Shown here one piece after another: positions 1 through 64,000 of a stretch of DNA of 64,000 nt; the first letter of the stretch is position 1, and the number at the start of each line of letters is the position of its first letter. The position numbers and the translations under genes are program-made. The DNA is from an uncultured Bacilli bacterium (GTDB lineage Bacteria > Bacillota_I > Bacilli_A > RFN20 > CAG-288): contig CALVXU010000015.1 in the NCBI GenBank assembly GCA_944371605.1, positions 9,686 through 73,685 on the forward strand. The letters run 5' to 3'. A model generated the notes under the pieces. The model was not told the DNA's origin. It made no database searches and worked only from the letters and a program-made list of their open reading frames with translations.

Positions 1-567
1 GTGCATTTTGCAGCACCGCCATATACTTCACAAAAAGTTATCGACAAGATTCATGATTTATTAAAAGTATTGACTGATTATCAACCTAGCATCAAATTAT
101 ATATCGTTCCATTCACTGAATTAGAAAAAAGCATCTATGAAATTGCAGGCCCTAGCTATTGCGTGACTATCATGCGCCGAATGATGTTAAGAATCGCTGA
201 GAGATTAGCTTATCAACACAATTGCTTAGTCGTCTCTGGCGGTGAATCAATCGGTCAAGTAGCCTCCCAAACTCTTCATTCTATGAAAGTGATTGAAGAA
301 GTTGGTTCTTTGCCATTTATCAGACCGTTAGCCACTTATGATAAAACAGAAATTATCGCATTAGCTAAAAAGATTGGTACTTATGACATCTCCATAAGAC
401 CTTTTGAAGATTGTTGCACAATTTTCACATTGAAAGATCCGGTAACACATCCAAACTCCGAAAAAGTTAAAGAGATTGAAAGCAGATTAGATTATCAAAA
501 AATGATTTTAGATTGTGTAAAAAATGTTGAAGTCCAGTACATCACTGATGAGGAAGAAGAGTTTTAA
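1..567 (+). CDS. thiI: tRNA 4-thiouridine synthase ThiI, C-terminal part (5' end outside the window)
   Basis: The frame is open from position 1, so the leading GTG is only the window edge. The translation contains VVSGGESIGQVASQTLHSM and RPFEDCCTIF, collinear with the C-terminal half of ThiI-family proteins. Confidence 0.85.
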   Translation: MHFAAPPYTSQKVIDKIHDLLKVLTDYQPSIKLYIVPFTELEKSIYEIAGPSYCVTIMRRMMLRIAERLAYQHNCLVVSGGESIGQVASQTLHSMKVIEEVGSLPFIRPLATYDKTEIIALAKKIGTYDISIRPFEDCCTIFTLKDPVTHPNSEKVKEIESRLDYQKMILDCVKNVEVQYITDEEEEF

Positions 568-1213
568 CTAGCCATAAGGGCTTTACTTCAAAACTACTTT
601 TCTGCAATTTAGCTTCTTTAGGAAAAACCAGCTTATAAGCGTTCAGATACATTCTTTTAGCGATATCATCGCTATACTTTTTATCTCCTATGAGAGTTAG
701 TCCTAAAGAACTGATGGCGATTCTTATTTGGTTTCTTCGCCCAGTAAAGATTTCGATATCTAAAGCTGTCCCAATATTTATATAATTATTGGCTTTTATA
801 CTAGTGATCGCTTCTTTTCCAATCTTTTTATCTTTAGTCACAAACACTTGATGACTTTTGTTCATGGCTAAGTACTGTTTAACTAAATATTCTTTACCGA
901 GCGGGACTTTTTCTTTGACAACTGCTTCATAATATCGTTTGACAGCTCTAGATTCAAAAATAGATTGCAAACGTTCTTTGATAGAAAAAGATTTTGCAAA
1001 GATCAAAATACCTGAAGTATCAAAATCTAAGCGATGAACAATGAATAGATTTTCATGTCTAGCCATTTGTCTTTCTTTTAAAAAATGGTAAGCATTATAT
1101 GAAAAAGTCTTCTTATCATCGGTGCGTATGGTCAAAAGATGATAAGGCTTATAAATGACGATGATATCTTTATCTTCATATAAGATAGGGATTTCTAAAC
1201 GTTTTTTACTCAT
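542..1213 (-). CDS. RluA-family pseudouridine synthase
   Basis: Contains HRLDFDTSGILIFAK (RluA-type catalytic Asp motif) and the N-terminal ILYEDKDIIVIYKP. I moved the start from the track position 1252 to the ATG at 1213 (MSKKRLEIP...), because 1228-1250 forms a terminator hairpin for the upstream tRNAs. No clear SD is present, so the start is uncertain. Confidence 0.8.
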   Translation of the reverse strand: MSKKRLEIPILYEDKDIIVIYKPYHLLTIRTDDKKTFSYNAYHFLKERQMARHENLFIVHRLDFDTSGILIFAKSFSIKERLQSIFESRAVKRYYEAVVKEKVPLGKEYLVKQYLAMNKSHQVFVTKDKKIGKEAITSIKANNYINIGTALDIEIFTGRRNQIRIAISSLGLTLIGDKKYSDDIAKRMYLNAYKLVFPKEAKLQKSSFEVKPLWLVKTLLPHQ

Positions 1214-1227
1214 ATTGTTAAAGTAAC

Positions 1228-1250
1228 AAAAAAGCTCGACTTTGTCGAGC
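1228..1250 (-). terminator. Rho-independent terminator after the tRNA pair
   Basis: The minus strand reads GCTCGAC-AAA-GTCGAGC followed by TTTTTTG, a 7-bp GC-rich stem plus a T-run immediately 3' of the tRNA at 1267. Confidence 0.6.
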
Positions 1251-1266
1251 ATATTATCTTGTCAAT

Positions 1267-1340
1267 TGGATCAAACAGGACTTGAACCTGTAACGCCACG
1301 GTTATGGGCCGTGTACTCTAACCAATTGAGCTATTGATCC
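1267..1340 (-). tRNA. tRNA with CAU anticodon, Ile2 (lysidine)-like, with unusual C33
   Basis: The reverse complement GGATCAATAGCTCAATTGGTTAGAGTACACGGCCCATAACCGTGGCGTTACAGGTTCAAGTCCTGTTTGATCCA folds as a cloverleaf. Acceptor is GGATCAA/TTGATCC, D stem GCTC/GAGT, anticodon stem CACGG/CCGTG, loop CCCATAA, T stem ACAGG/CCTGT with loop TTCAAGT. G1-C72 is paired, so it is not an initiator. The anticodon arm resembles Firmicute tRNA-Ile2. The isotype (Ile2 versus Met) cannot be settled from sequence alone. Confidence 0.85.
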
Positions 1341-1349
1341 AAATATTAA

Positions 1350-1423
1350 TGGCTGTGAGGAGATTCGAACTCTTGACATATCGGGTATGAACCGAGCGCT
1401 CTAGCCAACTGAGCTACACAGCC
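1350..1423 (-). tRNA. tRNA-Met (CAU), elongator type
   Basis: The reverse complement GGCTGTGTAGCTCAGTTGGCTAGAGCGCTCGGTTCATACCCGATATGTCAAGAGTTCGAATCTCCTCACAGCCA folds as a cloverleaf. Acceptor is GGCTGTG/CACAGCC, D stem GCTC/GAGC, anticodon loop TTCATAC, T loop TTCGAAT. Confidence 0.85.
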
Positions 1424-1439
1424 AAATAACGCAAAAGAA

Positions 1440-1468
1440 ATATTACAAAATTCACGTTAAAAATGCAA
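1440..1468 (-). promoter_or_regulatory. Sigma-70-type promoter for the tRNA pair
   Basis: The minus strand reads TTGCAT, a 17-nt spacer, then TAATAT. The -10 element ends about 16 nt upstream of the first tRNA 5' end (1423). Confidence 0.5.
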
Positions 1469-1651
1469 GTGTTTTTCTTCTATTTTCAATTCTTACTTGA
1501 TTAAATTATAAAGATATTAGTAATTATCTGCATCTTTTTAAAATAATGCATGCATTATTTTAATATTCAATGGCCAGCTGGATTATTTTGTGTCGTATTT
1601 GATCCTGCCCTGACGAGACCTCATTTAACTATCAGTAGTTAAAACAATATA

Positions 1652-2485
1652 TTAATTGCCTTTTAAGGCCTCATCTTTAGAAATGCCTAAAATATAGTTA
1701 TCAAAAAGATATTTACTTCGAACAGAGATCTCTATAATGCACCCATCTATGCTGAACTCTTGTTCATCATGTTCTATCAATTTATTATCTTTTATTTCGG
1801 TGTAATAAGCAGTTTCATATGTTTTTACTGCGTATGGATCTTTAGTATTAGCTAATGAAGGTGCGTCATAAAATCGTATAAGCATTAAATCAATTGAAGT
1901 ATATCTTGATAATATTAAATCAAAATCAAAATTTTCTAAAACATTCCCAAAATATGATAATGGTATTAAATAGTCATAAGATGAATAATCCGTAAATTCT
2001 GTTGAAATAAATTTCACTTTGCTTTCATCAACAATTGGGACAGTTCGTAAAGCTCTGCCATTTCTAGTAAAGATAAGATATCCGTTGTTAAAATCTGATT
2101 CAGGATATAACATCCCGTCTTCATCTATTGAAAACGCAAAGCGCAAAAGATCTGCATATAACAGATTATCATCAACATCTAATGTCTCTTTTAGTGTATT
2201 ATAAGTTAGTTTTTTAAAGAAAGTATTAATATTATTACCAGTATATAATTCAGTATTATAGATATATTGTTGTTCATATAAATAATTAGAGACAGGGACA
2301 CCAACTCCAACACCTATAGAACTGATGATGACTACAATAACTAGCATCCAATATTTAAGTTTTGGAGAATGATGTGTTTTTTCACAATGTGGAAGATATA
2401 AGTAATGATATAACAAAAATATAACCGCTAATATTCCTATTGTGACTAATGGGAGCGCTATCCAAAAACTAGATGGTACATTCAT
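1652..2485 (-). CDS. Hypothetical membrane protein (two N-terminal TM helices)
   Basis: Long ORF with hydrophobic segments FWIALPLVTIGILAVIFLLY and YWMLVIVVIISSIGVGVGV. I moved the start from the track GTG (2494) to the ATG at 2485, which lies 5 nt downstream of GAGGTGA. I recognised no family. Confidence 0.6.
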   Translation of the reverse strand: MNVPSSFWIALPLVTIGILAVIFLLYHYLYLPHCEKTHHSPKLKYWMLVIVVIISSIGVGVGVPVSNYLYEQQYIYNTELYTGNNINTFFKKLTYNTLKETLDVDDNLLYADLLRFAFSIDEDGMLYPESDFNNGYLIFTRNGRALRTVPIVDESKVKFISTEFTDYSSYDYLIPLSYFGNVLENFDFDLILSRYTSIDLMLIRFYDAPSLANTKDPYAVKTYETAYYTEIKDNKLIEHDEQEFSIDGCIIEISVRSKYLFDNYILGISKDEALKGN

Positions 2486-2490
2486 AAAAT

Positions 2491-2601
2491 TCACCTCATT
2501 AAATTATCAGGCGAATCTACAAAAAACGATACCTGTTTATCAGAAAGACAAGAAAATAAAGATAACAATAATGCAAATAAACAAAAACTTGTTTTGAACA
2601 T
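2491..2601 (-). CDS. Possible 36-aa small ORF with a lipoprotein-like signal peptide (below the track threshold)
   Basis: ATG at 2601 is preceded by AAAGGTGAT 6 nt upstream. It translates to MFKTSFCLFALLLSLFSCLSDKQVSFFVDSPDNLMR, with a lipobox-like LFSC. Its TGA stop (2491-2493) lies inside the GAGGTGA SD of the downstream gene. Confidence 0.35.
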   Translation of the reverse strand: MFKTSFCLFALLLSLFSCLSDKQVSFFVDSPDNLMR

Positions 2602-2711
2602 AATATCACCTTTTCCTTTTCTATTTTAATTATAGAATTTTAATTTTTTTATGTCAAAAAAATATAACATGCCATAATAGACACATATAGAAATAAATAT
2701 AAATATATAAA

Positions 2712-2740
2712 TTGACCTAAAGTTAGGTTTAGGTTATAAA
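2712..2740 (+). promoter_or_regulatory. Sigma-70-type promoter upstream of the alcohol dehydrogenase gene
   Basis: TTGACC (2712-2717), a 17-nt spacer, then TATAAA (2735-2740). Confidence 0.45.
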
Positions 2741-2787
2741 ATATTTAATATAGGGAGGAAGTGTGAAATATCACACTGAAATAGAAC

Positions 2788-3948
2788 ATGAACTTTGATT
2801 TTACATTTTACAATCCGACAATAATTCATTTTGGAAAAAACAGTCTAAATGCCTTGCATGAAGAACTAAAAAAATATGGTCAGAATGTTTTGCTAGTCTA
2901 CGGAGGCGGTTCAATTAAACAAATCGGTGTTTATGATAAAGTTGTCAAAATTCTTAATGATGAAAGAAAAAATATTTTTGAATGCAGTGGAATCACTCCA
3001 AATCCTAAATTGACTGATATGCTCAGAGGAGTAAGAATGATTGAAGATCATCATATCGATTTGATTTTAGCTGTAGGAGGCGGTTCAGTCATCGATTGTG
3101 CTAAGGGCATGAGTGTCTCTGTTGGTATTAAAGATCCTTTTAAAACTCTATGGCTTGATCAAAAAGAAGTTACTAAAAATAACGTTCCTGTCGGCTCTAT
3201 TTTGACGATGGTCGGAACAGGAAGCGAGTTTAATGGTGGCAGTGTCATCACTGATGAAGAACATAAAATAAAGATAGGTCGTGTGTTTCCAAGTCACGTC
3301 AATCCAAAATTTTCAATTTTAAACCCTGAATTCACCTATACAGTAAGTGAATATCAAATGGTCAGTGGCATTTTTGATATCTTCTCACATCTAATGGAAC
3401 AATATTTTTCTGGTCAAGACGATAATGTCAGCGATTATTTGATAGAAGGCTTGATGAAAAGTTTGATAGTTTCTACCAAAAAAGCCTTGATTAATAAAGA
3501 AGATTACGAAGCGAGATCTAATATTATGTGGGCAGCTAGTTTAGCTTTAAATACACTGGTCGGAAAAGGAAAAGAACAAGATTGGGAAGTTCATAACATC
3601 GAACATCAACTCGGAGCATATACTGATTGTGCACATGGCATGGGATTAGCTGCGATTAGTGTTCCTTATTATCGCCATATTTACAAGTATGGTTTAGATA
3701 AATTTGTGAGATTTGCCAAAAACATTTGGAATGTTGACAGCAGCAATAAAACCAAAGAAGAAATTGCTTTAGCGGGAATTAAAGCTTTAGAAGATTTCAT
3801 CAAAGAATCTCATATGATCAGTCATATTAAAGATTTAGGTGCGACTGAAGAGATGCTAAAAGACATCGCTTATAGTTCGGCTGAATGGGGAGGATATAAA
3901 AAATTAACCCATGAAGAGATTTATGAGATATTAAAAGAGGCATACTAA
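2788..3948 (+). CDS. Iron-containing (group III) alcohol dehydrogenase, butanol-dehydrogenase-like
   Basis: 386 aa with LLVYGGGSIK, LAVGGGSVIDCAKG and the His-rich metal region (VHNIEHQLGAYTDCAHGMGLA) typical of Fe-ADH family proteins. Confidence 0.9.
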   Translation: MNFDFTFYNPTIIHFGKNSLNALHEELKKYGQNVLLVYGGGSIKQIGVYDKVVKILNDERKNIFECSGITPNPKLTDMLRGVRMIEDHHIDLILAVGGGSVIDCAKGMSVSVGIKDPFKTLWLDQKEVTKNNVPVGSILTMVGTGSEFNGGSVITDEEHKIKIGRVFPSHVNPKFSILNPEFTYTVSEYQMVSGIFDIFSHLMEQYFSGQDDNVSDYLIEGLMKSLIVSTKKALINKEDYEARSNIMWAASLALNTLVGKGKEQDWEVHNIEHQLGAYTDCAHGMGLAAISVPYYRHIYKYGLDKFVRFAKNIWNVDSSNKTKEEIALAGIKALEDFIKESHMISHIKDLGATEEMLKDIAYSSAEWGGYKKLTHEEIYEILKEAY

Positions 3949-4289
3949 CGAAAGTATTAATTTTGAAAGTGGTTTTTACACGTTCATGCATCTATTCTTT
4001 TATTATCGCGCTAAAATCTATCAACCTAAAAAACATCTATGATGCTTCTACATAGAAATCTTAGTGTGTTTACCTATGACTATTGTGCCATCGATATATT
4101 CGTATTCAAAAAAATAATAATTAGATTTAACTAAAATACTTAATATTGATTTGTTATATCGTTTCTACTTGGAATGATGATATAACAATGAAAACTTCTA
4201 AACAATGCGATCGGCTTATTATCTTCAATACACATATCAAATGCTGTAGTAGAATGACCTCTATTTTGCAAAATCCATACTACACAAAT

Positions 4290-4342
4290 AAAAAGCTGCC
4301 GTTTTTATAAGTTAACGTCAACTTATAAAAGTTGCAGCTTTT
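4290..4342. terminator. Long hairpin, probable bidirectional terminator
   Basis: AAAAGCTGC (4291-4299) pairs with GCAGCTTTT (4334-4342), and an inner palindrome TATAAGTT-AACGTC-AACTTATA lies between them. T-rich sequence follows on both strands. It sits 30 nt 3' of the minus-strand gene ending at 4374. Confidence 0.6.
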
Positions 4343-4373
4343 CTTTTATATATGGATTGTAATAATTAGTTGA

Positions 4374-5852
4374 TTAAAGAGTGATACCTTCGACATCAGA
4401 ACCAGAGATACGACCTTCAGAAATAGCAGTATTGATCAATGTTTTGAGTTCAGCATTCTCTGCTTCAGCGATAATAATAGTGTTTTCACCATAAATAGCT
4501 GTACCAACATTTCCTTCAAAAACGATGTCTTGCCAATCAGTGTCGTCATTTGTCATAGAATCGGTATCAACACAAGCTAAAGATGAACCGCCATCCCAAG
4601 TGCTAGTATTGTAAGTATTATTTAGGAATTTAATGTTATGTAAATCACCACATAAAGTGACTCCGCTGACACCGAAAGTAGTGTTGAATTCACTATTAGA
4701 AATGGTCACATTTGAAACAGGAGAAGATGGATTATCACCAATGCTAGCACCAGTCAAATTGATAGGTCTAGTTGTAGTGATGTGATCGATAGTGATGGAG
4801 CCAGTATTTCCGCCATCAACCCAAATCGAATGACCTAATTGATTTCCAGTACCTTTGAAAGTGACATTAGAAATCTCTACATCGCCAACACCAGGATGAA
4901 TATAAATACCAAGTGGTCTTGAGGAAGCATCAGGTGCATTATCAGTTCCTTCGATGACTACATTCTTAATAGTGACATCAGTGACACCATTAGATAAATC
5001 AAAACTGGTGTGAGTCCCAACAGAAGTCTTGAAAGTAGCACCATTACCATCGATGGTAACACCGCTCTTCATTTGAACAGGCTGATCGACGACAACGCTC
5101 GGAGATAAAGTGATGACATCTCCAGCTTCAGCTTCAGCATAAGCTTCTAAGAACTCTTCTTCAGTAGCGATAGGATATGTCGCTTCCTCAGTAGCTTGCT
5201 TTGCCCTCATGTTGAAGTCAATCTTGAAGTTTTGATTGATGAAATCATTACCTGCAGTAGGGAGCATATGAATACCTAAAGCTAAATAATGAGTCTGATG
5301 AGCCTGTAAAGTGGTATAAGCATTATCAGCTTCTCCTTGAACATAATGTTGTTCACTGAGTGGTAAAACACCCGTGAAGCTATGTAGCTCAGGATATTTA
5401 TCACCATAATCAGCAAAGCCGCTATCATCAGCAGCTGTCCATGAATTGAAGACAGAAGCTTCATCATTGATGCCATATGAATAAATCATTCCGAATTCGA
5501 AGGCTTCTTCTAAAGAAGTAGAACCAGTGAAATCATAGACATTGACATCGATCATATAATTTAAGGCATAGTCACCATTATTGGTGAACGCTAAATAGAC
5601 GATTTCATAATCATCAGGGCCCCAAAGTTTATCAGCATCAAATAATTTCACATCTTCAGCTTCAGCATTGATATATTCGCTAGTAGCGACATCATATTTC
5701 TTTAACTCTAAATCAAAGTTACCAGTTTTAATGTTGTTATCAACATTAGAAGCAGTATCAGTGAACCAAGCATAAGAGGTGCCAATCAAAGCACCAGCAC
5801 ATAAAACTAAACTAGCGGCACAAACGATTAAACCAGACTTTTTACCTTTCAT
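4374..5852 (-). CDS. Secreted TasA/camelysin-like protein with SipW-type signal peptide and C-terminal right-handed beta-helix repeats
   Basis: The N-terminus MKGKKSGLIVCAASLVLCAGALIGTSYAWFTDTASN...GNFDLEL matches the SipW-cognate signal/TasA pattern (GT.A.F.D....G..dL). The C-terminal half carries repeated beta-helix-like strands (TIDGNGATF, VTIKNVVIEG, VEISNVTFKG, VTISNSEF). I chose the start at the third ATG (5852), 8 nt after GGAGGT, which matches the paralog N-terminus. Confidence 0.75.
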   Translation of the reverse strand: MKGKKSGLIVCAASLVLCAGALIGTSYAWFTDTASNVDNNIKTGNFDLELKKYDVATSEYINAEAEDVKLFDADKLWGPDDYEIVYLAFTNNGDYALNYMIDVNVYDFTGSTSLEEAFEFGMIYSYGINDEASVFNSWTAADDSGFADYGDKYPELHSFTGVLPLSEQHYVQGEADNAYTTLQAHQTHYLALGIHMLPTAGNDFINQNFKIDFNMRAKQATEEATYPIATEEEFLEAYAEAEAGDVITLSPSVVVDQPVQMKSGVTIDGNGATFKTSVGTHTSFDLSNGVTDVTIKNVVIEGTDNAPDASSRPLGIYIHPGVGDVEISNVTFKGTGNQLGHSIWVDGGNTGSITIDHITTTRPINLTGASIGDNPSSPVSNVTISNSEFNTTFGVSGVTLCGDLHNIKFLNNTYNTSTWDGGSSLACVDTDSMTNDDTDWQDIVFEGNVGTAIYGENTIIIAEAENAELKTLINTAISEGRISGSDVEGITL

Positions 5853-6573
5853 TTTCATTACCTCCATTTGAATCGTTTTCTTTTTCTATACTTTTATTTT
5901 GTACTCTTTTTAATTCTTCAATTTCATTTTTAAGGCGCTTGTTTTCTTCTAATGCCTTATCTCTAGCATCAGCGATACTTTTTTTATCTGTACCTTTTTC
6001 CTTCCGATATTCTTTCAATAGGACGATAAAATAATAGCCGTTGATACCGATAAGACATACGAGCGGTAACAATATACAAGTGCAGTACCCTGTTGGTGAT
6101 TTCATGAATTCATAGAAATAACCACCTTCCGACCACTTTCCAGAATAAGTTCCTATGACATCACTAGCTAGACACGGATATTCATCATCTACGCCAGTAG
6201 CAAGTCCATAGGTGATATAAGCAGGCTGGTCATTATATGTTGTTTCTTCTCTGATACAATGAGTGATGGTCTCCCCATAAGTATCTGGATCTGAAGAGAT
6301 AAACGTGATGATAGTGCCAGGCATTAACTCCGTCTTTTCATCTTCATCTAAAGTCTTGACAAAGATGATATCTCCAGCATTGAAAGTGCCATGCATAGAA
6401 TCAGTTTGAATCGCATACATTTTATAACCGAATAATGAAGAGTTCTCTTTGCCGACGACAGTTATAGAAACGATGACAAAAACCACCATCAACAAGGTGA
6501 AAGCTAATACTAATCCAGTAAAAACTTTCGATACGATATTCAGAACTTTTTTTACTTTAACCGGGATAGACAT
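5842..6573 (-). CDS. sipW: Signal peptidase I, SipW (ER/archaeal) type, with C-terminal TM and coiled-coil tail
   Basis: QTDSMHGTFNAGDIIFVK (catalytic Ser box) and GETITHCIRE (His box), with one N-terminal TM and a second TM near residue 170. The gene sits between TasA-like genes, as in tapA-sipW-tasA operons. The start is ambiguous between the ATG at 6573 and the track TTG at 6588. Confidence 0.8.
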   Translation of the reverse strand: MSIPVKVKKVLNIVSKVFTGLVLAFTLLMVVFVIVSITVVGKENSSLFGYKMYAIQTDSMHGTFNAGDIIFVKTLDEDEKTELMPGTIITFISSDPDTYGETITHCIREETTYNDQPAYITYGLATGVDDEYPCLASDVIGTYSGKWSEGGYFYEFMKSPTGYCTCILLPLVCLIGINGYYFIVLLKEYRKEKGTDKKSIADARDKALEENKRLKNEIEELKRVQNKSIEKENDSNGGNENER

Positions 6574-6590
6574 CTTTTGACAAAACAAGA

Positions 6591-8015
6591 TTAATCAGTA
6601 GTTGTCTTCAAATATTCAACATCGGAACCAGTGATTTGGCCAGCATCAACAGCAGCGACAACTGCAGTTCTAGCATCATCGTTATAGAAGAAAAGCATTT
6701 CACCACTAGCATCTTCCTTTGATGGTTTATTACCTTCAAAAACAACATTTTCAAAACTCAAAGGATAGTCAGTGCTAAATCTAGCTAAACCAGCACTTGT
6801 GCCTTGATTATAAGTATTGTTTAAAACACTTAAGTTTTTGATATTACCAGTGATAGTCAAGCCGAATACATCCCAATAAGAATTTGTGAACGTATTGTTT
6901 TGGATAATAACATCGCTTAAGACTCCAACATTACCATGAATATTTATCGGTCTTTGGATAGTAGAATTTTGAATGACGACAGGGCCATTGGCAGTTCCAC
7001 CATTGATCCAAATAGAATGAGCCATGCTACTGCTGCTACCAGTAAATGTACAATTGTCAACGATTAATCCATTGGTATTAGATTCAGTAGTGATGGCATA
7101 TTTTTTATTGTTCCCTTGGCCGACAAAATTTATGCCAGAGATAGTCAAACTGCTTCCGGAAGTCATATAGAATCCATTTTCAGCTCCGACTTCAACTGTC
7201 GCACCATTACCAATGATAGTGACATCTTTTTCAATTCTAACTTCGTGAGTCAATTCAGCATCAGGCGATAAAGTTAAAACATCACCATCTTCTAAACTAG
7301 CAAGAGCTTCAGTTAATTCTTCATCACTAGCGATTAAAGATTCATCAGTGACTGGAGGGAATTCACCCTTCTTTTGCTTAGCAGCAACATTCATATCGAT
7401 TTGAATAGCTTCACCAAAATAATTGCTATCTAACTTTTCACCAGGTAAGTGAAGAGCGATAGCAAAGAAAATACGGTCTCCAGCACTTATTTCATAAGAG
7501 CCATTTTGGAAAACATGTCCAAAAGGTAAAGTGAAAGCCTCAGTGGAACCATTCCAACTTAAAAAGCTGTCCCAAGAATACTTAGTATAATTGCCATCTG
7601 CAGTGAGATCATAAGCATAATCCATGTTGATGGAAGATTCTAAGATATCACTCAAATGATATTCATCACCATCATCATTAGGCTCAGTGATGTTAAAATC
7701 TAAACGGAAATCTAAATCGATAGTTCCAGTATTGACTAATGATAAATAGGCGACTTGATATTCATCACCTTGCCAATTGGTTCCCTCAAAAAGATGAACA
7801 CCATCAGTGGAGCCATCAGCATTTTCGGCAGGGACATATTTATCTTGTTCAGAATCATACTTTTCTAATTCGATGCCAAAAGTACCAGCTTGAATGATGT
7901 TACCGTTATTAGAAGCTGAATCAGAAAACCAAGCATAAGAAGTGCCGATTAAAGCACCAGCGCTTAAAACAATAGAAGCAGCACAAGCAATAAGACTAAA
8001 TTTTTTACCTTTCAT
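6591..8015 (-). CDS. Secreted TasA/camelysin-like protein with C-terminal beta-helix repeats (paralog of 4374-5852)
   Basis: MKGKKFSLIACAASIVLSAGALIGTSYAWFSDSASN...GTFGIELEKYD. The C-terminal repeats are VTIIGNGATVEV, LTISGINFVG, LIVDNCTFTG, VIIQNNTFTN. It is collinear with the 4374-5852 product, including the C-terminal G.I(S/T)GSDVE. Confidence 0.75.
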   Translation of the reverse strand: MKGKKFSLIACAASIVLSAGALIGTSYAWFSDSASNNGNIIQAGTFGIELEKYDSEQDKYVPAENADGSTDGVHLFEGTNWQGDEYQVAYLSLVNTGTIDLDFRLDFNITEPNDDGDEYHLSDILESSINMDYAYDLTADGNYTKYSWDSFLSWNGSTEAFTLPFGHVFQNGSYEISAGDRIFFAIALHLPGEKLDSNYFGEAIQIDMNVAAKQKKGEFPPVTDESLIASDEELTEALASLEDGDVLTLSPDAELTHEVRIEKDVTIIGNGATVEVGAENGFYMTSGSSLTISGINFVGQGNNKKYAITTESNTNGLIVDNCTFTGSSSSMAHSIWINGGTANGPVVIQNSTIQRPINIHGNVGVLSDVIIQNNTFTNSYWDVFGLTITGNIKNLSVLNNTYNQGTSAGLARFSTDYPLSFENVVFEGNKPSKEDASGEMLFFYNDDARTAVVAAVDAGQITGSDVEYLKTTTD

Positions 8016-8074
8016 TTTGAATTGCCTCTTTTCTATAAATAATTAAACAACACGATCACCACTGCTTTAATAAT

Positions 8075-8683
8075 TTATTCAGGGATGACTTGAACAGCCG
8101 TCACACTGATATCAAAACTGAGATCTGCATTCATAGCTAGATTATTGCTAGAATCATTGATAAATTCAGCTTTGATAACAAATTCTTGCTCGCTATTAGG
8201 TGCGATTGGCGTCTCAAACGAAAAATCTTTTTCATCTAATGCGAACTTCTCCACTTCTTCTCCAACAGTCAGAGTGATTTCAATCTGCTCTTGTAAAGCT
8301 TGAGCACTAGCTTTGTCTTCACCAAGAACGATATCTAAAAAGCTGATAGAATAAGTGAAGGCGATATCTCCAGTATTTTTTAAAAGAAGAGTTGATTCTT
8401 GATACATCCCTGGTAAATAACCTGTGATGTCAAAAATACTGGATTCATCTTTGGTTAAGTCGACATTCACTTCATCACTATAGGGTACAAAAGCATTATT
8501 TTCGTACTTTAATCCACTGACCTTAGTTTCGTAAAGCTCAGCTTTTAATTCCCCGGCAACCAAATGATTGTTTGTTTCTGTTTGAGAATTAAAAAGAGCA
8601 TAAGTAGCTAAAACTAGTCCACCTGCACTCGCTCCTAAAACCAAAACAGAAGCTACAATGCCTAAGATGAGTCTCTTTTTCAT
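8075..8683 (-). CDS. TasA/camelysin-like secreted protein (short form)
   Basis: MKKRLILGIVASVLVLGASAGGLVLATYALFNSQTETNNHLVAGELKAELYE matches the SipW-type signal/TasA N-terminal pattern. The remainder looks beta-rich. Confidence 0.7.
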   Translation of the reverse strand: MKKRLILGIVASVLVLGASAGGLVLATYALFNSQTETNNHLVAGELKAELYETKVSGLKYENNAFVPYSDEVNVDLTKDESSIFDITGYLPGMYQESTLLLKNTGDIAFTYSISFLDIVLGEDKASAQALQEQIEITLTVGEEVEKFALDEKDFSFETPIAPNSEQEFVIKAEFINDSSNNLAMNADLSFDISVTAVQVIPE

Positions 8684-8829
8684 TTTTGCTCCTTTCTATG
8701 ATGTAATAACTTCTTCGTAAGAATCTTATACAAATCACTCTCTTTGAAAAGAATGATCAGTATCCAAATAAATGTCGCTAATAAGATGACTAAAAGGATT
8801 GGTAAATAAATAATTGCAATCTGTATCAT
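8680..8829 (-). CDS. 49-aa single-pass membrane protein (unannotated small ORF)
   Basis: ATG at 8829 lies 5 nt after GGAG, inside the TTGGAGTGA end of the upstream gene. It translates to MIQIAIIYLPILLVILLATFIWILIILFKESDLYKILTKKLLHHRKEQK. Its TGA overlaps the ATG of the next gene as ATGA (8680-8683), and it fills the otherwise empty 148-nt gap. Confidence 0.5.
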   Translation of the reverse strand: MIQIAIIYLPILLVILLATFIWILIILFKESDLYKILTKKLLHHRKEQK

Positions 8830-8831
8830 GC

Positions 8832-9299
8832 TCACTCCAATTTAAAAACCAAAGCAAAGTCTAACGCTTTCCCCATCGCACTATTATCAGTTTCTAGTGG
8901 TAAAGAATAGGAAATAGAAACTTGCAATTCATCTTCGATAACTGTTTTCAATTTATTATCAGTCAAATCTTTTAGTAAACCATTGTATTCAATCTCATCA
9001 TCAAGTAAGATTTCAGCGTTCAAAAAAGGAAGCAACCCTTGTTCATCTTTATAAATGAACTCGATTATTAAATCACTAGTGATAGAAGTATTTTTAACAT
9101 CATAATCAAATGTTTCTACTTTGCCAGGCACCATTCCTGTCAAAGAAACATCTAAGGATGTCGTATCATCATTTGGATTCAGTTCAATACCAAAGAAATC
9201 CTTTTGGGCCACTCGATAAAGGGCATATCCAGATACCCCACCGATAACTAATATAACAATTGCTGCAGAAACTAATAATGCCTTAATTAATTTTGACAT
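8832..9299 (-). CDS. Small secreted/membrane-anchored protein, first gene of the SipW/TasA-like operon
   Basis: N-terminal TM/signal SKLIKALLVSAAIVILVIGGVSGYALY followed by a beta-rich domain. Its size and position resemble the other TasA-like genes but the motif match is weaker. I moved the start to the ATG at 9299, 6 nt after GAGGTG. Confidence 0.55.
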   Translation of the reverse strand: MSKLIKALLVSAAIVILVIGGVSGYALYRVAQKDFFGIELNPNDDTTSLDVSLTGMVPGKVETFDYDVKNTSITSDLIIEFIYKDEQGLLPFLNAEILLDDEIEYNGLLKDLTDNKLKTVIEDELQVSISYSLPLETDNSAMGKALDFALVFKLE

Positions 9300-9559
9300 T
9301 AATATCACCTCATCTTGTTATGTCAATATTTTATTGACCCTCCCCATTTAATCAATAGTGATGTCGTCAATTAGAACTTTAAATGCATAAATTGTCATTT
9401 CGAGCAATACGTCTATTGATTATTAAATAAATTTACGTTATAATTTAAATAATATAATTTAAGAATAAATATTATATTTTTTATCAAAAAAACGATATAT
9501 AAAATAGCTGCATCATGTTTGAACCAAGCAGCTGGTTATCTATCATCACAAATCTTTGC

Positions 9560-9565
9560 TATAAT
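9560..9565 (+). promoter_or_regulatory. Extended -10 element (TGcTATAAT) upstream of the small FakA-like gene
   Basis: tttGCTATAAT gives a perfect TATAAT at 9560-9565 preceded by TGc, 21 nt upstream of the ATG at 9587. There is no convincing -35. Confidence 0.4.
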
Positions 9566-9586
9566 ATGAAAAAAACGGAGGCACAT

Positions 9587-9838
9587 ATGCTCGAATATCG
9601 TTATGACACTCAATTGCTTATCAATGGTGAAAATTTAGATGAAGAAGCAATCAATGAATACTTCACCAAAAATTTCAAAGGCGATTGTCTTTTAGCAGTT
9701 GGCGATGATAGATTGATCAAAATCCACTACCACACCAATGAACCATGGAAAGTATTAGAATACTGCCGAAGCCTAGGCGAAATATATGATATTGTCGTCG
9801 AAGATATGGACAGACAATCTCGAGGTTTAAAAGGATAA
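9587..9838 (+). CDS. Stand-alone homolog of the central domain of FakA/YloV (DAK2-fusion protein)
   Basis: The start ATG follows ACGGAGG. The product MLEYRYDTQLLINGE...GDCLLAVGDDRLIKIHYHTNEPWKVLEYCRSLGEIYDIVVEDMDRQ is collinear with the segment FGYCTQFLMQL...GNSIVCVSDGDLVKVHIHTLRPGNILTYAQQFGEFKMIKIDNMSEQ of the fakA gene at 62688-64000 in this same window. Confidence 0.7.
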   Translation: MLEYRYDTQLLINGENLDEEAINEYFTKNFKGDCLLAVGDDRLIKIHYHTNEPWKVLEYCRSLGEIYDIVVEDMDRQSRGLKG

Positions 9839-9843
9839 AAAAT

Positions 9844-9879
9844 AGCTAGTGACTTTAGGTCAATCCATCACTAGCTTTT
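9844..9879 (+). terminator. Rho-independent terminator
   Basis: AGCTAGTGA (9844-9852) pairs with TCACTAGCT (9868-9876) and is followed by TTT. Confidence 0.55.
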
Positions 9880-9965
9880 GGAGGTGGCAATAACTGCCTG
9901 TATAGACAAAGAGCTGTTAACTACGGTTAATATTATAAATGTTTTTAAAATCAATGCAAGTTAAA

Positions 9966-11489
9966 TCATTTCGTTTTTGATATGACTTCATTGATTTTTT
10001 TAATCAGTAATTGAACCGCAGGTGTCGAAGATAAGTTTTTATTTGGCAAAGCCCCTAAATAATAACCCAGGTGTCCATCTAATGGTAAAAGTTTATCATC
10101 TGGATATATGATGTAAAGCGAATCTACCGCATTTCTGATCAATTTGTCATTTTTAGTTTTAAAAGCGAATTGCACATAATCATCGATCATATCATCTAGA
10201 TAGCTTATTTTCTTATCATCGATCACCATCGGTAAAACATTCTTGCTGCTTCGATATTTCATCTCTAGAACAAAGGCGTTGATAAACTGATCATTTTCGA
10301 ATAATTCGATTGTGAAGTCTGGCCTATTCTTTCGACTATTGATGGTCACTAACTCATCATTGACATCTTCGCGATAATTTTTGATTATTGCATCATAATT
10401 AACAACAGCTTTGTAAGTTCCCATCAAATAGATAAGCGGCTTCATGCCAGGATGAAAATCCTCTAATCTTATATCAGCACTTCCTTCCATTTGAAAACCA
10501 CATTCTGACAAGACAGCATTGATGATGACAAGACCATATAGTTCATATAGAACAGAGGTTCTTTTTCTTTGATACACTTTAACTGCTTCTTTATTTAATA
10601 AAGCCTTATTAAAATTGTTGACTAAATGATAATCAGTATTATAAGCATATGAATAATTCATTCTCGTTTCTTTAACATTATTAAAAAATGGTTTGTTTCT
10701 AAATTCACATAATCTATCCAATAATTTTCTCATTATAATAAGACACTCAGTATATTCATTTTGCATATATGAATCATTGATATATTCGATAGCATTCTTC
10801 ATAGAAATGATGATATTCCTCAAAGAGTGTTTTAAACGTCTGTTATAACCAGTATCATAAGATAAAACCTTTTTAACTGAATAATATCCTTTGCGACTAG
10901 AGAATCGATTGTTTAAACGCTCAGTCTTATAATCTTGAACAGCTTTGCTTTGTGAGAGATAGTATTTCTTGCAGATGATTTTATCTGGATTTCGTTCTAT
11001 ACGAGATATCGCCTTTTGAATCTTCAAATCATATTCATTCAATATTCTTTTCAATCTGAGCAAATAATCATTTTCAACCCGTGAAAAATTGATTGTCAAA
11101 TGCTTTTGAAATCGTTCTAAAGCGCTGACTAATTCCACTAGATTTTGTTCGTCTTTTATGTTGGTAACAACTGAAAAACTAGAGACTTTGTCTAACGTAG
11201 AAGTCTTTAATTCATATGTTCCCGGCAGATAATAAAGATTGGGATATTGTGATGAAGAAATCAAAAATTTATCACCTGGTTTTAATAACAGAAAACTATC
11301 TTTAGTTTGCTTAACTTCTTTATCAAAGAAAGTTTCTGCTTCTAATAGCAAGTCTTCATCCCCAGTATTAGAGACATAGACTTCTTCGGTATCAGCAAAG
11401 AGGTCATCTTGTTGAAATGGTAAAAGAAATGTTCGCTCAGATAGTACTCTATTCGGAAAAGAAAATGTGATTTTAGCGCAAGAAGCCAT
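9966..11489 (-). CDS. McrC-like PD-(D/E)xK nuclease subunit (DUF2357/DUF524-like)
   Basis: The C-terminal region has RPDFTIELFEN...AFVLEMKYRS, a D...E.K nuclease motif. There is a 17-nt overlap with the upstream McrB-like ATPase gene. The pairing and gene order match McrBC-type systems. Confidence 0.6.
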   Translation of the reverse strand: MASCAKITFSFPNRVLSERTFLLPFQQDDLFADTEEVYVSNTGDEDLLLEAETFFDKEVKQTKDSFLLLKPGDKFLISSSQYPNLYYLPGTYELKTSTLDKVSSFSVVTNIKDEQNLVELVSALERFQKHLTINFSRVENDYLLRLKRILNEYDLKIQKAISRIERNPDKIICKKYYLSQSKAVQDYKTERLNNRFSSRKGYYSVKKVLSYDTGYNRRLKHSLRNIIISMKNAIEYINDSYMQNEYTECLIIMRKLLDRLCEFRNKPFFNNVKETRMNYSYAYNTDYHLVNNFNKALLNKEAVKVYQRKRTSVLYELYGLVIINAVLSECGFQMEGSADIRLEDFHPGMKPLIYLMGTYKAVVNYDAIIKNYREDVNDELVTINSRKNRPDFTIELFENDQFINAFVLEMKYRSSKNVLPMVIDDKKISYLDDMIDDYVQFAFKTKNDKLIRNAVDSLYIIYPDDKLLPLDGHLGYYLGALPNKNLSSTPAVQLLIKKINEVISKTK

Positions 11490-13380
11490 AGGTTAAGAAT
11501 TCCTTCTTCTTATTGGCAATCTCTTTCATAGAGAGTTCAAAATCTGAAATATCACTATATTTTTTTAAAAAAGTAACCAATTCTCCTTCTTTAGCACTAT
11601 AACCTAATAATTCCTTTAGGCTATCACTTTCGCCTCTGATTCTTTCTAAAATAGTTTGCTTGAACGCATAGTCAAAAGCCTGTGAACCAGTGAAATTATC
11701 CGAGTGTTTTGCGCAATTCAAATAGATAGCAATATTTTTTATCGTTCGATAGGATATACCAAAATGATAATCTTTTTGTCTTAATAATTCGTCTAATTCA
11801 TCGAAAAAATCTAATTGCTTATCATCGAAGAAGTTCCAATAATTAAACGTGGTGAAGTCCCGGTCTCCAAGGAGAGTTTTTAGTTCTTGATTATTGCTAT
11901 AAGAGATTTTTTTGTTCTCTCCTTGTTCCAAGATATCTTTTTTTGCTTGTGCGAATTTAGCTTTTGATAGATGGATGATAAAAGAACGATCGATCAGTCT
12001 ATCAGAAAGACTAGTTGTTGTCTCATCGACATTAATAGTTCCGATAAAGATGATATTAGTTCCTAATTTGATGACTGGCGGATAACATTTGCCATTTAAA
12101 CATTTGTTTGGTTCAGTCGTGTCTTCTAGAGAATAAAGTCTCAAATACCTTTCATTTGGATCTCTTTCAAGCACTGATAAAAATGGTGCAAACCAATGTT
12201 CGACTTGAGCTAAGTTCATCTCTTCAAATAACACCAAATGCATCAATTCAGGATGATTGTTAGCATGGATAAGAAAGTCAGTAAAACCAGTTTGTGATGG
12301 ATGGTAAATATGGTCATTTGGACTATAATAGCCCAAAAGATCGGTAGGATCAGTATAGCTAGGATAAATCGGTAAAAACAAAAAAGTCTTATCTCGCTCT
12401 GTCAAATTAAAAAAGTGAGCATATTCTAATGGCAATCTTGTTTTCCCGGTTCCAGACATACCAGCTAAAATCGTCAAAGAACCGCTCTTGATGCAAGAAT
12501 GAAAATTATAAATATCACTCTTTGAGTAATGAAGATTAACTTGTTCTAAATGAGTGCTTAAATCATCTAAAATTTGTTCCTCTTTATCCATCATAGCTTT
12601 CTTAGCTAAGAGTTTTTCAGGATTTTCAGCTATAAAAGAACTACTATTCTGTGAGAAGCATTTGATGACCATCTCTTTTGAAAAAAATCTTCGAGTTTTT
12701 TTGCCAACAGAATAGAGGCCACCATTTTTCTCTAATTGATATGTGATAAATTTAGTCTCGATAATTTTATCGTCAGCTAATTTGACTGTTCGGTAATCGA
12801 CTTTTTGAAGCTCAACTTTAAGAAGCTTATTTCCACCATCCAAATAAACCGGCAAGTCAAAGTAATCATTATTCCAATCATCGATGATGATCGGCTGATG
12901 TTGTTTGAGTAGTTTTTCTTTATTAGGACTGATTTGTGGCAGTAAAAAGAAAGAAGTAAAACGCGAATTATCTAATTTTTCTAAAGTGATACGTGTATTT
13001 ATTTTCTTTGAAATAAGTATTTTATCATTAGAATTCATCAATTCATATTTAGGGATAAAAGCTACAAAAGCATCTTTAAGACTATTATAAATATAGTTAG
13101 CTCTTTCCTCCAAATCAGAATATCTGCTTTTGTTAGTTCCCAAACATTTCAAAATAAAATCATCATAGCAATAATAAAAGGATTCACTATCATTAGAAGT
13201 ACGATAACACAAATCATCGTTTTCTTTGATTAATAACGGTTCATCAGATAACGCAGAAAAATAAACGCTGACAGCTGGCACTTTGATATCATTTTTAATT
13301 TCTACTCTCACTAGCTTAGCCAAAATATGATATTGCTGCTTGTTCAATATCTCTATTTGTTCTTGTAAAGTTTCATTCAT
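11473..13380 (-). CDS. McrB-like AAA+ (AAA_5) NTPase with a long N-terminal domain of unknown specificity
   Basis: Walker A LAGMSGTGKTRL. Walker B and the McrB-type signature LVLFEEMNLAQVEHWFAPFLSVLE (compare DEiNRa...f..ll.llE). Downstream FIGTINVDETT and SDRLIDRSF (sensor/arginine region). Confidence 0.7.
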   Translation of the reverse strand: MNETLQEQIEILNKQQYHILAKLVRVEIKNDIKVPAVSVYFSALSDEPLLIKENDDLCYRTSNDSESFYYCYDDFILKCLGTNKSRYSDLEERANYIYNSLKDAFVAFIPKYELMNSNDKILISKKINTRITLEKLDNSRFTSFFLLPQISPNKEKLLKQHQPIIIDDWNNDYFDLPVYLDGGNKLLKVELQKVDYRTVKLADDKIIETKFITYQLEKNGGLYSVGKKTRRFFSKEMVIKCFSQNSSSFIAENPEKLLAKKAMMDKEEQILDDLSTHLEQVNLHYSKSDIYNFHSCIKSGSLTILAGMSGTGKTRLPLEYAHFFNLTERDKTFLFLPIYPSYTDPTDLLGYYSPNDHIYHPSQTGFTDFLIHANNHPELMHLVLFEEMNLAQVEHWFAPFLSVLERDPNERYLRLYSLEDTTEPNKCLNGKCYPPVIKLGTNIIFIGTINVDETTTSLSDRLIDRSFIIHLSKAKFAQAKKDILEQGENKKISYSNNQELKTLLGDRDFTTFNYWNFFDDKQLDFFDELDELLRQKDYHFGISYRTIKNIAIYLNCAKHSDNFTGSQAFDYAFKQTILERIRGESDSLKELLGYSAKEGELVTFLKKYSDISDFELSMKEIANKKKEFLTYGFLR

Positions 13381-14176
13381 AGTCTTCTTCCTCTAAACTA
13401 GCATATAGATAAATGGAGACTGCAATTTTTTTCATCTTTTCTACATTTTTATCAGCGACTGCTTCTTCGATTTTTTGTATCAAATCCTCTCTTTGAGGTT
13501 GCTTGATCTTAGAAGGGATATCATTCAAAAGTGTTCGTATTTTCTCTTTTAAATTTTCATATTTTGTCTTATATGAATTCAATTGATTAGTCAAATCATT
13601 AATCTTCTGATTGAGAGACGAATTGCTCTTTCTGAGCTCTTCTAGCTTTTTGCTGTCAGCCTCAGTGCTCGTCTCTTTGTTGCTTTCTTCACTGACTTCT
13701 TCTAATCCATCTTCTCGATGGATATAATCATTTTTAACTTTTAAGAAGTCTTCTTCAGAAACCGATAGACTGAAAAGTTTTTTAAGCAAAAATTTTATAT
13801 ACGGATGTGGTGTTTCTAAACGGTCGATATATTCGTACTTACCTTGATTACTAAGCTTAGCAAATTCTTGACCAGGCCTTTCTTTGCGCATTTTAGAGTT
13901 GATTTTATTAGCGAAGATTTCTAATACTTTATCTCTATTTTTAGCATTGGGATCAAATAATATATTTTCACAAAATGAAGTGGCTTTTTTTGAATTATCT
14001 TTTTTATTTTTGTCGATCGTTTCTTGATCTAATTTACAATATGGTATCTTTTTAAATTCTGGCAGTTTATAAAGTTTTCTTATAATACTTTTTAATTTTT
14101 CAATCCCTATATAGTCTGTTAAAGCTGACAAATCGTCTTTATCAAAATTTAATAAATTATCAATCTCTTGCGACAT
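13373..14176 (-). CDS. Hypothetical protein with C-terminal coiled coil, McrBC-like operon gene 2
   Basis: ORF with an 8-nt overlap onto the McrB-like gene. The C-terminal half is heptad-rich (KLEELRKSNSSLNQKINDLTNQLNSYKTKYENLKEKIRTL). I recognised no family. Confidence 0.5.
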   Translation of the reverse strand: MSQEIDNLLNFDKDDLSALTDYIGIEKLKSIIRKLYKLPEFKKIPYCKLDQETIDKNKKDNSKKATSFCENILFDPNAKNRDKVLEIFANKINSKMRKERPGQEFAKLSNQGKYEYIDRLETPHPYIKFLLKKLFSLSVSEEDFLKVKNDYIHREDGLEEVSEESNKETSTEADSKKLEELRKSNSSLNQKINDLTNQLNSYKTKYENLKEKIRTLLNDIPSKIKQPQREDLIQKIEEAVADKNVEKMKKIAVSIYLYASLEEEDYE

Positions 14177-14474
14177 CTTTAAATTCCTCCATTAAATCAT
14201 CTGAAAATACCTTAGTAGATATATATGGAACAGCATTGAATTCCTTGTCGATAAAAAAACATTCATCATTCATCTTTACAAAAAAAGATATGAATTTTCC
14301 TTTTGTCCATTGTGGTAATTTAAACTCAAAATCCTGTTTGACTTCATCATCAAATAAAAGCGATTCATCACATTTTAATATCACATGCAAACTAGGCAAC
14401 TCATTCAAACATGAATAATCTATTTGCGCTAATCCTTTAGTAATAGTAAAAATTCTTTTATTAAAATCATTCAC
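14160..14474 (-). CDS. Hypothetical small protein, McrBC-like operon gene 1
   Basis: GTG start 9 nt after GGAGGG, and a 17-nt overlap with the next gene. I recognised no family. Confidence 0.5.
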   Translation of the reverse strand: MNDFNKRIFTITKGLAQIDYSCLNELPSLHVILKCDESLLFDDEVKQDFEFKLPQWTKGKFISFFVKMNDECFFIDKEFNAVPYISTKVFSDDLMEEFKDVARD

Positions 14475-14497
14475 AATAAGAATCCCTCCATATAAAA

Positions 14498-14506
14498 ATT
14501 ATATCA
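14498..14506 (-). promoter_or_regulatory. Extended -10 promoter element (TGaTATAAT) for the McrBC-like operon
   Basis: The minus strand reads aagTGaTATAATttttatatGGAGGGattcttattGTG. The TATAAT is perfect with an upstream TG, about 24 nt before the start codon. The -35 is weak. Confidence 0.5.
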
Positions 14507-14590
14507 CTTGATTTCAGCTATAACTTAAATACAAACTCAGCTGAATATTCAAAATAATGGAAGATAAAGATTGAATAATTTAAGTAAAAA

Positions 14591-14619
14591 TGTTAAAAAA
14601 CAAATCTTTATGCTACAAT
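14591..14619 (+). promoter_or_regulatory. Promoter of the DUF2188-like gene
   Basis: TGTTAA (14591-14596), a 17-nt spacer, then TGcTACAAT (-10 at 14614-14619), followed by AGAGGTGA and ATG. Confidence 0.45.
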
Positions 14620-14638
14620 TAATAAAAGAGGTGATAAA

Positions 14639-14875
14639 ATGGCAGAAGTGATTGAGGAAGAAAAGAAAAGAGCAGCTAAAAAGATGTACCATATTGCCAA
14701 AAGAGAAGATGGCAAATGGCAAGTAAAGTTTGCTGGTGGAAGCAAAGCTATCAAATTATTTAATACTAAAGCTGAAGCTGTCGCTTATACTGAAAATATG
14801 GCTACTAATCAAGACGCTGGAGTTTTAATTCATCCTTCTAAAGGGAAAAATAAAGGAAGATTTAGTAACAAGTAG
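14639..14875 (+). CDS. DUF2188-like small protein
   Basis: YHIAKREDGKWQVKFAGGSKAIKLFNTKAEAVAYTENMATNQDAGVLIHPSKG follows the DUF2188 pattern (hV.p...gW.vk..g..ra...f.tk.eAi..A...A......l.iH...G). Confidence 0.65.
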   Translation: MAEVIEEEKKRAAKKMYHIAKREDGKWQVKFAGGSKAIKLFNTKAEAVAYTENMATNQDAGVLIHPSKGKNKGRFSNK

Positions 14876-14906
14876 TCATCATTATTTTAGCTTATCTATT
14901 GTACTT

Positions 14907-14946
14907 AAAAAGCCTGATCATCTTTTGAATGTATCAGGCTTTTTTA
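14907..14946 (+). terminator. Rho-independent terminator
   Basis: AGCCTGAT (14911-14918) pairs with ATCAGGCT (14933-14940) and is followed by TTTTT. Confidence 0.65.
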
Positions 14947-14972
14947 ATTGTTTTAAGATAAAGATTACTATC

Positions 14973-15012
14973 AATTCTTGAACTGATATCTTTTATCATC
15001 AGCTCAAGAATT
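14973..15012. terminator. 15-bp stem-loop between convergent genes (possible terminator)
   Basis: AATTCTTGAACTGAT (14973-14987) pairs with ATCAGCTCAAGAATT (14998-15012) at 14 of 15 positions. TT follows on the plus strand, and there is no T-run on the minus strand. Confidence 0.35.
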
Positions 15013-15038
15013 TTAGCATCATGCAATTAACAAATTCG

Positions 15039-15398
15039 TTATTGATCAAGTTTGACGACGACTGTTTCTTTCTTAGTATGTAATACATTATAAAGAATTG
15101 GGACAACAAAAAGAGTGCAGAAAGAAACGACAAGTTTAAATAAGACTAAACTAGCTGGTTTGAACATGTGCCATTTCTTTGTTCTAGTCTTTTTTTGTAA
15201 TGTGGCCTCATTTTCGGTTTTAGATTTAACTTTATAACCATTTCTTTCGTAAACATCAATAACACTTTCAAATTCTGCTAAGCTTTTTGTGACTTTAGTT
15301 GAACTAGACATATCATTATCCTCCGATATAAAAATTTTACTTGCATCCCCCCCCCAATTAAAGTCAATACTATTATTAAAAAACATCGAGTCACTCAT
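15039..15398 (-). CDS. Hypothetical protein with C-terminal TM helix; contains a G8 tract
   Basis: 119-aa ORF with a C-terminal hydrophobic segment ASLVLFKLVVSFCTLFVVPILY. Codons 14-17 (N-W-G-G-D) are encoded by aat-tgg-ggg-ggg-gat. I recognised no family. Confidence 0.45.
   Translation of the reverse strand: MSDSMFFNNSIDFNWGGDASKIFISEDNDMSSSTKVTKSLAEFESVIDVYERNGYKVKSKTENEATLQKKTRTKKWHMFKPASLVLFKLVVSFCTLFVVPILYNVLHTKKETVVVKLDQ
15347..15354 (-). repeat. G8 (C8 on the plus strand) homopolymer inside a coding sequence
   Basis: Direct reading gives ttgcatCCCCCCCCaatt at 15347-15354. Confidence 0.9.
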
Positions 15399-15704
15399 AT
15401 TTTGACTAATTCTATAAACTGCTTTTTAGTCATATAAAACACAAAAAATAAGCAAAAATTGTTGATAAATAACTGTGCATTTATATTCGTTTTAATTCTT
15501 GCTTTTATAAATTCAAAATATAATTGTCTATCATAATAAATGTAAGCAAATATAGATTAGCAGGTGAATAGATTTGGCTTTTCAGCACCGTCAATTCATA
15601 AACAGCAATTAATTTGAGCTATATGTTCTCATCACAAATACGCGATATCATTCAATATCTAAAAACTGCATTTATCACCGCTATAAATATCTCAATCAAA
15701 AGAA

Positions 15705-17528
15705 TCAATTTTTAATTGAGATATAACTGATATTACCATTTGTATGTGTGACTTTATAATAGAACTGAGCTAAATTAGTCCTAGTGAGAAATTCGATATT
15801 TTTAACTGAAGTATCTAAATTTAAGCCACGATTTCTGCTAAAAGAATAGCCGGTATAAAGAATTGTCCCTGTTGTATCCAATAGCAATGAGCACTGGTTG
15901 AAAGCATCCATAAACTTTCTGCTAAAGCGAGCATTTTCAAATTTTTCATTTGTGCTACTCACTTTTGATGTGACTTTGATTTCATCACTACTGGTCTCGA
16001 CTGCAGCTAGTAAATTATCTTTCGAATTATAAGTATCAAAGCGAGTGACACCAACATATCTTGTAGATAAGTCACCTATGATGTCATCAGAAGATTCATT
16101 GACATAATGATAATAACCAATTTTATCCTTATAAACAAAATTTTGTTCTGAATAAGTTTCGATTGAAGCAAAGCCATTACTCAATGGTTTACTTTCTAAA
16201 ATATAATCAGGTCTAGAAAAGAACGATTGTTTTTTACCATTACAATAAAATAAAAGTCCATCACCAGTCACATCATTGATTCCGATCATATTGCCTTCTC
16301 CAGCACAAGAGACCGAATAATAAGTATTCAATGAATTTGGAGATATCTCTTCAGTTTCTCCATCAGTCTCTTCTCCATCTTCAGAAGAAGAATTTAAAAA
16401 TGATTTGATATCTCCTGAACCTGTTATGGTAAAGGTATAAGAATTTTCTTCATCAACAGTTCCATCAGATTTTAATTTGAATCCAATGAATGAACTGCTA
16501 GCTAAAGATTTATGAGCCACGTGCCACCAAGTCGGTTTATGATATGAATAAGAAACATTCGCATCTAAGCTATTAAAAGTGACAGGAACATATTGTCGCA
16601 AATTAGTTTTTCCATCATCATTGAGGACAAACATCTCGCTTCTCACTATTCCTAATTTTGTATCATTACCTGTCGCTAAAACACATAGCGCTTTTTTGGT
16701 CGGAAGAACAAGGTATTGAACATTCTCACAATCTAAAAGTTTTTGTGAGAAACAATCGGTCGAAAGAATTTCATATTCCTTTTTATTGTCGTCGTCATCA
16801 TAAAAGATAGCTACGCCATTTTGATAAACAACACGATTCTGTCTATCAATATTATCCGTGTATGTCATAGATATATAATCATTAGTATATATGAAATCCA
16901 CCAAAGAAGCATCTTCATATGAAGATTTAGTCAATTCGTAATAAATAGGAAAGCCAGAATTACTATTTATGTTTGATTTTGTTTTTAGATAATAATCATC
17001 TTCTGGACCCGGATCATCATGATTGATAATCTGGGCGTTGATGGTATAACTATTAGTTATAGATATGGAAACATCAGAGAGATTTTCAAATGTAACTCCT
17101 AAATCGACACCTGTTGTTGTATAAAGAGCATAGTTATCCCCTAAGTCAATAGCTGCAAATGGCATATCATCATATATGTGAATAGGTTCATCTGAATATG
17201 GAACAGTCGTGAGATAACTTCTGCTTGTAATAGTATCGCCTAACAAGTAAATATCAACCGTATCTCCATGAGCTATATAACAAAAGCGAGAATAATTTAC
17301 ACCATCGTATTTAGGAAATTGTAAATCTTCAAAATATGAGTTGCTGACAATTGTTGGGGCACCTAAATTTGCATTTCCATTAAAGTCGAAGAAAGAGCCA
17401 TAACTATAAGAACTCTCAACTATATCAGTGTAATCTCTATCATGATAAGAATAACCTGGCGAGTCAAACAAACAAGATGTCAATAATAGTACTGATAAAG
17501 CACAAGGAATAATTGCAATTTTTTTCAT
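15705..17528 (-). CDS. Lipoprotein, last gene of the ESCRT-III/Vps4-like operon
   Basis: MKKIAIIPCALSVLLLTSCLF has a signal peptide with lipobox LLTSC. The 607-aa product is Ser/Thr/Tyr/Asp-rich and looks beta-rich and extracytoplasmic. It begins 18 nt after the preceding gene. Confidence 0.7.
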   Translation of the reverse strand: MKKIAIIPCALSVLLLTSCLFDSPGYSYHDRDYTDIVESSYSYGSFFDFNGNANLGAPTIVSNSYFEDLQFPKYDGVNYSRFCYIAHGDTVDIYLLGDTITSRSYLTTVPYSDEPIHIYDDMPFAAIDLGDNYALYTTTGVDLGVTFENLSDVSISITNSYTINAQIINHDDPGPEDDYYLKTKSNINSNSGFPIYYELTKSSYEDASLVDFIYTNDYISMTYTDNIDRQNRVVYQNGVAIFYDDDDNKKEYEILSTDCFSQKLLDCENVQYLVLPTKKALCVLATGNDTKLGIVRSEMFVLNDDGKTNLRQYVPVTFNSLDANVSYSYHKPTWWHVAHKSLASSSFIGFKLKSDGTVDEENSYTFTITGSGDIKSFLNSSSEDGEETDGETEEISPNSLNTYYSVSCAGEGNMIGINDVTGDGLLFYCNGKKQSFFSRPDYILESKPLSNGFASIETYSEQNFVYKDKIGYYHYVNESSDDIIGDLSTRYVGVTRFDTYNSKDNLLAAVETSSDEIKVTSKVSSTNEKFENARFSRKFMDAFNQCSLLLDTTGTILYTGYSFSRNRGLNLDTSVKNIEFLTRTNLAQFYYKVTHTNGNISYISIKN

Positions 17529-17546
17529 CGTTCAATCCCTCCCCCT

Positions 17547-20500
17547 CTATAGTCCTGGATAATAGAAATTATATAGTAGTCCCATATAATCCTCTTTACT
17601 CATCATGAACTCGACTGCTAAAACTATTGGAACAATAATTCCTGCGATAGCAAATACTGAATTGACTGGATTTCTAAATTTGATGATGTGCGGATGATTG
17701 ACTAAATAGACTAATCCCATCAAAATAGTAGCTGCTAAAGGTAAATATTCAATCAATTTATAATCTGTCTGCACCATGAGATCTTCGAATAGATACACAA
17801 ATGGTATAGCTGCAAAAATTATTGTGAATATAATCGGAATAACTTTTGCCTTGATTCCGTTCCCTGAAAAAATCATCCAAGCGATACCTAGTGGTATAAC
17901 AATGAAAAGGTTGATATACGCATTAGCCATGCCGACGTTGACATGATTAAAATTGAGAAGAGTAAAAGCAAAGGAAGCGAGGATAGCAAAAATAGCATAG
18001 ACGATAGAAGAAGCTTTAAAGTAAGTGGCTGAGAGAGAGGACATGCTCTTTTTCTTATACCTGCCTATAACATTATTAGATTTTTGCTCAGTGGCTGTAC
18101 TTATTTTCGTTTTATACTTACTCAAGATATCAAAAAAGACATATTGTAGACTATCAAATTTCTTACCATTATATTTTCCAGAGCTGAGAGAAGCTAAGAA
18201 CTCAAATGACTCTTCTTTTGTGTTCTCGAAGAGAGTGAGATGAATTTTTTGAATCTCTTTCAAAGTTTTAATAATATTCTTTTTCTCATATTTAATACTC
18301 GCGATAGCAATATCTTGCCACACTTTATGAAAGTCTTTATTCAATGCTTGTGAAGAAGTTATTCTATTCGCTTTGATCAAGTCAGCATTCTTCTCATCTT
18401 CCTTTTGGCTCATAGAAATGATGTTATTATATTCATCTTCAGATTTACCAGTAGTATAATCAGCATTTTCTCCTAACAATAATAAGCCGAAATTGGTTTT
18501 GATGTGCAAAGCTGCTTTCAAATTGATCCAATAAGTCTCACTCGTATCTAATTGTAAAGCGATGAGTTTACCTATGAGTTCCTTAGCATTTTCAAACTTG
18601 CCAATCCATAGATTTCTTTCAGCAAAATCAGTGACAATAGTGTAATAATAATCATTAAATACATCATCGTCCATATATTCTTTAGCATTTGGTAAAATAG
18701 CTAAAACGTTGTTGAATAACAAATAAGCATTTTTACTTTTTTCTCTTAAATACTTAGTGCATAATTCAACGATAGTATTGACATAATTACCTTTAGAATT
18801 ATTGATTTTATAGCCACCTTTTAACATCATTTCAATGGTATTATTAACTTCTGATGGTTTATCAAGAATTTTAACTAAATCAGCATTATTAGAGATTTTA
18901 AACTTCACTAAAAGCTTGTTCCATAATGCAGTCGGATCAGCTTGGAATAACTCTAAAGCTTTATTTTGATATTTGATAGACGAATCAAATTTGCTAACTT
19001 TTCTGAATGCTGACGCGACCTGATCATAATAGCCGATGACTTTATTAGCACCACCGATAGTTAAAACATCATAGATAGCATCACTCATCTTATCCACATC
19101 TTCTACCAAATTCGAATATTTATTATTCTTACTATTAGAAGCGGCTATATGAGTCACAATAGCATTTTGTAGACTATAAGTGATATTTAGCTCATCTTTT
19201 TCATCAATATAACTCAATAAAAACTTATAAAGAGGTATCACATGGACAAATTGTTTAGAATCAGCAGAGTATTTAAGCTGTTCTTTTAAAATGTTGAGTT
19301 TTTCTTTGACATATTCCTCTGGTGCAAAAGAGAAGCATTTCCCTAAAACATCATTCAAGGTTTTCTCATTTAAACTAAAGGCAGTAGTAGACAACCCCAT
19401 CGTCGATGAGTTTTCATCTGCGACTCCATTATAAAGCAAATATAAGCACCAATATGCCTCATAATATTTGTTATTTTTTGCTGTTAAATCTCTTAAAGTT
19501 TTTTCAGCTGATTTACGATATTCAGCAGCTCTCTTCAATTTATTTTTGATTGTAAACGTGACCATCGATCGCATTTTTTCTTTAGCAGAGTCTAAAAGAA
19601 CTGCTTCATCAGCTGGGATGACAATCTTTTCTTTTGAGCCACCTAAAATAGTTTTTTCAATCTTTTTTTCGACGACTTGAATCGGTTTAATCTCGACTTT
19701 AATTTCTTTCTTTTTAACTTTAAACCCGACATTTCTTTGAATAGCCGACTTTAAGATTGCTTGCAAATTGTTATAAAATTGAGGATTGTATTGAAGAGCT
19801 TGCAATTTCTTTAGTTTTGCAGGGAATTGACTGATGTCAACCTTATTAGTGATGACTGGAACAAGAGCTAAGGCTGGATCTTCTTCTCTTCTTTTCAAAT
19901 ATCTCGACCACTCATTTTGAACCCATGGCTGAGTGATATAATCAACCTCATCAGTACAGATTAAAAGAAATACAGGAGCTGTCGATAAAGCATGATAAAT
20001 AATCGGTTCATATTCAGCACCGACTTTTTGCTTTAACGTCTCTTCCGAATAAAATACACGATATCCAGCCGCAGTCAAATTTTCATAAATATCTTTAGCT
20101 ACTTTGTCATCGGCAGTATAACCCTTGCCATCTAATGTGCGCACTTTTAATGATATAAAAATGTCATAAGGATCTTCTGAAGATAGCTTTTCATAAGCCA
20201 ATGAACGAATGTCTTCAAGTTCTTCAGCGCTCGCACGATAATTATCTGCTTGCTTACCTTTAGCATAGTTCAATGCTTGAATCAAGTTAGAATCTTCTAA
20301 ACAATTTCTGTCTGAGAGTCTATTTAAAGTTGGCTTATGGGTGGCATTACCATCTTCATCGACATATAAAATGCCATAATCACAAAGGAATTTTTGAAAA
20401 TATAATTCAGCTAAAATGTTTGTGTTATTCTTTTCATCATTTTTATATTTTACAATCAAATCATCAATATATTCTTCGCATTCTTCAAATTGCAATCTAT

Positions 20501-20663
20501 TTCTTTTTTCATACACACGTTGGATTTTTTCAGTCACATCGGCGTCAAAAGATATGACCGGAAATTCTCTATGACAATAGCTGCATTCAACAACACCATT
20601 GCTGACATCAGTGGACTGTATAGGCGCACCACAATAACTACAGGTCAAGTCTAACACTTCCAT
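17547..20663 (-). CDS. Zinc-ribbon / TIR-like domain / helical-repeat / 5-TM membrane protein
   Basis: N-terminal CSYCGAPIQ...CSYCHREF (CxxC...CxxC). The TIR-like block is YDIFISLKVRTLDGKGYTADDKVAKDIYENLTAAGYRVFYSEETL...VFLLICTDEVDYITQPWVQNEWSRYL (compare TIR_2: vFiSy...a..l...L...G..vf.d....G......i..al..a.v.l.l.s....S.Wv..E). About 550 aa of helical sequence follows. The C-terminal approximately 190 aa holds five hydrophobic helices. I set the start at the ATG at 20663, 8 nt after GGGGAGG; the track TTG is at 20669. Confidence 0.65.
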   Translation of the reverse strand: MEVLDLTCSYCGAPIQSTDVSNGVVECSYCHREFPVISFDADVTEKIQRVYEKRNRLQFEECEEYIDDLIVKYKNDEKNNTNILAELYFQKFLCDYGILYVDEDGNATHKPTLNRLSDRNCLEDSNLIQALNYAKGKQADNYRASAEELEDIRSLAYEKLSSEDPYDIFISLKVRTLDGKGYTADDKVAKDIYENLTAAGYRVFYSEETLKQKVGAEYEPIIYHALSTAPVFLLICTDEVDYITQPWVQNEWSRYLKRREEDPALALVPVITNKVDISQFPAKLKKLQALQYNPQFYNNLQAILKSAIQRNVGFKVKKKEIKVEIKPIQVVEKKIEKTILGGSKEKIVIPADEAVLLDSAKEKMRSMVTFTIKNKLKRAAEYRKSAEKTLRDLTAKNNKYYEAYWCLYLLYNGVADENSSTMGLSTTAFSLNEKTLNDVLGKCFSFAPEEYVKEKLNILKEQLKYSADSKQFVHVIPLYKFLLSYIDEKDELNITYSLQNAIVTHIAASNSKNNKYSNLVEDVDKMSDAIYDVLTIGGANKVIGYYDQVASAFRKVSKFDSSIKYQNKALELFQADPTALWNKLLVKFKISNNADLVKILDKPSEVNNTIEMMLKGGYKINNSKGNYVNTIVELCTKYLREKSKNAYLLFNNVLAILPNAKEYMDDDVFNDYYYTIVTDFAERNLWIGKFENAKELIGKLIALQLDTSETYWINLKAALHIKTNFGLLLLGENADYTTGKSEDEYNNIISMSQKEDEKNADLIKANRITSSQALNKDFHKVWQDIAIASIKYEKKNIIKTLKEIQKIHLTLFENTKEESFEFLASLSSGKYNGKKFDSLQYVFFDILSKYKTKISTATEQKSNNVIGRYKKKSMSSLSATYFKASSIVYAIFAILASFAFTLLNFNHVNVGMANAYINLFIVIPLGIAWMIFSGNGIKAKVIPIIFTIIFAAIPFVYLFEDLMVQTDYKLIEYLPLAATILMGLVYLVNHPHIIKFRNPVNSVFAIAGIIVPIVLAVEFMMSKEDYMGLLYNFYYPGL

Positions 20664-20665
20664 TT

Positions 20666-22105
20666 TCAATTCCTCCCCTTCAGTTTAAATTCAGGCATCT
20701 TTACTTTTTTAAACTCACTATCTAATAGGCATAGTTGATTTTTAATATCTTGTCTCATCCTAATAGCTCTCGAGAGACAATATTTATCGAACAAATCCAA
20801 GTCCACATCTGATACTTTGCGATAATGCGGGAATAAGATTTTCAAATACGCTGTCGCTATTCTCTTCACCGCACTGATATCACGAGTGTCACCATCAACT
20901 TCTTCTAAAAGTTCGTCGACCAAATGATCATAAACAGAATCGTTTCTAAAAAGATGTAGCATCTCAGTAAAATACTCACTGTTTAAAGATAAACCAGTCA
21001 CTTTCATCGACTCGCTCATCCGAGGAATGTCCCAACCACGAATGAAGCCATGAATACGATCTAATAAAGCCGAATCTCTAAAAATCATCGGCAGTTCAGA
21101 AAACATATCGACATTAGTATCCATATCAGCTTCTTTGATATTTCCTAAAAAAACCATTCCAGCATCAGCGATAGTCTTTTTAGTGCCAACAGCAAATTCA
21201 CCATTTTCTAGATATCCTTTCAATGCTCCTTGCATCTCATTCATATCTGGAAAACGAATGGTTTTTATCTCATCTAAAGCGACAACATCATAATTACCGA
21301 TGAGTCCGACCATATGATAGCGCATATCATAAAACAGCTTGGCTCTAGTCATCACACCACCAGAATTGAGCCATACATATTTAGATAAGCGAGAAAAAAC
21401 ATATGATTTTCCAGTCCCCTTCGGTGCCAGTTCAATCAGATTAAGACGCTTTTGAGCGAAAGGTAAAAGTCGAGAAATCATTGTCAGTCGTTCTTCTTCA
21501 TCAGCAAAAGAAGAAGCATTATAATCCATCGCACCCAAAACTAATTCAATCCATTCTTCGATAGAAAATTCTTTTCTGATATTACAAAAGTAATTCGCAT
21601 CTAATCTGTATGGCTTAAAGGCAGTAAACTTCTTAAGATTTATCTTTCTTAAAGTTTTTTTGCCTTGCACGTATTCCATTTTATTCAGAGTGACAACTCC
21701 CCAAAATTCACTATCTAAAGAAACTTTTTCTTCCTTGATTTTTTCCCATGCAAAATCAGATACAACAGTCGAATCAAAATCGACATCTAAATCCGGCATA
21801 GCAAAGGAAACATATCCTTCAGTGAGATTGATATTGATTTTTAATTTTGCTAAAAAAGTTATAGTACCAGAATTCAAAATAATCTCATCTAATAACAGCG
21901 GCCACGAAGTTTTATCCGGAATCAATTCCTTGACTTTTTCAGCTATCAAATTGATGTCATAAGTTCCGTCTTGATTAGCGTATTTTTTAACGATGTAATC
22001 ACGGATAAAAGCAGGAAGCGATAAAGAAGCGAAGAGTGAAGAAGCTTCTTTTTTATATAAAGACATCGGTTCAAAAAACTGTTGTAATTTTTCTTGAGTA
22101 CTCAT
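20666..22105 (-). CDS. BrxL-N-terminal / TIGR02688-like P-loop ATPase (no Lon-protease domain)
   Basis: Walker A LIELAPKGTGKSYVFS and Walker B YDVVALDEIK. The N-terminal region (LPAFIRDYIVKKY...KVKELIPDK...FLAKLKININLTEGYVSFAMPDL...FWGVVTL) is collinear with my recollection of the BrxL N-terminus (VPVYVLEYLLGMY...VK.IL..NYVRPDE...VIDKVTVKLNEK.D.YEA.L.NLG...GGIWC). At 479 aa it matches the TIGR02688 size class rather than full BrxL. Confidence 0.6.
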   Translation of the reverse strand: MSTQEKLQQFFEPMSLYKKEASSLFASLSLPAFIRDYIVKKYANQDGTYDINLIAEKVKELIPDKTSWPLLLDEIILNSGTITFLAKLKININLTEGYVSFAMPDLDVDFDSTVVSDFAWEKIKEEKVSLDSEFWGVVTLNKMEYVQGKKTLRKINLKKFTAFKPYRLDANYFCNIRKEFSIEEWIELVLGAMDYNASSFADEEERLTMISRLLPFAQKRLNLIELAPKGTGKSYVFSRLSKYVWLNSGGVMTRAKLFYDMRYHMVGLIGNYDVVALDEIKTIRFPDMNEMQGALKGYLENGEFAVGTKKTIADAGMVFLGNIKEADMDTNVDMFSELPMIFRDSALLDRIHGFIRGWDIPRMSESMKVTGLSLNSEYFTEMLHLFRNDSVYDHLVDELLEEVDGDTRDISAVKRIATAYLKILFPHYRKVSDVDLDLFDKYCLSRAIRMRQDIKNQLCLLDSEFKKVKMPEFKLKGRN

Positions 22106-22106
22106 A

Positions 22107-23576
22107 TTAAATTCCTAAATCATTTTCTTCGATCGGAGAAGAAATCTTAATCATGAATGAACATACTACATTTTTATCGAAAACATCCACTTGATATTCA
22201 CCTGCTTTTTCAATCTTAAAAAGATTGCTCTTATAATTTTTGATATCTTTAGTAGTAGCTACTTTTTGCCCATTCACAGAAATATAAATTGAATCATGTT
22301 GACCGCTTAGATAAAACTCAACCTGATAAAGATTTGTAGGACTATAGTCAAGTTCTCTATTCTTAACTATCAGTTCTTCATCAAGCGGAATATCTTGCTT
22401 AACACGGTTGTTTAGTGATTGTGTAGAAACATCATGAAGAGTCTTTTGAGAGCTATCGACTCCAGCATATTTTTCATATTCTTTAATATCTTTGATGTCG
22501 ATGTGTTTCCTAATTTCATCTGCCTCTCTGATAAAGTCTGCCATAGTGATATTGACAATCGTGTCACCTTTAAACGAAGCTACTAATGCGCGTTCTTTGG
22601 CTTTATCACATAAAAGGAACATATCAGCTCCAGAAAAATTATCAGTTATAGCCGCTAATTGATTAATGTCAACATCAGAATCCAAAGGTAATTTACTTAC
22701 ATTCTTAATAAGCATTCTTTTTCTTTCTTCATAATTTGGTAGTCTGATATAAATCTTTGTAGAAAAGCGGCCACTTCTTAATGCAGCACTATCAATACTC
22801 CAAGGTTTATTAGTAGAACCTAATAACAACAGATTAGGATTCTTTCCTGTGAAGCCATCAATCTGCTGTAAAAATTCATTTACACGGCGATCGTTATGTA
22901 TATCTAGACCGCGTGAGGCGAATAGAGTATCCATCTCATCGATGAAAATGATGCTTCTTTCATCTTTGCCTACAGCCTCAAATAATGAAGCGATATTTTT
23001 TTCAGATTCTCCAACCCACTTAGAAACAATATCAGATGAACGGACTAGATAAAACTTAGCTTTCACTTCATGGGCAACTGCTTTCGCTAACATCGTTTTA
23101 CCAGTGCCAGGCGGGCCATATAACAAAACTCCGCCACCGCTTTGTTTCTGATAAATCTTATATTTTTCTGGATACATCAAAGGATAGATCATGGCGATCT
23201 TTATCTCTTCTTTCGCCTCATCTAAACCGATGATATCATCGAATGAAACGTCTGGTGCTTCAGTGCATTGCCATATTTTTTTATCATCATCGCTATTAGC
23301 TTTATTTTTAATACCATTTGCTTTGTTTGTAGGAGCACGAGATGTATTCATGTTTTCTAATGTTAAATCATCAGCATATTTGACAAGTCTATTGGCTTTT
23401 TCTATCCGGGCTTTTTTTAATTCAGTTGTGGAAGATTTGCTCGCTAAAAGCAACTGCTGAGCAGCTAAATAATAATTGCGCTTAGCAAGATCAAGATTAC
23501 CATTAGCTTCATATTGTTTGGCTAAACGAAGATAATGGTCATATTTGTCCATTAAAAAGCTAACATTATTACCCAT
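22107..23576 (-). CDS. MIT-domain AAA+ ATPase of the Vps4/katanin/spastin (meiotic) clade, with an extra C-terminal beta-rich domain
   Basis: The N-terminus YLRLAKQYEANGNLDLAKRNYYLAAQQLLLASK...KARIEKANRLVKYADDL is MIT-like. The AAA core is VLLYGPPGTGKTMLAKAVAHE, SSDIVSKWVGESEK (compare Vps4 SSDLVSKWMGESEK), IIFIDEMD, GSTNKPWSIDSAALRSGRFSTKIYIRLP (compare Vps4 [25 protein letters not shown]). Confidence 0.8.
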   Translation of the reverse strand: MGNNVSFLMDKYDHYLRLAKQYEANGNLDLAKRNYYLAAQQLLLASKSSTTELKKARIEKANRLVKYADDLTLENMNTSRAPTNKANGIKNKANSDDDKKIWQCTEAPDVSFDDIIGLDEAKEEIKIAMIYPLMYPEKYKIYQKQSGGGVLLYGPPGTGKTMLAKAVAHEVKAKFYLVRSSDIVSKWVGESEKNIASLFEAVGKDERSIIFIDEMDTLFASRGLDIHNDRRVNEFLQQIDGFTGKNPNLLLLGSTNKPWSIDSAALRSGRFSTKIYIRLPNYEERKRMLIKNVSKLPLDSDVDINQLAAITDNFSGADMFLLCDKAKERALVASFKGDTIVNITMADFIREADEIRKHIDIKDIKEYEKYAGVDSSQKTLHDVSTQSLNNRVKQDIPLDEELIVKNRELDYSPTNLYQVEFYLSGQHDSIYISVNGQKVATTKDIKNYKSNLFKIEKAGEYQVDVFDKNVVCSFMIKISSPIEENDLGI

Positions 23577-24156
23577 TGAGTTTTTCCTGTAGTTTCTTAT
23601 CTAAATCAGCAAGAGATGCCTCGACATCATCCTTTTTGCCGTCTTGATTAATTTCTTCATTTATTAAAGACATGATTTCATCATTAGAAATATTACTGGC
23701 TTCAGAGACATTAGAGAATGAATCTTTAGAATCATCTAAAAACAGTTCCATTCTCTCTTGTTGTTTTTCAGTAGAAGCCATCGCTAAGCTGAATTGCTTA
23801 GAGACTTGTGCGAATTGCTTGTCATCTGTGAGTTTGACCATATCCTTAGAAAGAGAAGACATTCCATTCAAAAATTCAGACGTGGTTTGCAACATATCTT
23901 TCAAAGAGACCATGATTTCAAAATTGATTTTCATCTCACGAATCTTTTTCTCTTGTGCTAATGCACTTTTTAAAGCAGAAATCGCTAAAGATAGCTCATT
24001 ATCTAAGCCATGCAGCTTAGCTTCTTTAGCTTTTTCAATATAAATCTGTTTTTGCTCTTCTAACTTCTTCAATTGTTTCGTCATTTGAGCGATAGTTTTC
24101 TTCAAGGTTAACTTTTTTTCAAATTCTTTTTCTTCCTTACTTTTAAATATTGACAT
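23569..24156 (-). CDS. ESCRT-III (CHMP/Snf7)-like coiled-coil protein with C-terminal MIM-like helix
   Basis: 195 aa with a basic N-terminal half, an acidic C-terminal half and a long helical hairpin pattern. It is collinear with CHMP2-type proteins; for example, FAQVSKQFSLAMASTEKQQERMELFLDD aligns with LPQIQKIMMEFERQAEIMDMKEEMMNDAIDD. The C-terminus ASLADLDKKLQEKLNG resembles the MIM1 motif (CHMP2A ADLEERLKNLRR). Confidence 0.6.
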   Translation of the reverse strand: MSIFKSKEEKEFEKKLTLKKTIAQMTKQLKKLEEQKQIYIEKAKEAKLHGLDNELSLAISALKSALAQEKKIREMKINFEIMVSLKDMLQTTSEFLNGMSSLSKDMVKLTDDKQFAQVSKQFSLAMASTEKQQERMELFLDDSKDSFSNVSEASNISNDEIMSLINEEINQDGKKDDVEASLADLDKKLQEKLNG

Positions 24157-24727
24157 CTTGAGACTCCTCTTTCATATCTGATGAACTATTAGGTAAATCA
24201 TCACTTTCTTCAAACATCGCTAAAAGTTGATCATCGCTTTCATTGACCCCGTATATCTTATCATCTGGAGTATAAGACGCATTGACTTCATTAAAGACAT
24301 CATCAGCACTAGTCATAATCTCTTCACTCTTCACTTTAGTCTGCAATGCGCCATTCAAAAATTTAGCAAGGTTCTTTTGATCTGATAATAAATCCTGCAA
24401 AGATACATCTGAAGCAGCTTTAATAAAATCTTTATCGTCTAAAGCATCTTTAAGCTTTTTCAAAAGTTGTAAATTATAGAGCAAGTATAATGAACGTTGG
24501 ACTAAAGTTTGACGATCTTTTTTTAACGCTTCTATCTTCTTTGCATATAGAAGTCTAATATCACGATTCTTCTCTACTTTGCCTTTTTCTAATAGAGCTT
24601 GTTCTTCACGTGATTTTTGAATTATCTGCTCTTCAAGTGCTTGTTCACGATTATCTAATTCGATGATAGCATCAACAACTTCTTCACGTTTAAGCTTTTT
24701 AAATTTATTCTTCTTAAACGGCCACAT
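24143..24727 (-). CDS. ESCRT-III (Snf7)-like coiled-coil protein
   Basis: 194 aa with a basic N-terminus (MWPFKKNKFKKLKREE). It follows a Snf7-like pattern: ai.eL...e.LE....k.eee...L...G.....r....aKk.e.Lkk....l......l.n.q. The C-terminal tail is acidic (DDQLLAMFEESDDLPNSSSDMKEESQD). Its start overlaps the upstream stop in TGATG. Confidence 0.55.
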   Translation of the reverse strand: MWPFKKNKFKKLKREEVVDAIIELDNREQALEEQIIQKSREEQALLEKGKVEKNRDIRLLYAKKIEALKKDRQTLVQRSLYLLYNLQLLKKLKDALDDKDFIKAASDVSLQDLLSDQKNLAKFLNGALQTKVKSEEIMTSADDVFNEVNASYTPDDKIYGVNESDDQLLAMFEESDDLPNSSSDMKEESQDVNI

Positions 24728-25095
24728 CAGAATTTTTCCTCTTTAGTATCAATAGTAGTGACCAAGTTCTTTCTTTTCGTGATTGCTAATTTTAAATCAT
24801 TGATGCAGGAGATCAGCTTTTCACTAGCAAAATCAGTTTTTTTCAAGCACTTATTAACTTCAATCATCAAATCACCAATAGTGTTTTGGATATTTCTATC
24901 TGCCTTTTCACTATCAGCACGTGGGATGAGATATTTGATTTCCTCTCTCAAAGTTTTTAATTCCTTAGAAAGGTTGTCGTCTTTTCCTTCGACTAAATCA
25001 ACTAAAATATTCATCGAAGAAAGCATCTCAGAGATGCGATTCTTTGACTTAACCTCATCTTTATATGCAGAATTTTTATTTTTAAAAAAGAACAT
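24727..25095 (-). CDS. Small helical protein of unknown family (operon gene 2)
   Basis: An ORF of about 122 aa, predicted helical by composition. I moved the start to the ATG at 25095, 8 nt after GGAGG; the track start at 25110 contains the SD itself. Confidence 0.5.
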   Translation of the reverse strand: MFFFKNKNSAYKDEVKSKNRISEMLSSMNILVDLVEGKDDNLSKELKTLREEIKYLIPRADSEKADRNIQNTIGDLMIEVNKCLKKTDFASEKLISCINDLKLAITKRKNLVTTIDTKEEKF

Positions 25096-25119
25096 TTCCT
25101 TTTCCTCCAATCAATTCAA

Positions 25120-26235
25120 TCATCGAAGTTTTTGTCCACAATTAGGACAGAAGAGAGCATTTTCTGGAACACGAGCATGACAAGAAGGACACACACCATC
25201 TTCGATCAACTTAGTACCATCATTAGGACAGAACTTCATATTCCCACCAAATTTATTATGACAAGTGGGACAGACCATAGTGATAGAATGGGAACCAGAA
25301 ACAGGTTTAGCATTAGGAACTGATTTATTTCCATCTGTAGGCCATCCTAAAATTTTTAAAACATCATAATACTTATCAATATCTGAACTTTGTAAATCAT
25401 GTAAAATTTTCTCTCTTTCAAAGTTCTTATCATCTAATCTTTCTAATTCGGCGGCTATTTCCTTTGCATCTTTTTTCTCTTGCTCTTTATCTTTTAATTC
25501 TTTACGTCGTTTTTCGAGAGCTTGAATTTCAACCTCACTCGGAGAGATATTGCCGATAGTGAATGAGCAAACTTCTAAGCCATAATCATCACTGAACATC
25601 TGATTGATCTGTGTCTTAATATTTTCTGCGATATCTAATTTATATAAAGTTATTTCTTCAAAAGGAATATGTTTTTCCTTGAGCGTTTTATAAATATTAG
25701 GTTCAATGATAGATAAAAGTCTTTGCAATAAACGGATTTGTAAATCAGAGATTGTAAAATTCTTATCTGCTCCAACTAATTCTTGATAGAATTTTTGAGA
25801 ATTCTTTACACGTACTTCAAATTCACCAAATGCTCTCACATGAACCAAAATATCAGTAGCTTCATCGCGGAATGCGAAAGGCGTGCTAGTTCCCCATTTC
25901 ACAAGCAATCTAGCTGTTTTAGAAATAAAAACTAAATCAACTGAACAAGCACCTACTTTTCTAGCACTGAAAATTCCTTTTTTATAGTCAAATATCGGAT
26001 ATCTTCCGCCTTGTAAAACGTTCATCAGCATCCCGTCTTTCACAAACACCACTTCATGCGTTTGTGGAACAATAATTTCAGCTTCTGGATTTAAAACATC
26101 TGCTTGAAATCTCCAGAAAAGTGAATTGTTATCACCTTCAAATTTGATTTCTTTTAGATTTTTTAAATCCTTCTTATTCTTCTCATTGATCGAATCATCA
26201 TTGTTATTCAAATTAAACACACTTCTTTTTGCCAT
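25120..26235 (-). CDS. SPFH/Band-7-like protein with C-terminal double zinc ribbon (YdjI / COG4260-like)
   Basis: SLFWRFQADVLNPEAEIIVPQTHEVVFVKDGMLMNVLQGGRYPIF and LVFISKTARLLVKWGT fit the YdjI/virion-core-like SPFH family. The C-terminus CPTCHNKFGGNMKFCPNDG...CPSCHARVPENALFCPNCG holds two zinc ribbons. I moved the start to the ATG at 26235, 6 nt after GGGGGT. Confidence 0.7.
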   Translation of the reverse strand: MAKRSVFNLNNNDDSINEKNKKDLKNLKEIKFEGDNNSLFWRFQADVLNPEAEIIVPQTHEVVFVKDGMLMNVLQGGRYPIFDYKKGIFSARKVGACSVDLVFISKTARLLVKWGTSTPFAFRDEATDILVHVRAFGEFEVRVKNSQKFYQELVGADKNFTISDLQIRLLQRLLSIIEPNIYKTLKEKHIPFEEITLYKLDIAENIKTQINQMFSDDYGLEVCSFTIGNISPSEVEIQALEKRRKELKDKEQEKKDAKEIAAELERLDDKNFEREKILHDLQSSDIDKYYDVLKILGWPTDGNKSVPNAKPVSGSHSITMVCPTCHNKFGGNMKFCPNDGTKLIEDGVCPSCHARVPENALFCPNCGQKLR

Positions 26236-26520
26236 AGTGTACCCCCATACACACATATTTTATTTATTATATTAGAAAAAAAGTATACACACAATTAAAA
26301 ATATGTAACTTTAGTAGAATCCTAGTATAAAAATTCTCATTTTCAAATTTTACTAACTAAATGTTCCTAATGCTAAAATTAAATACTAAAAAACATAACC
26401 CATGTTGAATAAAATCTGAAAATTTGCATATATGATTGTGTGCCTACATATTACGTTTCGACATAGTAATCACTGTAATTATTTTTATCATGTAAAGTTT
26501 TAGAAGCTTACTGCTTAATT

Positions 26521-28218
26521 TTACAAAAGTTTGAGTACTGACAAAAAATCATCTAACTTAATAAAATTGACATCATGTTTGATTTTTTCTTTTAAGAAAC
26601 GACTTTCATCTTCATCTTTACAAATTAAAATATCAACATCTTTAGTTTCCAAAGCCAAAATATACCCTTGAGATTCAATTCTCTTACAAAGATCAATACA
26701 ATCTAAATCAGATTTTTGAACATCATTAGAAAAGGCGAATCTTTTACCTATAAATTTTGGATCGGATAATATTGTCTTATATTTTTCATCGCTCTTTCTT
26801 TCTCTTCTCAACTTGTCAAAAGGCTTTTCGATTACTCCTTTAAGCCTCGAAATATATTCCCTTAGTTTTCTTTCATCTGCGTTTAATTTTGTGACTTCAA
26901 TATCCCACTTGCTAGTAATTATGCATTCTAGACCAGCTTGCCTAATTAAATCCCCTAGCAACAACTTAGAATTAAAATGCTTCTCAATTAAATACTTTAA
27001 AGCAAGCATCGTAGCCATGGCATCATAAGAGGCTTCATGAAAATTGATATTTTTTGTTTCATCCTCAGGAAGATATTTTTTAACTATTGCTTCAAGTCCT
27101 CCACTCTCTTTTAATAACTGTTTAAAGAGAATATGAACATCTATAGCAAAAATATCCAATGGATTATTTCCATATCTCCTATAAGAATAATCAAGATAAT
27201 CAAAATCGTTTTTGACATCAAATCCAAAAATCAATATATCTTTTTGATTAAAAAGATAGTTAATATAATCGATATAATAATCAAACTCAGGGGCTTTTCT
27301 ATATATTTCGTAGTTATCTTTTTCGTACCTTAAATGAAGGTCTTTTTGATTTTTTCTACCAATGAGAGCAAAATTATAATTTCTCCCATTGCCAGGATTG
27401 ATTATGTATTCACCTCTCATTGGTCTCTGAAAATTTGATGTGACTATAGTCCAACCAAACTCACATATTTTACCTTCGTCGTTAAAACAGTTAGCACATT
27501 CCGTATCAAAAAAGATATATCGTTTTACATTATTCCAATTAGTATTATTAAAAATGTTCTCCTTTACTTGTTTTGACTTGAGCTTTACATATTCTTTTTT
27601 AAAGCTATTAGACGAAGTTGTATAGCACCATGATGAAAAGATATCCTTTGATAAGCATTCACTTAACGTAAATCTGTATTCATTACATATTTTTTCAAAA
27701 ACTTTAAAAGCTAATAAAGCATTAGTCTTTGAATAATGTTCTTTAATCTTAATAACATCATCATTTTTCGGAAAAAGATTATTTATTGCGTTACTTAAAG
27801 ATGGTATGACAAGTTTCTTCTTAGTAATTCTATAGAAAGTTTGTACATCAAAAGCTTTTATATTAATGTCGATTAACTCATATCTTTTACAATCAGATGA
27901 TATGTAAAATAAATCATTCTTAATATCCCAACCCATTACTTGGTTTTCAGGGTTAGTGAGCAACGACTTAATTTTTTCATAATAGTAGGGGAATTTATTT
28001 TGTTTCCTATAAAACTCATAATCATTTTCAAAGTGAGCAAGTTCAATTTTTCTTTCAACAACATCAGAAAAATCTTCATTTTCACCAGGATTGATGAAAA
28101 AATTGCCTTCTTCAATAATCTGAAAAGAATCATTAACAAGTACATAGCCAAATTGAGCAATTTTAGGTTGAATGTTATGTTTATTAGCCACTTCACAATC
28201 TATAAATAATAAATTCAT
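26521..28218 (-). CDS. Tandem DEDDh (DnaQ-like) 3'-5' exonuclease domains plus a C-terminal BRCT-like region
   Basis: Domain 1 has LLFIDCEVAN (ExoI), MGWDIKNDLFYI (ExoII) and EHYSKTNALLAF, where ExoIII has N in place of the usual D. Domain 2 has IFFDTECANC, FGFDVKNDFDYL and FHEASYDAMATMLAL, an intact H-x4-D. The tail is FIGKRFAFSNDVQKSDLDCIDLCKRIESQGYILALETKDVDILIC. Confidence 0.65.
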   Translation of the reverse strand: MNLLFIDCEVANKHNIQPKIAQFGYVLVNDSFQIIEEGNFFINPGENEDFSDVVERKIELAHFENDYEFYRKQNKFPYYYEKIKSLLTNPENQVMGWDIKNDLFYISSDCKRYELIDINIKAFDVQTFYRITKKKLVIPSLSNAINNLFPKNDDVIKIKEHYSKTNALLAFKVFEKICNEYRFTLSECLSKDIFSSWCYTTSSNSFKKEYVKLKSKQVKENIFNNTNWNNVKRYIFFDTECANCFNDEGKICEFGWTIVTSNFQRPMRGEYIINPGNGRNYNFALIGRKNQKDLHLRYEKDNYEIYRKAPEFDYYIDYINYLFNQKDILIFGFDVKNDFDYLDYSYRRYGNNPLDIFAIDVHILFKQLLKESGGLEAIVKKYLPEDETKNINFHEASYDAMATMLALKYLIEKHFNSKLLLGDLIRQAGLECIITSKWDIEVTKLNADERKLREYISRLKGVIEKPFDKLRRERKSDEKYKTILSDPKFIGKRFAFSNDVQKSDLDCIDLCKRIESQGYILALETKDVDILICKDEDESRFLKEKIKHDVNFIKLDDFLSVLKLL

Positions 28219-28221
28219 TAT

Positions 28222-28986
28222 TTAATTTCTATTTTCCTTATAATCTTTGTTCTTTTTTATAACAGCTTCTAGTAATTTAGGAGTTACACATTTTTCTTTT
28301 GCTTGCTTTACAATTGACGAAATATCTTTTGGAAGACAGCTTCCTCCATATCCTCTATTATTCTTATAGACAAAAGTATGACTTGAACCAATTCTAGGAT
28401 CTGCAATCCAAATTTCTCTAGCTTTGTTATATGAAACTCCTAGTTTTTGACAAATATCATACATCTCATTGCAAAAAATCACTTTAGTTGCTAAATATGC
28501 ATTTTCCATGTACTTAGCCATTTCGACAGTATCACTATCTCCTTGATATATTTTTACATTTGAATTAATAACACTTTGGTAAACTTCAATAGCCATATCA
28601 ATTGCATCTTGTTCGCCACCAAAAGATAGCCAAGAACGATCAGATAAATTGGCAAAAGGATGCGCAACAGTTTCACCATAATATTCAGGTTGAAAAACTA
28701 TCTTCTTATGGTATTTATTGACCATCTCTTTTGTAAAACCAACTTTAACAGTTGAACGTAAAATAAGCACTGGACATGAGCACATAGAAATTACTTCTTC
28801 AACTGCTGAAGTATCACAACTCCCATCCTCATTCATAGGCGTAGGAACACAAATAAAAGCAGCATCGCATTTATTAATTTCTTCCATACTTCCTATGTTT
28901 TTGAATTTATCATATAACACTGCTTCTTTAAAAAGATTACTCATTGCAGTTCCAACATGTCCCACTCCAACAATTCCAACTTTCAT
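28222..28986 (-). CDS. UDP-glucose/GDP-mannose dehydrogenase-family protein lacking the C-terminal UDP-binding domain
   Basis: MKVGIVGVGHVGTAM (Rossmann GxGxxG), FICVPTP and the catalytic Cys box GYGGSCLPKD. At only about 254 aa it is short. The start ATG at 28986 overlaps the TAA of the upstream giant gene in TAATG; the track start at 29001 contains the GGAGG. Confidence 0.7.
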   Translation of the reverse strand: MKVGIVGVGHVGTAMSNLFKEAVLYDKFKNIGSMEEINKCDAAFICVPTPMNEDGSCDTSAVEEVISMCSCPVLILRSTVKVGFTKEMVNKYHKKIVFQPEYYGETVAHPFANLSDRSWLSFGGEQDAIDMAIEVYQSVINSNVKIYQGDSDTVEMAKYMENAYLATKVIFCNEMYDICQKLGVSYNKAREIWIADPRIGSSHTFVYKNNRGYGGSCLPKDISSIVKQAKEKCVTPKLLEAVIKKNKDYKENRN

Positions 28987-31900
28987 TATTTTTTCCTCCA
29001 TTTAATTCCATGATATTTTTTTGTATACAAGTTAAGATATTTAGATAATAAATTGATAACTTCATCCACATTATTAGCTGAGTAAATACAATCTTCTAGT
29101 ATGGCTGGATATCTAATTCTGTCATCTAGTTTTCGACCTGCTAGTTTCTTTCCATATCCATCAACATTATTAAATGCAATTATCAATTTATACTTTTGCC
29201 AAGCCATAGCCATTTCAGATAAAGTGCCAGCACCACCACCAATAACAACTACAGCATTTGCATCAACTACTAGACCATTTCGTAATAAATCAAGCCCAGT
29301 TGGCACGACAACATCAGCGAAATTATTCGCTTCTTCAGTATTAGTTGATGGAATAATAGCTATCGTTGAACCTTTTCTATATTTTGGAGATGATCTAGCT
29401 CCTTTAAAGACTGCTTCCATTACTCCACCTAAGCCGCCAGTTTGAATGTTATATCCTAGTTCTGCCAATTTTTTACCTAGTTCAAAAGCGGTTTTGTATT
29501 TTGTTGAATTATCTAAAACTGATCCGTCTCCTATTACAGCAACAGTTGGATATTGGCTTAATATTTCAGCTCTACTTAATAACCATTTTTGCATTTTTTG
29601 TTGAAAATTATCTTTATAAATGCCTAGTTTATTTTTACTTTCATCAGGCAAATCAAATAGATAAATTTGTTCTTTTATAAAAGCTGGTGAATAAGCGTGT
29701 TCAATTATTGGAAGCATCATTGCATAATCAGTTCTAATATCTATATATTGGCTGTCTTTCATTAAATTATCTTGAATAAATTCACATAGATAGCGCCTAA
29801 AACATTTAGGACGGAGCCATATATTATCTCCATTCCTTTCCCAACTATTTTTAAATGAAACTAAATCATATTTTTTTAATGGCTTATCTAGTCTAAAGCA
29901 GTTACCAATAGTAACATCATTACCACTATCAAATTTTTCTTTAATAATACTCAAAGCATCGTTTCTAATGAGAGCATCATCACTATCAATGTTGATAATT
30001 ATACTTTTTGGATTAATGCAAATATGCTTATAAAAGAATTCAAAGTTTGCCAAAGAGCCAACTCTGGTCTCGTTTTTAATATAAATAATTTTATCTTTCC
30101 AAATAGGTGAATAAGTTGCTAGCATTCTAATATATTCACTTGATGAAATATTAGTTGAATTATCATCTATATATACAATTTGAAAATTACTAAAACTTTG
30201 CATTTCTAAAGAATCAAATAATCTTTTTAGTTTAATTGTTGGTGTATTTCTTCCCCTAATGAAAACAACTACTTCTTTTGTTGTTTGAGGTATCCATTGA
30301 TAAGACTCGCATAAGTTAACATTATCTAATTGAATTAATGGAACAAACCTATTTTCAACTTGTCTTCTAACTATACTTATAAAATTCTTAACTTTCTTAG
30401 TTTCATTTTCTGGATGTATGAAAAATAAATGATTTGAAATTAGTCTTAGTGATTCCACTTTATTTAAAGATTTATCTAAAGCACGATTCCAACTATCTTT
30501 TAGAACACCATCTATAAGTTCATTATCTAATGGTAACTTTGTGCTTAACCTCTTTAAATCAATAAATGACGATCTAACTTCAGTTCTATTTGAAAGTATA
30601 GGGCTTCCATTTCTGTTATGAGCTATGCTTAAGGATAAAGTTAAAGCATTATTCTTTTTCAGAATATTTAAAGCCTCAGATAGACTTTCCTTACCATCAT
30701 TAAAATAAATTATGTCAGAATCTGTTTGGAAAGCGTATCTTGTTTTGCAAGATTCAAAACCATTTAAGATTGCTAATAGATTTTGTCCGTTTACACTATG
30801 TGCATCAATTGATTTTAATGAAAAATACTTTTTATAAAGTAAATAATCTTTAGGCAAATCTAATGATACAACTCTATCAATATAGCCATCATCTTTAAGA
30901 CGGCTAATTTCAGCTTTAAACTTTTCTATATTATCTTCATCATATCTACGTACTCTTTTCACATTTTCAATATCAATAGTCAAAATTCTTTCGGCAAATA
31001 CATCTTTTCTTTCTAATTGGGAAACAATATGCTTAACATTATCATAAATAGTATTAGCTTCCATTGAATTAGCTTTAACTATTAAAGTGCAATCAGTTAA
31101 AATATTTTTATTAGATTTATAACAATCAAAAATCAAATGTTCTCCGATAAAAGAGAGCGAAGATGTGTCTATTCCCTTATCTTCATATACCGCTTCAATA
31201 TTAAAGCCATATTTATTTAATAATCTTTCATAATAAGCTAGCGGTCGATGATATTCCTCTCTTTTTCCATAAATAGTAACTTTTTTATACAAAGAGCTTT
31301 TTTCATATTTACCATCATAATTTTTAATTGAAGTTACAGTATGATTTACATTATCAAAAAAAGGATTACAAATACTTAAAATAAATCTCCCATCATTTAA
31401 AACTAATTGATTAATTTTACTTAAAATAAAGTCATTGGTTTTATTATCAGTACAGCAAAGCACTTTATTGCAATTTACAAAATCAAAAATACGCTCTACA
31501 TTATTAATATCATCAATAACAGTAACTTTATTAGACGCTCTTTCATTTATTGTTTTTTTATCTATATCAAAAACATATGTGTTAAATTTATCAGCGATGG
31601 CATTAGCTATTCTACATTTTCCTGCACCATAATCTAAAACGCTGCTAGGATGATGACTATTTATTAAACTTAAAATGATTGGGTCATGAGTCTGTTCTTT
31701 TCTTTTATCATTTATTAAATCGTAAAATACATCTAGAGCATAATTAAATGCTTTATTTTCTTCTTGATAACTTTTAGAAATTAGAATTCTAAATTGATGT
31801 TTGTTGAGATTTGAAAACTTAATCATTTGATAGCAACGCTCAACACTCTTTTTATAATCTTTTTCGCTATAAGATACGATATCTCTTCCTAAATCTACAT

Positions 31901-34409
31901 AGATAAACTCATTATTAGATATTAATATATTTTCTTTTTTAAAGTTGTTTATCACTAATCCATGAAGCCTAAGTTCATTTAAAAAATGAGCTAATTCTTT
32001 AGCATATCCACCTTCATATTTTTTAAAATTAATAATCGTGTCATAAGAACAATACGCATAATCTAGTGCATCATTGAACCTTATATTCTTAGGAAGCTCA
32101 GTGATATCATTTAGTTTGCTAATTATTGATTTGAAAAAGTTCAAATTATCTTTTTTAAAAAACACTTTATATGTTCTATTAGTGGAACTATAAACGGCTC
32201 CTTCTAATCCATACCCAAGTAAAATAGGATTATCACAGCCACATTTATTACTAAGAAAGTTTTGTATCTTTTCTAATTCGTCTTTTTTCTCATCTAAAGC
32301 GATATATGATCTCAATTCCTCAAAACCAGTATTAACAAATGAAATATCACTTAGTTCTTTTATTTTTCTTATAAAATTATAAACAAGTTCATCATTTTCT
32401 AAGTGCTTAAAACCTTCTTCATTTAGTATTTCTAGTAAGCCAATAACTCTAAAGTAACTAATAGCAAATTTAATTGTTCTATTCTTTATTGATTTAATAA
32501 ATTCAGAATAAAAATTCGTTCTTGATAAAAAATCCTCTTTTGTAATAGCTGATATCATTGAATAACCTAAAATATCTAGGGCTTCTTTTTTAATTTCTTT
32601 ATCTAAATCAAAGTCATAAGTAAATCTATTTTGAAACAAACTAAAAGTTGAGCCTATTATTTTATATCCTTTTTTCTTAGCTAAAATTATCCAAAGACTA
32701 TCTCCACGTCTTGAAATACAATCATTAATCTTTATTGAAAAATTAGGAACAAGAAGTAAATTTCTATTTAAGAAAAGTGTATTTCCACCCCTTCTAATAG
32801 GTTTAAAATCGCTAATGGGACATTCAAATAACGGTCTACTAACTGCTTTGCCACCTAAAACATCTTTTAAAGAACAATTTTCAATTAATGGAAATGGAGT
32901 TTCGTTACATGTATTTCCTTCATTTGAAAATGAATAATAATAGTCTTTTTTGTAGTAAAGTTGTTCTTGCGATAGTTTGTTTTTACCAAGCTTTTTTGAA
33001 TAAACATAATCTAATAAAGTGTTTCTTATAGTAGATAAAGCAGGTATTGGTGCATCTCCTGAATAGCTTCCAACAACTGCATCAGCCTTATTAAAATAAC
33101 TAGAAACAAATCCTTTTATATCAGCTTTCTTAATCTTAAATTTACCATTTTCTCTATAAATAGAAGATAATTGCATATCTTCATCTAAAACATAAACAAT
33201 GTCGCCATTTTGAGTATTTTTATATGCAAAATATTGAAGAATACTTCTAGCAACAGATATCTCATTTACCATTCCTTTTTTAGGAAAATTATCAGAAACG
33301 AATTTATCAAAATAATTAGTTTCTACAAGCTTTTTTGCTTTTTTTAATGATAATATAGAAAATTCAATGCCTGTTTCACTTAAAATATTGTTTATTTCAT
33401 CTAAGTCAGAACCTCTTTCAAAATTAGCAAAGACAATTATCTTTTTACTTGGATAATCTGCTTCACAAATATCATTAATTAGTCTTTTTGCATAATTAAT
33501 ATCCGTTGTAATAAATGAAAAACATAATCTTGGAAAATAATCTAAATATGTATATTTAATATTACTATCTAATTCATTAAAACTTGTGTTTTTTTCTAAC
33601 AAATTTAAAAGCTCTGCTTCATTTGTTATACCTGACAAAAGTTTAACTCTGTTGAAAAATGCTCTCTTAACATCATCAATCATAAGAGAACCGTATTTAT
33701 AATAAAATTTAGCCAAAGATATCTTTTTGCTTTCTTTATTATTTGTTAACCTTTCTCTTGAGTTTGATGCATCAATTTCAACTAAATATTTATCTACTAC
33801 GCTTATGTTTGGGTTAAGCATTAATAGTCTAGTAAATAAATCACGATCAGTAGTTGAATCCATATTCTCATCAAAGCATCCAGCTTTCAGCAATATCGAA
33901 AATTTAACAAAAGTGTTAGAACCTTGAATATGTGGATTACCTTTTAGAAAAGAATAAATGCTCAATTCATGAGGGATAGTAAGCTGAAAACATTTCTCAT
34001 CAGTATGATAGTTTAAGCCACATACAACAATATCAGTTTTGTTAGTCTTTGAATTCCAACATTCTCTTAAATAGTCTTTATGCCAAATATCATCATCATC
34101 TAAAAATGCAATAAATAGATTATTTAGATTATATTGATTATCAAAAGCATATTTAGCAAAAACTTCTTCTATAGCCGAATTTAAATTACCAGCATAATTA
34201 TGAGAGTATTTATCTTTTAAAAAATGAAAACCAAATTTAGAGCAAAGAGTTCTTTCAATACTTTCATTCTCATTAGAAGAATCACTAGCGACAAAAACAT
34301 CTAATGGTTTTTTTGTTTGTAATGATATAGATTCTAATGCATTGTTTAAAAGCTCGACTCTGTTCTTAGTAGCAACAACAACAATAATCCCTTCTTTTTC
34401 GGTTAGCAT
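28986..34409 (-). CDS. 1807-aa multidomain protein: GT-A glycosyltransferases, kinase-like domain, class I methyltransferase, C-terminal LOG/TIGR00725-like domain
   Basis: The N-terminal GT2 has IIVVVATKNRVELLNNALESISLQT...FLDDDDIW. A second GT-A-like region has IVYVLDEDMQ. The kinase-like block is at about nt 31800-32260 (LLGYGLEGAVYSS, YKVFFKK, HGLVINNFKKENILI, YVDLGRD). The SAM methyltransferase motif I is VLDYGAGKCRIA (about nt 31613-31640). A further GT2 has VVVFIRGRN...IVYIDDNS...NIDSDDAL (about nt 29700-30275). The LOG-like domain has VAVIGDGS...TGGLGGVMEA...VVIGGGAGTLSEMAMAW (about nt 28989-29560). Confidence 0.7.
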   Translation of the reverse strand: MLTEKEGIIVVVATKNRVELLNNALESISLQTKKPLDVFVASDSSNENESIERTLCSKFGFHFLKDKYSHNYAGNLNSAIEEVFAKYAFDNQYNLNNLFIAFLDDDDIWHKDYLRECWNSKTNKTDIVVCGLNYHTDEKCFQLTIPHELSIYSFLKGNPHIQGSNTFVKFSILLKAGCFDENMDSTTDRDLFTRLLMLNPNISVVDKYLVEIDASNSRERLTNNKESKKISLAKFYYKYGSLMIDDVKRAFFNRVKLLSGITNEAELLNLLEKNTSFNELDSNIKYTYLDYFPRLCFSFITTDINYAKRLINDICEADYPSKKIIVFANFERGSDLDEINNILSETGIEFSILSLKKAKKLVETNYFDKFVSDNFPKKGMVNEISVARSILQYFAYKNTQNGDIVYVLDEDMQLSSIYRENGKFKIKKADIKGFVSSYFNKADAVVGSYSGDAPIPALSTIRNTLLDYVYSKKLGKNKLSQEQLYYKKDYYYSFSNEGNTCNETPFPLIENCSLKDVLGGKAVSRPLFECPISDFKPIRRGGNTLFLNRNLLLVPNFSIKINDCISRRGDSLWIILAKKKGYKIIGSTFSLFQNRFTYDFDLDKEIKKEALDILGYSMISAITKEDFLSRTNFYSEFIKSIKNRTIKFAISYFRVIGLLEILNEEGFKHLENDELVYNFIRKIKELSDISFVNTGFEELRSYIALDEKKDELEKIQNFLSNKCGCDNPILLGYGLEGAVYSSTNRTYKVFFKKDNLNFFKSIISKLNDITELPKNIRFNDALDYAYCSYDTIINFKKYEGGYAKELAHFLNELRLHGLVINNFKKENILISNNEFIYVDLGRDIVSYSEKDYKKSVERCYQMIKFSNLNKHQFRILISKSYQEENKAFNYALDVFYDLINDKRKEQTHDPIILSLINSHHPSSVLDYGAGKCRIANAIADKFNTYVFDIDKKTINERASNKVTVIDDINNVERIFDFVNCNKVLCCTDNKTNDFILSKINQLVLNDGRFILSICNPFFDNVNHTVTSIKNYDGKYEKSSLYKKVTIYGKREEYHRPLAYYERLLNKYGFNIEAVYEDKGIDTSSLSFIGEHLIFDCYKSNKNILTDCTLIVKANSMEANTIYDNVKHIVSQLERKDVFAERILTIDIENVKRVRRYDEDNIEKFKAEISRLKDDGYIDRVVSLDLPKDYLLYKKYFSLKSIDAHSVNGQNLLAILNGFESCKTRYAFQTDSDIIYFNDGKESLSEALNILKKNNALTLSLSIAHNRNGSPILSNRTEVRSSFIDLKRLSTKLPLDNELIDGVLKDSWNRALDKSLNKVESLRLISNHLFFIHPENETKKVKNFISIVRRQVENRFVPLIQLDNVNLCESYQWIPQTTKEVVVFIRGRNTPTIKLKRLFDSLEMQSFSNFQIVYIDDNSTNISSSEYIRMLATYSPIWKDKIIYIKNETRVGSLANFEFFYKHICINPKSIIINIDSDDALIRNDALSIIKEKFDSGNDVTIGNCFRLDKPLKKYDLVSFKNSWERNGDNIWLRPKCFRRYLCEFIQDNLMKDSQYIDIRTDYAMMLPIIEHAYSPAFIKEQIYLFDLPDESKNKLGIYKDNFQQKMQKWLLSRAEILSQYPTVAVIGDGSVLDNSTKYKTAFELGKKLAELGYNIQTGGLGGVMEAVFKGARSSPKYRKGSTIAIIPSTNTEEANNFADVVVPTGLDLLRNGLVVDANAVVVIGGGAGTLSEMAMAWQKYKLIIAFNNVDGYGKKLAGRKLDDRIRYPAILEDCIYSANNVDEVINLLSKYLNLYTKKYHGIKWRKK

Positions 34410-34563
34410 AATAAAACCTCTAGCTTGATAAGTGTAGAATAATAATGTACTTATTCACCTCTACTTAAAAATAGAGCAAAATAACACGCCGTTTTGCCCT
34501 AAATAAAAATCATAATTTTGTCCTAATCATTATCACAAAGTAACAAAATTCCACCTACTAAGC

Positions 34564-34716
34564 TTACAAAACTTTAAAACCAACACTAAGAGTTTTCTCA
34601 CCTTTATAAGCTTTATACACGCTTACTGTCATCGGAATACACCAACATAATGGAATAAGTAACCATCCCATTCCAATAGTACATAACAAGCATAAAATAA
34701 ATGCTGCTAATTTCAT
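34564..34716 (-). CDS. 50-aa small membrane protein (unannotated, below the track threshold)
   Basis: ATG at 34716 lies 7 nt after GGGAGAG. It translates to MKLAAFILCLLCTIGMGWLLIPLCWCIPMTVSVYKAYKGEKTLSVGFKVL. It sits directly downstream of the G8-containing promoter and upstream of the giant gene on the same strand. Confidence 0.5.
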   Translation of the reverse strand: MKLAAFILCLLCTIGMGWLLIPLCWCIPMTVSVYKAYKGEKTLSVGFKVL

Positions 34717-34751
34717 TGTTTCAACTCTCCCTATAAATAAAATTCGTTTTT

Positions 34752-34778
34752 ATTTTACCCCCCCCTAGGAAAAGTCAA
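34752..34778 (-). promoter_or_regulatory. Sigma-70-type promoter with a G8 homopolymer in the spacer
   Basis: The minus strand reads TTGACT (34778-34773), tttcctaGGGGGGGG as a 15-nt spacer, then TAAAAT (34757-34752). The ATG at 34716 lies 35 nt downstream of the -10. Confidence 0.5.
34758..34765 (-). repeat. G8 (C8 on the plus strand) homopolymer in an intergenic promoter spacer
   Basis: Direct reading gives attttaCCCCCCCCtagga at 34758-34765. Confidence 0.9.
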
Positions 34779-35083
34779 GAGTTTTCGATGATCATAGCAC
34801 TATTTCGTCATCATCTTATAGTCAAGTTTATATCTAGTAAACGTTGCATAGCCAATAATAGTAGCTGCTATATCGTTTATTCTTTTTAAGCTATAATTCT
34901 GTTTTGATAGTTGAATACTAATAAATATTCTAATAATAAAAGCAATAAAAAATTCGTATTTATTAGAGACGTTCAAAAACACTTATATCATTTAAATAAC
35001 ATCAATAATTAGATAAGTCTACTCTTTCATCTTTAGGCAGATACAAGACGTAATCTTACAAAGTGCCAATTTATCATATAAAT

Positions 35084-35114
35084 AAAAAGTCTGAGCACTA
35101 TTTGAGTGTCAGAC
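35084..35114 (-). terminator. Rho-independent terminator after rpoC and tRNA-Gly
   Basis: The minus strand reads GTCTGACAC-tcaaata-GTGCTCAGAC (9 bp with one bulge) followed by TTTTTATTTAT. Confidence 0.6.
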
Positions 35115-35129
35115 ATGTTTTTGTAAACA

Positions 35130-35200
35130 AGCAGCCAACGGGAATCGAACCCGCATATACAGCTTGGGAAGCTATCGTTCTACCACTGAACTATGGCTGC
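35130..35200 (-). tRNA. tRNA-Gly (CCC anticodon)
   Basis: The reverse complement GCAGCCATAGTTCAGTGGTAGAACGATAGCTTCCCAAGCTGTATATGCGGGTTCGATTCCCGTTGGCTGCT folds as a cloverleaf. Acceptor is GCAGCCA/TGGCTGC, D stem GTTC/GAAC, anticodon stem ATAGC/GCTGT, loop TTCCCAA, T stem GCGGG/CCCGT with loop TTCGATT. The discriminator U is typical of bacterial Gly. No CCA is encoded. Confidence 0.8.
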
Positions 35201-35238
35201 AAGAAGGGCTATAGCCTAATGGCTATAACCCATATGTT

Positions 35239-38200
35239 TTACTTAAAGAGCTGATTGACGTCTTTTTCTTCCTCTGGCTCATCAAAACCGGGAAGAGGAA
35301 CGATACCAGTACCAGCCGGAATAAGCTTACCGATCATAACGTTTTCTTTCAAGCCCTTGAGATAATCAACCTTTCCTTTGATAGCAGCGTCGGTGAGAAC
35401 ACGAGTGGTCTCCTGGAAGGAAGCAGAGCTTAAGAAACTCTCAGTATCTAAAGCAGCTTTAGTGATGCCCATGACGATCGGACGTCCGACAGCAGGATTA
35501 CCAGCGTGAGCTAAGATCTTTCTATTCTTCTCAGTGAATTCGATCAAAGAAACCTTTTGGCCAGGAAGCATATCAGTATTGCCAGAGTTGATGATCAATA
35601 AGCGATTAGTCATCTGTTTGACGATGATCTCAAGATGCTTATCAGCGATTGAGATACCGTTAGAAGAATACACAGCCTCAACTTCTTTGATCAAATAGTT
35701 TCTGACAGTAGCTAAGTCTGTGCAATCTAACAAGTCTTTCGGGTTGATATGGCCCTTAGTTAAGGCTTGACCAGCACGAACTTCTTGGCCTTCAGTGACA
35801 GCAGGAACGGAGTTCGGATAAGAAGTAAAAGTCTTTTCTTCTAATTCATTAGTGATGACAAAGACATGTCTTAATCCTTGTTCAGTTATCTTGCTGACGA
35901 CACCTCTAATAGTGGTGATCAAAGCTAAGTCTTTTGCCTTAGGATTTCTGACTTCCAAAAGCTCTTGGACACGTGGTAAACCGGTAGTGATATCTTTCTG
36001 ACCAGCAACACCACCAGTGTGGAAGTTCTTCAAAGTGAGCTGAGTACCAGGTTCACCGATAGATTGAGCAGCCATGATACCGACAGTATCACCGATAGTA
36101 GCGAGCTTGCCAGTAGCCAAATTACGGCCGTAGCAATGGACACAAACACCATCAGTAGATTCACAGGTGAGAACCGAACGAATCTCAACTTCAGTGATGC
36201 CAGCTTTGATGATCTTGCTAGCGATATCTTCATCGATGAGTTTGTTGCCTTCGATGATGACTTCACCAGTCTGCGGATCGATGACATCTCTCATGGAGAA
36301 ACGTCCGACTAAACGATCATACAAGGATGCGATGAGCTCATTATTGTCATCGCGTAATTCCTTAACGATGATTCCTCTATCACAATGGCAATCTTCTTCA
36401 CGGATGACCATGTTGTGAGAAACATCGACTAATCTTCTAGTCAAATAGCCAGAATCAGCAGTCTTCAAAGCAGTATCTGAACCATTCTTTCTCGTACCAT
36501 GAGTAGAAGTGAAGTATTCCGAGACAGAAAGACCATCAGCATAGCAAGAAGTGACAGGAACTTCGATAGCTCTACCAGTAGAGTCAAGCATACATCCTTT
36601 CATACCGATGAGCTGCATATAGTTATCTTTCGAGCCTCTAGCACCTGATTCCATCATCATAAACATCGGGTTTCTAGGAGCGGATTTCATACGTGAAGCT
36701 AAGAGATCGGCAATAGGTCCATCTTTTAACTTGTTCCAATAGTCGATAACGGCATTATGTCTTTCTTCTTCAGTATAGAAACCTAATTCGAAGTCATTAG
36801 AAATTTGAGCAATTCTTTGACGGCCTTGCTCGTAGAGCTTGTTTCGGCCATCCAAAGGTTTCATATCATCTAATGAGATAGTCAAACCAGATTTAGTACA
36901 GTAGTCGAATCCTTGGTTCTTGAAGAGATCCATGATATGAGCGGTTTCGACAGCTCCGTACTTACGGAAGACGAAATCCATCATGGTTTGGATGCCCTTC
37001 TTATCGATAGGTGAACGCAAAGGTCTAGTATGAGCATATTCTTTCATCGGATCGAAATCATCACCTTCGTGGAATTTACCAGAAGCGATGCAAGCATCAT
37101 AAGCTTGCTTGACAGTGACAAAGAAAGAATCTGGAGTTTTGACAAAATTATCTGAATATTCTTTCTTAGCGTTTTTATCGCCGATGATAGAGAAATTGAT
37201 ATATGGGAAATCTGAAGGGAAGATAGAGTTGAAAATCAACTTACCGACAGTCGTGAACAGATACGCTTTCTCTTGTTCAGGAGTTAAGCATGTCTTGCCT
37301 AAAGATCTTCCAGGAACATAAATTCTGGTTCTCAAAGACAATAATCCATTTTGATAAGCGAGGATAGCAGTGTTAGGATCAGAAAACACTTTTCCTTCAT
37401 ATTTCTTATAGCTGCGGAATTTCTCAGCCATCTCAAAATCATTGCGCTTTTCATAATAGGTGGCATACATCTCATCGATGCTCCAGTTGTCCTCAAGAGT
37501 CAAGTAATAGTTACCGAAGATCATATCTTGTGAAGGAACACAGATCGGTTTACCATCAGAAGGCTTCAAGATGTTACGATTAGCTAACATCAAAGACATG
37601 GCTTCAGCCTGCGCCTGACGAGAAAGCGGCACGTGAACAGCCATCTGGTCACCATCAAAGTCCGCATTAAAACCAGGGCAAACTAATGGGTGTAAGCGGA
37701 TAGCTTTACCATCGATAAGAATCGGACGGAAAGCTTGAATACCTAAGCGGTGCAAAGTAGGAGCACGGTTTAACAAAACCGGATGATTTTTGGCGATGAC
37801 ATCGATAGCATCATAAACACGAGGATCTTCTCTAGCGATGAGTTCATCGGCTTGGCGTTGAGAAGTGACACCCGAGTCTTTATCGGTGAGCAAATAATGA
37901 GCGATGAAAGGACGGAAGAGTTGAACAGCCATCTCACGAGGCAAACCGCACTCATCCATATTGAGCTCAGGGCCGACAGCGATGACAGAACGACCAGAAT
38001 AGTCGACTCTCTTACCTAAAAGGTTTTGATGGAAACGACCTTGTTTACCTTTTAATGTAGAAGATAAAGATTTAAGAACGTTACCAGAAGAAGAAGCAGA
38101 AGGCTTATTACGACGATCATTATCAATCAATGCATCGACAGCTTCTTGAAGCATACGTTTTTCATTGATCATGATGACGTTAGGAGCATGCTCCTCTTGT

Positions 38201-39162
38201 TCACGTTTCAAACGATTATTCTTGATGATGACTTGACGATATAAATCGTTCAAATCAGAAGTGGCATATCTACCACCATCGAGTTGCATCATCGGACGTA
38301 AATCCGGTGGGATGACAGGTAAAACAGTCAAAACCATCCATTCGGGTTTGATATTGGAATTCTTAAAAGATTCCAAAACCTCTAAACGTTTGATGGCTTT
38401 GATTCTCTTTTGATTCTTATCACCGCTAGATTCTTTCAAATCAGCAGTGACATCTTTGATTTCTTTATCAAGATCGATTTCTTTCAAAAGTTTCAAAACT
38501 GCTTCAGCACCAATTCCAAAACTAGCGCCTAAATAACGGCTGACAAATTTTGAAATAGTGAAGAAGTCAAAAGGTTGATTACGCTTTTTACTCAAGGCGA
38601 TGAAGGTCTGGGCTTTGACATAATCAGACTCGCCTTCTTGTACTAAGCCAGCTTCCAAAATTTCTTTTTCAATGACAGAAGATAACACTTCACGGCCAGC
38701 TTTTTCATCTAAAACTTGGCGATAGGTCAAAATCTTGGAAATACCAGGATTGGTGACGATATGGGAAACGAAGTAGACGACTTCTTCTAATTGTTTAGGA
38801 GCGATGCCTAAAACCAATCCCATCTTCGAAGGAGCGCCTTTGACATACCAAATATGAGTGCATGGAAAAGCTAAGTTGATATAGCCCATTCGTTCACGTC
38901 TAACAGCTTTCATCGTCACTTCCACACCGCATTTTTCACAGACTTTACCGATGTAAGAAGCTTTCTTATAGCGTCCGCAATGACATTCATAGTCTTTGAC
39001 AGGACCAAAAATCTTTTCGCAGAAAAGGCCATCTGGTTCAGGTTTTTGAGAACGATAGTTGATGGTTTCAGGCTTAGTGACTTCTCCTCGGCCCCAAGAA
39101 CGAATCTCTTCTGGGCTAGCTAATCCGATTTTAATGGATTTTAATTTATTGAGATCAAACAT
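35239..39162 (-). CDS. rpoC: DNA-directed RNA polymerase subunit beta'
   Basis: 1307 aa with NADFDGDQMAVHVPL (catalytic Mg site), the zinc-binding CHCGRYKK...CEKCGVEV, and an overall collinear beta' sequence. Confidence 0.98.
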   Translation of the reverse strand: MFDLNKLKSIKIGLASPEEIRSWGRGEVTKPETINYRSQKPEPDGLFCEKIFGPVKDYECHCGRYKKASYIGKVCEKCGVEVTMKAVRRERMGYINLAFPCTHIWYVKGAPSKMGLVLGIAPKQLEEVVYFVSHIVTNPGISKILTYRQVLDEKAGREVLSSVIEKEILEAGLVQEGESDYVKAQTFIALSKKRNQPFDFFTISKFVSRYLGASFGIGAEAVLKLLKEIDLDKEIKDVTADLKESSGDKNQKRIKAIKRLEVLESFKNSNIKPEWMVLTVLPVIPPDLRPMMQLDGGRYATSDLNDLYRQVIIKNNRLKREQEEHAPNVIMINEKRMLQEAVDALIDNDRRNKPSASSSGNVLKSLSSTLKGKQGRFHQNLLGKRVDYSGRSVIAVGPELNMDECGLPREMAVQLFRPFIAHYLLTDKDSGVTSQRQADELIAREDPRVYDAIDVIAKNHPVLLNRAPTLHRLGIQAFRPILIDGKAIRLHPLVCPGFNADFDGDQMAVHVPLSRQAQAEAMSLMLANRNILKPSDGKPICVPSQDMIFGNYYLTLEDNWSIDEMYATYYEKRNDFEMAEKFRSYKKYEGKVFSDPNTAILAYQNGLLSLRTRIYVPGRSLGKTCLTPEQEKAYLFTTVGKLIFNSIFPSDFPYINFSIIGDKNAKKEYSDNFVKTPDSFFVTVKQAYDACIASGKFHEGDDFDPMKEYAHTRPLRSPIDKKGIQTMMDFVFRKYGAVETAHIMDLFKNQGFDYCTKSGLTISLDDMKPLDGRNKLYEQGRQRIAQISNDFELGFYTEEERHNAVIDYWNKLKDGPIADLLASRMKSAPRNPMFMMMESGARGSKDNYMQLIGMKGCMLDSTGRAIEVPVTSCYADGLSVSEYFTSTHGTRKNGSDTALKTADSGYLTRRLVDVSHNMVIREEDCHCDRGIIVKELRDDNNELIASLYDRLVGRFSMRDVIDPQTGEVIIEGNKLIDEDIASKIIKAGITEVEIRSVLTCESTDGVCVHCYGRNLATGKLATIGDTVGIMAAQSIGEPGTQLTLKNFHTGGVAGQKDITTGLPRVQELLEVRNPKAKDLALITTIRGVVSKITEQGLRHVFVITNELEEKTFTSYPNSVPAVTEGQEVRAGQALTKGHINPKDLLDCTDLATVRNYLIKEVEAVYSSNGISIADKHLEIIVKQMTNRLLIINSGNTDMLPGQKVSLIEFTEKNRKILAHAGNPAVGRPIVMGITKAALDTESFLSSASFQETTRVLTDAAIKGKVDYLKGLKENVMIGKLIPAGTGIVPLPGFDEPEEEKDVNQLFK

Positions 39163-39177
39163 TCTATCCTGACCTCC

Positions 39178-42100
39178 TTAGTTGTTCTCATCTTCGTCAT
39201 CATAACTATCTTCAGTTTCATAATGACTCTCTTCCTCTTCGATGAGAGGTTCTTCATCTAAATGAGCGTTTCTAGCTCTTTCCATCTCTAATTGTTCTTC
39301 GTGCTTTGTATCATAGTTAGCGATGTCGTGATGAATCTTGCGAGAGCTGCGCTCAGCTTCTTCGGCAATAGTGTTCATATTGATCTCTTGATTCTTATCA
39401 TCGAAGAGAGTGACATCGATAGCTAAGCCTTGTAATTCTTTGATCAAAACTCGAGTGGATTCTGGCATATTTGGCTTGGGTATCGGATTGCCCTTTAAGA
39501 TAGCTTCATAGGTTTGGTTACGTCCGACCATATCATCAGATTTGATGGTGAGCATCTCTTGTAAAGTATGAGCAGCGCCATAAGCTTCTAAGGCCCAAAC
39601 TTCCATTTCACCGAATCTCTGACCACCATTTTGAGCTTTTCCACCCAAAGGTTGTTGAGTGACTAAAGAATAAGGACCGATAGCACGGGCATGTAATTTA
39701 TCTTCGACCATGTGATCGAGTTTAATCATATACATGACACCGACAGCGATACGAGAATCGAATCTTTCACCGGTCTGACCATCATATAAAACAGTCTTAC
39801 CATCCGCATCGATGTGAGCTTTATCCATGAATTGAGCAATCTCTTCATTGGTAGCACCATCAAAGACCGGAGTGGATACTTTGATACCTAACTTTTGGCA
39901 AGCCAAACCTAATTGGACTTCCAAAACTTGACCGATATTCATACGTGATGGGACACCCATCGGAGAGAGAAGAATATCAATCGGTGTGCCATCTGGCATA
40001 TATGGCATATCTTCAACAGGTAAAATCTTAGATATGACGCCTTTGTTACCATGACGACCAGACATCTTATCACCGATTTGAATCTTTCTCTTTTGAACGA
40101 CGTACACTTTGATGCTCTCTAAAACATCAGGTGGTAATTCATCACCTTTAGAACGGCTGAAAGTCTTGACATCTAAGACGATACCTTCACCACCATGAGG
40201 AACTCTCAAAGAAGAATCTTTATCTTCATCGCTCTTAGAAGAGAAGATAGATTTGAGCAAATGATCATTGTTGGTTTCAGTGACTTCACCTTTAGGAGTG
40301 ACTTTGCCGACTAAGATATCGCCTTCTTTGACTTCAGCGCCAGGGATGACGACACCGCGTTCATCTAAATAGGCTTTTCTTTCCTCAGAAAGATTGGGGA
40401 CATCACGAGTGAATTCTTCATCACCGAGTTTAGTCTTTCTTCTATCGACTGAATATTCTTCGATGATGATATTAGTGAACAAATCTTTAGAAACGCATCT
40501 TTCAGAAATCAAAATAGCGTCTTCATAGTTATAACCATGCCAAGTGGTGAAAGCGATGAGAACATTTTGCCCTAAAGCGAGTTCACCATTTTCCATCGAA
40601 GGACCATCGGCGATGATCGCATCTCTCTTAACATGTTCTCCGACTTTGACAATCGGAGTTTGATTGATGCAAGTTCTCTTATTAGAACGGATATATTTTC
40701 TTAAATTATAAGTGTGTTCTTGATTATCATCGTCATGCTTGAGAATGATCTTTTTAGAATCGACATAAGTGACGATACCATCAGCAACAGCTAATAAAGC
40801 ATCGCCTGAATCGTGAGCGATCTTGTCTTCTAAACCGGTTCCGACATAAGGAGCATGAGGAGATAATAATGGCAAAGCTTGTCTTTGCATGTTAGATCCC
40901 ATCAAAGCTCTCTTACCATCATCATTTTCAAGGAACGGAATACAAGCAGCAGCGATAGAAACGATCTGTTTTGGTGATGCATCGATCAAATCGATCTCAT
41001 CTCTTTTAGCAGTGATATATTCACCGTTTTGACGAGCTGAAACAATCTCATCAAGAATCTCACCATCGTGACTGATATTTAAAGCAGCTTGAGCGATGAT
41101 GTGATTTCTCTCGCCATCAGCTGTGAGCCATTGGACATGTTCAGGATTATTGTCGATGATATGTTTGTGAACAGGACGATAAGGAGTCTCGATAAATCCG
41201 TATTCATTGATACGAGCATAGCAGGCTAAATTGCTGATAAGACCGATGTTTTGACCTTCAGGAGTCTCGATAGGACAGATACGTCCATAGTGAGTAGGAT
41301 GAACGTCACGAACAGCTGAAGAAGCTCTATCTCTAGTGAGACCGCCTCTTCCTAAAGCGGAAAGACGACGCTTATTTGTCAGCTCAGCTAAAGGATTAGT
41401 CTGATCCATAAATTGAGCTAAAGAATCAGAGTTGAAGAATTGGTTCACAGCGCTCGTCAAGGATTTGATATTGATCAAAGAAGGGATGGTCAGCTGAGTG
41501 AGATCAGATGTAGACATACGATCATGAATGGTTCTCTTCATCTTAGCTAAACCGACTCTGAACTTGTCTTGAATGAGTTCACCGACGCAACGAACACGTT
41601 TGTTGCCTAAATGATCAGTATCATCAACTTCACCGATACCATCAGTGAGATTTAACATATATGAAAGAGAAGCGACGATATCAGGGATGGTGATATAAGT
41701 CTCGGTGATATTTAAATCAGTTCCGATGATATGGATGATTTTATCTGACCCATTCGGATCTTTAACTTTAACAATATTTACTTTGTTATGAGTGTCCAAT
41801 TGAGTGTTGCAAGACAGATAGATAGTATGGGTGTCATTATCCTCGAAGAAATGTTCATTTTTGAGTTTGAGAACATCATCGATAGAGAGACGATGTCCCT
41901 CGGGATAGACCACTTCTCCATCTTTGCTGATCAAATCTTCAGCTAATATTTGATATGGTAAACGATTATAAATGCCTAATTTTTCATGAATCTTAAAACG
42001 TCCTGCTCTAGCTAAATCATAATGTTCATTTTCAAAGAAACGTTGCTTGAGCAAGTTAGTAGCCGAATCGATAGTATATGGTTCTCCAGGACGAAGCTTA

Positions 42101-42963
42101 GTGAAGATTTCACCGATAGCTTTAGACGAACGTCTAGAAGCAGTAAATCTAGTATCGATAGGTGTCTTTTCAATCGCTTTGTTCAAGAAATCATTGTCAC
42201 CAAAAAGACCTTTGATGCCAGTCACACTAGCGACATTACCATCTTCATCAAATGCGACTTGATCTTCTAGCTCTTCGCCATCAGAAACAAGACCGATAGC
42301 GCGGAGAAGAGTGAGCGCAGAAACTTTCTTTTGTTTATCGATACGAACTGATAAGAAATCACGAGAATCAGTTAAAAACTCTAACCAGATACCGCGAGAA
42401 GGAATGATATCAGAGCCATAAACGATGGTGCTATCATTCTTCAAATCATTATCGGTTTTCTTTAAAACAGCTTCATCAATTTTTTTGGAGACATAAGCAC
42501 CAGGCGAACGGACTAATTGAGAAGCGATGCATTTTTCAGATCCGTTGACGATGAAAGTTCCTGATGGAGTCATCCAAGGAAAATCACCCATAAAAATCTT
42601 ATCTTCGATGATTGTTCCATCTGGATGCTTTAATAAAAGTTTGACATGTAATGGTGCGCAATAAGTCAAAGCTGATACTTTGCACTCAAAATAATCATGC
42701 TTCGGTTTGCCCCATTCACAAGAGACATAGTCCAATTCAGCGACTTGATCAGTGTCGATCAAATGTGCGCGGGAGTCCTTATTACTAAAGACTGGGAATA
42801 CGTCTTTAAAGACTTCATTGACACCTTCTTCAACAAACCACTTGAAAGACTTTAATTGAATATCACAAAGATTAGGAAGTGGAACAGAAGAAAAGGTTTT
42901 AGAAAGGTCAATACGACCATTCTCAGTAAGTTTGTATTGGCTCAAATCTAAAGTTTCGCCCAT
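39178..42963 (-). CDS. rpoB: DNA-directed RNA polymerase subunit beta
   Basis: 1261 aa with GRHGNKGVISKILPVEDMPY and FGEMEVWALEAYGAA, located immediately upstream of rpoC. The C-terminal tail is acidic (EEESHYETEDSYDDEDENN). Confidence 0.98.
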   Translation of the reverse strand: MGETLDLSQYKLTENGRIDLSKTFSSVPLPNLCDIQLKSFKWFVEEGVNEVFKDVFPVFSNKDSRAHLIDTDQVAELDYVSCEWGKPKHDYFECKVSALTYCAPLHVKLLLKHPDGTIIEDKIFMGDFPWMTPSGTFIVNGSEKCIASQLVRSPGAYVSKKIDEAVLKKTDNDLKNDSTIVYGSDIIPSRGIWLEFLTDSRDFLSVRIDKQKKVSALTLLRAIGLVSDGEELEDQVAFDEDGNVASVTGIKGLFGDNDFLNKAIEKTPIDTRFTASRRSSKAIGEIFTKLRPGEPYTIDSATNLLKQRFFENEHYDLARAGRFKIHEKLGIYNRLPYQILAEDLISKDGEVVYPEGHRLSIDDVLKLKNEHFFEDNDTHTIYLSCNTQLDTHNKVNIVKVKDPNGSDKIIHIIGTDLNITETYITIPDIVASLSYMLNLTDGIGEVDDTDHLGNKRVRCVGELIQDKFRVGLAKMKRTIHDRMSTSDLTQLTIPSLINIKSLTSAVNQFFNSDSLAQFMDQTNPLAELTNKRRLSALGRGGLTRDRASSAVRDVHPTHYGRICPIETPEGQNIGLISNLACYARINEYGFIETPYRPVHKHIIDNNPEHVQWLTADGERNHIIAQAALNISHDGEILDEIVSARQNGEYITAKRDEIDLIDASPKQIVSIAAACIPFLENDDGKRALMGSNMQRQALPLLSPHAPYVGTGLEDKIAHDSGDALLAVADGIVTYVDSKKIILKHDDDNQEHTYNLRKYIRSNKRTCINQTPIVKVGEHVKRDAIIADGPSMENGELALGQNVLIAFTTWHGYNYEDAILISERCVSKDLFTNIIIEEYSVDRRKTKLGDEEFTRDVPNLSEERKAYLDERGVVIPGAEVKEGDILVGKVTPKGEVTETNNDHLLKSIFSSKSDEDKDSSLRVPHGGEGIVLDVKTFSRSKGDELPPDVLESIKVYVVQKRKIQIGDKMSGRHGNKGVISKILPVEDMPYMPDGTPIDILLSPMGVPSRMNIGQVLEVQLGLACQKLGIKVSTPVFDGATNEEIAQFMDKAHIDADGKTVLYDGQTGERFDSRIAVGVMYMIKLDHMVEDKLHARAIGPYSLVTQQPLGGKAQNGGQRFGEMEVWALEAYGAAHTLQEMLTIKSDDMVGRNQTYEAILKGNPIPKPNMPESTRVLIKELQGLAIDVTLFDDKNQEINMNTIAEEAERSSRKIHHDIANYDTKHEEQLEMERARNAHLDEEPLIEEEESHYETEDSYDDEDENN

Positions 42964-43062
42964 ATTATTACCTCTGTCGTTTTCTTCCGCAAAAAGCGCG
43001 GACTTCTAGCGTTGTTTAAGGATTTAAATAAAGTTTTTATAAACTCCTTATAGACAACTAAT

Positions 43063-43089
43063 CCCACCCCATCAAAATGACAGGGTGGG
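43063..43089 (-). promoter_or_regulatory. GC-rich stem-loop in the rplL-rpoB intergenic region (possible attenuator or processing site)
   Basis: CCCACCC (43063-43069) pairs with GGGTGGG (43083-43089) around a 13-nt loop, and no T-run follows. Partial terminators or processing sites at this position are known in other bacteria. Confidence 0.35.
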
Positions 43090-43118
43090 TGATGAAATTC
43101 TAAAAAGCAATACTACGG

Positions 43119-43490
43119 TTATTTGATTTCGACTTCGGCGCCAGCAGCTTCAAGTTGCTTTTTGATGTCTTCAGCAGCGGCAGGAGAAATCTTCTCTTTG
43201 ATAGGAGCTGGAGCACCATCAACGATCTTCTTAGCATCCATTAAGCTTAAGCCAGTGATAGCGACGACAGCCTTGATGACAGGGATCTTAGCAGAACCGA
43301 AGGACTTGAGAATAACGGAGACTTCAGAAGGTCCTTCAGCAGCTTTAGCACCGCCAGCGGCAGGAGCAGCAACAGCGGCAGCAGCCTTGACACCAAATTC
43401 TTCTTCAATAGCATGGACAAGATCCATGATTTCAACTAAGTTCATCTCCTTAAGACCGGCGATGACATCTTCTTTAACGAGTTTAGCCAT
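43119..43490 (-). CDS. rplL: 50S ribosomal protein L7/L12
   Basis: MAKLVKEDVIAGLKEMNLVEIMDLVHAIEEEFGV, an Ala-rich hinge, and a C-terminal KIPVIKAVVAITGLSLMDAKKIVDGAP. Confidence 0.97.
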   Translation of the reverse strand: MAKLVKEDVIAGLKEMNLVEIMDLVHAIEEEFGVKAAAAVAAPAAGGAKAAEGPSEVSVILKSFGSAKIPVIKAVVAITGLSLMDAKKIVDGAPAPIKEKISPAAAEDIKKQLEAAGAEVEIK

Positions 43491-43532
43491 TTTAATTTTC
43501 CTCCAATTAATGGTATTTGACGACAGACGACA

Positions 43533-44024
43533 TTAAGCTGAGGCTTTTTCGCCAGCAGCCTTAAGGGTAAGAGCGAACATAACGAGTGGTGATTGTAATG
43601 TGGAAAGTAAGCTTGCAAGAGCGTTGCTCTTGGTTCCGATAGGAGCCAATTCAGCTAACTTAGCTTCATCGCAATAGCTTCCACCGATCATACCGCCTTT
43701 GATGACGAATTGCTTATGAGCTTCTTTGAAGTCATTGAGAACCTTTAAGCCAGCTCCTTCTTCAGCAGAAGTGACTAAAGCGCTAGGTCCTTTTAAGCAA
43801 GCGTCTAATTCAGAAAGGCCATCTTCATCGATAGCTTTCTTCATGAGTGCATTCTTTTGCACTGTGAGCTTAGCTCCAGCCTCTTTAAGGCTCTTGCGTA
43901 AGCTGTTGATCTCAGCGACAGGTAAGCCAGAGTAAGAAACGATGATAGCGGAATGAGAAGCCTTTAAAATCTCGTTGAGTTTGCTAACAGTTTCTTTCTT
44001 TTGGGCTAAGATCTGTTGATTCAT
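43533..44024 (-). CDS. rplJ: 50S ribosomal protein L10
   Basis: MNQQILAQKKETV...IVSYSGLPVAEINSLRKSLKEAGAKLTVQKNALMKKA. I moved the start to the ATG at 44024, preceded by AAAGGAGGTGA. Confidence 0.95.
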   Translation of the reverse strand: MNQQILAQKKETVSKLNEILKASHSAIIVSYSGLPVAEINSLRKSLKEAGAKLTVQKNALMKKAIDEDGLSELDACLKGPSALVTSAEEGAGLKVLNDFKEAHKQFVIKGGMIGGSYCDEAKLAELAPIGTKSNALASLLSTLQSPLVMFALTLKAAGEKASA

Positions 44025-44187
44025 GCTTTCACCTCCTTTTTTGTGAATAAGTATGGTGTATGTTAACAATATACGTTCAGATTACTTCATAACCTCGGTA
44101 ACAAATTGAGCTTGAAATTATATGTTATTAAGCAGTTACTGTCTTAGGTATATTGGAACACCTTAAATAGATAGGAAATAGATGGGA
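44025..44187 (-). promoter_or_regulatory. Candidate L10 (rplJ) autoregulatory leader
   Basis: A 163-nt untranslated gap between rplA and rplJ on the same strand. Firmicutes carry a structured L10 leader at this position. I did not verify the fold. Confidence 0.3.
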
Positions 44188-44871
44188 TTAAAGAGAAACT
44201 TTGATACCAGGACCATAAGTAGAAGCGATGGTGCAAGAGATGATGAAGGTACCTTTAACAGAAGCCGGACGGACTCTATTGACAGCTTCAATGATAGCTT
44301 TGAGGTTATCAGCTAAAGTTTTAGCATCAAAACTAGCTTTACCAAAATTGATAGCTAAATTGCCGTCTTTATCATTACGATAAGAAATCTTACCGTTTTT
44401 AATCTCTTTGATAGCAGAAGCGATATCAGGGGTGACTGTACCAGTCTTAGGGTTAGGCATCAAGCCTTTAGGACCTAAAACTCTACCCATTCTACCTAAT
44501 AATCCCATCATATTAGGGGTAGCGACAATCACATCGAAATCAAACCAGTTTTCTTTAGAGATTTTGTCGAGCATATCTTGTTGACCGACATAATCTGCTC
44601 CAGCGCTCTTAGCAGCTTCAACTTTATCAGTGATAGCTAAGATTCTCTTGGTTTTTCCATTTCCATGAGGGAGAACAATAGTTCCTCTTAATTGTTGATC
44701 AGCTTGTTTAGGATCGATATTGAGATTAAAACTGACATCGATAGATTCATCAAATTTAGCAGTGGCAGTCTTTTTAACTAATTCACAAGCTTCGTCAATA
44801 GAATATTTTTTAGTTTTATCAACTAGCTTTAAGCTAGCAGCGTATTTTTTTGCTAATTTCTTCATGGTCAT
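44188..44871 (-). CDS. rplA: 50S ribosomal protein L1
   Basis: LRGTIVLPHGNGKTKRILAI and GPKGLMPNPKTGTVT. The start may instead be the ATG at 44865 (MKKLAKKY), 8-9 nt after AAGGAGA. Confidence 0.96.
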   Translation of the reverse strand: MTMKKLAKKYAASLKLVDKTKKYSIDEACELVKKTATAKFDESIDVSFNLNIDPKQADQQLRGTIVLPHGNGKTKRILAITDKVEAAKSAGADYVGQQDMLDKISKENWFDFDVIVATPNMMGLLGRMGRVLGPKGLMPNPKTGTVTPDIASAIKEIKNGKISYRNDKDGNLAINFGKASFDAKTLADNLKAIIEAVNRVRPASVKGTFIISCTIASTYGPGIKVSL

Positions 44872-44879
44872 TCTCTCCT

Positions 44880-45311
44880 TTAGTCATCGATGGCGATGCC
44901 CATAGATTTAGCAGAACCTTCGATACATCTCATAGCAGCTTCAATTGAATCAACGTTAAGGTCTTTGAGCTTATATTCAGCGATCTTTCTGACTTCATCT
45001 CTCTTGACATGACCAACGATCTGCTTTGGAGTGCCTCCGTGATCAGGACCTTTACGACCTTTTTCAATACCAGCAGCCTTCAAAAGAAGATAAGTGACAG
45101 GAGTGGTTTTAAACTCCATATCAAAAGTGCGATCTTCATAAATGGTAAGAACGCATGGGACAATTTCGCCTTTGCGATCAGCAGTCTTCATGTTAAATTC
45201 TTGACAGAATTTACCGCCGATACCAAAAGGACCGAGTTTTTGTCCTAATTTCGCGGGGTTAGCACCTCCGCCTTCAGCTCTGATGATCAGAACTCTAGTG
45301 ACTTTTTTCAC
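44880..45311 (-). CDS. rplK: 50S ribosomal protein L11
   Basis: GTG start 8 nt after GGAGG. The product has FCQEFNMKTADRKGEIVPCVLTIYEDRTFDMEFKTTPVTYLLLKAAG. The gene lies upstream of rplA. Confidence 0.93.
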   Translation of the reverse strand: MKKVTRVLIIRAEGGGANPAKLGQKLGPFGIGGKFCQEFNMKTADRKGEIVPCVLTIYEDRTFDMEFKTTPVTYLLLKAAGIEKGRKGPDHGGTPKQIVGHVKRDEVRKIAEYKLKDLNVDSIEAAMRCIEGSAKSMGIAIDD

Positions 45312-45416
45312 GATGAATTCCTCCTTTATTGAATTCCGTGTGTGGTTTTACCAGTTGTCAAGGCTTCCCACATCTTGTTAGAGCATAAAAAATGCATAAT
45401 ATGCCTAACCTAAGAA

Positions 45417-45445
45417 ATTATAATGATAGGATGAATAAGTTGCAA
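45417..45445 (-). promoter_or_regulatory. Sigma-70 promoter of rplK-rplA
   Basis: The minus strand reads TTGCAA (45445-45440), a 17-nt spacer, then TATAAT (45422-45417). A leader of about 100 nt follows, containing GTGGGAAGCC...CCAC, a possible L1-binding mimic that I did not verify. Confidence 0.55.
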
Positions 45446-45462
45446 GGTTTTTTAAAACTTTC

Positions 45463-45491
45463 TTGAAAAACATATTATCTAGTGGTATATT
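45463..45491 (+). promoter_or_regulatory. Sigma-70 promoter of rplS (divergent from the rplK promoter)
   Basis: TTGAAA (45463-45468), a 17-nt spacer, then TGgTATATT (-10 at 45486-45491, with an extended TG). Confidence 0.55.
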
Positions 45492-45497
45492 AACCAA

Positions 45498-45586
45498 TGC
45501 TTTAAAAGCTTACCTGTGGTCCGCTAGGGGCGTCACTACCTATGAACATAGGGACAACACAATTATTTCCAAAGGAGAAAGCACTT
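45498..45586 (+). promoter_or_regulatory. Candidate L19 (rplS) leader
   Basis: About 90 nt of 5' UTR between the promoter and the AAAGGAGA SD, with local hairpins such as CCTATG-AA-CATAGG. An L19 leader is known in Bacilli. I did not verify the fold. Confidence 0.3.
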
Positions 45587-46057
45587 ATGAACAAAAACTT
45601 AGTTCAAGAGATCACTGCTACTCAGATCAGACACGACATCCCTGATTTCATCACTGGTGATACCATCAGAGTCATGGTCACCATCCGTGAAGGAAACAAA
45701 GAAAGACAACAAGCTTTTGAAGGCGTTGTCATCTCTACTAAAGGCAGTGGCTCAAATAAGACCTTCATCGTCAGAAAAGATTCTGCTGGTGTTGGCGTTG
45801 AAAGAAACTTCTTTGTCAACTCCCCCATCATCTCTTCTATCTCAGTCATCAAGCATGGTAAAGTCAGAAGAAAGAAGCTTTATTATTTAAGAGACAGAAA
45901 AGGTAAAGCTGCTCGTCTTGAAGAAATTATCCGCAAAGACAAAATCGCTGCTAATTTAGCTGCGACTAAGACCAATGCTGACAAGAAAAAAGCTGCCAAT
46001 AGAGAAAAAGCTAAAGCAGCAAAAGAAGCTAAGGCTGAAGAAGTCAAAGCTGACTAA
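45587..46057 (+). CDS. rplS: 50S ribosomal protein L19 with a Lys/Ala-rich C-terminal extension
   Basis: MNKNLVQEITATQIRHDIPDFITGDTIRVMVTIREGNKERQQAFEGVVIS. I moved the start to 45587, after AAAGGAGA. About 40 extra C-terminal residues are present (KKKAANREKAKAAKEAKAEEVKAD). Confidence 0.95.
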   Translation: MNKNLVQEITATQIRHDIPDFITGDTIRVMVTIREGNKERQQAFEGVVISTKGSGSNKTFIVRKDSAGVGVERNFFVNSPIISSISVIKHGKVRRKKLYYLRDRKGKAARLEEIIRKDKIAANLAATKTNADKKKAANREKAKAAKEAKAEEVKAD

Positions 46058-46107
46058 TAACTAAATCGTTTTCTTATTTATACTTGAATTTAAAAAAAGT
46101 GACAAAC

Positions 46108-46142
46108 TAAAGCTGAACCCTAAAAATGGTTCAGCTTTTTTT
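46108..46142 (+). terminator. Rho-independent terminator of rplS
   Basis: AGCTGAACC (46111-46119) pairs with GGTTCAGCT (46128-46136) and is followed by TTTTTT. Confidence 0.7.
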
Positions 46143-46164
46143 CATAATCTAATATCTGAGCAAT

Positions 46165-46192
46165 AAAAAACTGCTATCGACATCGATAGCAG
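46165..46192 (-). terminator. Rho-independent terminator of the lipoprotein cluster
   Basis: The minus strand reads CTGCTATCGA-TG-TCGATAGCAG followed by TTTTTTATTG, 28 nt 3' of the stop at 46220. Confidence 0.6.
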
Positions 46193-46219
46193 TTCTCAGT
46201 TCAATAAAATAGAATATTT

Positions 46220-47653
46220 TTAATCGAAGGTGGCCTCTGATATAGCTTCTAAAGCAAATTCAGGAATTTCAGTAGAATTTATATCAGAAAGAGTATAAGT
46301 TATGACAGTTTCACCAGTTCCGATGTCAGCGCCGACTTCAACTTTATCAATCGCCTTTTTATCTGATGTCAAATAAACTACGCAAGAAAGAGTAGAAGTG
46401 CTTAAAACATCAGAATGGACACCATCAAACCCATTGTCAAAATATTGACCGATCCAAGAAGTGATGCTCGGCTCGACTTCATAAGTCAAATCACCAGTTT
46501 TTCTAAAGAGAGCCGCAGATAATTGACCAAAGCTAGGCCCATTATCAATGAAAGAATCTTTGACTAATTGTTGAGTATCAGAAAGCATAGCCGGGACAAA
46601 ACCTAATTCGATCAAATCATACATAAATCCGTAATATTTTCCATCTCTAGGATTCTTCTTGGAGAGATAATCATAGTCATCTCCATCAGTGTAAAATTCA
46701 TTCGGATGTTTATCAGCTCTTTGATGGAAGAAAATAGCATCTTGAGTGAAATAACCGGTCGTATCGCTCGGCTCAAAGGCAGAAAATGAATCCCCAAACT
46801 GCTTTCTATAAGTAAAGGAAGTAGCATTATCTAAACATTTGAACGCTTCCGCCAATTCAGGATTGTCATTTTCAAACGGGGTCAAATGTTCGATTTTAGT
46901 CAGTTCACCAAAATCAGAATATGTGATTGTGACAGAGGTCTTACGAACGTAAGAACTCGTCTCATAATCTGGCATCACAAATTTGATTTCTTTAAGCGCA
47001 TCTTGTTCATCAGTAGTAATGATAGCGTCTGTAACCATATTGGTTCCGCTCAATGCATAAGACTCTAATAAGAATTCAGCCTTGTCACTACTCAAATGGA
47101 AATTGCCATCATCTCCGAGTGTCAAATCGCTCTCTTCGATATAGTCCCATGGATTAGAGAAATTATTAGCGAATGAGAGAGGAGTGTAAATAGCAGTGGT
47201 CTCATCATAATCAGAGGCATAAGCAGTAGTGACGGTATTATCTGGATTCATCGATTCAATCAAAGCTAAACCAGTGCCTTCTTCTTCAAAAACTCTCGAA
47301 GTTTGAACATTATATTCAGTGATAGTAGATTCGATGATTTCGCCAGTTTGGTTATCGACGTTAAAATGAGTAGAATAGCCGCTAGTAGAATATGCTCTTT
47401 CACCATTATCATAAGAATAAGCGAAATCTAAAGAGTGATCGATTCCTAATCCGACAGCACCAGTACTAGTATTTCTGGGATATGTTGTTCTATTAGTCTG
47501 TTCGACATGAGCACGATGATTGACATGTTTTACGCTAGCTAATAATCTGCTTTGAGCGGTTTGAGGTCCGCCAGAAGAATTAGCATTTTCATCACAAGAA
47601 ATTAAAGTTGAAGATAATAATAAAGGTATGATCAATACTATTTTTTTGTTCAT
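46220..47653 (-). CDS. Lipoprotein (paralog family with 47676-48968)
   Basis: MNKKIVLIIPLLLSSTLISCDEN has lipobox LISC. It shares the block F.NPW.YI...D......L....KA.FLLE.Y with the next gene. Confidence 0.7.
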   Translation of the reverse strand: MNKKIVLIIPLLLSSTLISCDENANSSGGPQTAQSRLLASVKHVNHRAHVEQTNRTTYPRNTSTGAVGLGIDHSLDFAYSYDNGERAYSTSGYSTHFNVDNQTGEIIESTITEYNVQTSRVFEEEGTGLALIESMNPDNTVTTAYASDYDETTAIYTPLSFANNFSNPWDYIEESDLTLGDDGNFHLSSDKAEFLLESYALSGTNMVTDAIITTDEQDALKEIKFVMPDYETSSYVRKTSVTITYSDFGELTKIEHLTPFENDNPELAEAFKCLDNATSFTYRKQFGDSFSAFEPSDTTGYFTQDAIFFHQRADKHPNEFYTDGDDYDYLSKKNPRDGKYYGFMYDLIELGFVPAMLSDTQQLVKDSFIDNGPSFGQLSAALFRKTGDLTYEVEPSITSWIGQYFDNGFDGVHSDVLSTSTLSCVVYLTSDKKAIDKVEVGADIGTGETVITYTLSDINSTEIPEFALEAISEATFD

Positions 47654-47675
47654 AAGCGCTCCTTTCTATAAGCTC

Positions 47676-48968
47676 TCAATATTCAACATAACTGGGTAAA
47701 ACAGTGCTTGTATAATCAGTGACAGAAACGGTTAAGGTAACCGGTGTGACTGAATAGTCATAAGTGCTAGATAAAGCAGTAACACGACCATCTTGCACCT
47801 TGACATAGCCTGATAAACCGATTGTGTCAAAGCCTTGTAAGACTGGAATCATAAGCTCACAAGCACCAGTGCCAACACTATCAGGAATCAATGAATAAAT
47901 TCCGTCGGAGACTTCACCAAATAAGGCAGTGTTGATTGAGCCGCTGAATACACCTGGCAAAAGAGCACTGATATCTTCTAAATAACCGCTGCGAGTCCAA
48001 CTATTTGTGGATTCATTATAAGTGAAAGCTGAATAACGAGCCATGGCTGTTTCATATCTGAGAAGCATATCACCAGTCGCAACAGACTTTTGTATACCAC
48101 TGTGAACAAACACATAATCATCAGTCGAATAGATTGTGAAAGGCACCGCTAAGGCAGATGAAGTCATGGTCATAGTGAAATTACTGCCTAAATTACCAAT
48201 AGCAGTCTCTAACTCTGGGTTAGAATTAGTGCTAGGAGATAAATGACGTAAATCAGTCTCACCATATTTATACGAAAGAGTCATGTCGATATGGGATGTG
48301 CTTTCGATAAAAGATCCATCAGATGAACCTTGTCCTCTGACTAAATCAGCTACTGTGATATCGATGCCAGTCGGTAATCCTTGTTCGTCAATAATTAGTC
48401 TCGCCTCAGCAACACCTCTTTCAATTCCAAAGTATGTCTCTAAAAGGAAAGAAGCCTTATGAGTATCTAATATCAAATCATCAGAAATATCATCAGCACT
48501 GATATAATTCCAAGGATTTCTAAAATATTTCGAATAAGCAATCGGCAAACCGACACCAGTATCTATAATCGTATGAGTTTCAACAGTATTATCAGCTTTT
48601 AATGTTTCATAATAGGCATAATTATCATCGCCTTTGTAATAAATAGTAGAAGAGGTATCATCAAAAAATCTGACAGCTTCCACATGTGAACCATCTTCCT
48701 CAACAATATAGCCATAGTCTCTTGTCACTTCATAGGTATCAGTCGAATTCAAATACTGCATATCTTGGCTATCATAAGTGATAGTTTCAGTATATGAGGC
48801 ATCGACTGTGACTAATCCTCTCAATGCTTCAATAATTGTTTCTTGGGAAGTGGTAGAAGCAGCAGCTTTAGAAGCAGCATAAACTGTTTGTGTGCTATCA
48901 GCACCATGGAACACCGATAAGCCTAATGCTACTAAGCTCAAAGAAATAAACGAATAATTCAATCTCAT
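47676..48968 (-). CDS. Secreted surface protein (paralog of 46220-47653)
   Basis: Signal peptide MRLNYSFISLSLVALGLSVFHG. The block YFRNPWNYISADDISDDLILDTHKASFLLETYFG parallels NFSNPWDYIEESDLTLGDDGNFHLSSDKAEFLLESYAL. I moved the start to the ATG at 48968, 8 nt after AAGGAGG. Confidence 0.65.
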   Translation of the reverse strand: MRLNYSFISLSLVALGLSVFHGADSTQTVYAASKAAASTTSQETIIEALRGLVTVDASYTETITYDSQDMQYLNSTDTYEVTRDYGYIVEEDGSHVEAVRFFDDTSSTIYYKGDDNYAYYETLKADNTVETHTIIDTGVGLPIAYSKYFRNPWNYISADDISDDLILDTHKASFLLETYFGIERGVAEARLIIDEQGLPTGIDITVADLVRGQGSSDGSFIESTSHIDMTLSYKYGETDLRHLSPSTNSNPELETAIGNLGSNFTMTMTSSALAVPFTIYSTDDYVFVHSGIQKSVATGDMLLRYETAMARYSAFTYNESTNSWTRSGYLEDISALLPGVFSGSINTALFGEVSDGIYSLIPDSVGTGACELMIPVLQGFDTIGLSGYVKVQDGRVTALSSTYDYSVTPVTLTVSVTDYTSTVLPSYVEY

Positions 48969-48981
48969 ATGTCGTTCCTCC

Positions 48982-50481
48982 TTAGACACCTATACGATCT
49001 AAGACGTCTAAACATTCAGCGATATTTTCATCGGCTCTCAAATCAGTCGTGCCAAACGCATCAAAATAAGTAGTTGTAGTATTGATATCGCCTGATTGTG
49101 TTTGATAAGTCAAAGCAAAGACAGGTTTATCAGGATCATTCAAATCAATTGTCAATGATGAGAAACCAAAATTATAGCTGCTATCACTAGTATAGGTTGG
49201 TTGCACATGCGATAAATAATCACCTACACCAAAGAGAACATCTAAAACTGAAAAACCAAATCTATAATCAAGATAAGGGAAATTAGCTAAGTCAAAAGTA
49301 TAGACTTTGCTATTCGAATCATAAGTAAAGAATGCTGGGCTGAGCATATCCATACGTGGTAAAGCGCTAGTTAATGTCTCATAATAATCAGCTCCGATGA
49401 TACCAGAAAATTCTGAATCTGGTGACACAGCATATCCATAATAGGCATCTAGGCTTGTTTGATCTTCATCATTCAAATAGATAGTTCCGAATTTTAGACC
49501 AGTATATGTGCGTCCTTGATCAGCATCTGTCAATTCATAATTAGAGAACATGTAATTGAGATGTTCGGTGTCTTCCAATGCTCCAGCAGCATCAAAGTCA
49601 TAATAATTGTTATAAGTTGTTTGTTTAGTTTGAACACCATGTTCTCCCATATCAATGCTTTGAGTAAAATTACCACCTAATAACTTAGTCTCTAAATTGT
49701 CTAATGCGTTAGACAATGCCAAATACTCTTCGCTTTCTTCGCCTAAAGATGATGTCATCGGGGCTAGATCAGCAACAGAATCAAGATGAGAAAACTCAGC
49801 ATCTATCTTTTCATACACACCACCAAATTTATCAGCAGTCACCAAATAAAAGGACATCGATAAAGGTGTACCTGTCATATCAGTTACAACATTTAAATCT
49901 TTTATATATTGTTGTTTAGTGGTGATATCCCAGCTAAACGAATCAAAAGATTGGAAATTATTTAAAAAGTCATTTAAAACATAACCGAGACCGATGTCAT
50001 TAGCAGTATAAACCAATTGTCCTTCCGACTCGGTGACATCAAAGGAAGAGGCGATGCGACTAGCAGTTGTCATCGTCGCAAAAGGACCAGAAAAATAATT
50101 TCTAAAATTGACTGGTGATTGTTCAGTATCAACAACGCTCGTTGAAGTGACTTCATTACTGATGGTCAAAGTATCTAAAATTGTATAATTGTTTTGATTG
50201 CGATAATGATTCGAAGACACCAATGCTCCTGTCGAAGTGTAAATTGAAATATTGAGATGTGAATCGTCAGTTTCGGTCACCATGCGATATTCAGCATCTG
50301 AATAGCTTGAAGTGATTGAACTTTCTAATGAATATGCTCCAGAAAAGAATTCAGCGAGAGCAGAATTTTGACTAGCATAATCACTAGCAGCATTTAAGCT
50401 TGGTGAAGCGAGTGTAACATTTTGTCCACTAACGCCGAGAAGCAAAGGGACAAATAAAGAAATAAATTTTACTTTTTTCAT
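48982..50481 (-). CDS. Secreted protein, distantly related to the two downstream paralogs
   Basis: Signal peptide MKKVKFISLFVPLLLGVSG. The composition is Ser/Thr/Asp/Tyr-rich and the gene is part of the operon. I recognised no catalytic motif. Confidence 0.6.
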   Translation of the reverse strand: MKKVKFISLFVPLLLGVSGQNVTLASPSLNAASDYASQNSALAEFFSGAYSLESSITSSYSDAEYRMVTETDDSHLNISIYTSTGALVSSNHYRNQNNYTILDTLTISNEVTSTSVVDTEQSPVNFRNYFSGPFATMTTASRIASSFDVTESEGQLVYTANDIGLGYVLNDFLNNFQSFDSFSWDITTKQQYIKDLNVVTDMTGTPLSMSFYLVTADKFGGVYEKIDAEFSHLDSVADLAPMTSSLGEESEEYLALSNALDNLETKLLGGNFTQSIDMGEHGVQTKQTTYNNYYDFDAAGALEDTEHLNYMFSNYELTDADQGRTYTGLKFGTIYLNDEDQTSLDAYYGYAVSPDSEFSGIIGADYYETLTSALPRMDMLSPAFFTYDSNSKVYTFDLANFPYLDYRFGFSVLDVLFGVGDYLSHVQPTYTSDSSYNFGFSSLTIDLNDPDKPVFALTYQTQSGDINTTTTYFDAFGTTDLRADENIAECLDVLDRIGV

Positions 50482-50482
50482 A

Positions 50483-51985
50483 TTATGCCGCTCTCCTTAA
50501 TGTGATTTTTGCACTATTGTTCTCGATAGAATCAATGGTGAAGATGATTCCTAATTTAGGTCCATTGGAGCCATCACCATCAAAACGGAAATCTTCGTAA
50601 AAGCCTTCGATGATGCTTTCAGTACCGAATGAATCTCCCGCCTTAAACAAGTCATCATCTGTAAAACTGATGGCTGAATCAGTCATATATCGATTATCAG
50701 CCTTTTGACTGAGTAATGAAACTAAAGCGTAATTTTGATCTATTCCATATGTATATAAAGGATTAGTAGAAGAGTTCGAATACGCATAAGTGTACTGAGA
50801 ATCAGTATATTCTGTCTCGCCAATAAACGGATAATAATATCCATCATTTCTTCTGGCTAAACGAGAATCGACTTTATAAACTTTAACTCCAGCAGAATCA
50901 GTTAATTCTAACATTAAGTATTCACCAAAAATACCTGTTTGCGCATATGAAAGAATCACTGAATCACCACGTTCTAAAGTTATTTCTTTATCTGTGGTCA
51001 AATCAGATGGAGTATAAATCTCTGGATTTATCCATCCTAACTGATATTTGCTGAAAGGATTGTGGTCTTCGCCTTCGGCTCCTTCCATGATATCTGTGCC
51101 ACCTAAAGGAGCTCGATATTTTGCCTCTCCATCTTCATCGCTATATCCGGTTTGATCAAAGTAATAATCTAAACCTAGAGCACGTCCTACTTCTTTAATA
51201 TATTGTTTTTGATCATGTTCATCATCAACTTTAGCAGTGGTCCAAGTCATAGAATTAACTTCTGAGATAGGACTGAGATAGGTGCTTTCACTGAAGAAAC
51301 TCGATAGAACATCATCATAAGAGGAATTTAAAATCCAAGAATTGTAACTCCAAGAATAAGCGATTACTAAATTATCGATTTTTCCATCATCATCAGAATC
51401 AAAATCGTGTGAATAATACGTCTCTGTTTCCACAAACAAATACTGATAAATATAATCAGTGATTTCACTGATGACTGCATCATTTCCTTGATTAGCGGCA
51501 GCTAAAACATAAGTTGCAAAATCTTTTGGTAATCTCACTACTGGTGAAACAACTCCATCGAGTGATAATTGCTCATCAGAAGAAGTGTCATAAAAAGATT
51601 TAACACTATCGCTTGCGCCAAAATAAGCTTGCTCGAGCTCCTCTCTCTGCTCGCTAGTGATGAGCTCATTTTCAGTAGCACTCCCTTCATCAGCGATTAA
51701 AAACTCAACAGGTACAACTAAGATATTAGCTTGTCCTTTTTGAGGTAAAGCGTTTTGGCCAGAAGACTTTCTCATCATCCCCAATTCCGTCAGTTCTCCA
51801 GCAGGATTTTTTACGCTTGGTTGTTTAGCATCAGCCAATGCATTATCTCCAGGCTGCCAATTGGGATCATATGGTTTAGCACTTGAATTAGAAGAATTTG
51901 ATGTCGAAGAAGTACCTGTACATCCTGACACTAAAGTCAAAAGTAATAAAAATGAGGTGAAACCTACATATTTAATATTTTTCAT
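50483..51985 (-). CDS. Lipoprotein with an M6 (immune inhibitor A)-like fold but no HExxH motif
   Basis: Lipobox LVSGC. NILVVPVEFLIADEG, SVKSFYDTSSDEQLSLDGVV and DSDDDGKIDNLVIAYSW are collinear with M6 peptidases. At the position of the zinc motif (HEfGH.LGLpDlYd) the sequence is KEVGRALGLDYYFD. Confidence 0.55.
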   Translation of the reverse strand: MKNIKYVGFTSFLLLLTLVSGCTGTSSTSNSSNSSAKPYDPNWQPGDNALADAKQPSVKNPAGELTELGMMRKSSGQNALPQKGQANILVVPVEFLIADEGSATENELITSEQREELEQAYFGASDSVKSFYDTSSDEQLSLDGVVSPVVRLPKDFATYVLAAANQGNDAVISEITDYIYQYLFVETETYYSHDFDSDDDGKIDNLVIAYSWSYNSWILNSSYDDVLSSFFSESTYLSPISEVNSMTWTTAKVDDEHDQKQYIKEVGRALGLDYYFDQTGYSDEDGEAKYRAPLGGTDIMEGAEGEDHNPFSKYQLGWINPEIYTPSDLTTDKEITLERGDSVILSYAQTGIFGEYLMLELTDSAGVKVYKVDSRLARRNDGYYYPFIGETEYTDSQYTYAYSNSSTNPLYTYGIDQNYALVSLLSQKADNRYMTDSAISFTDDDLFKAGDSFGTESIIEGFYEDFRFDGDGSNGPKLGIIFTIDSIENNSAKITLRRAA

Positions 51986-52176
51986 GTCTCCTCCTTATAA
52001 AAACTCATATAGTTAAAGTCTTTATTAATAAAATATCAAGAGAATAAAGAGGATAGATGCTAAGAAAGAATAATGTTAGGGCTTTCATATATCAAAATAA
52101 AATATTTTTTTAAAAAAGCAGTAAACAAAATCAGTAAAAACTTTTATACTTTCCACATATCCACGGGAGGTGTTTT

Positions 52177-53742
52177 ATGAAAAAACTAATATGTTTATTG
52201 TCAATCGTATCACTTGTCTCGTTAGTAGCTTGTGATACCGATTCAAGTTCTAATTCGGTAAGTCAGCCATCGTCTCCTATAAGCACTACTGATCCAGATA
52301 ACCCTAGCTCGTCAACAAGTGAACCTGATGTTCCGACAACATATCCGGATGAATTAAAAGATTTGCACGCATTATTAAATGCTAGTTATGAATCATTGCA
52401 ATCCTCTATCACTTCTCTTTCTTATACAATAACAGCGCCTAGCATATCTGATGGTGAAACAACTGACACGACTCATTATAGCTTCGCCTTAAATCAAAGA
52501 CTCGAAGAAAGATATGATGAAAATCAAGAATTAGAAGAGTCGAGATATTATGCTATCAATAATGATTTATTTTATGATGTGACTGCCGATGCTTCTGGAA
52601 ATATATCAGAGGCGAGTCGCAAAAAACTCACTGATGAAGCTGTCAGTCCTAACGATATTTTTTATAATCAATCGATTGATAGAGATAGTGCAGAGAATAG
52701 CGTATCCCCAGACTTGCTAAATACTTTATATGAATTCCAAGCATTATTGCTCCCAGAAAATAATAAAGATTTGCTAACATCTTCTTATGAATTGTTTGAA
52801 ACAGATGGCGGTTATACTGTATTAGCAAACGCTTATGTCTCAAGAACAGAAACAACTTATAATTATTGGGATATCACCGCTGAATTAGATGATCAATTTC
52901 ATTTAACATATTTTCTTGTCTATCGCTATAATTCTATCTCTTCAGAAAACTGGGACTCCGATGAGAATAAGCCATTAGATACCAGCTCTTTATCTCAAAC
53001 AAGTTTAACTCTAGAAAACATAACATATGGGGAATTAACAGAAAAAAGTCCTTTGTTAGAAAATTATGACACAGGTTTTATTTCTCAAGTCAATGAAGCG
53101 AATGTTCAATTCGGTCCTTTAAATGACATGGGAACAGGAATTGGACAAGTTCATACAGAACCACAAATCGGTGACATCGTTGTAGTCGATCAAAGTTCTT
53201 TAGACGTTTTACCTGCTGATGCTATTGATATGGATACTTTGGTGATAACTGATTCTTCTAATGAAGAGGTCATCGCTTTTACAAATGATGATATGAGTGG
53301 AAGATGTTTTTGGACAGTGCTTGCTAATGGCGACACAACCTTGACCATCGGTAACGCGGCTGATGAAAATTTATATACATTGGATTTGACTGTTGAAGCG
53401 GTTGCTGAACAATCTTCTTATGAACTATTTAACTTAACTGATGGTGGTATGACATTTACAATTACTGCTAATAAAAATGAAATCGCAACTGCATCTGCCG
53501 CAGTGACTAATGAAAATGGTGAGCCGGTAAATGGTCCTTTTGTACTCGATGAATGGGGATATATTTCCGCCGGATTCAACTACACAATTTCAAACACACA
53601 AGTGGTTTCAATGTTCTCTATTATGGAAGATGACAATCCTGACGACTATATGGTTACTATAGAAGTATTGGCTGGTAGTCAAGAAGGTATGGCTACAATC
53701 ACAGTAGGACAATTTACAAACATATATGTAATCGTTCAATAA
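52177..53742 (+). CDS. Lipoprotein
   Basis: MKKLICLLSIVSLVSLVACDTDSS has lipobox LVAC, followed by a Ser/Pro/Thr-rich linker. I recognised no family. Confidence 0.7.
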   Translation: MKKLICLLSIVSLVSLVACDTDSSSNSVSQPSSPISTTDPDNPSSSTSEPDVPTTYPDELKDLHALLNASYESLQSSITSLSYTITAPSISDGETTDTTHYSFALNQRLEERYDENQELEESRYYAINNDLFYDVTADASGNISEASRKKLTDEAVSPNDIFYNQSIDRDSAENSVSPDLLNTLYEFQALLLPENNKDLLTSSYELFETDGGYTVLANAYVSRTETTYNYWDITAELDDQFHLTYFLVYRYNSISSENWDSDENKPLDTSSLSQTSLTLENITYGELTEKSPLLENYDTGFISQVNEANVQFGPLNDMGTGIGQVHTEPQIGDIVVVDQSSLDVLPADAIDMDTLVITDSSNEEVIAFTNDDMSGRCFWTVLANGDTTLTIGNAADENLYTLDLTVEAVAEQSSYELFNLTDGGMTFTITANKNEIATASAAVTNENGEPVNGPFVLDEWGYISAGFNYTISNTQVVSMFSIMEDDNPDDYMVTIEVLAGSQEGMATITVGQFTNIYVIVQ

Positions 53743-53754
53743 TCAAATTCGCAT

Positions 53755-53790
53755 AAGCCTGTTAAGTAAAAAAGCTTGACAGGCTTTTTT
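53755..53790 (+). terminator. Rho-independent terminator
   Basis: AAGCCTGT (53755-53762) pairs with ACAGGCTT (53779-53786) and is followed by TTTT. Confidence 0.65.
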
Positions 53791-53804
53791 CTTTCATCTA
53801 TACT
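53776..53804 (+). promoter_or_regulatory. Sigma-70 promoter of rpsP, overlapping the preceding terminator
   Basis: TTGACA (53776-53781), a 17-nt spacer, then TATACT (53799-53804). AGGAGG lies at 53821-53826 and the ATG at 53835. Confidence 0.55.
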
Positions 53805-53834
53805 TTAAAAGCTACAATTTAGGAGGCAATAAAA

Positions 53835-54110
53835 ATGGTTAAAATTAGATTAGCTAGAATCGGTAGAACTAGCCTTCCCACTTATAGAATCGTCGTCAGC
53901 GACTCTCGCAGAACTCCTAGCTCTGAATGCTTAGCTGATTTAGGACACTTTGATCCAAATAGTGAGAAATTAGTCGTCAATGAAGAAGAAGCTCTCAAAT
54001 GGTTAGGCTATGGTGCTGTTCCTTCTGATTCAGTCAAAACTCTTTTAAAGAAATCTGGCGTTTACGAAAAATTCTTAGCTAGTAAAACTAAGAAAACTGG
54101 AGCAAAGTAA
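53835..54110 (+). CDS. rpsP: 30S ribosomal protein S16
   Basis: MVKIRLARIGRTSLPTYRIVVSDSRR. Confidence 0.96.
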   Translation: MVKIRLARIGRTSLPTYRIVVSDSRRTPSSECLADLGHFDPNSEKLVVNEEEALKWLGYGAVPSDSVKTLLKKSGVYEKFLASKTKKTGAK

Positions 54111-54112
54111 AC

Positions 54113-54409
54113 ATGGAATACGGAACTAACCTCGACCTCACTGAGGACATCCGCTCACTTGTTGAGCCCTTGGTTAGCAATCCTGAAGTTCTCACCATTG
54201 AGAGAATGGATAAACCAGAGAATCTCAACAAGAAAGAACAAAATTATCTTATCCTTTGTGAAAAGCAAGATTTAGGAAAGTTGATCGGCCGTCATGGCGT
54301 CATTTCTGATTCCATTAGAACGCTTCTCAATGTTTCCACAAAAAATATGAGAAAAAAGATTCACCTTCGTTTTGAATCTTTAGAAGATTTCAAAAAGACT
54401 GAGGAATAA
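54113..54409 (+). CDS. KH-domain RNA-binding protein (YlqC/UPF0109-like)
   Basis: LVEPLVSNPEVLTIE...DLGKLIGRHGVISDSIRTLL (KH GxxG-like loop), in the conserved position between rpsP and rimM. Confidence 0.8.
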   Translation: MEYGTNLDLTEDIRSLVEPLVSNPEVLTIERMDKPENLNKKEQNYLILCEKQDLGKLIGRHGVISDSIRTLLNVSTKNMRKKIHLRFESLEDFKKTEE

Positions 54410-54456
54410 AATGTGGGGAGCATCAGCTCCCCTCTTTTTCTCTAAAGGAGAATAAT

Positions 54457-54951
54457 ATGGCAGTTAAAAAAATCGGACATATCGTAAACACATTTGGAAT
54501 AAAAGGCCAACTGAAAGTATCTGTATCATCTTCTACTCCAGATAAAAGATTTGCTGTTGGCAAAGAAATTTTAATCAAAGACACAAATGGTGTAGAACAA
54601 ACATATAAAATTAAATCTTTTTTCTTAAAAAATCCCAAAATTGCCATCATAGGCTTAGAGGGATTTGATGATATCAATCAAATAGAATGGATGGTTGATC
54701 ATGATATTCTAGCAACTGTGAGAGCACCTAAAGGCACTTTCTTTTATGATGACTTAGTCGGTATGAAAGTATTCGATAATGACAACAAGGAGATTGGCAT
54801 AGTGTCAAATGTTGTTAAAATGCCGGCTGGCGACTACTTACTGGTCGATAAATACTATATTCCTTTCCAATTAGATCGATTTATCGAAAGTGTAGATAAA
54901 ATAAAAAAGTGTATCAAATTAACTGCGCTCGGCACTGAAACCTGCAAATGA
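54457..54951 (+). CDS. rimM: 16S rRNA processing protein RimM
   Basis: IGHIVNTFGIKGQLKV... plus a PRC-barrel C-terminus. The start follows AAAGGAGA. The TGA stop overlaps the trmD ATG. Confidence 0.9.
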   Translation: MAVKKIGHIVNTFGIKGQLKVSVSSSTPDKRFAVGKEILIKDTNGVEQTYKIKSFFLKNPKIAIIGLEGFDDINQIEWMVDHDILATVRAPKGTFFYDDLVGMKVFDNDNKEIGIVSNVVKMPAGDYLLVDKYYIPFQLDRFIESVDKIKKCIKLTALGTETCK

Positions 54952-55730
54952 TGATAATCAAGATATTGACTCTTTTTCCTGACTTTTATGCTAATTTTTT
55001 GTCATCATCGATAATTGGACGAGCTATCTCTAAAAAAATAGTCAAATTTCAAATCATTAATATTCGAGATTATTCTTTAGATAAAAATCATCGTGTTGAT
55101 GATCATCCAATCGGTGGTGGAGCTGGGCTTATCATGAGATTAGAACCATTAGTGGATTGCTTAAGAAACAACACTTCTTCATCTACACATAAAATATTTT
55201 TAGGTCCTAAAGGAAAAACATATAAACAGGAAGATGCGGTCAGATTAGCTAAACTAAAAGAAATCTGTCTGATTTGCGGACATTATGAAGGTGTTGATAG
55301 CCGTTTTGAAAAGTATTACGATGAAGAGATTTCATTAGGTGATTTCATCATGACTGGTGGCGAAATCGCCAGCCTTGCTATCGCTGATAGTGTAGTCCGT
55401 TTATTAGAAGGTGCGATAAATCACGATTCCATCTCTGAAGAAAGTTTTAATGATGGCTTATTAGAATATCCACAATACACTTATCCTAAAGAATATGAAG
55501 GAATGAAAGTCCCTCCTATTCTATTTTGTGGAAATCACGAAATAATTAAAGAGTATCGTCATAAAGAAGCTTTAAAAGAAACATTTAAAAAGCGTCCCGA
55601 TTTATTAAAAACATATCGTTATGATAAAAAAGATCAAGAAATCATCCAAAAACTGAAAGATGGAAAAGAACTTGATCTGAGTAAAAAAGAAGAAAAAGCC
55701 TTACAAGCCGGGCATAAATTTATCAAATAA
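54948..55730 (+). CDS. trmD: tRNA (guanine37-N1)-methyltransferase
   Basis: IKILTLFPDFY, DDHPIGGGAGLIMR, LICGHYEGVDSR, GDFIMTGGEIASLAIADSVVRL. Confidence 0.95.
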   Translation: MMIIKILTLFPDFYANFLSSSIIGRAISKKIVKFQIINIRDYSLDKNHRVDDHPIGGGAGLIMRLEPLVDCLRNNTSSSTHKIFLGPKGKTYKQEDAVRLAKLKEICLICGHYEGVDSRFEKYYDEEISLGDFIMTGGEIASLAIADSVVRLLEGAINHDSISEESFNDGLLEYPQYTYPKEYEGMKVPPILFCGNHEIIKEYRHKEALKETFKKRPDLLKTYRYDKKDQEIIQKLKDGKELDLSKKEEKALQAGHKFIK

Positions 55731-55770
55731 ATGCTATATCAGTGCTAGATACACTGATATAGCATTTTTT
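55730..55770. terminator. Bidirectional terminator between the convergent trmD and ffh genes
   Basis: AATGCTATATCAGTG (55730-55744) pairs with CACTGATATAGCATT (55752-55766). TTTT follows on the plus strand and A-run/T-rich sequence on the minus strand. Confidence 0.7.
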
Positions 55771-57106
55771 ATTTACGCCCAAATCTTGACATCAACATCG
55801 GATTATTTTTCATCATCGTCATTTGCTTTTTCATATTTTCAAATGATTCAATCAGTTTAGTGACTTCACTAGGCGTCGATCCGGAGCCATGAGCGATTCT
55901 CAATTTACGACTCGATTTGATGATATTCGGGCTTCTTCTCTCTTCTCTAGTCATCGAATTGATGATCACTTCTGTCTTTTTTAATAACGCCTGAGCCTGC
56001 TCCATCTGTTCTTCTGACAGTTTTGGAACTCCAGGCAGCATGCGCATGATTTTTCCAAGCGGGCCCAATTTATTCATCTGTTTCATGATAGATAGCATAT
56101 CTGTGAGATCAAATTGACCATTCATCATTCGGCGAGAAGTCTTTTCAGCTTGTTTTTCGTCCAATTTTGCTTGGACTTCTTCAACAAGTGAAACGATGTC
56201 TCCCATTCCGAGAATTCTAGACGCCATTCGATCAGGATGGAAGTTTTCCAAATCTTCCATTTTTTCACCAACACCAGCATATTTGATTGGCAAACCCGTC
56301 ATCTTCTTGATAGATAAAGCGGCGCCACCACGAGAATCACCATCTAGCTTAGTCATAATCAAGCCGGTGATTTTAATTGTTTGTGAAAAAGTCAAAGCGA
56401 CATTTGTGGCATTTTGACCGACCATCGCATCAACAGTCAACAAAGTTTCATCAACATGAACAGTCGATTGAATATCTTTTAATTCCTGCATCAATTTTTC
56501 ATCGATTTCCAAACGACCTGCTGTATCCAAAATCAAAATATCATATTTTTCTTTAACAGCTTTTTCATAAGCGGCTTTTGCAATCTGTGGCGGCAAAGTT
56601 CCAGATCTATCAAAATAAGTGTCAATCGCAGGATCACATTTCAATCCCAAATTGATCAATTGATCAATAGCAGCTGGACGATAGATATCTAAAGCGCCTA
56701 ATAAGATTCTCTTATGATTTTTTCGCTCAAATAAATTTCCTAATTTAGCAGCAGAAGTGGTTTTACCAGTTCCTTGCAAACCTACCATCATAATCACCGT
56801 CGGTTTGCCATCCAAACGAAAACAAATATCATTGTCCCCTGCGCCGAGCAATGTTTCCATTTTATCATGGACAATTTTAACGACCATATCACCTGGAGAG
56901 ACTTTATTCAAAACCTTTTGACCGATGGCCTCTTCTTTAACTTCAGAAATAAAACCACTGACAACACTATAATTAACATCAGCTTCAAGAAGAGCTCTTC
57001 TCACTTCTTGGAGCATATCATCCATATTTTTTTCAGTTAATGTCGCTTGCCCGCGTATTTTTTTTATAATTCCAGATAAGCGATCTCCAAGTGCCTCAAA
57101 TGCCAT
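55769..57106 (-). CDS. ffh: Signal recognition particle protein Ffh
   Basis: MAFEALGDRL, GLQGTGKTTSAAKL, DTAGRL, TKLDGDSRGGAALS, and a Met-rich M domain. I moved the start to the ATG at 57106, 8 nt after AAAGGAGA. Confidence 0.96.
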   Translation of the reverse strand: MAFEALGDRLSGIIKKIRGQATLTEKNMDDMLQEVRRALLEADVNYSVVSGFISEVKEEAIGQKVLNKVSPGDMVVKIVHDKMETLLGAGDNDICFRLDGKPTVIMMVGLQGTGKTTSAAKLGNLFERKNHKRILLGALDIYRPAAIDQLINLGLKCDPAIDTYFDRSGTLPPQIAKAAYEKAVKEKYDILILDTAGRLEIDEKLMQELKDIQSTVHVDETLLTVDAMVGQNATNVALTFSQTIKITGLIMTKLDGDSRGGAALSIKKMTGLPIKYAGVGEKMEDLENFHPDRMASRILGMGDIVSLVEEVQAKLDEKQAEKTSRRMMNGQFDLTDMLSIMKQMNKLGPLGKIMRMLPGVPKLSEEQMEQAQALLKKTEVIINSMTREERRSPNIIKSSRKLRIAHGSGSTPSEVTKLIESFENMKKQMTMMKNNPMLMSRFGRK

Positions 57107-57431
57107 ATTCAATTTCTCCTTTTATTTCTTCTAATATTTTCTTTTGAACATCAGTGATATTATCATCGTCTAATTCACTGAATAAATATCTCAGTTTTTT
57201 TAATCTCTGATATAGTTGTAATTTATTTTCATATTCGATGAGAGCCTTTTCTCCATCATGTAAAGAATCATAAATAGCGGTTTTGGAAACACACTCATTT
57301 TTAGCGATTTCACTATATGATAAATCATCTAAATAAAAAGATTCCATACGTCTATAAACTACTTCGGTGAGTAATTTTCCATATATGACTAATAAATTTC
57401 CGATATCTTCTTTAGTGAGGTTCTCTGCCAT
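57096..57431 (-). CDS. ylxM: YlxM/UPF0122 helix-turn-helix protein
   Basis: YLDDLSYSEIAKNECVSKTAIYDSL (sigma-70 region-4-like HTH), in the conserved position upstream of ffh. Confidence 0.85.
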   Translation of the reverse strand: MAENLTKEDIGNLLVIYGKLLTEVVYRRMESFYLDDLSYSEIAKNECVSKTAIYDSLHDGEKALIEYENKLQLYQRLKKLRYLFSELDDDNITDVQKKILEEIKGEIEYGI

Positions 57432-57433
57432 AA

Positions 57434-57685
57434 TTAAAAAATCAAAAAACTAAAACAATCTATCAATAATAAAATTATTGCTGAAGATAAAAACCTTTGC
57501 CAAAATTCCTTAGTGACAAAACAGCGCTTTTTATCATTAGCTAAAAGAATGGCAAATATAAAAGCGATGACCAAACTAGAAATGATCTGTGCCAAATAAT
57601 AATTAGGAAAAATGGCGCTGATAACAAAAGAGACAACCATATTGATAAAAAAGCAAATAACAAAAGAAATTATAAAAAAGCTCAT
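57434..57685 (-). CDS. Small membrane protein (3 predicted TM helices)
   Basis: An 83-aa hydrophobic ORF lying between ftsY (4-nt overlap) and ylxM (2-nt gap). Confidence 0.5.
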   Translation of the reverse strand: MSFFIISFVICFFINMVVSFVISAIFPNYYLAQIISSLVIAFIFAILLANDKKRCFVTKEFWQRFLSSAIILLLIDCFSFLIF

Positions 57686-58920
57686 TTATCATTCTCCTTT
57701 CCAATCAATAAGCCATACAAGTATTTGTCTAAATCAAATTCTTCTAAATCATCCATTTTTTCTCCGAGACCGATAAAGCGCACAGGAAGACCCAATCTAT
57801 GTCGGATTGATAAGATTATACCACCTTTACTAGTACCATCCATTTTTGTGACAACAATGCCAGTGAGAGGAGCACTAGTCAAGAATACCAAAGCTTGATC
57901 AATTCCATTTTGACCGGTATTAGCATCAAGAACTAAAAGAGCTTCGTGCGGAGCATCCGGTATCACTTTATGAATGACTCTAACCATCTTGCTCAACTCA
58001 TCCATCAATGCTTTTTTATTTTGCAAGCGGCCAGCAGTGTCGATAAATATCAAATCATATTTATCTTCAAGACCCTTTTTTAATGCATCATAGCAAAGTG
58101 AAGCGGGATCAGACTGCGGTTTAGATATGATATCTACACCAACACGTTTTGCCCAAATCTCTAATTGCTCAACTGCACCTGATCTAAAAGTATCAGCGGC
58201 AACTAATAAAATCTTCTTTCCACGATTTTTATATTTATATGCCAATTTAGCGATAGTAGTAGTTTTACCAGAGCCATTGACTCCACAAATAAAAACTACT
58301 GTCGGACCATTTTTAGCGAAGTTTAAATCAGTAGAAAAGCTATCTCCATCGTTAGCATAGCTGATGAATAATTTATCGATTAATATATCATTGACTTCAT
58401 CTGGCGGAACATCTTTGTCAGTTGCTATTTGTGAGATTTCTTTTAAAACATCAACTATGATGTCATAGCTGACATCAGCTTCAAACAAAATAGCTTCTAA
58501 CGCATCTAAATACTCTTTATTAACTTTTCGATGAGAATGAGCTAATCTATTCAACTTATCAGTAAAACCTAAACGAGATTTATCTAAGCCAGCGACATAT
58601 TTAGTGACTGCTTTTTTAGTCTCTTCCGTCTCAACTACAACTTCTTTTTTGATTTCTTCATGAGATTTTATTTCGATTTGTTTAGGACGATTTTTTATAG
58701 CTTCCTCTTCCGCTTTTTTTAAATCATCAGGACAGGGGTTTTTAACCACTTGTCCAAAATCTCCGATCACTTGAACAGGCTTGTCAATTTGTTGCTGGAT
58801 TTTTTCAGCTTTCTTTTGCTGGATTTGTTCACGTCTATCAGTTTCTGCATCGATTATTTTTTGTTCTTCTTCAGCAGAATGTTTACCGAATTTTCTCTTT
58901 AAAAAAGAAATGAGCCCCAT
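57682..58920 (-). CDS. ftsY: Signal recognition particle receptor FtsY
   Basis: GVNGSGKTTTIAKLA, DTAGRLQNK, TKMDGTSKGG. I moved the start to the ATG at 58920, 5 nt after AGGTGA. Confidence 0.95.
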   Translation of the reverse strand: MGLISFLKRKFGKHSAEEEQKIIDAETDRREQIQQKKAEKIQQQIDKPVQVIGDFGQVVKNPCPDDLKKAEEEAIKNRPKQIEIKSHEEIKKEVVVETEETKKAVTKYVAGLDKSRLGFTDKLNRLAHSHRKVNKEYLDALEAILFEADVSYDIIVDVLKEISQIATDKDVPPDEVNDILIDKLFISYANDGDSFSTDLNFAKNGPTVVFICGVNGSGKTTTIAKLAYKYKNRGKKILLVAADTFRSGAVEQLEIWAKRVGVDIISKPQSDPASLCYDALKKGLEDKYDLIFIDTAGRLQNKKALMDELSKMVRVIHKVIPDAPHEALLVLDANTGQNGIDQALVFLTSAPLTGIVVTKMDGTSKGGIILSIRHRLGLPVRFIGLGEKMDDLEEFDLDKYLYGLLIGKENDK

Positions 58921-58921
58921 A

Positions 58922-59617
58922 TCAATCACCTACCTTCTTTCTCAAAGCATCATTAGCCGCATTGATTTCAGCTTCTTTGATTGTTCTTCCTTCACCAATA
59001 CCTAAAATTTGATCAGACACCTTAGCATGGACTTGAAACTTAACATCAAAGGAATTCAAGTTTTTTTGGGAGACAACCACGTAATTGATTTTAGTTCCCA
59101 ATAATTCTTGCAAAGCTCCTTTGCTATCTAAATGTTTTGCATGATCAGCTGCAGTTTTTAAAAGCGGCTTATATATTTCAAATAACACTTGACGGCATTT
59201 CTCATATCCTTGATCGAGATAAATAGCGCCTAGAAAAGCTTCAAAGACGTCTTCATCAATATGCTTATGAAATCTTATATTATCTTTTTCACCTATAGAG
59301 TATCGCACATGTTCTGCTAAGTGAAATGTCTGTTCTGAAAAATAAGTCAGTGTTTCACCATTGACAAGTGCTGAACGCATTTTTGATAATTGACCTGAGT
59401 TAGCTTGAGGATATTCCTCAAACAAAAAGTCAGCAATAACCATGTCTAGAATCGAATCACCTAAAAACTCCAAACGATCATAATTAGAAGAATTTTTATG
59501 TTCATTAGTATATGATGCATGTGTTAAAGCTTCTTGATATAATTCAATTTTTTGTGGGATAAGATGAAATTGACTTAAAATTTTAACAATTTCCTCATTG
59601 AAGGATTTATTCGACAT
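58922..59617 (-). CDS. rnc: Ribonuclease III
   Basis: YDRLEFLGDSILD (RNase III signature), plus a C-terminal dsRBD (KGALQELL...GEGRTIKEAEINAANDAL). Confidence 0.95.
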   Translation of the reverse strand: MSNKSFNEEIVKILSQFHLIPQKIELYQEALTHASYTNEHKNSSNYDRLEFLGDSILDMVIADFLFEEYPQANSGQLSKMRSALVNGETLTYFSEQTFHLAEHVRYSIGEKDNIRFHKHIDEDVFEAFLGAIYLDQGYEKCRQVLFEIYKPLLKTAADHAKHLDSKGALQELLGTKINYVVVSQKNLNSFDVKFQVHAKVSDQILGIGEGRTIKEAEINAANDALRKKVGD

Positions 59618-60593
59618 AAAAAGCCTCAGTTATTTTCTTAACAATGTTACTATCTACCATTTTCTTAGCAACTTTTATAGCGTTATAAAATGCATATGCA
59701 TTTGAATTTCCATGTGCTTTAACTACTACGCCATTAATTCCTAATAAGATAGATCCACCATACTTACGATAATCCATGGTGTCTTTAATTAGTTTAAAAC
59801 CAGATCTAGCAAACAAATAACCTATCTTGGTAAATAAGCTATGTTTAAATGCGTCCTTAATCATTTGATTCATCATACTAGCGACGCCTTCAGTCGCTTT
59901 CAAAAAAACATTGCCAGTAAAGCCGCTGGTGATAATGATGTCATGACTGCCATCTAAAACATTTCTAGCTTCGCAGTTTCCTTCAAAGCCTGGGAAACTT
60001 CTTTCTTTTAATAAATTATATGCTTGAACTATTTCTTCAGTGCCCTTACCTTCCTCAACACCATTTGATAAAAGATAAGTTTTAGGGTTTGATACCTTTA
60101 GCACCTCTTGTGAGTAAATTCTTCCAAGTTTAGCAAAAGTGTATAAATCTTCAGGAGTATTAACATTATTAGCACCGATATCAAGAATCACGCAAGCTTT
60201 ATCTTTAATACGAGTCGGGAAAGGCGCACAAATACCTGCACGGGTGACACCAGGAATGTTTCTCAATAAGAAAGTAGATCCGATGATAGCACCGCCAGTA
60301 GAACCAGCTGTGACAACACAATCCGCCTTTTGATCTTTGACTGCACTTAATGCCTTATATAATGACGAATCCTTTCGACGCAAAAAATCTAATGGTTTTA
60401 TTTCCATAGGAATAACATCAGAAGTCTCAACAATCGTAACTCTATCAAGCCCATCAAATAAGCTCTCAAGTCTAGTTTTATCTCCAAAAGCAAGAATCTT
60501 ATCTGTGCTTTCAGATAAATATTGTTTTACTGACTTGGCAAGTTCTTCACAGCCAAAGTCTGACCCCATCATATCAATAGCAATTATCGCCAT
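59607..60593 (-). CDS. plsX: Phosphate acyltransferase PlsX
   Basis: MAIIAIDMMGSDFG, VVTAGSTGG, GNCEARN, GSILLGINGVVVKAHG. Confidence 0.93.
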   Translation of the reverse strand: MAIIAIDMMGSDFGCEELAKSVKQYLSESTDKILAFGDKTRLESLFDGLDRVTIVETSDVIPMEIKPLDFLRRKDSSLYKALSAVKDQKADCVVTAGSTGGAIIGSTFLLRNIPGVTRAGICAPFPTRIKDKACVILDIGANNVNTPEDLYTFAKLGRIYSQEVLKVSNPKTYLLSNGVEEGKGTEEIVQAYNLLKERSFPGFEGNCEARNVLDGSHDIIITSGFTGNVFLKATEGVASMMNQMIKDAFKHSLFTKIGYLFARSGFKLIKDTMDYRKYGGSILLGINGVVVKAHGNSNAYAFYNAIKVAKKMVDSNIVKKITEAFYVE

Positions 60594-60673
60594 ATAAAAC
60601 CTCGTTTTTTCACTAAAATATCATACCAAATTACAGCCATAGATAAAATCAAAATAAGCAGCAATAAACACGA

Positions 60674-62650
60674 TTATACTAAGTAAGTCGTTTTTTTCTT
60701 GGCTATATCTTCTAATAATAGAGCATTTTCTTTCTCATTAGGATTTTCTATGATTTCTATCGCATCATTCTTAGCACACTTAAATATCTCAATGTCTTTG
60801 ACAAAATTACAAACTTTTAGCTCACTTTTTCCAGATTGATTTTCTCCACCATATGAGCCAGTTCCTCTTTGTTCCATATCAAATTGAGCAATTGTCAGCC
60901 CATCTAAATTATCACAAAGAAATTGTAATTTTGCTTTGCTATCCTTATCGTCGCCATCATAAATCATAAGAGCTAATGCAAACTCACCCGAACGACCTAT
61001 TCTACCTCGCAATTGATGCAATGTAGATAGTCCAAAATAATTAGCATCATATACAATGAGGAGGCAAGCCTTTGAAACATCAATACCAACTTCAATGACT
61101 GTAGTAGAGACTAATATTGGCTTCTGTCCTGATAAAAAAGTTTGATATATTTTGTCTTGTTCTTCTTTTTTTATTTTTCCATGTAATAATTGGCATTTAT
61201 CTCTACCATAACGTAATGCCATATCTTCATAGATAGCATTGACATTAGAACTATTGTTGTTTCCGGTTTCTATTTTTGGAGCAACAATAAAAATCTGACG
61301 ACCAACAGCTAAAGCTTTTTTTATTGCCTTATCAATGATTACATCAGTAGATCTTACTAATAATGTCTTAACATTTCTTATGCCTTGTGGAAAAGTTTCT
61401 AGCAAAGAGACATCAATATCTGAATTGATTATTTGAGAAAGTGTTCGCGGTATAGGAGTGGCTGACATCATCAGCAAATCAGCTCCTTGTCCTTTTTTTA
61501 GCAACTCAGCACGTTGATCAACACCAAATAATTGCTGCTCATCAATAATCACGAGTCCTAATCGAGCAAAATGAATATAACTAGATAAAGAAGCATGAGT
61601 GCTAAACAAAAGATCTATTGTTCCTTTAGATAAATCAACCATAATCTGCTTCTTATCTTTAGCAGAAGTACTTCCAGCCAAAAAAGAAATATTAATCGGA
61701 ATATTTTTAAATATTTTTTGAGCATTTTCAAAATGCTGTCGCGCAAGTTCATAAGTAGGAGCAACATATACAGTTTGTTTTTTTCTTAGAAAATTTCCAT
61801 AGCATGCTAAAAAACTAACGATTGTTTTACCAGTCCCAACATCTCCTTGTAACAATCGATACATAACACGATCTCGTTCTAAATCTAAAATAATATCTTT
61901 AATCGCTGTATTTTGATCCTTTGTCAATTTATATGGCAGTTTTGATACAAAATCATTAATTTTTTTATGATCAATCGAGGTCGCTTGGCGTTTTATATTA
62001 TTAGCCTTCTTTTTAATAAGCAATGCATTAATGCAATATTCTAATGCTTCTTTATATTTAAAAGTTTTTAACCCTTGTTTTAACACTTCACCATTCATTG
62101 GAAAATGAACATGTTTCAAAGAAGTATATTCATCCAATAAATGATATTTAGCTACATATTTATGAGGAATTAAAGATTTAAAGCCGATTGACTTAGAAAA
62201 AGGAGAGCATAGCTCTCTTTTCAAAAAATTGACAAAATAAGAATTAGAAACTCCTTTGGGAAGTGAATATACCGGCTTGATTCCCGAAATAGCAGCTATC
62301 GAATCTAAATCATAAATCGAGTTCACAACATAAACATGTCTTGCAGATGAATAATATAATACAAATAACAGGGATTCATTTTTAATAAGCTTATTTAAAT
62401 AAAATACCTGATTAATAATTAAGCACGAAACATTTTTATTAGATGTAAAAAGATTGAATCTAATTAAGCCATTACCTCTATTAATTCGTTGAATCTTTGA
62501 TGGTACACCGATATAGACTAATCGTTGACCATCAACAGGATTCAAACAAAAAGGAGTAACTTCTATTTTTTCATATTTAGATGGAAAATTGTATAGTATT
62601 TCTTCCATAGATGAAGCATGAAACGCTTCTTTAAATTCATTGATATTCAT
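60674..62650 (-). CDS. recG: ATP-dependent DNA helicase RecG
   Basis: LQGDVGTGKT, VIIDEQQLFG, MSATPIPRTL, QLRGRIGRS, and an N-terminal wedge region. Confidence 0.93.
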   Translation of the reverse strand: MNINEFKEAFHASSMEEILYNFPSKYEKIEVTPFCLNPVDGQRLVYIGVPSKIQRINRGNGLIRFNLFTSNKNVSCLIINQVFYLNKLIKNESLLFVLYYSSARHVYVVNSIYDLDSIAAISGIKPVYSLPKGVSNSYFVNFLKRELCSPFSKSIGFKSLIPHKYVAKYHLLDEYTSLKHVHFPMNGEVLKQGLKTFKYKEALEYCINALLIKKKANNIKRQATSIDHKKINDFVSKLPYKLTKDQNTAIKDIILDLERDRVMYRLLQGDVGTGKTIVSFLACYGNFLRKKQTVYVAPTYELARQHFENAQKIFKNIPINISFLAGSTSAKDKKQIMVDLSKGTIDLLFSTHASLSSYIHFARLGLVIIDEQQLFGVDQRAELLKKGQGADLLMMSATPIPRTLSQIINSDIDVSLLETFPQGIRNVKTLLVRSTDVIIDKAIKKALAVGRQIFIVAPKIETGNNNSSNVNAIYEDMALRYGRDKCQLLHGKIKKEEQDKIYQTFLSGQKPILVSTTVIEVGIDVSKACLLIVYDANYFGLSTLHQLRGRIGRSGEFALALMIYDGDDKDSKAKLQFLCDNLDGLTIAQFDMEQRGTGSYGGENQSGKSELKVCNFVKDIEIFKCAKNDAIEIIENPNEKENALLLEDIAKKKTTYLV

Positions 62651-62687
62651 AAAAATAAAAGGCTAGATATAATCTAACCCTAAAAAT

Positions 62688-64000
62688 TTACTCAACGGAA
62701 ACAAAGAAACTATAGACAGGCTGTTGTCCATCTTCAATAGATATATCACAAGAATCACTATATCTCGCTTTAACTAGGTCAGTTACCATTGTTCGCTCAT
62801 CATCAGTGATATCTTGACCACAAATAATAGTGATAATAGAAGTGTCATCATCAATCATTTTAGATAATAGATCCATCAAGGTATTAATTTTATGTTTATG
62901 GCAGCAGACTATTTTCTTACCAGTGATGCCCATGAATTTATCTTTTTCAACAGTGACTCCATCAATGGTTGTATCTTTTATTGCATAAGTTATTTCGCCA
63001 GACTTAACAGCTGAAATATTATCTAACATAGAAGACTCATTTTCAGAAACTGTGGATGTTGGATTAAAGACCATGCAAGCAACCAATCCTTCAGGAATAG
63101 TTTTTGTCGGTATAACTTTTATATTGTATTCATCTTGTAATAGCTCAGCTGCTTGATTAGCTGCCATAATAATATTGCCATTATTAGGGAATAAAAAAAC
63201 ATTTTTGGCATTGGCATGTTTTATTGCTTCAACAAAATCAGCGGTAGAAGGATTCATAGTTTGACCGCCACTAACAATAAGACAATCAGAAGATAATGAA
63301 GTAAACAGCTTCTCTATTCCGCTTCCAACAGCAACAGTTATTAAAGCATATTCTCTTTTTTCTTTTGGCGCAGCTGTTAATACCTTAATTTTATCTTCTT
63401 CTGAAGAATATGATTCACTTTGTTTGTTATTCTTTTGATCTTCTAGAAGAAGTTCTTCATGTTGCTCAGACATATTATCGATTTTAATCATCTTAAACTC
63501 ACCAAATTGTTGAGCATATGTCAAAATATTTCCTGGGCGAAGCGTATGGATATGGACCTTAACTAAGTCTCCATCAGAAACACAAACAATAGAGTTGCCA
63601 TGAGCTTCTAAAACAGCTTTAAATTTCTTTTCATTATATGATTTTTTATCTTCTGGCAAATGCTTTTGATCAGGTAATTGCATCAAAAATTGTGTGCAAT
63701 AGCCAAATTCCTCGTGTTTAAATTTAGCTTGAACAGAGCCATGCTCAGCAGAAGGCTTGCTAGGGATATATGGTTCAGTATTCTCAGTAACTGAAGGCAT
63801 GTTTTTTTCTACTATTTCATTATGTAAAGCTTTAGCAAAGCCCTCAAGAATCTTACATAAACCTGCACCACCACTATCGACAACACCAACCTCTTTTAAA
63901 ACAGGTAACAAATCTGGCGTATGAGCAAGGGATTTTTGAGCTTCATCAAAAATAATATCCAAACATTGATCGATTGGCATATCTTTTTCAACTACATCGT
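62688..64000 (-). CDS. fakA: Fatty-acid kinase subunit FakA / DAK2-domain protein YloV (N-terminus outside the window)
   Basis: The frame is open to the window end. It contains GVVDSGGAGL (DAK2 domain), the central EFGYCTQF...VKVHIHT segment and a C-terminal DegV-like half. The gene sits upstream of recG, as in Bacillus (yloV-recG). Confidence 0.88.
   Translation of the reverse strand, partial: DVVEKDMPIDQCLDIIFDEAQKSLAHTPDLLPVLKEVGVVDSGGAGLCKILEGFAKALHNEIVEKNMPSVTENTEPYIPSKPSAEHGSVQAKFKHEEFGYCTQFLMQLPDQKHLPEDKKSYNEKKFKAVLEAHGNSIVCVSDGDLVKVHIHTLRPGNILTYAQQFGEFKMIKIDNMSEQHEELLLEDQKNNKQSESYSSEEDKIKVLTAAPKEKREYALITVAVGSGIEKLFTSLSSDCLIVSGGQTMNPSTADFVEAIKHANAKNVFLFPNNGNIIMAANQAAELLQDEYNIKVIPTKTIPEGLVACMVFNPTSTVSENESSMLDNISAVKSGEITYAIKDTTIDGVTVEKDKFMGITGKKIVCCHKHKINTLMDLLSKMIDDDTSIITIICGQDITDDERTMVTDLVKARYSDSCDISIEDGQQPVYSFFVSVE

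Follow-up and report, generated by a model that had tools for sequence, protein, structure and literature searches.

The locus studied here raises two questions: whether an AT-rich group of genes, found in a 64,000-nucleotide stretch of DNA from an uncultured Bacilli bacterium (hereafter the window), moves between genomes as a unit, and what the giant multidomain protein that it encodes might build. An initial annotation had described a horizontally acquired, three- or four-gene island, probably for the synthesis or modification of a glycoconjugate, with a nucleic-acid target as the alternative.

A strain-variable three-gene cassette

All four open reading frames of the initial annotation were found on the minus strand at the coordinates given to them (Table 1). 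At 28986 stop and start codons overlap in TAATG, and 3 nt (28219-28221) separate the dehydrogenase and exonuclease genes; both junctions were read directly from the sequence. The low G+C content was also borne out. The segment 26423-34751 has 27.9% GC as compared to 34.1% for the window, and composition is not uniform: this segment is the GC minimum among all 8.3-kb stretches of the window, the lowest value outside the island being 30.9%. Among window genes of 150 aa or more, the giant gene has the lowest GC3 (15.2%), the others ranging from 19 to 40%. The contrast with rpoC that had been used to illustrate the AT-richness of the island pointed in the right direction but was overstated in size, because rpoBC, at 40-42%, is richer in GC than any other part of the window.

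Strain comparison gives stronger evidence for the island than composition. When conspecific contigs, whose flanks are 99% identical in nucleotide sequence to the window, were aligned to it by blastn, two of them (L053 and L011) carried an unrelated cassette of 3.2 kb where the window has 26423-34751, and three (L052, L054 and L055) were devoid of positions 27685-35069, while L056 proved to be a second strain with the island. The three genes are also present in another Bacilli MAG (L012), at 76% nucleotide identity and with different flanks. These observations, as well as the scatter of the family across many phyla, uphold horizontal acquisition. Overall, the AT-rich island is a real, strain-variable, horizontally moving cassette of three genes. 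It occupies a hotspot of strain variation, with rpoC and tRNA-Gly on one side and a defence-like operon on the other, and its neighbours in the window encode BrxL, an IetA-like AAA protein and a TIR protein. A tRNA-integrated element was ruled out, as neither an integrase nor an att-like repeat was found.

The three-gene unit stands, whereas the small TM protein proposed as a further member does not belong to it. Its ORF lies outside the segment shared with L012 and is mostly removed by a 146-bp deletion in the second island-bearing strain. The upstream small ORFs of other loci are unrelated to it, and no homology was found between those of different loci. The G8-containing promoter was correctly located but had been wrongly attributed to the island, since it is part of the conserved flank: junction sequences place the exchange breakpoint directly after its -10 hexamer. 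An identical G8 promoter stands ahead of the alternative cassette of L053, which is predicted to be driven by it.

Table 1. Features of the AT-rich island and its borders (positions in the window; aa, residues of the giant protein unless a length is meant).
Feature	Position	Strand	Basis
Strain-variable segment (island)	26423..34751	-	blastn of conspecific loci against the window; junction sequences; GC 27.9%
Transferable three-gene cassette: giant, short dehydrogenase, exonuclease	26534..34460	-	L012 match; gene order
Tandem DEDDh exonuclease, 565 aa	26521..28218	-	profile and invariant-residue analysis
Short UDP-glucose/GDP-mannose-dehydrogenase-like protein, 254 aa	28222..28986	-	NAD-binding GxGxxG and central domain
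Giant protein, 1807 aa, predicted cytoplasmic	28986..34409	-	hydropathy: no TM segment
aa 1620-1807, SLOG/LOG-like (TIGR00725-type) nucleotide-binding domain	28989..29552	-	PF18306; PDB alignments
aa 1365-1612, second GT2 domain; DD1415-16, D1475-x-DD1478	29574..30317	-	PF00535, E 8.5e-11
aa 1098-1352, third GT-A-like domain; QTD1230-S-D1232	30354..31118	-	AlphaFold model; Foldseek
aa 906-1095, class I SAM-dependent methyltransferase; motif I LDYGAGKC	31125..31694	-	Pfam Methyltransf_23/31/11; Foldseek top matches
aa 722-905, protein-kinase-like domain; GxGxEG, K748, D839-x-G841 retained	31695..32246	-	profile matches; PknG alignment
aa 613-721, long-helix region between N-terminal GT pair and kinase-like domain	32247..32573	-	helices 343-463 of model
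aa 290-612, second GT-A-like domain; invariant D409xD411, nearly invariant GGNT541-544	32574..33542	-	AlphaFold model; hhalign
aa 1-262, GT2 domain; invariant D43, DDDD104-107	33624..34409	-	PF00535, E 1e-13; invariant columns
50-aa ORF, one hydrophobic helix; within variable segment	34564..34716	-	not a conserved component
Promoter-like TTGACT, 15-nt spacer with G8, TAAAAT	34752..34778	-	conserved flank
tRNA-Gly(CCC), between rpoC and variable segment	35130..35200	-	hotspot landmark, not att site

Domain architecture of the giant protein

The contents first assigned to the island were confirmed: it encodes glycosyltransferase domains and a methyltransferase, as well as a truncated protein that resembles nucleotide-sugar dehydrogenases. 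So were the individual domain calls: two GT2 domains, the methyltransferase, the N-terminal and central domains of a UGDH, and a tandem DEDDh-like exonuclease. Two domains of the giant protein had been overlooked, one of them protein-kinase-like and the other, at the C-terminus, SLOG/LOG-like.

Two further segments, neither of which matched Pfam, are predicted to adopt a GT-A fold. The AlphaFold model of residues 290-612 (pLDDT 91.6) shows a Rossmann-like beta-alpha-beta core with a DxD following a strand, and this segment aligns with the C-terminal GT2 domain of the giant in hhalign (E 1.7e-3). Residues 1098-1352 were modelled with a pLDDT of 95.8. Foldseek matches of this third GT-A domain in the PDB were TarP, WrtF, COLGALT1, LH3, SpsA and TarS (E from 3e-7, TM ~0.5). 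The giant would therefore contain four GT-A-fold glycosyltransferase domains, two assigned by Pfam and two predicted from models with Foldseek or hhalign. TarP, TarS, SpsA and WrtF are the best structural neighbours of the third domain and have a DxD-type metal site in common with it; however, identity is 10-12% at this TM, and they are single-domain enzymes acting on one defined wall polymer, whereas the cassette also occurs in wall-less and diderm hosts. TarP likewise has its gene on a mobile element, and it influences interactions with phages and the immune system.

The kinase-like domain has profile matches to TTK and PknG (5e-5 to 0.1). It retains the ATP-binding motifs, but alignment with PknG and the invariant columns of the family show that the catalytic Asp is replaced by an invariant Asn822. 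Conservation across the family is complete or nearly so for all four DxD motifs, for motif I of the methyltransferase and for the ATP-binding motifs of the kinase-like domain. No nucleic-acid-binding domain was recognisable in the giant.

The SLOG domain matches PF18306 (E 2e-30 to 9e-29) and retains the Arg and the GGxGTxxE motif. Its best PDB matches (6y01, 2iz5 and 1rcu, then cytokinin riboside 5'-monophosphate phosphoribohydrolases) liken it to the LOG/TIGR00725/Moco-carrier branch. Unlike other proteins of this branch, it is fused to the giant glycosyltransferase protein or, in other loci, encoded directly after it by a separate gene (185-192 aa). The fused domain scores below the TIGR00725 cut-off of 106.9 (93.8), whereas separate versions pass it (108.1).

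The short dehydrogenase and the exonuclease

The short dehydrogenase is translationally coupled to the giant via the TAATG overlap. Although the ORF lister stretches the gene to 29001, the start at 28986 is preferred because GGAGG stands 8 nt upstream of this ATG and homologs are 251-265 aa long. This length was found in 31 of the 32 dehydrogenase family members (46 analysed loci), the exception being the full-length 413-aa UGDH of L009. The protein resembles UDP-glucose 6-dehydrogenase in its GxGxxG motif and in the catalytic Cys, Lys and Asn (GYGGSCLPKD, AKYMENA), and it matches an NDP-sugar dehydrogenase model with an E value of 1e-44. However, it has no C-terminal UDP-binding domain at all and only part of the N-terminal one, and it falls far under every equivalog cut-off.

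The exonuclease had been counted as part of the unit and indeed belongs to it. A homolog directly follows the short dehydrogenase in 8 of the 46 analysed loci and in L056, and the loci concerned, among them Bacilli, Phocaeicola and a CPR Peribacteria bin, represent at least three phyla. In the second copy (aa 232-410), the five catalytic residues D238, E240, D338, H394 and D399 are invariant, as in the DEDDh exonucleases (PolC proofreading, Cas2-DEDDh, DnaQ, ISG20), which it matches at 9e-8 to 4e-3 (1e-11 for the PADLOC DEDDh profile). The cassette enzyme differs from these by its tandem duplication with a degenerate first copy (motif III H...N), by an extra CxxC...C motif beside Exo I, by a C-terminal domain of ~100 aa without assignment to a known family, and by its dedicated linkage to a glycosyltransferase cassette.

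Family distribution, partners and genomic settings

The giant family is rare: 185,579 species yielded 38 loci, and 1.84 billion proteins gave only 139 representatives at E<1e-30. Its hosts span at least eight phyla and include Bacilli, Clostridia, Mollicutes, Bacteroidota, Campylobacterota, Pasteurellaceae, Fusobacteriaceae, Treponema, Mucispirillum and CPR; all are animal-associated. The GC content of the cassette is lower than that of its flanks in most loci.

SLOG, fused or separate, is present in 38 of the 42 complete loci and missing from four Clostridia loci; the exonuclease is missing from ~80% of loci. Therefore, neither is strictly required. SLOG is also encoded beside a sister family that has only the kinase-MTase-GT core in common. 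The short dehydrogenase occurs in 32 loci and an SDR epimerase in 9. Nucleotide-type accessories appear interchangeably: the DEDDh exonuclease (8 loci), a PHP domain of the pAp-phosphatase/RNase AM type (6) and radical SAM proteins (13), the last with weak MoaA, viperin and BlsE-type similarity confined to the core. On a conjugative plasmid, the gene after a distant GT relative encodes a fusion of GTP cyclohydrolase II with a NADAR N-glycosidase.

Defence or mobile genes often adjoin the cassette, and they do so in loci that are independent of each other. Outside the window, L005 has GmrSD, SLFN, an N6/N4 MTase, SEFIR-TIR and a helicase as neighbours, and L057 an MmeI-type RM system and a DEAD helicase. 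PDC-S01 (4 times), MADS, AbiEii and a type I MTase were counted among 150 flanking ORFs, as a raw tally. Recombinases and IS elements lie near some loci; many loci have ordinary neighbours. Across ~40 loci, no exporter, flippase or initiating transferase adjoins the cassette except in L009, and no ABC transporter is linked to it. Homologs are not confined to canonical capsule or teichoic-acid loci: one of the ~40 (36% identity) lies within a typical capsule locus, alongside genes for Wzy, a flippase and a full-length UGDH. Neither the giant nor the dehydrogenase was matched by a PADLOC model, phage records yielded no homologs, and literature searches returned no description of the cassette. 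Overall, the partner genes and surroundings of the giant hint that it takes part in phage conflicts rather than in ordinary cell-surface sugar synthesis.

Discussion

In the main rival explanation, which we consider rather doubtful, the giant works at the cytoplasmic face on a polymer of the cell surface (teichoic acid, LOS/O-antigen, glycolipid or capsule), which it makes or decorates and which the host's general exporters take out, as with TarP/TarS/TarM or with ABC-transporter-dependent O-antigens that receive their cap from a WbdD-type kinase/methyltransferase. In that case, phage or immune selection on the surface would account for strain variability and AT-richness; O-antigen and capsule loci are typically AT-rich and strain-variable too. 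The similarity of the GT domains to TarP, TarS, WrtF, SpsA and PglI-type enzymes, the uronic-acid theme (UGDH-like or epimerase) typical of capsules, the homolog within a capsule locus and the animal-associated hosts are consistent with such a polymer. In E. coli O9a, the WbdA/WbdD pair combines soluble GTs with a kinase/methyltransferase chain terminator bearing a coiled-coil ruler, in an ABC-transporter-dependent O-antigen pathway. The giant, in which cytoplasmic GTs are joined to a long helical segment, a domain of protein-kinase fold and a class I SAM methyltransferase, may follow a similar logic. However, its domains are fused in one polypeptide with the kinase preceding the methyltransferase, its GTs are GT-A and not GT4, the cassette has neither a Wzm/Wzt transporter nor an und-P initiating enzyme linked to it, and WbdD was not among the sequence or fold matches of its domains. 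A WbdD-type phosphate cap is doubtful because the kinase-like domain has Asn in place of the catalytic Asp. The scarcity of linked export and initiation genes argues against a surface product, as do hosts (diderm, monoderm, wall-less Mollicutes, CPR) with no surface polymer in common and a dehydrogenase devoid of its UDP-binding domain. The constant SLOG partner and the DEDDh, PHP and radical SAM accessories would be left unexplained.

A diffusible or intracellular nucleoside-sugar molecule, acting on competitors or as an antiviral antimetabolite, is in our view unlikely. The blasticidin S and mildiomycin pathways use an NMP hydrolase, a base-to-glucuronate glycosyltransferase, a radical SAM enzyme and a methyltransferase; by analogy, an N-glycosidase would free the base of an NMP, a GT would attach this base to a uronic acid sugar, and the product would be tailored by radical SAM enzymes and methyltransferases. 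The phosphoribohydrolase motifs of the LOG-like domain, the UGDH-like enzyme, the methyltransferase, the radical SAM genes of some subtypes and the RibA-NADAR N-glycosidase adjoining the distant relative would fit this scheme, and exonuclease or PHP enzymes could supply NMPs. Yet four GT domains exceed the need of such a molecule, no export, self-resistance, aminotransferase or peptide-ligase genes are present, and the sequence link is limited to a generic radical SAM match to BlsE (9e-4). The nucleotide-related partners make a nucleic acid or nucleotide target, the alternative of the initial annotation, at least as plausible as its main reading. Sugar hypermodification of host or invader DNA or RNA, with the exonuclease as nuclease arm of a modification/restriction-like pair, strikes us as very unlikely. 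An active-looking DEDDh enzyme, related to PolC-exo, Cas2-DEDDh and ISG20, is predicted in cassettes of several phyla, the locus lies in a defence hotspot, and GmrSD, which targets glycosylated DNA, adjoins the cassette in L005. In contrast, no hydroxymethylase, dioxygenase or other maker of a sugar-accepting base was found, nor any DNA-binding domain in the giant, likeness to phage DNA glucosyltransferases or phage homolog, and most loci do without the exonuclease. Modification of host or phage proteins by the GT and kinase-like domains is more improbable still: the protein-kinase fold closest to PknG and TTK, and the resemblance of the third GT-A domain to the collagen-glycosylating COLGALT1 and LH3, suggest it, but the latter is at fold level only, the catalytic Asp is missing, and the UGDH-like protein, SLOG and nucleotide-type partners would have no explanation.

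Several observations count against the explanation that we tentatively favour, a cytoplasmic assembly line engaged in inter-genomic conflict. By structure, the GT domains lie closest to ordinary enzymes of surface-glycan synthesis such as TarP, TarS, WrtF and SpsA, and one homolog lies in a capsule locus. The PADLOC and phage-record searches were negative, and the giant has no nucleic-acid-binding domain. The catalytic-looking motif of SLOG is also retained in a non-catalytic Moco carrier protein, and exonuclease and SLOG are not universal among loci.

From the anatomy, mobility, conserved partners and genomic contexts of the cassette, we infer a reaction order, an acceptor and a biological role for this self-contained glycan-assembly line. 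The four GT-A-fold domains of the soluble giant would add sugars in succession. The short NAD-dependent dehydrogenase, replaced by an SDR epimerase/dehydratase in other subtypes, would supply or create a hexuronic acid. Decoration or gating of the product may fall to the SAM methyltransferase and to the kinase-like domain, which binds ATP but is atypical. The LOG-like SLOG domain may bind or cleave a ribose-phosphate nucleotide, as source of the acceptor or as trigger, and the DEDDh exonuclease (a PHP phosphoesterase in other subtypes) would feed or process nucleotides or nucleic-acid ends. Hosts with completely different envelopes, together with the absence of export and lipid-carrier genes, argue for a universal cytoplasmic substrate, which is probably nucleotide-derived. 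The cassette would serve anti-phage or anti-mobile-element conflict and not housekeeping surface-polysaccharide synthesis.

Gene content and composition of the AT-rich island

The AT-rich island carries four co-oriented, tightly packed minus-strand genes, as the initial annotation had described. At 28986, the stop codon of the gene for a very large protein, hereafter the giant, overlaps the ATG of a short dehydrogenase gene (TAATG), and a GGAGG motif lies 8 nt upstream of this ATG. The dehydrogenase and exonuclease genes are spaced by three bases. Taken together, the overlap, the GGAGG motif and the three-base gap support translational coupling and a middle product of 254 residues.

The G+C content is 27.9% at 26423-34751, as compared to 34.1% for the whole window. 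This value is the minimum among all 8.3-kb stretches, the lowest elsewhere being 30.9%. Among genes of at least 150 aa in the window, GC3 reaches its minimum, 15.2%, in the giant gene. The low G+C content noted earlier therefore holds on proper computation. The contrast with rpoC was however exaggerated, since nowhere in the window is the G+C content higher than in rpoBC.

Features of the locus and of related loci (window coordinates unless a locus is named)
Feature	Position	Strand	Source or remark
50-aa small TM ORF	34564-34716	-	ORF listing
Giant gene, 1807 aa	28986-34409	-	ORF listing
Short dehydrogenase gene, 254 aa	28222-28986	-	ORF listing and start-site reading
Exonuclease gene, 565 aa	26521-28218	-	ORF listing
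Second exonuclease copy, with the Cys motif ECANC...GKICEFG beside Exo I	26989-27525		Exonuclease aa 232-410
G8 promoter-like element: TTGACT, 15 nt including G8, TAAAAT	34752-34778	-	Shared flank
G8 tract	34758-34765	- (coding strand)	Within the 15-nt spacer of the hotspot promoter
G9 tract	15347-15355	- (coding strand)	5' end of the 119-aa ORF
119-aa ORF	15039-15398
Eight-gene operon	15705-26256	-	Directly downstream of the island
SPFH/band-7 and zinc-ribbon protein	25120-26256	-	Eight-gene operon
IetA-like AAA+ ATPase	22107-23576	-	PADLOC 5e-37
Short BrxL	20666-22105	-	E 3e-174
Alternative 3.2-kb cargo	L053 6664-9832, also L011		Same hotspot, same G8 promoter-like element upstream
ORFs of the alternative cargo	L053, L011		SHOCT-domain protein (222 aa), 72-aa N6_N4 methyltransferase fragment
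Cluster with 1,116-aa GT2 protein	L051 12001-18523		Pseudoalteromonas donghaensis plasmid NZ_CP032092.1

The locus varies between strains and the cassette is mobile

Conspecific contigs were reached through the proteins of neighbouring genes; their flanks show 99% nucleotide identity. On L052, L054 and L055, the sequence runs through rpoC and tRNA-Gly up to window position 35070, then resumes at 27684. The 7,385 bp in between (27685-35069) are absent, and microhomology is visible at the deletion joint. The remnant is a 299-aa ORF made of the second DEDDh domain and the C-terminal domain of the exonuclease. It is present on 10 contigs and therefore widespread, and the region downstream of the tRNA may still drive its expression. 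On L053 and L011, an unrelated 3.2-kb cassette stands in place of window 26423-34751; its ORFs of 92, 272 and 245 aa had no Pfam match. Another conspecific contig, L056, carries the island at 98.6-99.1% identity, with a 146-bp deletion that takes most of the 50-aa ORF. Finally, a different Bacilli MAG (L012) contains window 26534-34460 at 76% nucleotide identity between unrelated flanks.

These strain and L012 comparisons therefore define the mobile unit as the giant, short dehydrogenase and exonuclease genes, hereafter the cassette. The proposal of a horizontally acquired unit is thus borne out, both by absence or replacement in conspecific strains and by the L012 copy in unrelated flanks. 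The small TM protein, initially counted as an island member, had to be discarded as a component: the ORFs upstream of the giant gene in other loci are unrelated to it, and it is mostly deleted in L056.

Neither integrase, tRNA-end repeat nor terminal repeat was found at the locus; the tRNA 3' end occurs once and no repeats flank the island. A tRNA-integrated genomic island was ruled out by the lack of att repeat and integrase. The pattern is that of a recombination hotspot, not of an integrative element.

The G8 promoter-like element had been attributed to the island. It does stand at the position described, but it is part of the flank common to both arrangements: L053 has it upstream of the alternative cassette, and the -10 hexamer is immediately followed by the exchange breakpoint. 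An island-specific promoter was therefore rejected. One or two more G residues would bring the spacer to the optimal 16-17 nt; the length of the G8 tract was identical in all three strains examined. Judging from their sequences, the G8 and G9 tracts are candidates for slipped-strand phase variation. An Rfam scan for a riboswitch or leader upstream yielded the tRNA only.

Domain organization of the giant protein

Pfam recognized two GT2 domains, a class I methyltransferase and a C-terminal SLOG cluster-4 domain (LOG/TIGR00725-like) in the giant, and left three stretches without a match. On the whole protein, PF00535 reached 86.2 bits (cut-off 23.3), over residues 10-147 and about 1394-1530. The corresponding GT2 DxD motifs, DDDD104-107 and D1475xDD, are invariant.

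The unmatched stretches were studied using an AlphaFold model of residues 260-1350, built from a 60-sequence alignment (pLDDT 91.6), and a separate model of residues 1098-1352 (pLDDT 95.8). With the 1,091-residue model, Foldseek output was dominated by methyltransferase matches and uninformative for the other domains; a viral library gave domain-level matches only. The region 1098-1352, which contains an invariant TD-x-D motif, retrieved TarP, WrtF, COLGALT1, LH3, SpsA and TarS, with E-values from 3e-7 and TM-scores of about 0.5. Its predicted structure is a GT-A glycosyltransferase fold. In the region 290-612, an invariant D-x-D follows a beta-strand, and hhalign aligned this region to the C-terminal GT2 domain with an E-value of 1.7e-3. 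In the model, it has a GT-A-like core, weakly related to that domain. Long helices are predicted at about residues 602-722.

Residues 722-905 gave profile matches to TTK and PknG and are a protein-kinase fold. As in eukaryotic-like kinases, the Gly-rich loop (G732xGxEG737), the VAIK lysine (K748) and the DFG aspartate (D839xG841) are kept, and all are invariant. However, the catalytic-loop (HRD) aspartate is missing: the PknG sequence LVYNDLKPEN aligns to LVINNFKKEN, with Asn822 as the replacing residue, invariant in 60 sequences. On this residue pattern, the domain probably binds ATP, yet would be an atypical kinase or a pseudokinase.

The SLOG domain scored 100.5 bits with PF18306 (cut-off 26.3) and 93.8 bits with TIGR00725 (cut-off 106.9). 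Like LOG phosphoribohydrolases, it retains the Arg and a GGxGTxxE motif, two features shared by the non-catalytic Moco carrier protein. The SLOG end alone accounts for the NCBIfam name 'TIGR00725 family protein' in Pasteurella multocida. Hydropathy analysis revealed no hydrophobic segment in the giant. Methyltransferase motif I and all four DxD motifs show no variation or almost none. Overall, the earlier picture of a giant multidomain glycosyltransferase with several GT-A domains and a methyltransferase stands, and SLOG and kinase-like domains are now added to it.

Short dehydrogenase and tandem exonuclease

The dehydrogenase matches PF03721 (E 3e-11, GIVGVGHVG) and PF00984 (E 5e-25, GYGGSCLPKD). 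It keeps the NAD-binding and central domains of UDP-glucose dehydrogenase (UGDH) type, with the catalytic Cys, Lys and Asn present. Unlike UGDH, it lacks the C-terminal UDP-binding domain PF03720: its sequence stops with the central domain, and only residues 76-301 of 3gg2 are covered by the alignment. The 254-aa protein is therefore not filed as a UGDH, and the view of a truncated UGDH-like protein proved correct. PF03720 is likewise missing in the homologs of 251-265 aa. This length is kept in 31 of the 32 loci having the gene, the other one, L009, encoding a full-length 413-aa UGDH. The short form is therefore no pseudogene, an explanation that is also ruled out by the kept catalytic residues and the translational coupling.

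The exonuclease is, as first annotated, a tandem protein, made of two DEDDh copies; profile matches were to the PolC proofreading domain, Cas2-DEDDh, ISG20 and DnaQ. In copy 2 (residues 232-410), D238, E240, D338, H394 and D399 are all invariant and a CxxC...C motif is present. Copy 1 is degenerate, since its last Asp is replaced by Asn in the window protein; further motifs are lost in relatives. Within the Cys motif of copy 2, Cys252 does not vary in the DEDDh subfamily and the remaining two Cys are mostly retained; from its sequence, the motif may be a metal-binding insert. A BRCT-like fold for the C-terminal part (about 100 residues) received no support from Pfam on 23 members or from a PDB profile search.

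Distribution of the family and its interchangeable modules

Full-length homologs of the giant show 35-77% identity. With one genome for each of 185,579 species, the family was found in only 38 loci. Among the hosts are uncultured Bacilli, Clostridia/Christensenellales, Anaeroplasmataceae and Mycoplasmataceae, Bacteroidales/Phocaeicola/Paludibacteraceae, Wolinella, Mucispirillum, Fusobacteriaceae, Treponema and a CPR Peribacteria bin; P. multocida carries the family as well. In most hosts, the cassette is clearly AT-richer than its flanks (39 vs 53-56% GC in several Clostridia and Treponema loci). An exhaustive HMMER search of 1.84 billion representatives gave 139 proteins at E<1e-30, and 503 when the limit was relaxed to E<1e-3. 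The matches include a sister family of 1,700-2,000 aa with the kinase-methyltransferase-GT-A core in common. In this sister family (L057-L060; P0211 and about 90 similar representatives), only that core is shared, at 26-31% identity, and here too the flanking genes encode an SDR epimerase and an unfused SLOG protein. E. coli was rejected as a host: the contig concerned (L037, CAVGNR010000006.1) has flanks of 37% GC and is probably mis-binned, and 5,426 complete E. coli genomes gave no match. The giant gene of this contig is apparently split (1253 + 519 aa).

A tblastn search of 50,697 phage records returned zero homologs, and plasmids carry distant partial relatives only. One such plasmid, that of Pseudoalteromonas donghaensis, encodes in a conjugative transfer region a GT2 protein of 1,116 aa, akin to the N-terminal third of the giant. 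Next come genes for a fusion of GTP cyclohydrolase II with a NADAR N-glycosidase (7e-27 with the NADAR anti-phage model), for an asparagine-synthase-like protein and for an arylamine N-acetyltransferase; a gene with a DGQHR domain lies near this cluster.

ORF clustering over 46 loci placed the giant gene in every locus. SLOG occurs in 38 of 42 complete loci, fused or as a separate gene of 185-192 aa, and also accompanies the sister family. The short dehydrogenase is found in 32 loci, and an SDR epimerase/dehydratase takes its place in nine, sometimes as an N-terminal fusion. The DEDDh exonuclease straight after the dehydrogenase is limited to eight of the 46 loci (Bacilli, Phocaeicola, Peribacteria and others), plus L056. 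Other partners are a PHP-domain phosphoesterase of pAp-phosphatase/RNase AM type (6 loci) and a radical SAM protein (13 loci). Viperin identity was rejected for the latter, of which the core alone aligns (positions 3-99 of 257) and which scores better with MoaA.

Two additional proteins, C4 and C5, are both conserved in 9 loci. C4 (640 aa) is encoded between the giant and SLOG genes in the Clostridia-type loci L007, L021, L022, L038 and L041; it had no match in Pfam, NCBIfam or PADLOC. C5 (246 aa) had no family match; its APH-like DxxxxN...D pattern looks like that of an aminoglycoside-phosphotransferase-type kinase.

Genomic neighbourhoods

No exporter, flippase, polymerase or initiating transferase was found beside the cassette in the window or in about 40 loci, L009 excepted. 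At L009, a giant homolog of 36% identity is embedded in a typical capsule locus. Neither the window nor any other locus has the make-up of a canonical capsule, O-antigen or teichoic-acid locus, so the homologs are not confined to canonical glycan loci.

The neighbours of the cassette are heterogeneous, with defence or mobile genes recurring among them. The 150 nearest flanking ORFs include PDC-S01 (4 times), MADS components, AbiEii, type I methyltransferases and SLFN. GmrSD, SLFN/AlbA_2, an N6/N4 methyltransferase, SEFIR-TIR and a helicase surround the homolog at L005; an MmeI-type RM enzyme, RmuC and a 1,340-aa DEAD helicase surround the sister-family member L057. Defence neighbours are also present at L001/2. 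Mobile-type neighbours are serine recombinases, an rve fragment and IS1. As evidence for a role in conflict, this neighbourhood is suggestive only. PADLOC-DB v2 had no match for the giant, the dehydrogenase, C4 or C5; the exonuclease matched a generic DEDDh model only and the radical SAM protein showed weak, core-level similarity to pVip only.

In the window, the block formed by the eight-gene operon is conserved in conspecific strains. Besides the three proteins tabulated, this operon encodes a 607-aa protein, a 1040-aa protein, conspecific copies of which carry TIR_2, and three small proteins of 127, 194 and 195 aa with no assignment. It looks like an undescribed composite defence system.

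Discussion

Mobile and autonomous, the cassette forms a multi-enzyme unit of the cytoplasm. It brings together four probable active sites for glycosyl transfer, a methyltransferase, a kinase-like module that binds ATP and a LOG-like module that binds nucleotides. A sugar dehydrogenase devoid of UDP-binding domain is coupled to it, as are, optionally, nucleotide or nucleic-acid phosphoesterases. We rate it as belonging to a known kind, the multidomain glycan-assembly cassettes. Its individual domains are known families. Full-text literature searches found no description of the family or system, and the whole (giant, SLOG, half dehydrogenase, swappable nucleotide-type modules) appears undescribed.

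The same cassette persists, free of export genes, in hosts as different as diderms, monoderms, wall-less bacteria and CPR bacteria; we therefore infer a universal cytoplasmic substrate. Its recurring partners, namely SLOG, DEDDh, PHP, radical SAM and NADAR, would point to nucleotides or nucleic-acid ends, and the hotspot and defence neighbourhoods to inter-genomic conflict. We tentatively favour this combination of a universal cytoplasmic, nucleotide-type substrate and a conflict role, as a possibility that falls short of being probable. The stronger claim, that the cassette is a categorically new conflict system, anti-phage or anti-mobile-element, with glycosylation as effector chemistry, is rather unlikely. 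Under such a scheme, SLOG, sensing or cleaving nucleotides, and the ATP-binding pseudokinase would gate the cytoplasmic four-glycosyltransferase giant. The latter would build a methylated, uronic-acid-containing glycan, with a nucleotide, the end of a nucleic acid or a base derived from a nucleotide as acceptor, and this glycan would poison or mark invader replication. Supply or processing of the substrate of the giant would fall to the interchangeable modules, be they exonuclease, PHP or radical SAM.

In the main rival, surface polymers already present would be decorated independently of an exporter, much as TarP/TarS do or as WbdD caps O-antigen. In WbdD-type systems, a kinase, a methyltransferase and a coiled coil are teamed with a Wzm/Wzt ABC transporter and an und-PP-linked glycan. 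The giant resembles them by its kinase-like and methyltransferase domains and its helical region, but it has no sequence or fold match to WbdD, and neither an ABC transporter nor an initiating glycosyltransferase is linked to the cassette in about 40 loci. The structural neighbours of the glycosyltransferase domains, the uronic-acid theme and the single capsule-locus homolog (L009) fit surface decoration, whereas the host range does not, the nucleotide-type partners are left unaccounted for and the kinase-like domain lacks the catalytic Asp. On balance, we consider surface decoration somewhat unlikely. Synthesis of a nucleoside-sugar small molecule is improbable, direct glycosylation of DNA or RNA more so, and protein glycosylation is hardly to be expected.

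Either reading, conflict or surface decoration, is directly testable: the unit is delimited to about 7.9 kb, isogenic strains with and without it exist in nature, there are catalytic residues to mutate, and four or more subtypes can be compared. Should the cassette prove to be a conflict system, the known repertoire of bacterial immune chemistry would gain glycosyl transfer by a giant multi-glycosyltransferase protein. A function would also be provided for the TIGR00725 branch of SLOG, for the half dehydrogenase and for the kinase-fold domain lacking the Asp. If it decorates surfaces, it would be a portable, exporter-independent serotype-conversion module that works in gut and oral bacteria, whether Gram-positive, Gram-negative or wall-less, with a bearing on phage host range and host immunity.

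Follow-up and report, generated by a model that had tools for sequence, protein, structure and literature searches.

The analysed window, a 64,000-nucleotide stretch of contig CALVXU010000015.1 from an uncultured Bacilli bacterium, carried a giant gene whose modules and neighbours are listed in Table 1. The reading frame was intact, in agreement with the single polypeptide described in the earlier note, and all motifs quoted there were present in the translation in the same order. Profile matches, AlphaFold2 (AF2) models, and Foldseek likewise supported the domain types listed in that note, although the GT-A domains, given as at least three, numbered four. The protein therefore comprises four GT-A modules, a class I SAM methyltransferase, a kinase-like module, and a C-terminal LOG/Moco-carrier-like SLOG domain. 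No transmembrane segment was found in the giant protein, and its maximum Kyte-Doolittle 19-mer (1.5) came from the part of the SLOG domain that surrounds the conserved IGGGAGT motif. The homologues of the giant protein numbered 221, with the full architecture shared by ~50 of 120 clusters among the matches listed; active-site residues were invariant in 27 diverse homologues and conserved in all 120 among the matches listed. The wider family was modular around the kinase-like domain (K), with arrangements including D1-D2-K-MT, K-MT-D5-D6, K-D5-D6, and D1-K-D2.

Table 1. Features of the giant gene and its surroundings (window positions; residues numbered along the giant protein unless a length is given).
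Feature	Position	Strand	Residues	Motifs or remarks	Basis
tRNA-Gly(CCC)	35130..35200	(-)		between rpoC and cassette	ARAGORN + Rfam
Giant gene, D1 to D7	28986..34409	(-)	1807 aa	ATG start	single uninterrupted ORF
D1, GT2 glycosyltransferase	33630..34388	(-)	~8-260	VVVATKNR 9-16; FLDDDD 102-107 (DDDD 104-107)	PF00535
D2, divergent GT-A-fold module	32610..33542	(-)	~290-600	VLDEDM 407-412 (D409-E-D411)	AF2 + Foldseek
Helical linker	32235..32609	(-)	~601-725	five helices	DSSP of AF2 model
D3, protein-kinase-like module	31740..32228	(-)	~728-890	LGYGLEGAVY 731-740 (G-loop GYGLEG); YKVFFK 747-752 (K748); HGLVINNFKKENILI 816-830 (N822-F-K824-K-E-N827); YVDLG 837-841 (D839-L-G841)	profile + Foldseek
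D4, class I SAM methyltransferase	31125..31712	(-)	~900-1095	VLDYGAGKC 924-932 (motif I LDYGAGKC)	profiles
D5, divergent GT-A-fold module	30255..31118	(-)	1098-1385	QTDSD 1228-1232 (D1230-S-D1232)	AF2 + Foldseek
D6, GT2 glycosyltransferase	29610..30254	(-)	~1386-1600	VFIRGRN 1381-1387; YIDDNS 1413-1418; DSDD 1475-1478	PF00535
D7, SLOG cluster4 / TIGR00725-type	29040..29552	(-)	~1620-1790	TGGLGGVMEA 1657-1666 (GGLGGVMEA); TGLDLLR; IGGGAGTLSEM 1723-1733 (IGGGAGTLSE)	PF18306
UgdS, truncated NDP-sugar 6-dehydrogenase-like partner	28222..28986	(-)	254 aa from coupled ATG		PF00984, PF03721
Accessory gene	26521..28218	(-)	565 aa	two DEDDh-exonuclease-like halves	PADLOC DEDDh E 1.3e-11, Pfam DEDDh_C
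TIR_2 domain protein	17547..20669			8.3 kb downstream of giant gene

Two of the GT-A modules were GT2 domains by Pfam, with PF00535 matching D1 at aa 10-147 (E 1.1e-13, 51.9 bits against a cut-off of 23.3) and D6 at aa ~1394-1530 (E 5.9e-11, 43 bits). The other two, containing VLDEDM (D2) and QTDSD (D5), were assigned a GT-A fold from Foldseek matches of AF2 models (E about 1e-7 to 1e-6), giving four in all. D2 had no match in Pfam; its model (pLDDT 93.9) matched MtdL (7xpt, E 1.4e-7), a Chlorella hyaluronan synthase, and TarP/TarS. D5 had no match in Pfam or PDB sequence searches, and its model (pLDDT 96.1) matched TarP (6h4f, E 1.6e-6), COLGALT1, LH3, and mimivirus R699. A DxD motif was kept in each of the four modules, and the residues D104-D107 (D1), D409 and D411 (D2), D1230 and D1232 (D5), and D1475, D1477, and D1478 (D6) were invariant in the 27 diverse homologues, as were D926, G928, G930, and D948 of the methyltransferase D4. 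The D4 match to Methyltransf_23 (E 5.9e-6, 26.5 bits) fell under the cut-off of 27, and a family profile searched against the PDB matched 3g5l at E 3.5e-9. The linker helices, at AF2-model residues 318-438 by DSSP, are predicted to be compact rather than an extended coiled coil because the pTM was 0.91.

The family profile of the kinase-like module matched TTK kinase (E 1.2e-6) and placed N822 at the position of the HxD Asp, and Foldseek matched PAK1, ROCK2, and ASK1. In an alignment of 141 kinase-like domains (the query and 140 representatives of the family), the ATP and Mg ligands were kept (Lys in 140, Mg-Asn in 140, and DFG-Asp in 141) while the catalytic-Asp position was mostly Asn (123, with Asp in 16), bearing out the substitution noticed earlier. 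The catalytic base was also absent in the query and in all 120 homologues among the matches listed; ordinary phosphorylation of a hydroxyl is therefore unlikely, and the earlier suggestion of a possibly phosphorylated glycan was not upheld. The canonical D-x-K-x-x-N catalytic loop occurred in a minority of the wider family, which points to a probable descent of its kinase-like domains from true glycan-pathway kinases.

The SLOG domain D7 matched PF18306 at E 1.9e-30 (105.9 bits against a cut-off of 26.3) and scored 93.8 bits with TIGR00725, under the cut-off of 106.9. Its PDB matches were 6y01 (E 2e-17), the Moco carrier protein 2iz5, and 1rcu, followed by LOG enzymes. Domain searches supported the LOG as well as the kinase-like assignment. 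Full-length homologues with a fused SLOG (about 1770-1818 aa, 36-77% identity) came from many samples and phyla. In unfused loci, a separate gene for a 187-192-aa SLOG protein either immediately followed the core gene or was separated from it by one other gene (p637). Over half of the family had the SLOG as a free-standing protein of about 190 aa, like the TIGR00725 enzymes, and it was fused or just downstream in nearly every locus with that stretch readable. By this co-occurrence, the SLOG is an obligate part of the glycosyltransferase cassette.

The partner UgdS overlapped the giant gene in a stop/start TAATG with GGAGG upstream, and the two are predicted from this arrangement to be translationally coupled (the mechanical ORF of UgdS begins at 29001). 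Its catalytic-Cys motif GYGGSCLPKD aligned with Ugd and the C-terminal PF03720 domain was not found in it; UgdS may not make UDP-GlcA since the UDP-binding domain is absent. It was present in 26 of 37 loci, with 60-72% identity between most loci of different phyla compared to 37-46% for the giant protein, while Bacteroidales loci had an SDR epimerase/dehydratase in its place, sometimes as an N-terminal fusion. The constant partners of the giant gene are thus one NAD-dependent sugar oxidoreductase and the SLOG, whether as a fused domain or as its own gene. Many cassettes additionally held genes for a radical SAM enzyme or a PHP phosphoesterase, or a DEDDh exonuclease-like gene that directly followed UgdS in L001, L006, L009, and L045/46. 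Type A cassettes consisted of two genes only.

Cassette hosts included Bacilli/Anaeroplasmataceae, Clostridia, Bacteroidales, Wolinella, Treponema, Pasteurella, and Peribacteria. Judged from gene content and this scattering across phyla, the giant gene is the core of a self-contained and horizontally mobile cassette that passes among widely differing gut bacteria. The flanks were variable and often held mobile-element or defense genes; the 122 nearest flanking ORFs of 22 loci contained 123 unrelated Pfam families, with polysaccharide genes almost absent. In the window, GC content was about 40% in rpoBC and dropped to 26% over the giant gene, and the tRNA-Gly(CCC) may be the boundary of an inserted island. 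Neither an att repeat nor an integrase was found.

The best-supported reading was that of the earlier note, an assembly-line enzyme for a methylated glycan, for which the GT-A modules and methyltransferase were confirmed. We tentatively propose that the giant protein is a soluble all-in-one enzyme assembling a methylated glycan that probably contains uronic acid and either belongs to the cell surface or decorates a surface glycan. A methyltransferase, a kinase, and two GT2 domains occur in one polypeptide in K. pneumoniae O7 ORF6, with WbbB and WbdA/WbdD as further examples (PMC11231755, PMC3482155). The giant protein resembles these proteins and its logic is akin to that of multi-module polymerase/terminator proteins in ABC-transporter-dependent O-antigen assembly; it is not a member of the group, as the active kinase and transporter are absent. 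WbdD was not among the top sequence-profile or Foldseek matches. The predicted folds of D2 and D5 were like those of TarP/TarS, cytoplasmic wall-teichoic-acid glycosyltransferases. The homologue P0080 was encoded within a Wzx/Wzy polysaccharide locus, where a full-length Ugd, together with GLF and LicD, took the place of UgdS; this was counted in favor of a glycan product. Counted against it were the lack of a membrane segment and of export and priming genes, with no transporter, flippase, initiating phosphoglycosyltransferase, or ligase belonging to the cassette, and the nucleotide- or nucleic-acid-flavored recurrent accessories (radical SAM, PHP, and DEDDh). The very different host envelopes are also awkward for an enzyme docking onto a host-specific polymer and exporter, and we know of no envelope-glycan pathway that requires a LOG/Moco-carrier-type SLOG protein.

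A rather unlikely alternative is that the product of the cassette is a glycoconjugate linked to a nucleobase, a nucleotide, or a nucleic acid and serves in phage defense or mobile-element competition. The SLOG, either as an NMP N-glycosidase of the LOG type or as a nucleotide binder, would supply or hold the acceptor, and the product would be elaborated by the GT modules and the methyltransferase along with UgdS and the radical SAM enzyme. The model is that of hexopyranosyl-nucleoside antibiotics such as blasticidin and mildiomycin (base release, a glycosyltransferase with uronic acid, then a radical SAM step), or alternatively phage-type DNA hypermodification. Such a role suits the SLOG as the most constant partner, a portable cassette that needs no exporter and often neighbors defense or mobile-element genes, and the DEDDh exonuclease-like gene in at least five loci. 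The radical SAM accessory showed MoaA/viperin-like N-terminal similarity and the PHP accessory resembled 3',5'-bisphosphate nucleotidase (pAp phosphatase)/RNase AM, but both links are sub-threshold, family-level similarities. Distant relatives on a conjugative plasmid adjoined GTP cyclohydrolase II, an asparagine-synthase-like gene, and an N-acetyltransferase, and others a radical SAM gene between IS elements. The UgdS family occurred in 35 IMG/VR viral contigs and in cassettes elsewhere with thymidylate-synthase-family and dCMP-deaminase-like genes, glycosyltransferases, and a GT2-APH fusion. However, giant-type cassettes lacked a thymidylate-synthase-like gene or DNA-binding domain, no PADLOC model matched the giant protein, UgdS, or SLOG, no giant homologue was found in 50,697 GenBank phage records, and the P0080 locus clearly lay in a polysaccharide cluster. 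To our knowledge, nucleoside and DNA-base pathways all use fewer than four GT modules.

Cytoplasmic protein glycosylation is improbable. In this reading, the protein on which a short methylated oligosaccharide is built would be the enzyme, a conserved protein of the host, or one from a phage or mobile element. Precedents are the glycosylation of serine-rich-repeat adhesins and mycobacteriophage virions, and a soluble enzyme with several GT modules and no exporter would fit, as would a weak match of D1 to the SRRP-pathway glycosyltransferase 5hea, one giant copy in a prophage-like IMG/VR contig, and the short Ugd-like genes that adjoin glycosyltransferases in actinophages. Set against this, the cassette contained no conserved candidate acceptor protein, accessory-secretion genes were absent nearby, and the SLOG and kinase-like modules would be left unexplained.

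That the SLOG senses or processes a nucleotide signal of the TIR protein, tying glycan synthesis to a Thoeris-like pathway as the earlier note speculated, is very improbable. ThsA SLOG domains can bind cADPR isomers, and besides the TIR_2 protein in the same window, an unrelated SEFIR/TIR_2 gene lay about 6 kb from the cassette in L045/L046, only one of about 50 loci. In contrast, ThsA combines its SLOG with a SIR2 effector, whereas the domain here is of the PF18306 type with Moco-carrier-like nearest structures, fused to a glycosyltransferase and free-standing in much of the family. It co-varied with the glycosyltransferase core and not with any TIR gene: homologues of the TIR, BrxL-like, AAA, and SPFH proteins of the window were not found near the giant gene by tblastn in 44 other loci (840 kb), nor in L045, L047, and L048. 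Finally, a misassembly or read-through of separate genes, conceivable because the SLOG is a separate gene in many homologues, is refuted by recurrence of the fusion in ~50 of 120 listed clusters (independent homologues of 1772-1818 aa, down to 36% identity), a core of about 1615 aa that was one ORF in every intact locus, and an AF2 model confident across domain boundaries.

In the proposed glycan assembly line, a modified sugar would come from the oxidoreductase, with a uronic acid or one of its derivatives as the likeliest candidate. At the cytoplasmic face, sugars would be added successively by the four GT modules, and D4 would methylate the product. The kinase-like module would bind a nucleotide but not carry out the usual phosphotransfer to a hydroxyl; its role may be to retain the end of the chain, to control the enzyme, or to activate an acidic group. 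The SLOG would be a nucleotide-binding or nucleotide-processing subunit. In the weakest step of the scheme, the product would be a cell-surface glycan or its decoration. The host would provide both the primer on which it is made and the functions for its export, and the cassette would therefore be a plug-in that alters the surface.

The giant gene of the window (28986..34409, minus strand) was one unbroken ORF with an ATG start encoding 1807 amino acids, and every motif that an earlier note had quoted from the sequence was found in its translation in the order given there. The gene was AT-rich, with a G+C content of 26% compared to ~40% in rpoB/rpoC immediately upstream. Its product comprised seven modules (D1 to D7, the last being the SLOG domain) and a helical linker, as listed in the table with two neighboring genes. 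Transmembrane-like hydrophobicity was reached by no 19-residue window of the protein, the highest value (1.5) coming from a SLOG-domain stretch that surrounds the conserved IGGGAGT motif.

Modules of the giant protein (residues) and neighboring genes (window coordinates)
Feature	Position	Strand	Assignment	Evidence or context
D1	aa ~8-260		GT2	Pfam PF00535 at aa 10-147, 51.9 bits (cut-off 23.3)
D2	aa ~290-600		GT-A fold	AF2 model of aa 285-900 (pLDDT 93.9, pTM 0.91) and Foldseek
Linker	aa ~601-725		Helical	AF2 model
D3	aa ~728-890		Protein-kinase-like	Profile of 23 homologues to human TTK, E 1.2e-6; Foldseek
D4	aa ~900-1095		Class I SAM methyltransferase	Family profile to PDB 3g5l, E 3.5e-9
D5	aa 1098-1385		GT-A fold	AF2 pLDDT 96.1 and Foldseek
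D6	aa ~1386-1600		GT2	Pfam PF00535, 43 bits (cut-off 23.3)
D7	aa ~1620-1790		SLOG cluster 4	PF18306, 105.9 bits (cut-off 26.3)
Exonuclease-like gene	26521..28218	-	Product of 565 aa: two DEDDh-exonuclease-like halves, then a C-terminal region without a family assignment	
tRNA-Gly(CCC)	35130..35200	-		Directly after rpoC; separated from the giant gene by 34410..35129

The D2 and D5 modules matched no Pfam glycosyltransferase model, nor did the D5 profile match PDB sequences, and both were assigned from AF2 models that matched GT-A structures with Foldseek E values of 1e-7 to 1e-6. The D5 matches included TarP (6h4f, E 1.6e-6), COLGALT1, LH3, and mimivirus R699, while D2 matched MtdL best (E 1.4e-7), followed by Chlorella hyaluronan synthase, TarP, and TarS. 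Since MtdL is a GDP-sugar mutase with a GT-A fold, D2 may conceivably have a non-transferase role instead of the predicted sugar transfer. The DxD aspartates were invariant in all four GT-A modules among diverse homologues (n = 27), and a Foldseek search of the viral library gave generic GT2 and kinase matches only. The methyltransferase D4 carried motif I LDYGAGKC, with D926, G928, G930, and the acid at the end of beta2 (D948) invariant as in class I SAM enzymes; the domain of the window protein alone scored 26.5 bits, just below the Pfam cut-off of 27, and precomputed Pfam methyltransferase-family matches were on record for many homologues.

The C-terminal D7 conserved the GGxxGxM and (P/G)GGxGTxxE motifs of SLOG cluster 4 in the family consensus and scored 93.8 bits against TIGR00725, under the equivalog cut-off of 106.9. 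Its nearest solved structures were 6y01 and 2iz5 (the Chlamydomonas Moco carrier protein) and 1rcu (Thermotoga); LOG phosphoribohydrolases were further off, with weaker sequence similarity (E 2.5e-7 to 1e-6). The motif Glu and an upstream Arg were conserved in D7. D7 had the Rossmannoid SLOG fold of the TIGR00725/Moco-carrier branch together with its conserved Arg and its two motifs, GGxxGxMEA and GGGxGTxxE, and differed from it by being fused to, or in an operon with, a giant glycosyltransferase. This branch has no known function beyond Moco binding in Chlamydomonas.

The kinase-like module D3 was supported by the TTK profile alignment, which placed N822-x-K824-x-x-N827 opposite the kinase D-x-K-x-x-N loop and D839-L-G841 opposite DFG, and by Foldseek matches of its C-terminal part to the protein kinases PAK1, ROCK2, and ASK1. 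Conservation of G732/G734/E736/G737, K748, N827, and D839-x-G841 was as expected for an ePK fold with an ATP/Mg site, and N822 at the catalytic Asp position of the HxD/DxKxxN loop set the module apart from active kinases. Among 141 aligned domains (140 family representatives plus the query), this position was Asn in 123 and Asp in 16, the latter always as D-x-K-x-x-N; the beta3 Lys and the Mg-binding Asn were each present in 140 and the DFG Asp in all. The +2 residue of the Asn forms was often His, otherwise Lys or another residue. The Asn is a selected trait of a predicted nucleotide-binding module and not decay. The pseudokinases HER3 and JAK JH2 bind ATP and have Asn in place of the HRD Asp, and D3 resembled them in the Asp-to-Asn change at the catalytic base with retention of the beta3 Lys, Mg-binding Asn, and DFG Asp. 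Unlike them, D3 is bacterial, has a minimal kinase fold spanning ~160 residues, and lies within a glycosyltransferase; its glycine loop (GxGxEG) carries an invariant Glu, and its +2 residue is often His. A search of the D3 profile against 1.84 billion representative proteins returned only 406 matches (E<=1e-3), nearly all within large multi-glycosyltransferase proteins. As these had varied architectures, including D1-D2-Hx-K-MT-D5-D6, D1-D2-Hx-K-MT, K-MT-D5-D6, D1-K-D2, and K-D5-D6 (K, kinase-like module; MT, methyltransferase; Hx, helical linker), the kinase-like module is the hub of a shuffled family.

The giant protein had 221 homologues. Among the 120 clusters listed for architecture, ~50 had the full arrangement including SLOG (1770-1818 aa) down to 36% identity, and most of the remaining homologues were ~1610-1620 aa and ended before the SLOG domain. 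A few carried an additional N-terminal NDP-sugar epimerase/dehydratase (~1950 aa) or radical SAM domain (1891 aa). In unfused cases, a 187-192-aa SLOG gene lay just downstream of the core, directly or after one gene encoding p637, a 637-aa accessory protein. The fusion is therefore real and not an artifact, and the family is modular. No giant homologue was found in GenBank phages, and the plasmid search gave two distant, rearranged relatives only: one carried by a conjugative plasmid of Pseudoalteromonas, beside genes for GTP cyclohydrolase II, an asparagine-synthase-like protein, and an N-acetyltransferase, and one in Salinivibrio between IS elements with a radical SAM gene, both keeping the Asn at the catalytic position. 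In searches of the literature on TIGR00725, SLOG cluster 4, and glycosyltransferase-based defense systems, no description of the family was found, and source databases named its members only "TIGR00725 family protein" or "glycosyltransferase."

Comparison of 37 loci from species-representative genomes, with metagenome contigs in addition, revealed the same small gene set in unrelated neighborhoods, with the SLOG and one NAD-dependent sugar oxidoreductase as constant partners of the giant gene. In 26 of the 37 loci, the oxidoreductase was a short Ugd-like dehydrogenase (UgdS, ~252-254 aa), whose ATG in the window overlapped the giant-gene stop codon (TAATG) with GGAGG eight bases upstream. UgdS contained the NAD-binding (PF03721, partial) and central (PF00984) domains and the catalytic Cys motif GYGGSCLPKD, and it differed from the three-domain UDP-glucose/GDP-mannose dehydrogenases in having no C-terminal NDP-sugar-binding domain; against TIGR03026 it scored 152.5 bits (cut-off 189.8), spanning model positions 51-298 of 413. 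Compared to Ugd, it thus retained the NAD-binding and central dimerization domains and the GGSC(L/F)PKD motif and lacked the UDP-sugar-binding domain and ~30 residues of the N-terminal domain (~254 vs. ~390-450 aa). Between most loci of different phyla, identity was 60-72% for UgdS vs. only 37-46% for the giant protein. UgdS was replaced by a GalE/RmlB-like SDR gene in the Bacteroidales loci and by a full-length Ugd in one locus (L048).

Accessory genes included an upstream radical SAM gene (12 loci), p637 and p246 (637 and 246 aa, without an assigned family), a PHP phosphoesterase resembling 3',5'-bisphosphate nucleotidase/RNase AM (six loci), and a polysaccharide deacetylase (one locus). A DEDDh-exonuclease-like gene directly followed UgdS in the window and in L001, L006, L009, and L045/46, these at least four other loci encoding shorter relatives of the 565-aa window protein; since its relatives trail the Ugd-like gene elsewhere, the exonuclease-like gene is probably a cassette member. 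The 565-aa protein had no PDB or NCBIfam match, and p637 had none in a PDB sequence search. PADLOC 2.0 matched neither the giant protein, UgdS, SLOG, p637, nor p246, and gave only generic matches of the exonuclease-like gene to DEDDh and of the N-terminal radical SAM core to pVip.

UgdS belonged to a large family in its own right that occurs across several different mobile glycosyltransferase cassettes. Two kinds of cassette had UgdS without a giant gene, both beside TerY-P-like triads or integrases. The first was a metagenomic operon (L052..L054; gene at 10001-10759 of L052) coding for an ADP-ribosylglycohydrolase, short Ugd, GT1, GT2-APH-like fusion, Citrate_ly_lig-type nucleotidyltransferase, dCMP-deaminase-like protein, thymidylate-synthase-family protein, and a further GT1, adjoining a VWA/PP2C/kinase (TerY-P-like) triad; its gene content recalls DNA-base hypermodification or nucleoside-antibiotic pathways. 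The second comprised a P-loop kinase, nucleotidyltransferase, GLF, radical SAM gene, and GT1. Viral sequences also carried short Ugd-like genes (248-300 aa), namely 35 IMG/VR contigs, where SDR genes were often the neighbors, and Microbacterium phages, where a glycosyltransferase lay next to them. These short proteins (L049-L054, L062-L096, and L097) kept the catalytic Cys and lacked the UDP-binding domain.

The giant gene was distributed among uncultured Bacilli/Anaeroplasmataceae, Clostridia/Christensenellales, Bacteroidales, Wolinella, Treponema, Mucispirillum, Fusobacteriaceae, Gastranaerophilales, Peribacteria, and one Pasteurella multocida assembly. The contigs binned as "Escherichia coli" (L025) and "Phocaeicola dorei" (L006) are probably misbinned, and a megablast search of 5,426 complete E. 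coli genomes with the L025 cassette gave no match. The flank census covered the 122 nearest ORFs of 22 loci and gave 123 Pfam families, among which no polysaccharide-export or priming gene recurred; flanks of later loci were described by precomputed Pfam labels. Several cassettes lay amid mobile-element or defense genes, including TIR, BrxL-like ATPase, AAA, and SPFH genes (the window), an integrase and recombinase (L040), GmrSD, SLFN/AlbA, methyltransferase, SEFIR/TIR, and helicases (L045), a PLD-helicase-DUF3427 gene (L047), RhuM and Fic (L055), and a prophage-type DNA methylase (a giant-bearing IMG/VR contig). Unlike these, L048 held its giant-SLOG gene inside a Wzx/Wzy polysaccharide cluster with the full-length Ugd, GLF, and LicD. 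A gene of ~430-450 aa recurred beside cassettes in varying position and orientation, being AAA_14 plus DUF4143 by precomputed Pfam in L039, L049/L051, and L056 and assumed to be the same gene in L001, L003, and L019 from its size, position, and blastp cluster (c8). Its recurrence may point to an insertion hot spot common to these loci or to a mobilizing function. The cassette is autonomous and mobile.

In the window, accessory and defense-like genes filled the stretch from the tRNA-Gly down to ~14000, which for that reason looks like an island inserted beside the tRNA. No att-like duplicate of the tRNA end was present among the direct repeats of window 1..36000, no integrase was found in 1..17600, and Rfam (E<=1 over 26000..36000) identified the tRNA-Gly alone, with no riboswitch in front of the giant gene. 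A 50-codon ORF between the tRNA and the giant gene (34562..34714, minus strand) encoded a very hydrophobic, Cys-rich peptide (MKLAAFILCLLCTIGMGWLLIPLCWCIPMTV...), and none of the small ORFs preceding the giant gene, this one included, was conserved across loci. Further genes on the minus strand were one for a 378-aa SPFH/Band-7 protein ending in a double zinc ribbon (25120..26256), between the exonuclease-like and AAA/BrxL-like genes, and a defense-like run (17547..23576). The run encoded a 1040-aa TIR_2 protein containing ARM-like repeats, a Lon-type ATPase similar to BrxL (479 aa; PF13337, E 2e-105; other BREX genes absent), and a 489-aa AAA ATPase. None of the three genes of this run recurred near the giant gene in other loci, and the run is possibly a separate, undescribed defense module. 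Paralogues at 4374..5867 and 6591..8015 (minus strand) shared 165-nt and 44-nt direct repeats (77% and 70% identity, 2163-nt spacing); this paralogy and weak camelysin (Peptidase_M73)-like N-termini of the products of 6591..8015 and 8075..8683 (minus strand) suggest from sequence that the 4374..8683 genes encode tandemly duplicated secreted proteins.

Among known proteins, the nearest kind is the multi-module polymerase/terminator that serves O-antigen synthesis of the ABC-transporter-dependent type. Examples are ORF6 of K. pneumoniae O7, which joins a methyltransferase-kinase terminator to two GT2 modules and a coiled coil; WbbB of O12; and WbdA with WbdD in E. coli O9a and K. pneumoniae O3 (PMC11231755; PMC3482155). 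Like them, the giant protein unites multiple glycosyltransferase modules with a SAM methyltransferase and a kinase fold in one soluble cytoplasmic polypeptide or complex, has adjacent kinase-like and methyltransferase modules and a helical segment between catalytic blocks, and shows module shuffling among relatives as described for the Klebsiella systems. Unlike them, it has Asn for the catalytic Asp, making a methyl-phosphate cap unlikely, places the kinase-like module before the methyltransferase with glycosyltransferases on both sides, and has a helical region modeled by AF2 as a compact bundle and not as a coiled-coil ruler. The cassette furthermore has no Wzm/Wzt transporter or other O-antigen genes, with no transporter recurring in its flanks, contains a SLOG and a truncated Ugd that have no counterpart there, and is also present in Gram-positive, Mollicutes-like, and CPR genomes. 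A specific WbdD relationship was rejected, as WbdD was not among the top sequence or fold matches. Without a kinase base, a modeled ruler-like coiled coil, a transporter, or a top match to WbdD, the giant protein is not a member of this group. TarP and TarS, likewise GT-A enzymes, are similar in having a cytoplasmic site of action and a polymer substrate that the host exports later, and in being borne on mobile elements (TarP is prophage-encoded) without their own transporter. TarP/TarS gave the top Foldseek match for D5 and strong matches for D2, with TM-scores of only ~0.45 and ~11% identity, and they differ as single-module enzymes of ~320-570 aa with a trimerization or tandem-repeat domain and no methyltransferase, kinase-like, or SLOG parts.

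The giant protein has four GT-A sites, all of them intact, together with a SAM site and an ATP-type site that lacks the base; its partners are an obligate SLOG and a coupled sugar oxidoreductase. As a mechanism, the enzyme would assemble a short methylated glycan, probably with uronic acid, at the cytoplasmic face. We tentatively favor, short of calling it probable, a plug-in surface-glycan module using the primer and export functions of its host, which is consistent with the L048 copy in a polysaccharide cluster, folds like those of TarP/TarS, and the prior that generally attaches to gene sets of GT2, methyltransferase, Ugd, and SDR. However, the cassette has no export gene at all, spreads over very different envelopes, and includes SLOG, exonuclease-like, PHP, and radical SAM partners that a surface glycan leaves unaccounted for. 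The main rival, rather unlikely in our estimate, is a glycosylation system directed at nucleotides, nucleobases, or nucleic acids and acting in conflicts. It is likewise improbable that the giant protein, the obligate LOG-type SLOG, and the truncated Ugd constitute a new class of mobile "conflict" system, which would take a nucleobase, nucleotide, or nucleic acid in place of a lipid carrier as the platform for its glycoconjugate, use the base-less kinase-like module for a non-kinase ATP-dependent step, and serve in phage defense or mobile-element competition. A Thoeris ThsA-type sensor is disfavored by linkage of the SLOG to the glycosyltransferase core in nearly every readable locus and by the lack of a PADLOC match. 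The earlier suggestion that the SLOG responds to or processes a nucleotide signal from the TIR protein of the window found no support, with no homologue of that TIR protein found in 44 other loci or in three giant loci screened afterwards. Flagellin glycosylation was rejected from the presence of the cassette in non-flagellated lineages and a toxin-type glycosyltransferase from the lack of any translocation or secretion feature.

Three features merit study: a conserved kinase-like family that keeps the whole ATP site with Asp systematically replaced by Asn, often with His at +2; truncated Ugd-like dehydrogenases without the UDP-binding domain, widespread in mobile cassettes and viral contigs; and a TIGR00725/Moco-carrier-type SLOG locked to a glycosyltransferase. 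Should the plug-in surface-glycan reading hold, the cassette would offer a compact horizontal swap of surface chemistry and phage receptors among distant gut phyla, and its natural four-transferase fusion would also be of interest for glycoengineering. If the nucleotide-centered reading is correct, the cassette would represent novel immune or conflict chemistry.

Follow-up and report, generated by a model that had tools for sequence, protein, structure and literature searches.

Does a run of eight guanines between the −35 and −10 hexamers of a promoter act as a phase-variation switch in an uncultured gut Bacilli whose genome has a GC content of about 34%, and if it does, which genes depend on it? 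The preliminary description of this locus proposed a candidate switch for a small membrane protein and possibly for a whole glycosyltransferase island behind it. The explanation that we lean towards, if by a modest measure, is a different one: a sigma-A-type promoter with a poly-G spacer, predicted to be in a low or OFF state, that would belong to a small, decaying unit and would not govern the giant gene of the island. Here, the window is the whole 64-kb stretch of DNA that was analyzed, and all coordinates of the promoter in question (site 1) are given on its minus strand. The features needed to follow the argument are listed below.

34901-34800, minus strand: terL remnant (last 33 codons), directly upstream of the promoter
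34778-34773, minus strand: −35 hexamer TTGACT, read from the sequence and preceded by ctc
34772-34758, minus strand: spacer of 15 nt, tttcctaGGGGGGGG, read from the sequence
34757-34752, minus strand: −10 hexamer TAAAAT, read from the sequence
Immediately 5' of the Shine-Dalgarno sequence, minus strand: conserved leader AATTTTAYTWAT, from the alignment with orthologues
34731-34725, minus strand: Shine-Dalgarno (SD) sequence GGGAGAG, 8 nt ahead of the ATG at 34716
34523-34716, minus strand: small membrane-protein gene, with a present open reading frame (34716-34564) of 50 aa
34501-34472, minus strand: terminator-like hairpin with a 10-bp stem (UAGGGCAAAA/UUUUGCUCUA), followed by U5 at 34471-34467
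34409-28986, minus strand: giant gene of 1807 aa, with a GT2 domain, a methyltransferase-like region, and a C-terminal SLOG cluster-4 (LDcluster4) domain

The two hexamers and the 15-nt spacer with its G8 are present on the minus strand just as they had been described. The spacer consists of tttccta followed by GGGGGGGG, with the G8 (34765-34758) abutting the −10 hexamer, and the site thus reads TTGACT-N7-G8-TAAAAT, i.e., with a homopolymer of at least about 7 nt between −35 and −10. The distance from the −10 hexamer to the ATG is 35 nt, and 20 nt separate the −10 from GGGAGAG; this SD sequence and the ATG had been pointed out as well, with a gap of 7 nt between them that in fact measures 8 nt. 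A simple promoter scan does not return the site because it takes spacers of 16-18 nt only. Manual inspection for an alternative −35 hexamer that would give a spacing of 16-17 nt yielded candidates matching at most two of the six positions. The view that 15 nt is sub-optimal agrees with the other promoters in the window: the four clear housekeeping promoters (rplK, tRNA-Met, rpsP, and the one upstream of the open reading frame ending at 2494) all have spacers of 17 nt in a TTGACA/TTGCAA-17-TATAAT-like arrangement, from which we take this canonical spacing to be the one used by the organism. The G run would then be a slippage-prone simple-sequence repeat, in which gain or loss of a G would alter the spacing of the hexamers. 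G10 would give the 17 nt of the housekeeping promoters and G9 would give 16 nt, and the 15 nt of G8 are predicted to make the promoter weak or OFF.

Long runs of G or C are very rare in this DNA. The 64 kb contain 43 runs of four and 3 of five, none of six or seven, and one each of eight and nine. The two runs of at least 8 nt compare with 0.035 expected (analytic expectation under a first-order Markov model), an excess of about 60-fold over chance; together with the absence of runs of 6-7 nt, this confirms that G8 is conspicuous in such AT-rich DNA. A second long run had been noted, and it indeed exists as the sole other one, but it comprises 9 nt (15347-15355) rather than 8 nt. In both cases the G's are on the minus strand, where nearly all genes of the window are encoded. 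Across 1.84 Mb of DNA from the clade, promoter-like matches with a G-rich spacer were found in three settings only, namely at the 68-aa gene family discussed below, at a twin site around the second run, and in Ca. Enterosoma merdigallinarum (L008), and each of them precedes an SD sequence and a start codon. The contig L019 contains a G8 (11328-11335) in the loop of a terminator-like hairpin between rpoC and tRNA-Gly, a context unlike that of the promoter tracts.

The closest genomes were assembled from gut metagenomes and belong to uncultured Bacilli of the RF39 / Ca. Enterosoma type; to our knowledge, these Bacilli are known from metagenomes only. The closest species representative (L003) matches at 92% nucleotide identity across 11.3 kb. 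An exact look-up of rplL recovered strains of the same species (98-99% identity), and the DUF2188 gene also worked as an anchor; exact-protein look-ups of rpoC, the 119-aa open reading frame at the twin site (site 2), and the 259-aa UDP-glucose dehydrogenase fragment returned nothing. A scan of JGI metagenomes for site 1 with a variable-length gap gave 0 matches, and a relaxed 20-mer scan gave just two unrelated, GC-rich chance matches.

Among the strains, the tract at site 1 comes in two lengths. G8 with identical flanks is found in the window, L001, L002, and L128; the window, L001, and L002 stem from one study, are 100% identical, and hence are not independent tests, whereas L128 has an identity of 98.4% to the window. 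L133, with an identity of 98.2%, carries G6 and thus a spacer of 13 nt, and the two G's are the sole gaps in 787 aligned nt, although an allele observed once (G6 here, and G11 at the twin site) could include homopolymer consensus errors. The strain comparison that the preliminary description had suggested thus finds that the tract is not invariant, as G8 and G6 occur within the species. None of the five assemblies has an allele with a 16-18-nt spacer at site 1, the spacers being either 13 or 15 nt.

The second long run of the window occupies a very similar position (twin site, 15334-15367), and it varies among strains as well.

15367-15362, minus strand: −35 hexamer TTGACT, read from the sequence and followed by ttaatt
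15355-15347, minus strand: G9 tract, followed by atgcaag
15339-15334, minus strand: −10 hexamer TAAAAT, read from the sequence
15311-15039, minus strand: 90-aa membrane-protein gene, preceded by GGAGG-N8-ATG (15311)
Allele G8-caag (L117, L125): spacer of 18 nt
Allele G9-caag (L118, L119, L122, L126): spacer of 19 nt
Allele G9-atgcaag (window): spacer of 22 nt, with an extra ATG beside the tract
Allele G11-atgcaag (L115): spacer of 24 nt, differing from the window by 4 SNPs in 1.6 kb

The strains carrying G8, G9, and G11 are about 99% identical, and all indel columns in alignments of up to 3.2 kb lie in or adjoin the twin tract. Such G runs are the most indel-prone positions of the aligned regions. 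The alleles of the twin tract track the strain haplotypes, and what is demonstrated is tract polymorphism between strains, as opposed to rapid, reversible switching. Another reading of the G9, as a tract causing frameshifts within a 119-aa open reading frame, was rejected given the strong SD sequence and ATG downstream of the tract; moreover, the ATG at 15398 has no SD sequence, and gene callers mostly call the 90-aa version. Three independent metagenome contigs (L116, L123, and L124) end 13-50 nt from the twin tract (window positions 15334, 15307, and 15297), which could mean that tracts of several lengths coexist in the sample or that the run was poorly sequenced. Two assemblies (L120 and L121) lack both the site-2 gene and its poly-G promoter: identity stops at the stop codon of the gene (window 15041), a gene for an Fe-dependent repressor and an ABC transporter lie beyond the break, and one of these assemblies shares its sample with L002.

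The third example, in L008 (10654-11127), reads TTGATT-N10-G9-TAAAAT-N6-GGAGG-N9-ATG and precedes a gene for a double zinc-ribbon membrane protein. It is located directly after rpoC-tRNA-Gly and is followed by a gene for a 302-aa protein and a convergent DUF2188 gene; via this neighboring DUF2188 gene it is syntenic with the twin site of the window. In this clade, long G runs are thus concentrated in the promoter spacers of small membrane-protein genes.

Conservation beyond the species shows what the promoter of site 1 may once have served. The small gene belongs to a family of 53 homologues, nearly all of 68 aa, with two hydrophobic helices and a mean column identity of 74%. In the alignment of the orthologous promoters, the −35 hexamer TTGA(C/T)(T/A) is invariant and the −10 hexamer TA(A/G)AA(T/C) is conserved; the leader, GGAGGAG, and the ATG are kept upstream in most contexts of the family. 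The L092 group, situated after rplM-rpsI, retains a −35-like hexamer and the SD sequence without the −10 and the leader. The spacer between the hexamers varies freely among orthologues, and the pattern as a whole is the phylogenetic footprint of a promoter. The orthologous spacers found are as follows.

17 nt: ttggtcggaGGGGGtGG
16 nt: ttggtcGGGttGGtGG and T7GGGcgcttt
18 nt: tcgtcGGGGcGGGGaGGG
12 nt: one group (L103-L108)

They thus span 12-18 nt, mostly 16-18 nt, and are G-rich but interrupted. Their length differences are confined to the G-rich part, and an uninterrupted run exists in the lineage of the window only. Such a spread agrees with a tract that repeatedly grew and shrank and was later interrupted by substitutions, and we infer an old G tract of this kind that would have been "locked" by substitutions in most lineages. 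Measured against 17±1 nt, site 1 has 13 or 15 nt, the twin site 18, 19, 22, or 24 nt, and the interrupted orthologues 16-18 nt. Intact genes are also present behind short spacers (13 nt in L133, 12 nt in L103-L108), so the −35 hexamer may matter less than assumed, or those genes may be silent. Taken together, it seems quite probable to us that the promoter is real and that its tract is intrinsically mutable.

The gene behind the promoter has fared less well. What had been described as a 50-aa membrane open reading frame is a truncated allele of the conserved 68-aa gene, with 50 of the 68 aa left in the strain of the window. Ancestrally, the frame extended as far as the TAG at 34525-34523, and a deletion of 13 nt at 34571/34570 now interrupts it; the 13 nt in question (ttgcacattgctt) are missing from the window alone in comparison with all orthologues. 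Owing to the shift in frame the second helix is lost, and the old C-terminus (...FVSLVGGILLLCDND*) can still be read out of frame to 34523. In L128, 146 nt of the open reading frame are deleted (window 34671-34526), and the small gene is thus broken in both strains that have the giant gene (window and L128). As the 13- and 15-nt alleles are short and the G8 alleles precede a broken gene, this copy may be regarded as decaying and as parked in a low or OFF state rather than as a live switch: in the species lineage of the window, the switch would be parked at the short end (G8, and G6 in L133). Such a contingency-type promoter would no longer usefully switch the small gene, given its parked state and the decay of the gene. 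We consider it rather doubtful that site 1 currently works as an adaptive switch.

In its complete form, the small unit would comprise the promoter, the leader, the SD sequence, the gene for the 68-aa two-helix membrane protein, and a hairpin terminator. The hairpin behind the gene (34501-34467 with its U-run) is modest, with −9.1 kcal/mol and a z-score of −1.5; it is retained in the window and L128, and a terminator-like hairpin occurs at the same relative position behind the orthologue in L102. It had escaped a scan of the window because of its 10-nt loop. Homology of the window to the orthologous units is limited to 34521-34811, extending to 34917 in L102, where the matching region (7151-7945) is a longer terL pseudogene with internal stops (phrog_9, E 3.6e-34). 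Members of the family are found in five or more genomic contexts that are unrelated to one another, mostly among ordinary chromosomal genes: after rplM-rpsI, between a P-type ATPase gene and nrdD, beside prophage-like genes, beside an IS-like gene, and after a terminase pseudogene. The short span of homology, the hairpin, and the varied contexts together point to a portable promoter-gene-terminator unit beside a phage remnant. A split LRR_5 gene beside an orthologue (L092 vs L094/L095) was examined as a possible repeat effect and dismissed, the difference being a single G in a GG dinucleotide.

Phage morons are self-contained promoter-gene-terminator units in prophages. The unit of site 1 resembles them in having its own promoter and putative terminator, in the terL remnant that adjoins it in two genomes, and in the tRNA gene beside it. 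It differs in its mostly chromosomal neighbors and in the absence of the family from the viral collections searched: the 68-aa family has no Pfam or PHROG match, and queries with a single sequence and with an alignment found no relatives in IMG/VR (2.9 million viral contigs). Because of this absence, we do not call the 68-aa gene a phage gene.

To judge whether the promoter could govern more than the small gene, its surroundings need to be considered. The genes upstream are all on the minus strand and are followed by a region that differs from strain to strain.

Minus strand: rplK-rplA-rplJ-rplL
42963-39178, minus strand: rpoB
39162-35239, minus strand: rpoC
35200-35130, minus strand: tRNA-Gly(CCC), with a hairpin and U-run after it (about 35114-35080)
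L127 and L129: diverge at 35084, with a gene of 478/488 aa instead
L130: a 210-aa gene instead
L136: jumps from 35070 to 27684, a plain deletion, without promoter and giant gene
L133: diverges at 34752 and rejoins at 28220, with a gene for a SHOCT protein instead
L128: giant-gene cassette, as in the window

The hairpin after the tRNA gene looks like the end of the rpoB-rpoC-tRNA unit, and Rfam finds only the tRNA in the intergenic region. The match to L003 (and L131) ends at 35130, the 3' end of the tRNA gene. The hypervariable region corresponds to 27684-35084 of the window, with breakpoints that differ among strains. Since different DNA follows the terminator in different strains, the "25-31% GC island" is best described as a strain-variable replacement region. 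Hallmarks of an integrative island at a tRNA gene were not seen: no integrase domain was found in the cassette's open reading frames, and a search for att-like direct repeats returned none. At about 17185-17240, L133 has identical upstream DNA and the promoter (G6), after which a different leader starts directly behind TAAAAT; the gene that follows has its own SD sequence and encodes an intact 227-aa SHOCT-domain membrane protein, and the giant gene is absent. This fusion suggests that cassettes have been exchanged and that one of the breakpoints lies at the promoter.

Control of the glycosyltransferase island by the site 1 promoter, as envisaged in the preliminary description, is consequently not supported. 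In an operon one would look for conserved linkage and the lack of a terminator; here, a hairpin with U5 precedes the giant gene, in relatives the small-gene unit is never linked to the giant gene, and in L133 the promoter is fused to another gene. The giant gene, whose ATG is about 55-58 nt from the U-run, is thus probably outside the transcription unit of this promoter, with termination expected at the hairpin. As the hairpin is modest, read-through into the giant gene may occur, and a promoter scan of the intervening stretch gave no strong candidate from which the giant gene might be transcribed separately. Nonetheless, we regard control of the giant gene by site 1 as improbable. The short contigs L001 and L002, identical to the window, end at 34434 and 34426, some 20 nt before the giant gene's ATG, which hints that the assembly graph branches at strain level between the small unit and the gene behind it.

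Three other explanations have to be weighed against a poly-G spacer promoter of a decaying unit. The most far-reaching one is an active, reversible ON/OFF switch, with a transcript that covers the small open reading frame and reads through into the giant gene and the AT-rich cassette. It can build on the same real promoter and mutable tract, on a hairpin that is weak, and on the lack of a convincing promoter between this hairpin and the giant gene's ATG; moreover, the window and L128 keep the promoter while the small open reading frame in between has been deleted differently in each. Yet both of these strains have also retained the hairpin and its U5, the orthologous units are monocistronic with terminators of their own, none of the relatives links the giant gene to the unit, the promoter of L133 stands without a giant gene behind it, and the spacers observed (13 and 15 nt) lie outside the ON range in every case. 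We therefore consider such a switch quite unlikely. At the other extreme, there would be no switch at all and site 1 would be the fixed, weak or dead promoter of a pseudogene, whose G-rich spacer drifted to a pure run in a phage-derived fragment, with G6 and G8 differing by a neutral indel. The truncation of the gene in the window and its larger deletion in L128 would be expected under such drift, as would the adjoining terminase remnant, the short spacers of all site 1 alleles, and tract alleles that follow haplotypes.

Drift fits less well with runs of at least 8 nt being overrepresented about 60-fold while those of 6-7 nt are absent, or with the way in which both runs of the window and the run of L008 alike lie in TTGAYT...TAAAAT promoters before small membrane-protein genes. 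It also has to accommodate three tract lengths at the twin site in strains that are about 99% identical and have no other indels, as well as an intact, different gene behind the promoter in L133; we find it an unlikely account. Finally, the runs could be artifacts, either two-color Illumina poly-G or a miscalled homopolymer length. Homopolymers are indeed error-prone, and the contigs of L116, L123, and L124 stop 13-50 nt from the twin tract. However, the tracts are internal with unique flanks on both sides, they recur in independent assemblies from different studies, and the same lengths are seen repeatedly (G8 four times at site 1; G9 five times and G8 twice at the twin site), which makes this a practically negligible concern.

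Phase variation by a homopolymer in a promoter spacer is textbook knowledge for Neisseria, Treponema, Haemophilus, and Mycoplasma. In the vlp promoters of Mycoplasma hyorhinis and the Vmm promoter of M. mycoides, poly-A or TA repeats in the spacer set the spacing of the hexamers. These two systems share with site 1 the spacer repeat, the small membrane-associated proteins, and a related lineage (Mollicutes there, Bacilli here). They differ in that their repeats are A or TA instead of G, and in that they encode lipoproteins with repetitive coding regions rather than short, non-repetitive helices.

Closer in the type of repeat is porA of Neisseria meningitidis, where expression from a promoter with a poly-G spacer peaks at 17 nt and ceases as the spacer becomes shorter (summarized in PMC7864442). 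As at site 1, a homopolymeric G lies inside the spacer and a membrane or surface protein is encoded downstream; the host there is a proteobacterium and here an uncultured low-GC Bacilli (RF39-like), with short alleles only (13 and 15 nt) and a truncated downstream gene. Similarly, tp0126 of Treponema pallidum, encoding an OmpW homologue, has a poly-G between −35 and −10 that varies within and between isolates, with optimal transcription at a spacer of 17 nt (PMC7864442). T. pallidum is, however, GC-rich with many poly-G tracts, whereas such tracts are extremely rare in the present DNA of about 34% GC. Other tracts alter the amount of transcript from different positions: a poly-C overlapping the −35 in opc of N. 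meningitidis (PMC3960869), and a poly-G next to the −10 or the transcription start in tprL and tprE,G,J of T. pallidum (PMC7864442). The G run of tprL resembles that of site 1 in abutting the −10, but in opc, tprL, and tprE,G,J the spacing of the hexamers is unchanged, while the tract of site 1 is strictly between them. By analogy, site 1 is best read as a promoter of the porA/tp0126 type, in which a G homopolymer in the spacer would set the hexamer spacing. A full-text literature search found no description of phase variation in RF39/Enterosoma-like gut Bacilli, and this would thus be a known mechanism in a new lineage.

A broader reading, which we put forward tentatively, is that poly-G spacer promoters may form a maintained contingency system in the RF39-like (Ca. 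Enterosoma-related) clade, recurring before different small membrane-protein genes, surviving genus-level divergence, and acting as a fixed "expression site" with exchanged cassettes. The shared architecture is TTGAYT - N6-10 - G8-11 - (0-7 nt) - TAAAAT - SD - ATG; in favor of this reading, site 2 and the L008 site both lie beside DUF2188, and the sequences of the window and L133 part immediately behind the −10. If correct, it would provide the first evidence for phase variation mediated by repeats in this never-cultured lineage, obtained from metagenomes alone. The useful result in any case is the pattern, i.e., rare long G runs that sit in spacers before small membrane-protein genes and differ between near-identical strains. 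For annotators, this means that the expression of such genes may differ among the cells of one strain. Site 1 itself should not be taken for a master switch of the glycosyltransferase cassette.

The cassette itself has two further peculiarities. The combination of GT2, methyltransferase, and SLOG cluster 4 in the giant gene is an unusual fusion, which is intact in L128 (1808 aa). Its 3' end is overlapped by 16 nt by a 259-aa UDP-glucose/GDP-mannose dehydrogenase fragment (28222-29001, minus strand), which has a partial NAD-binding domain and the central domain without the C-terminal one and is probably a truncated gene.
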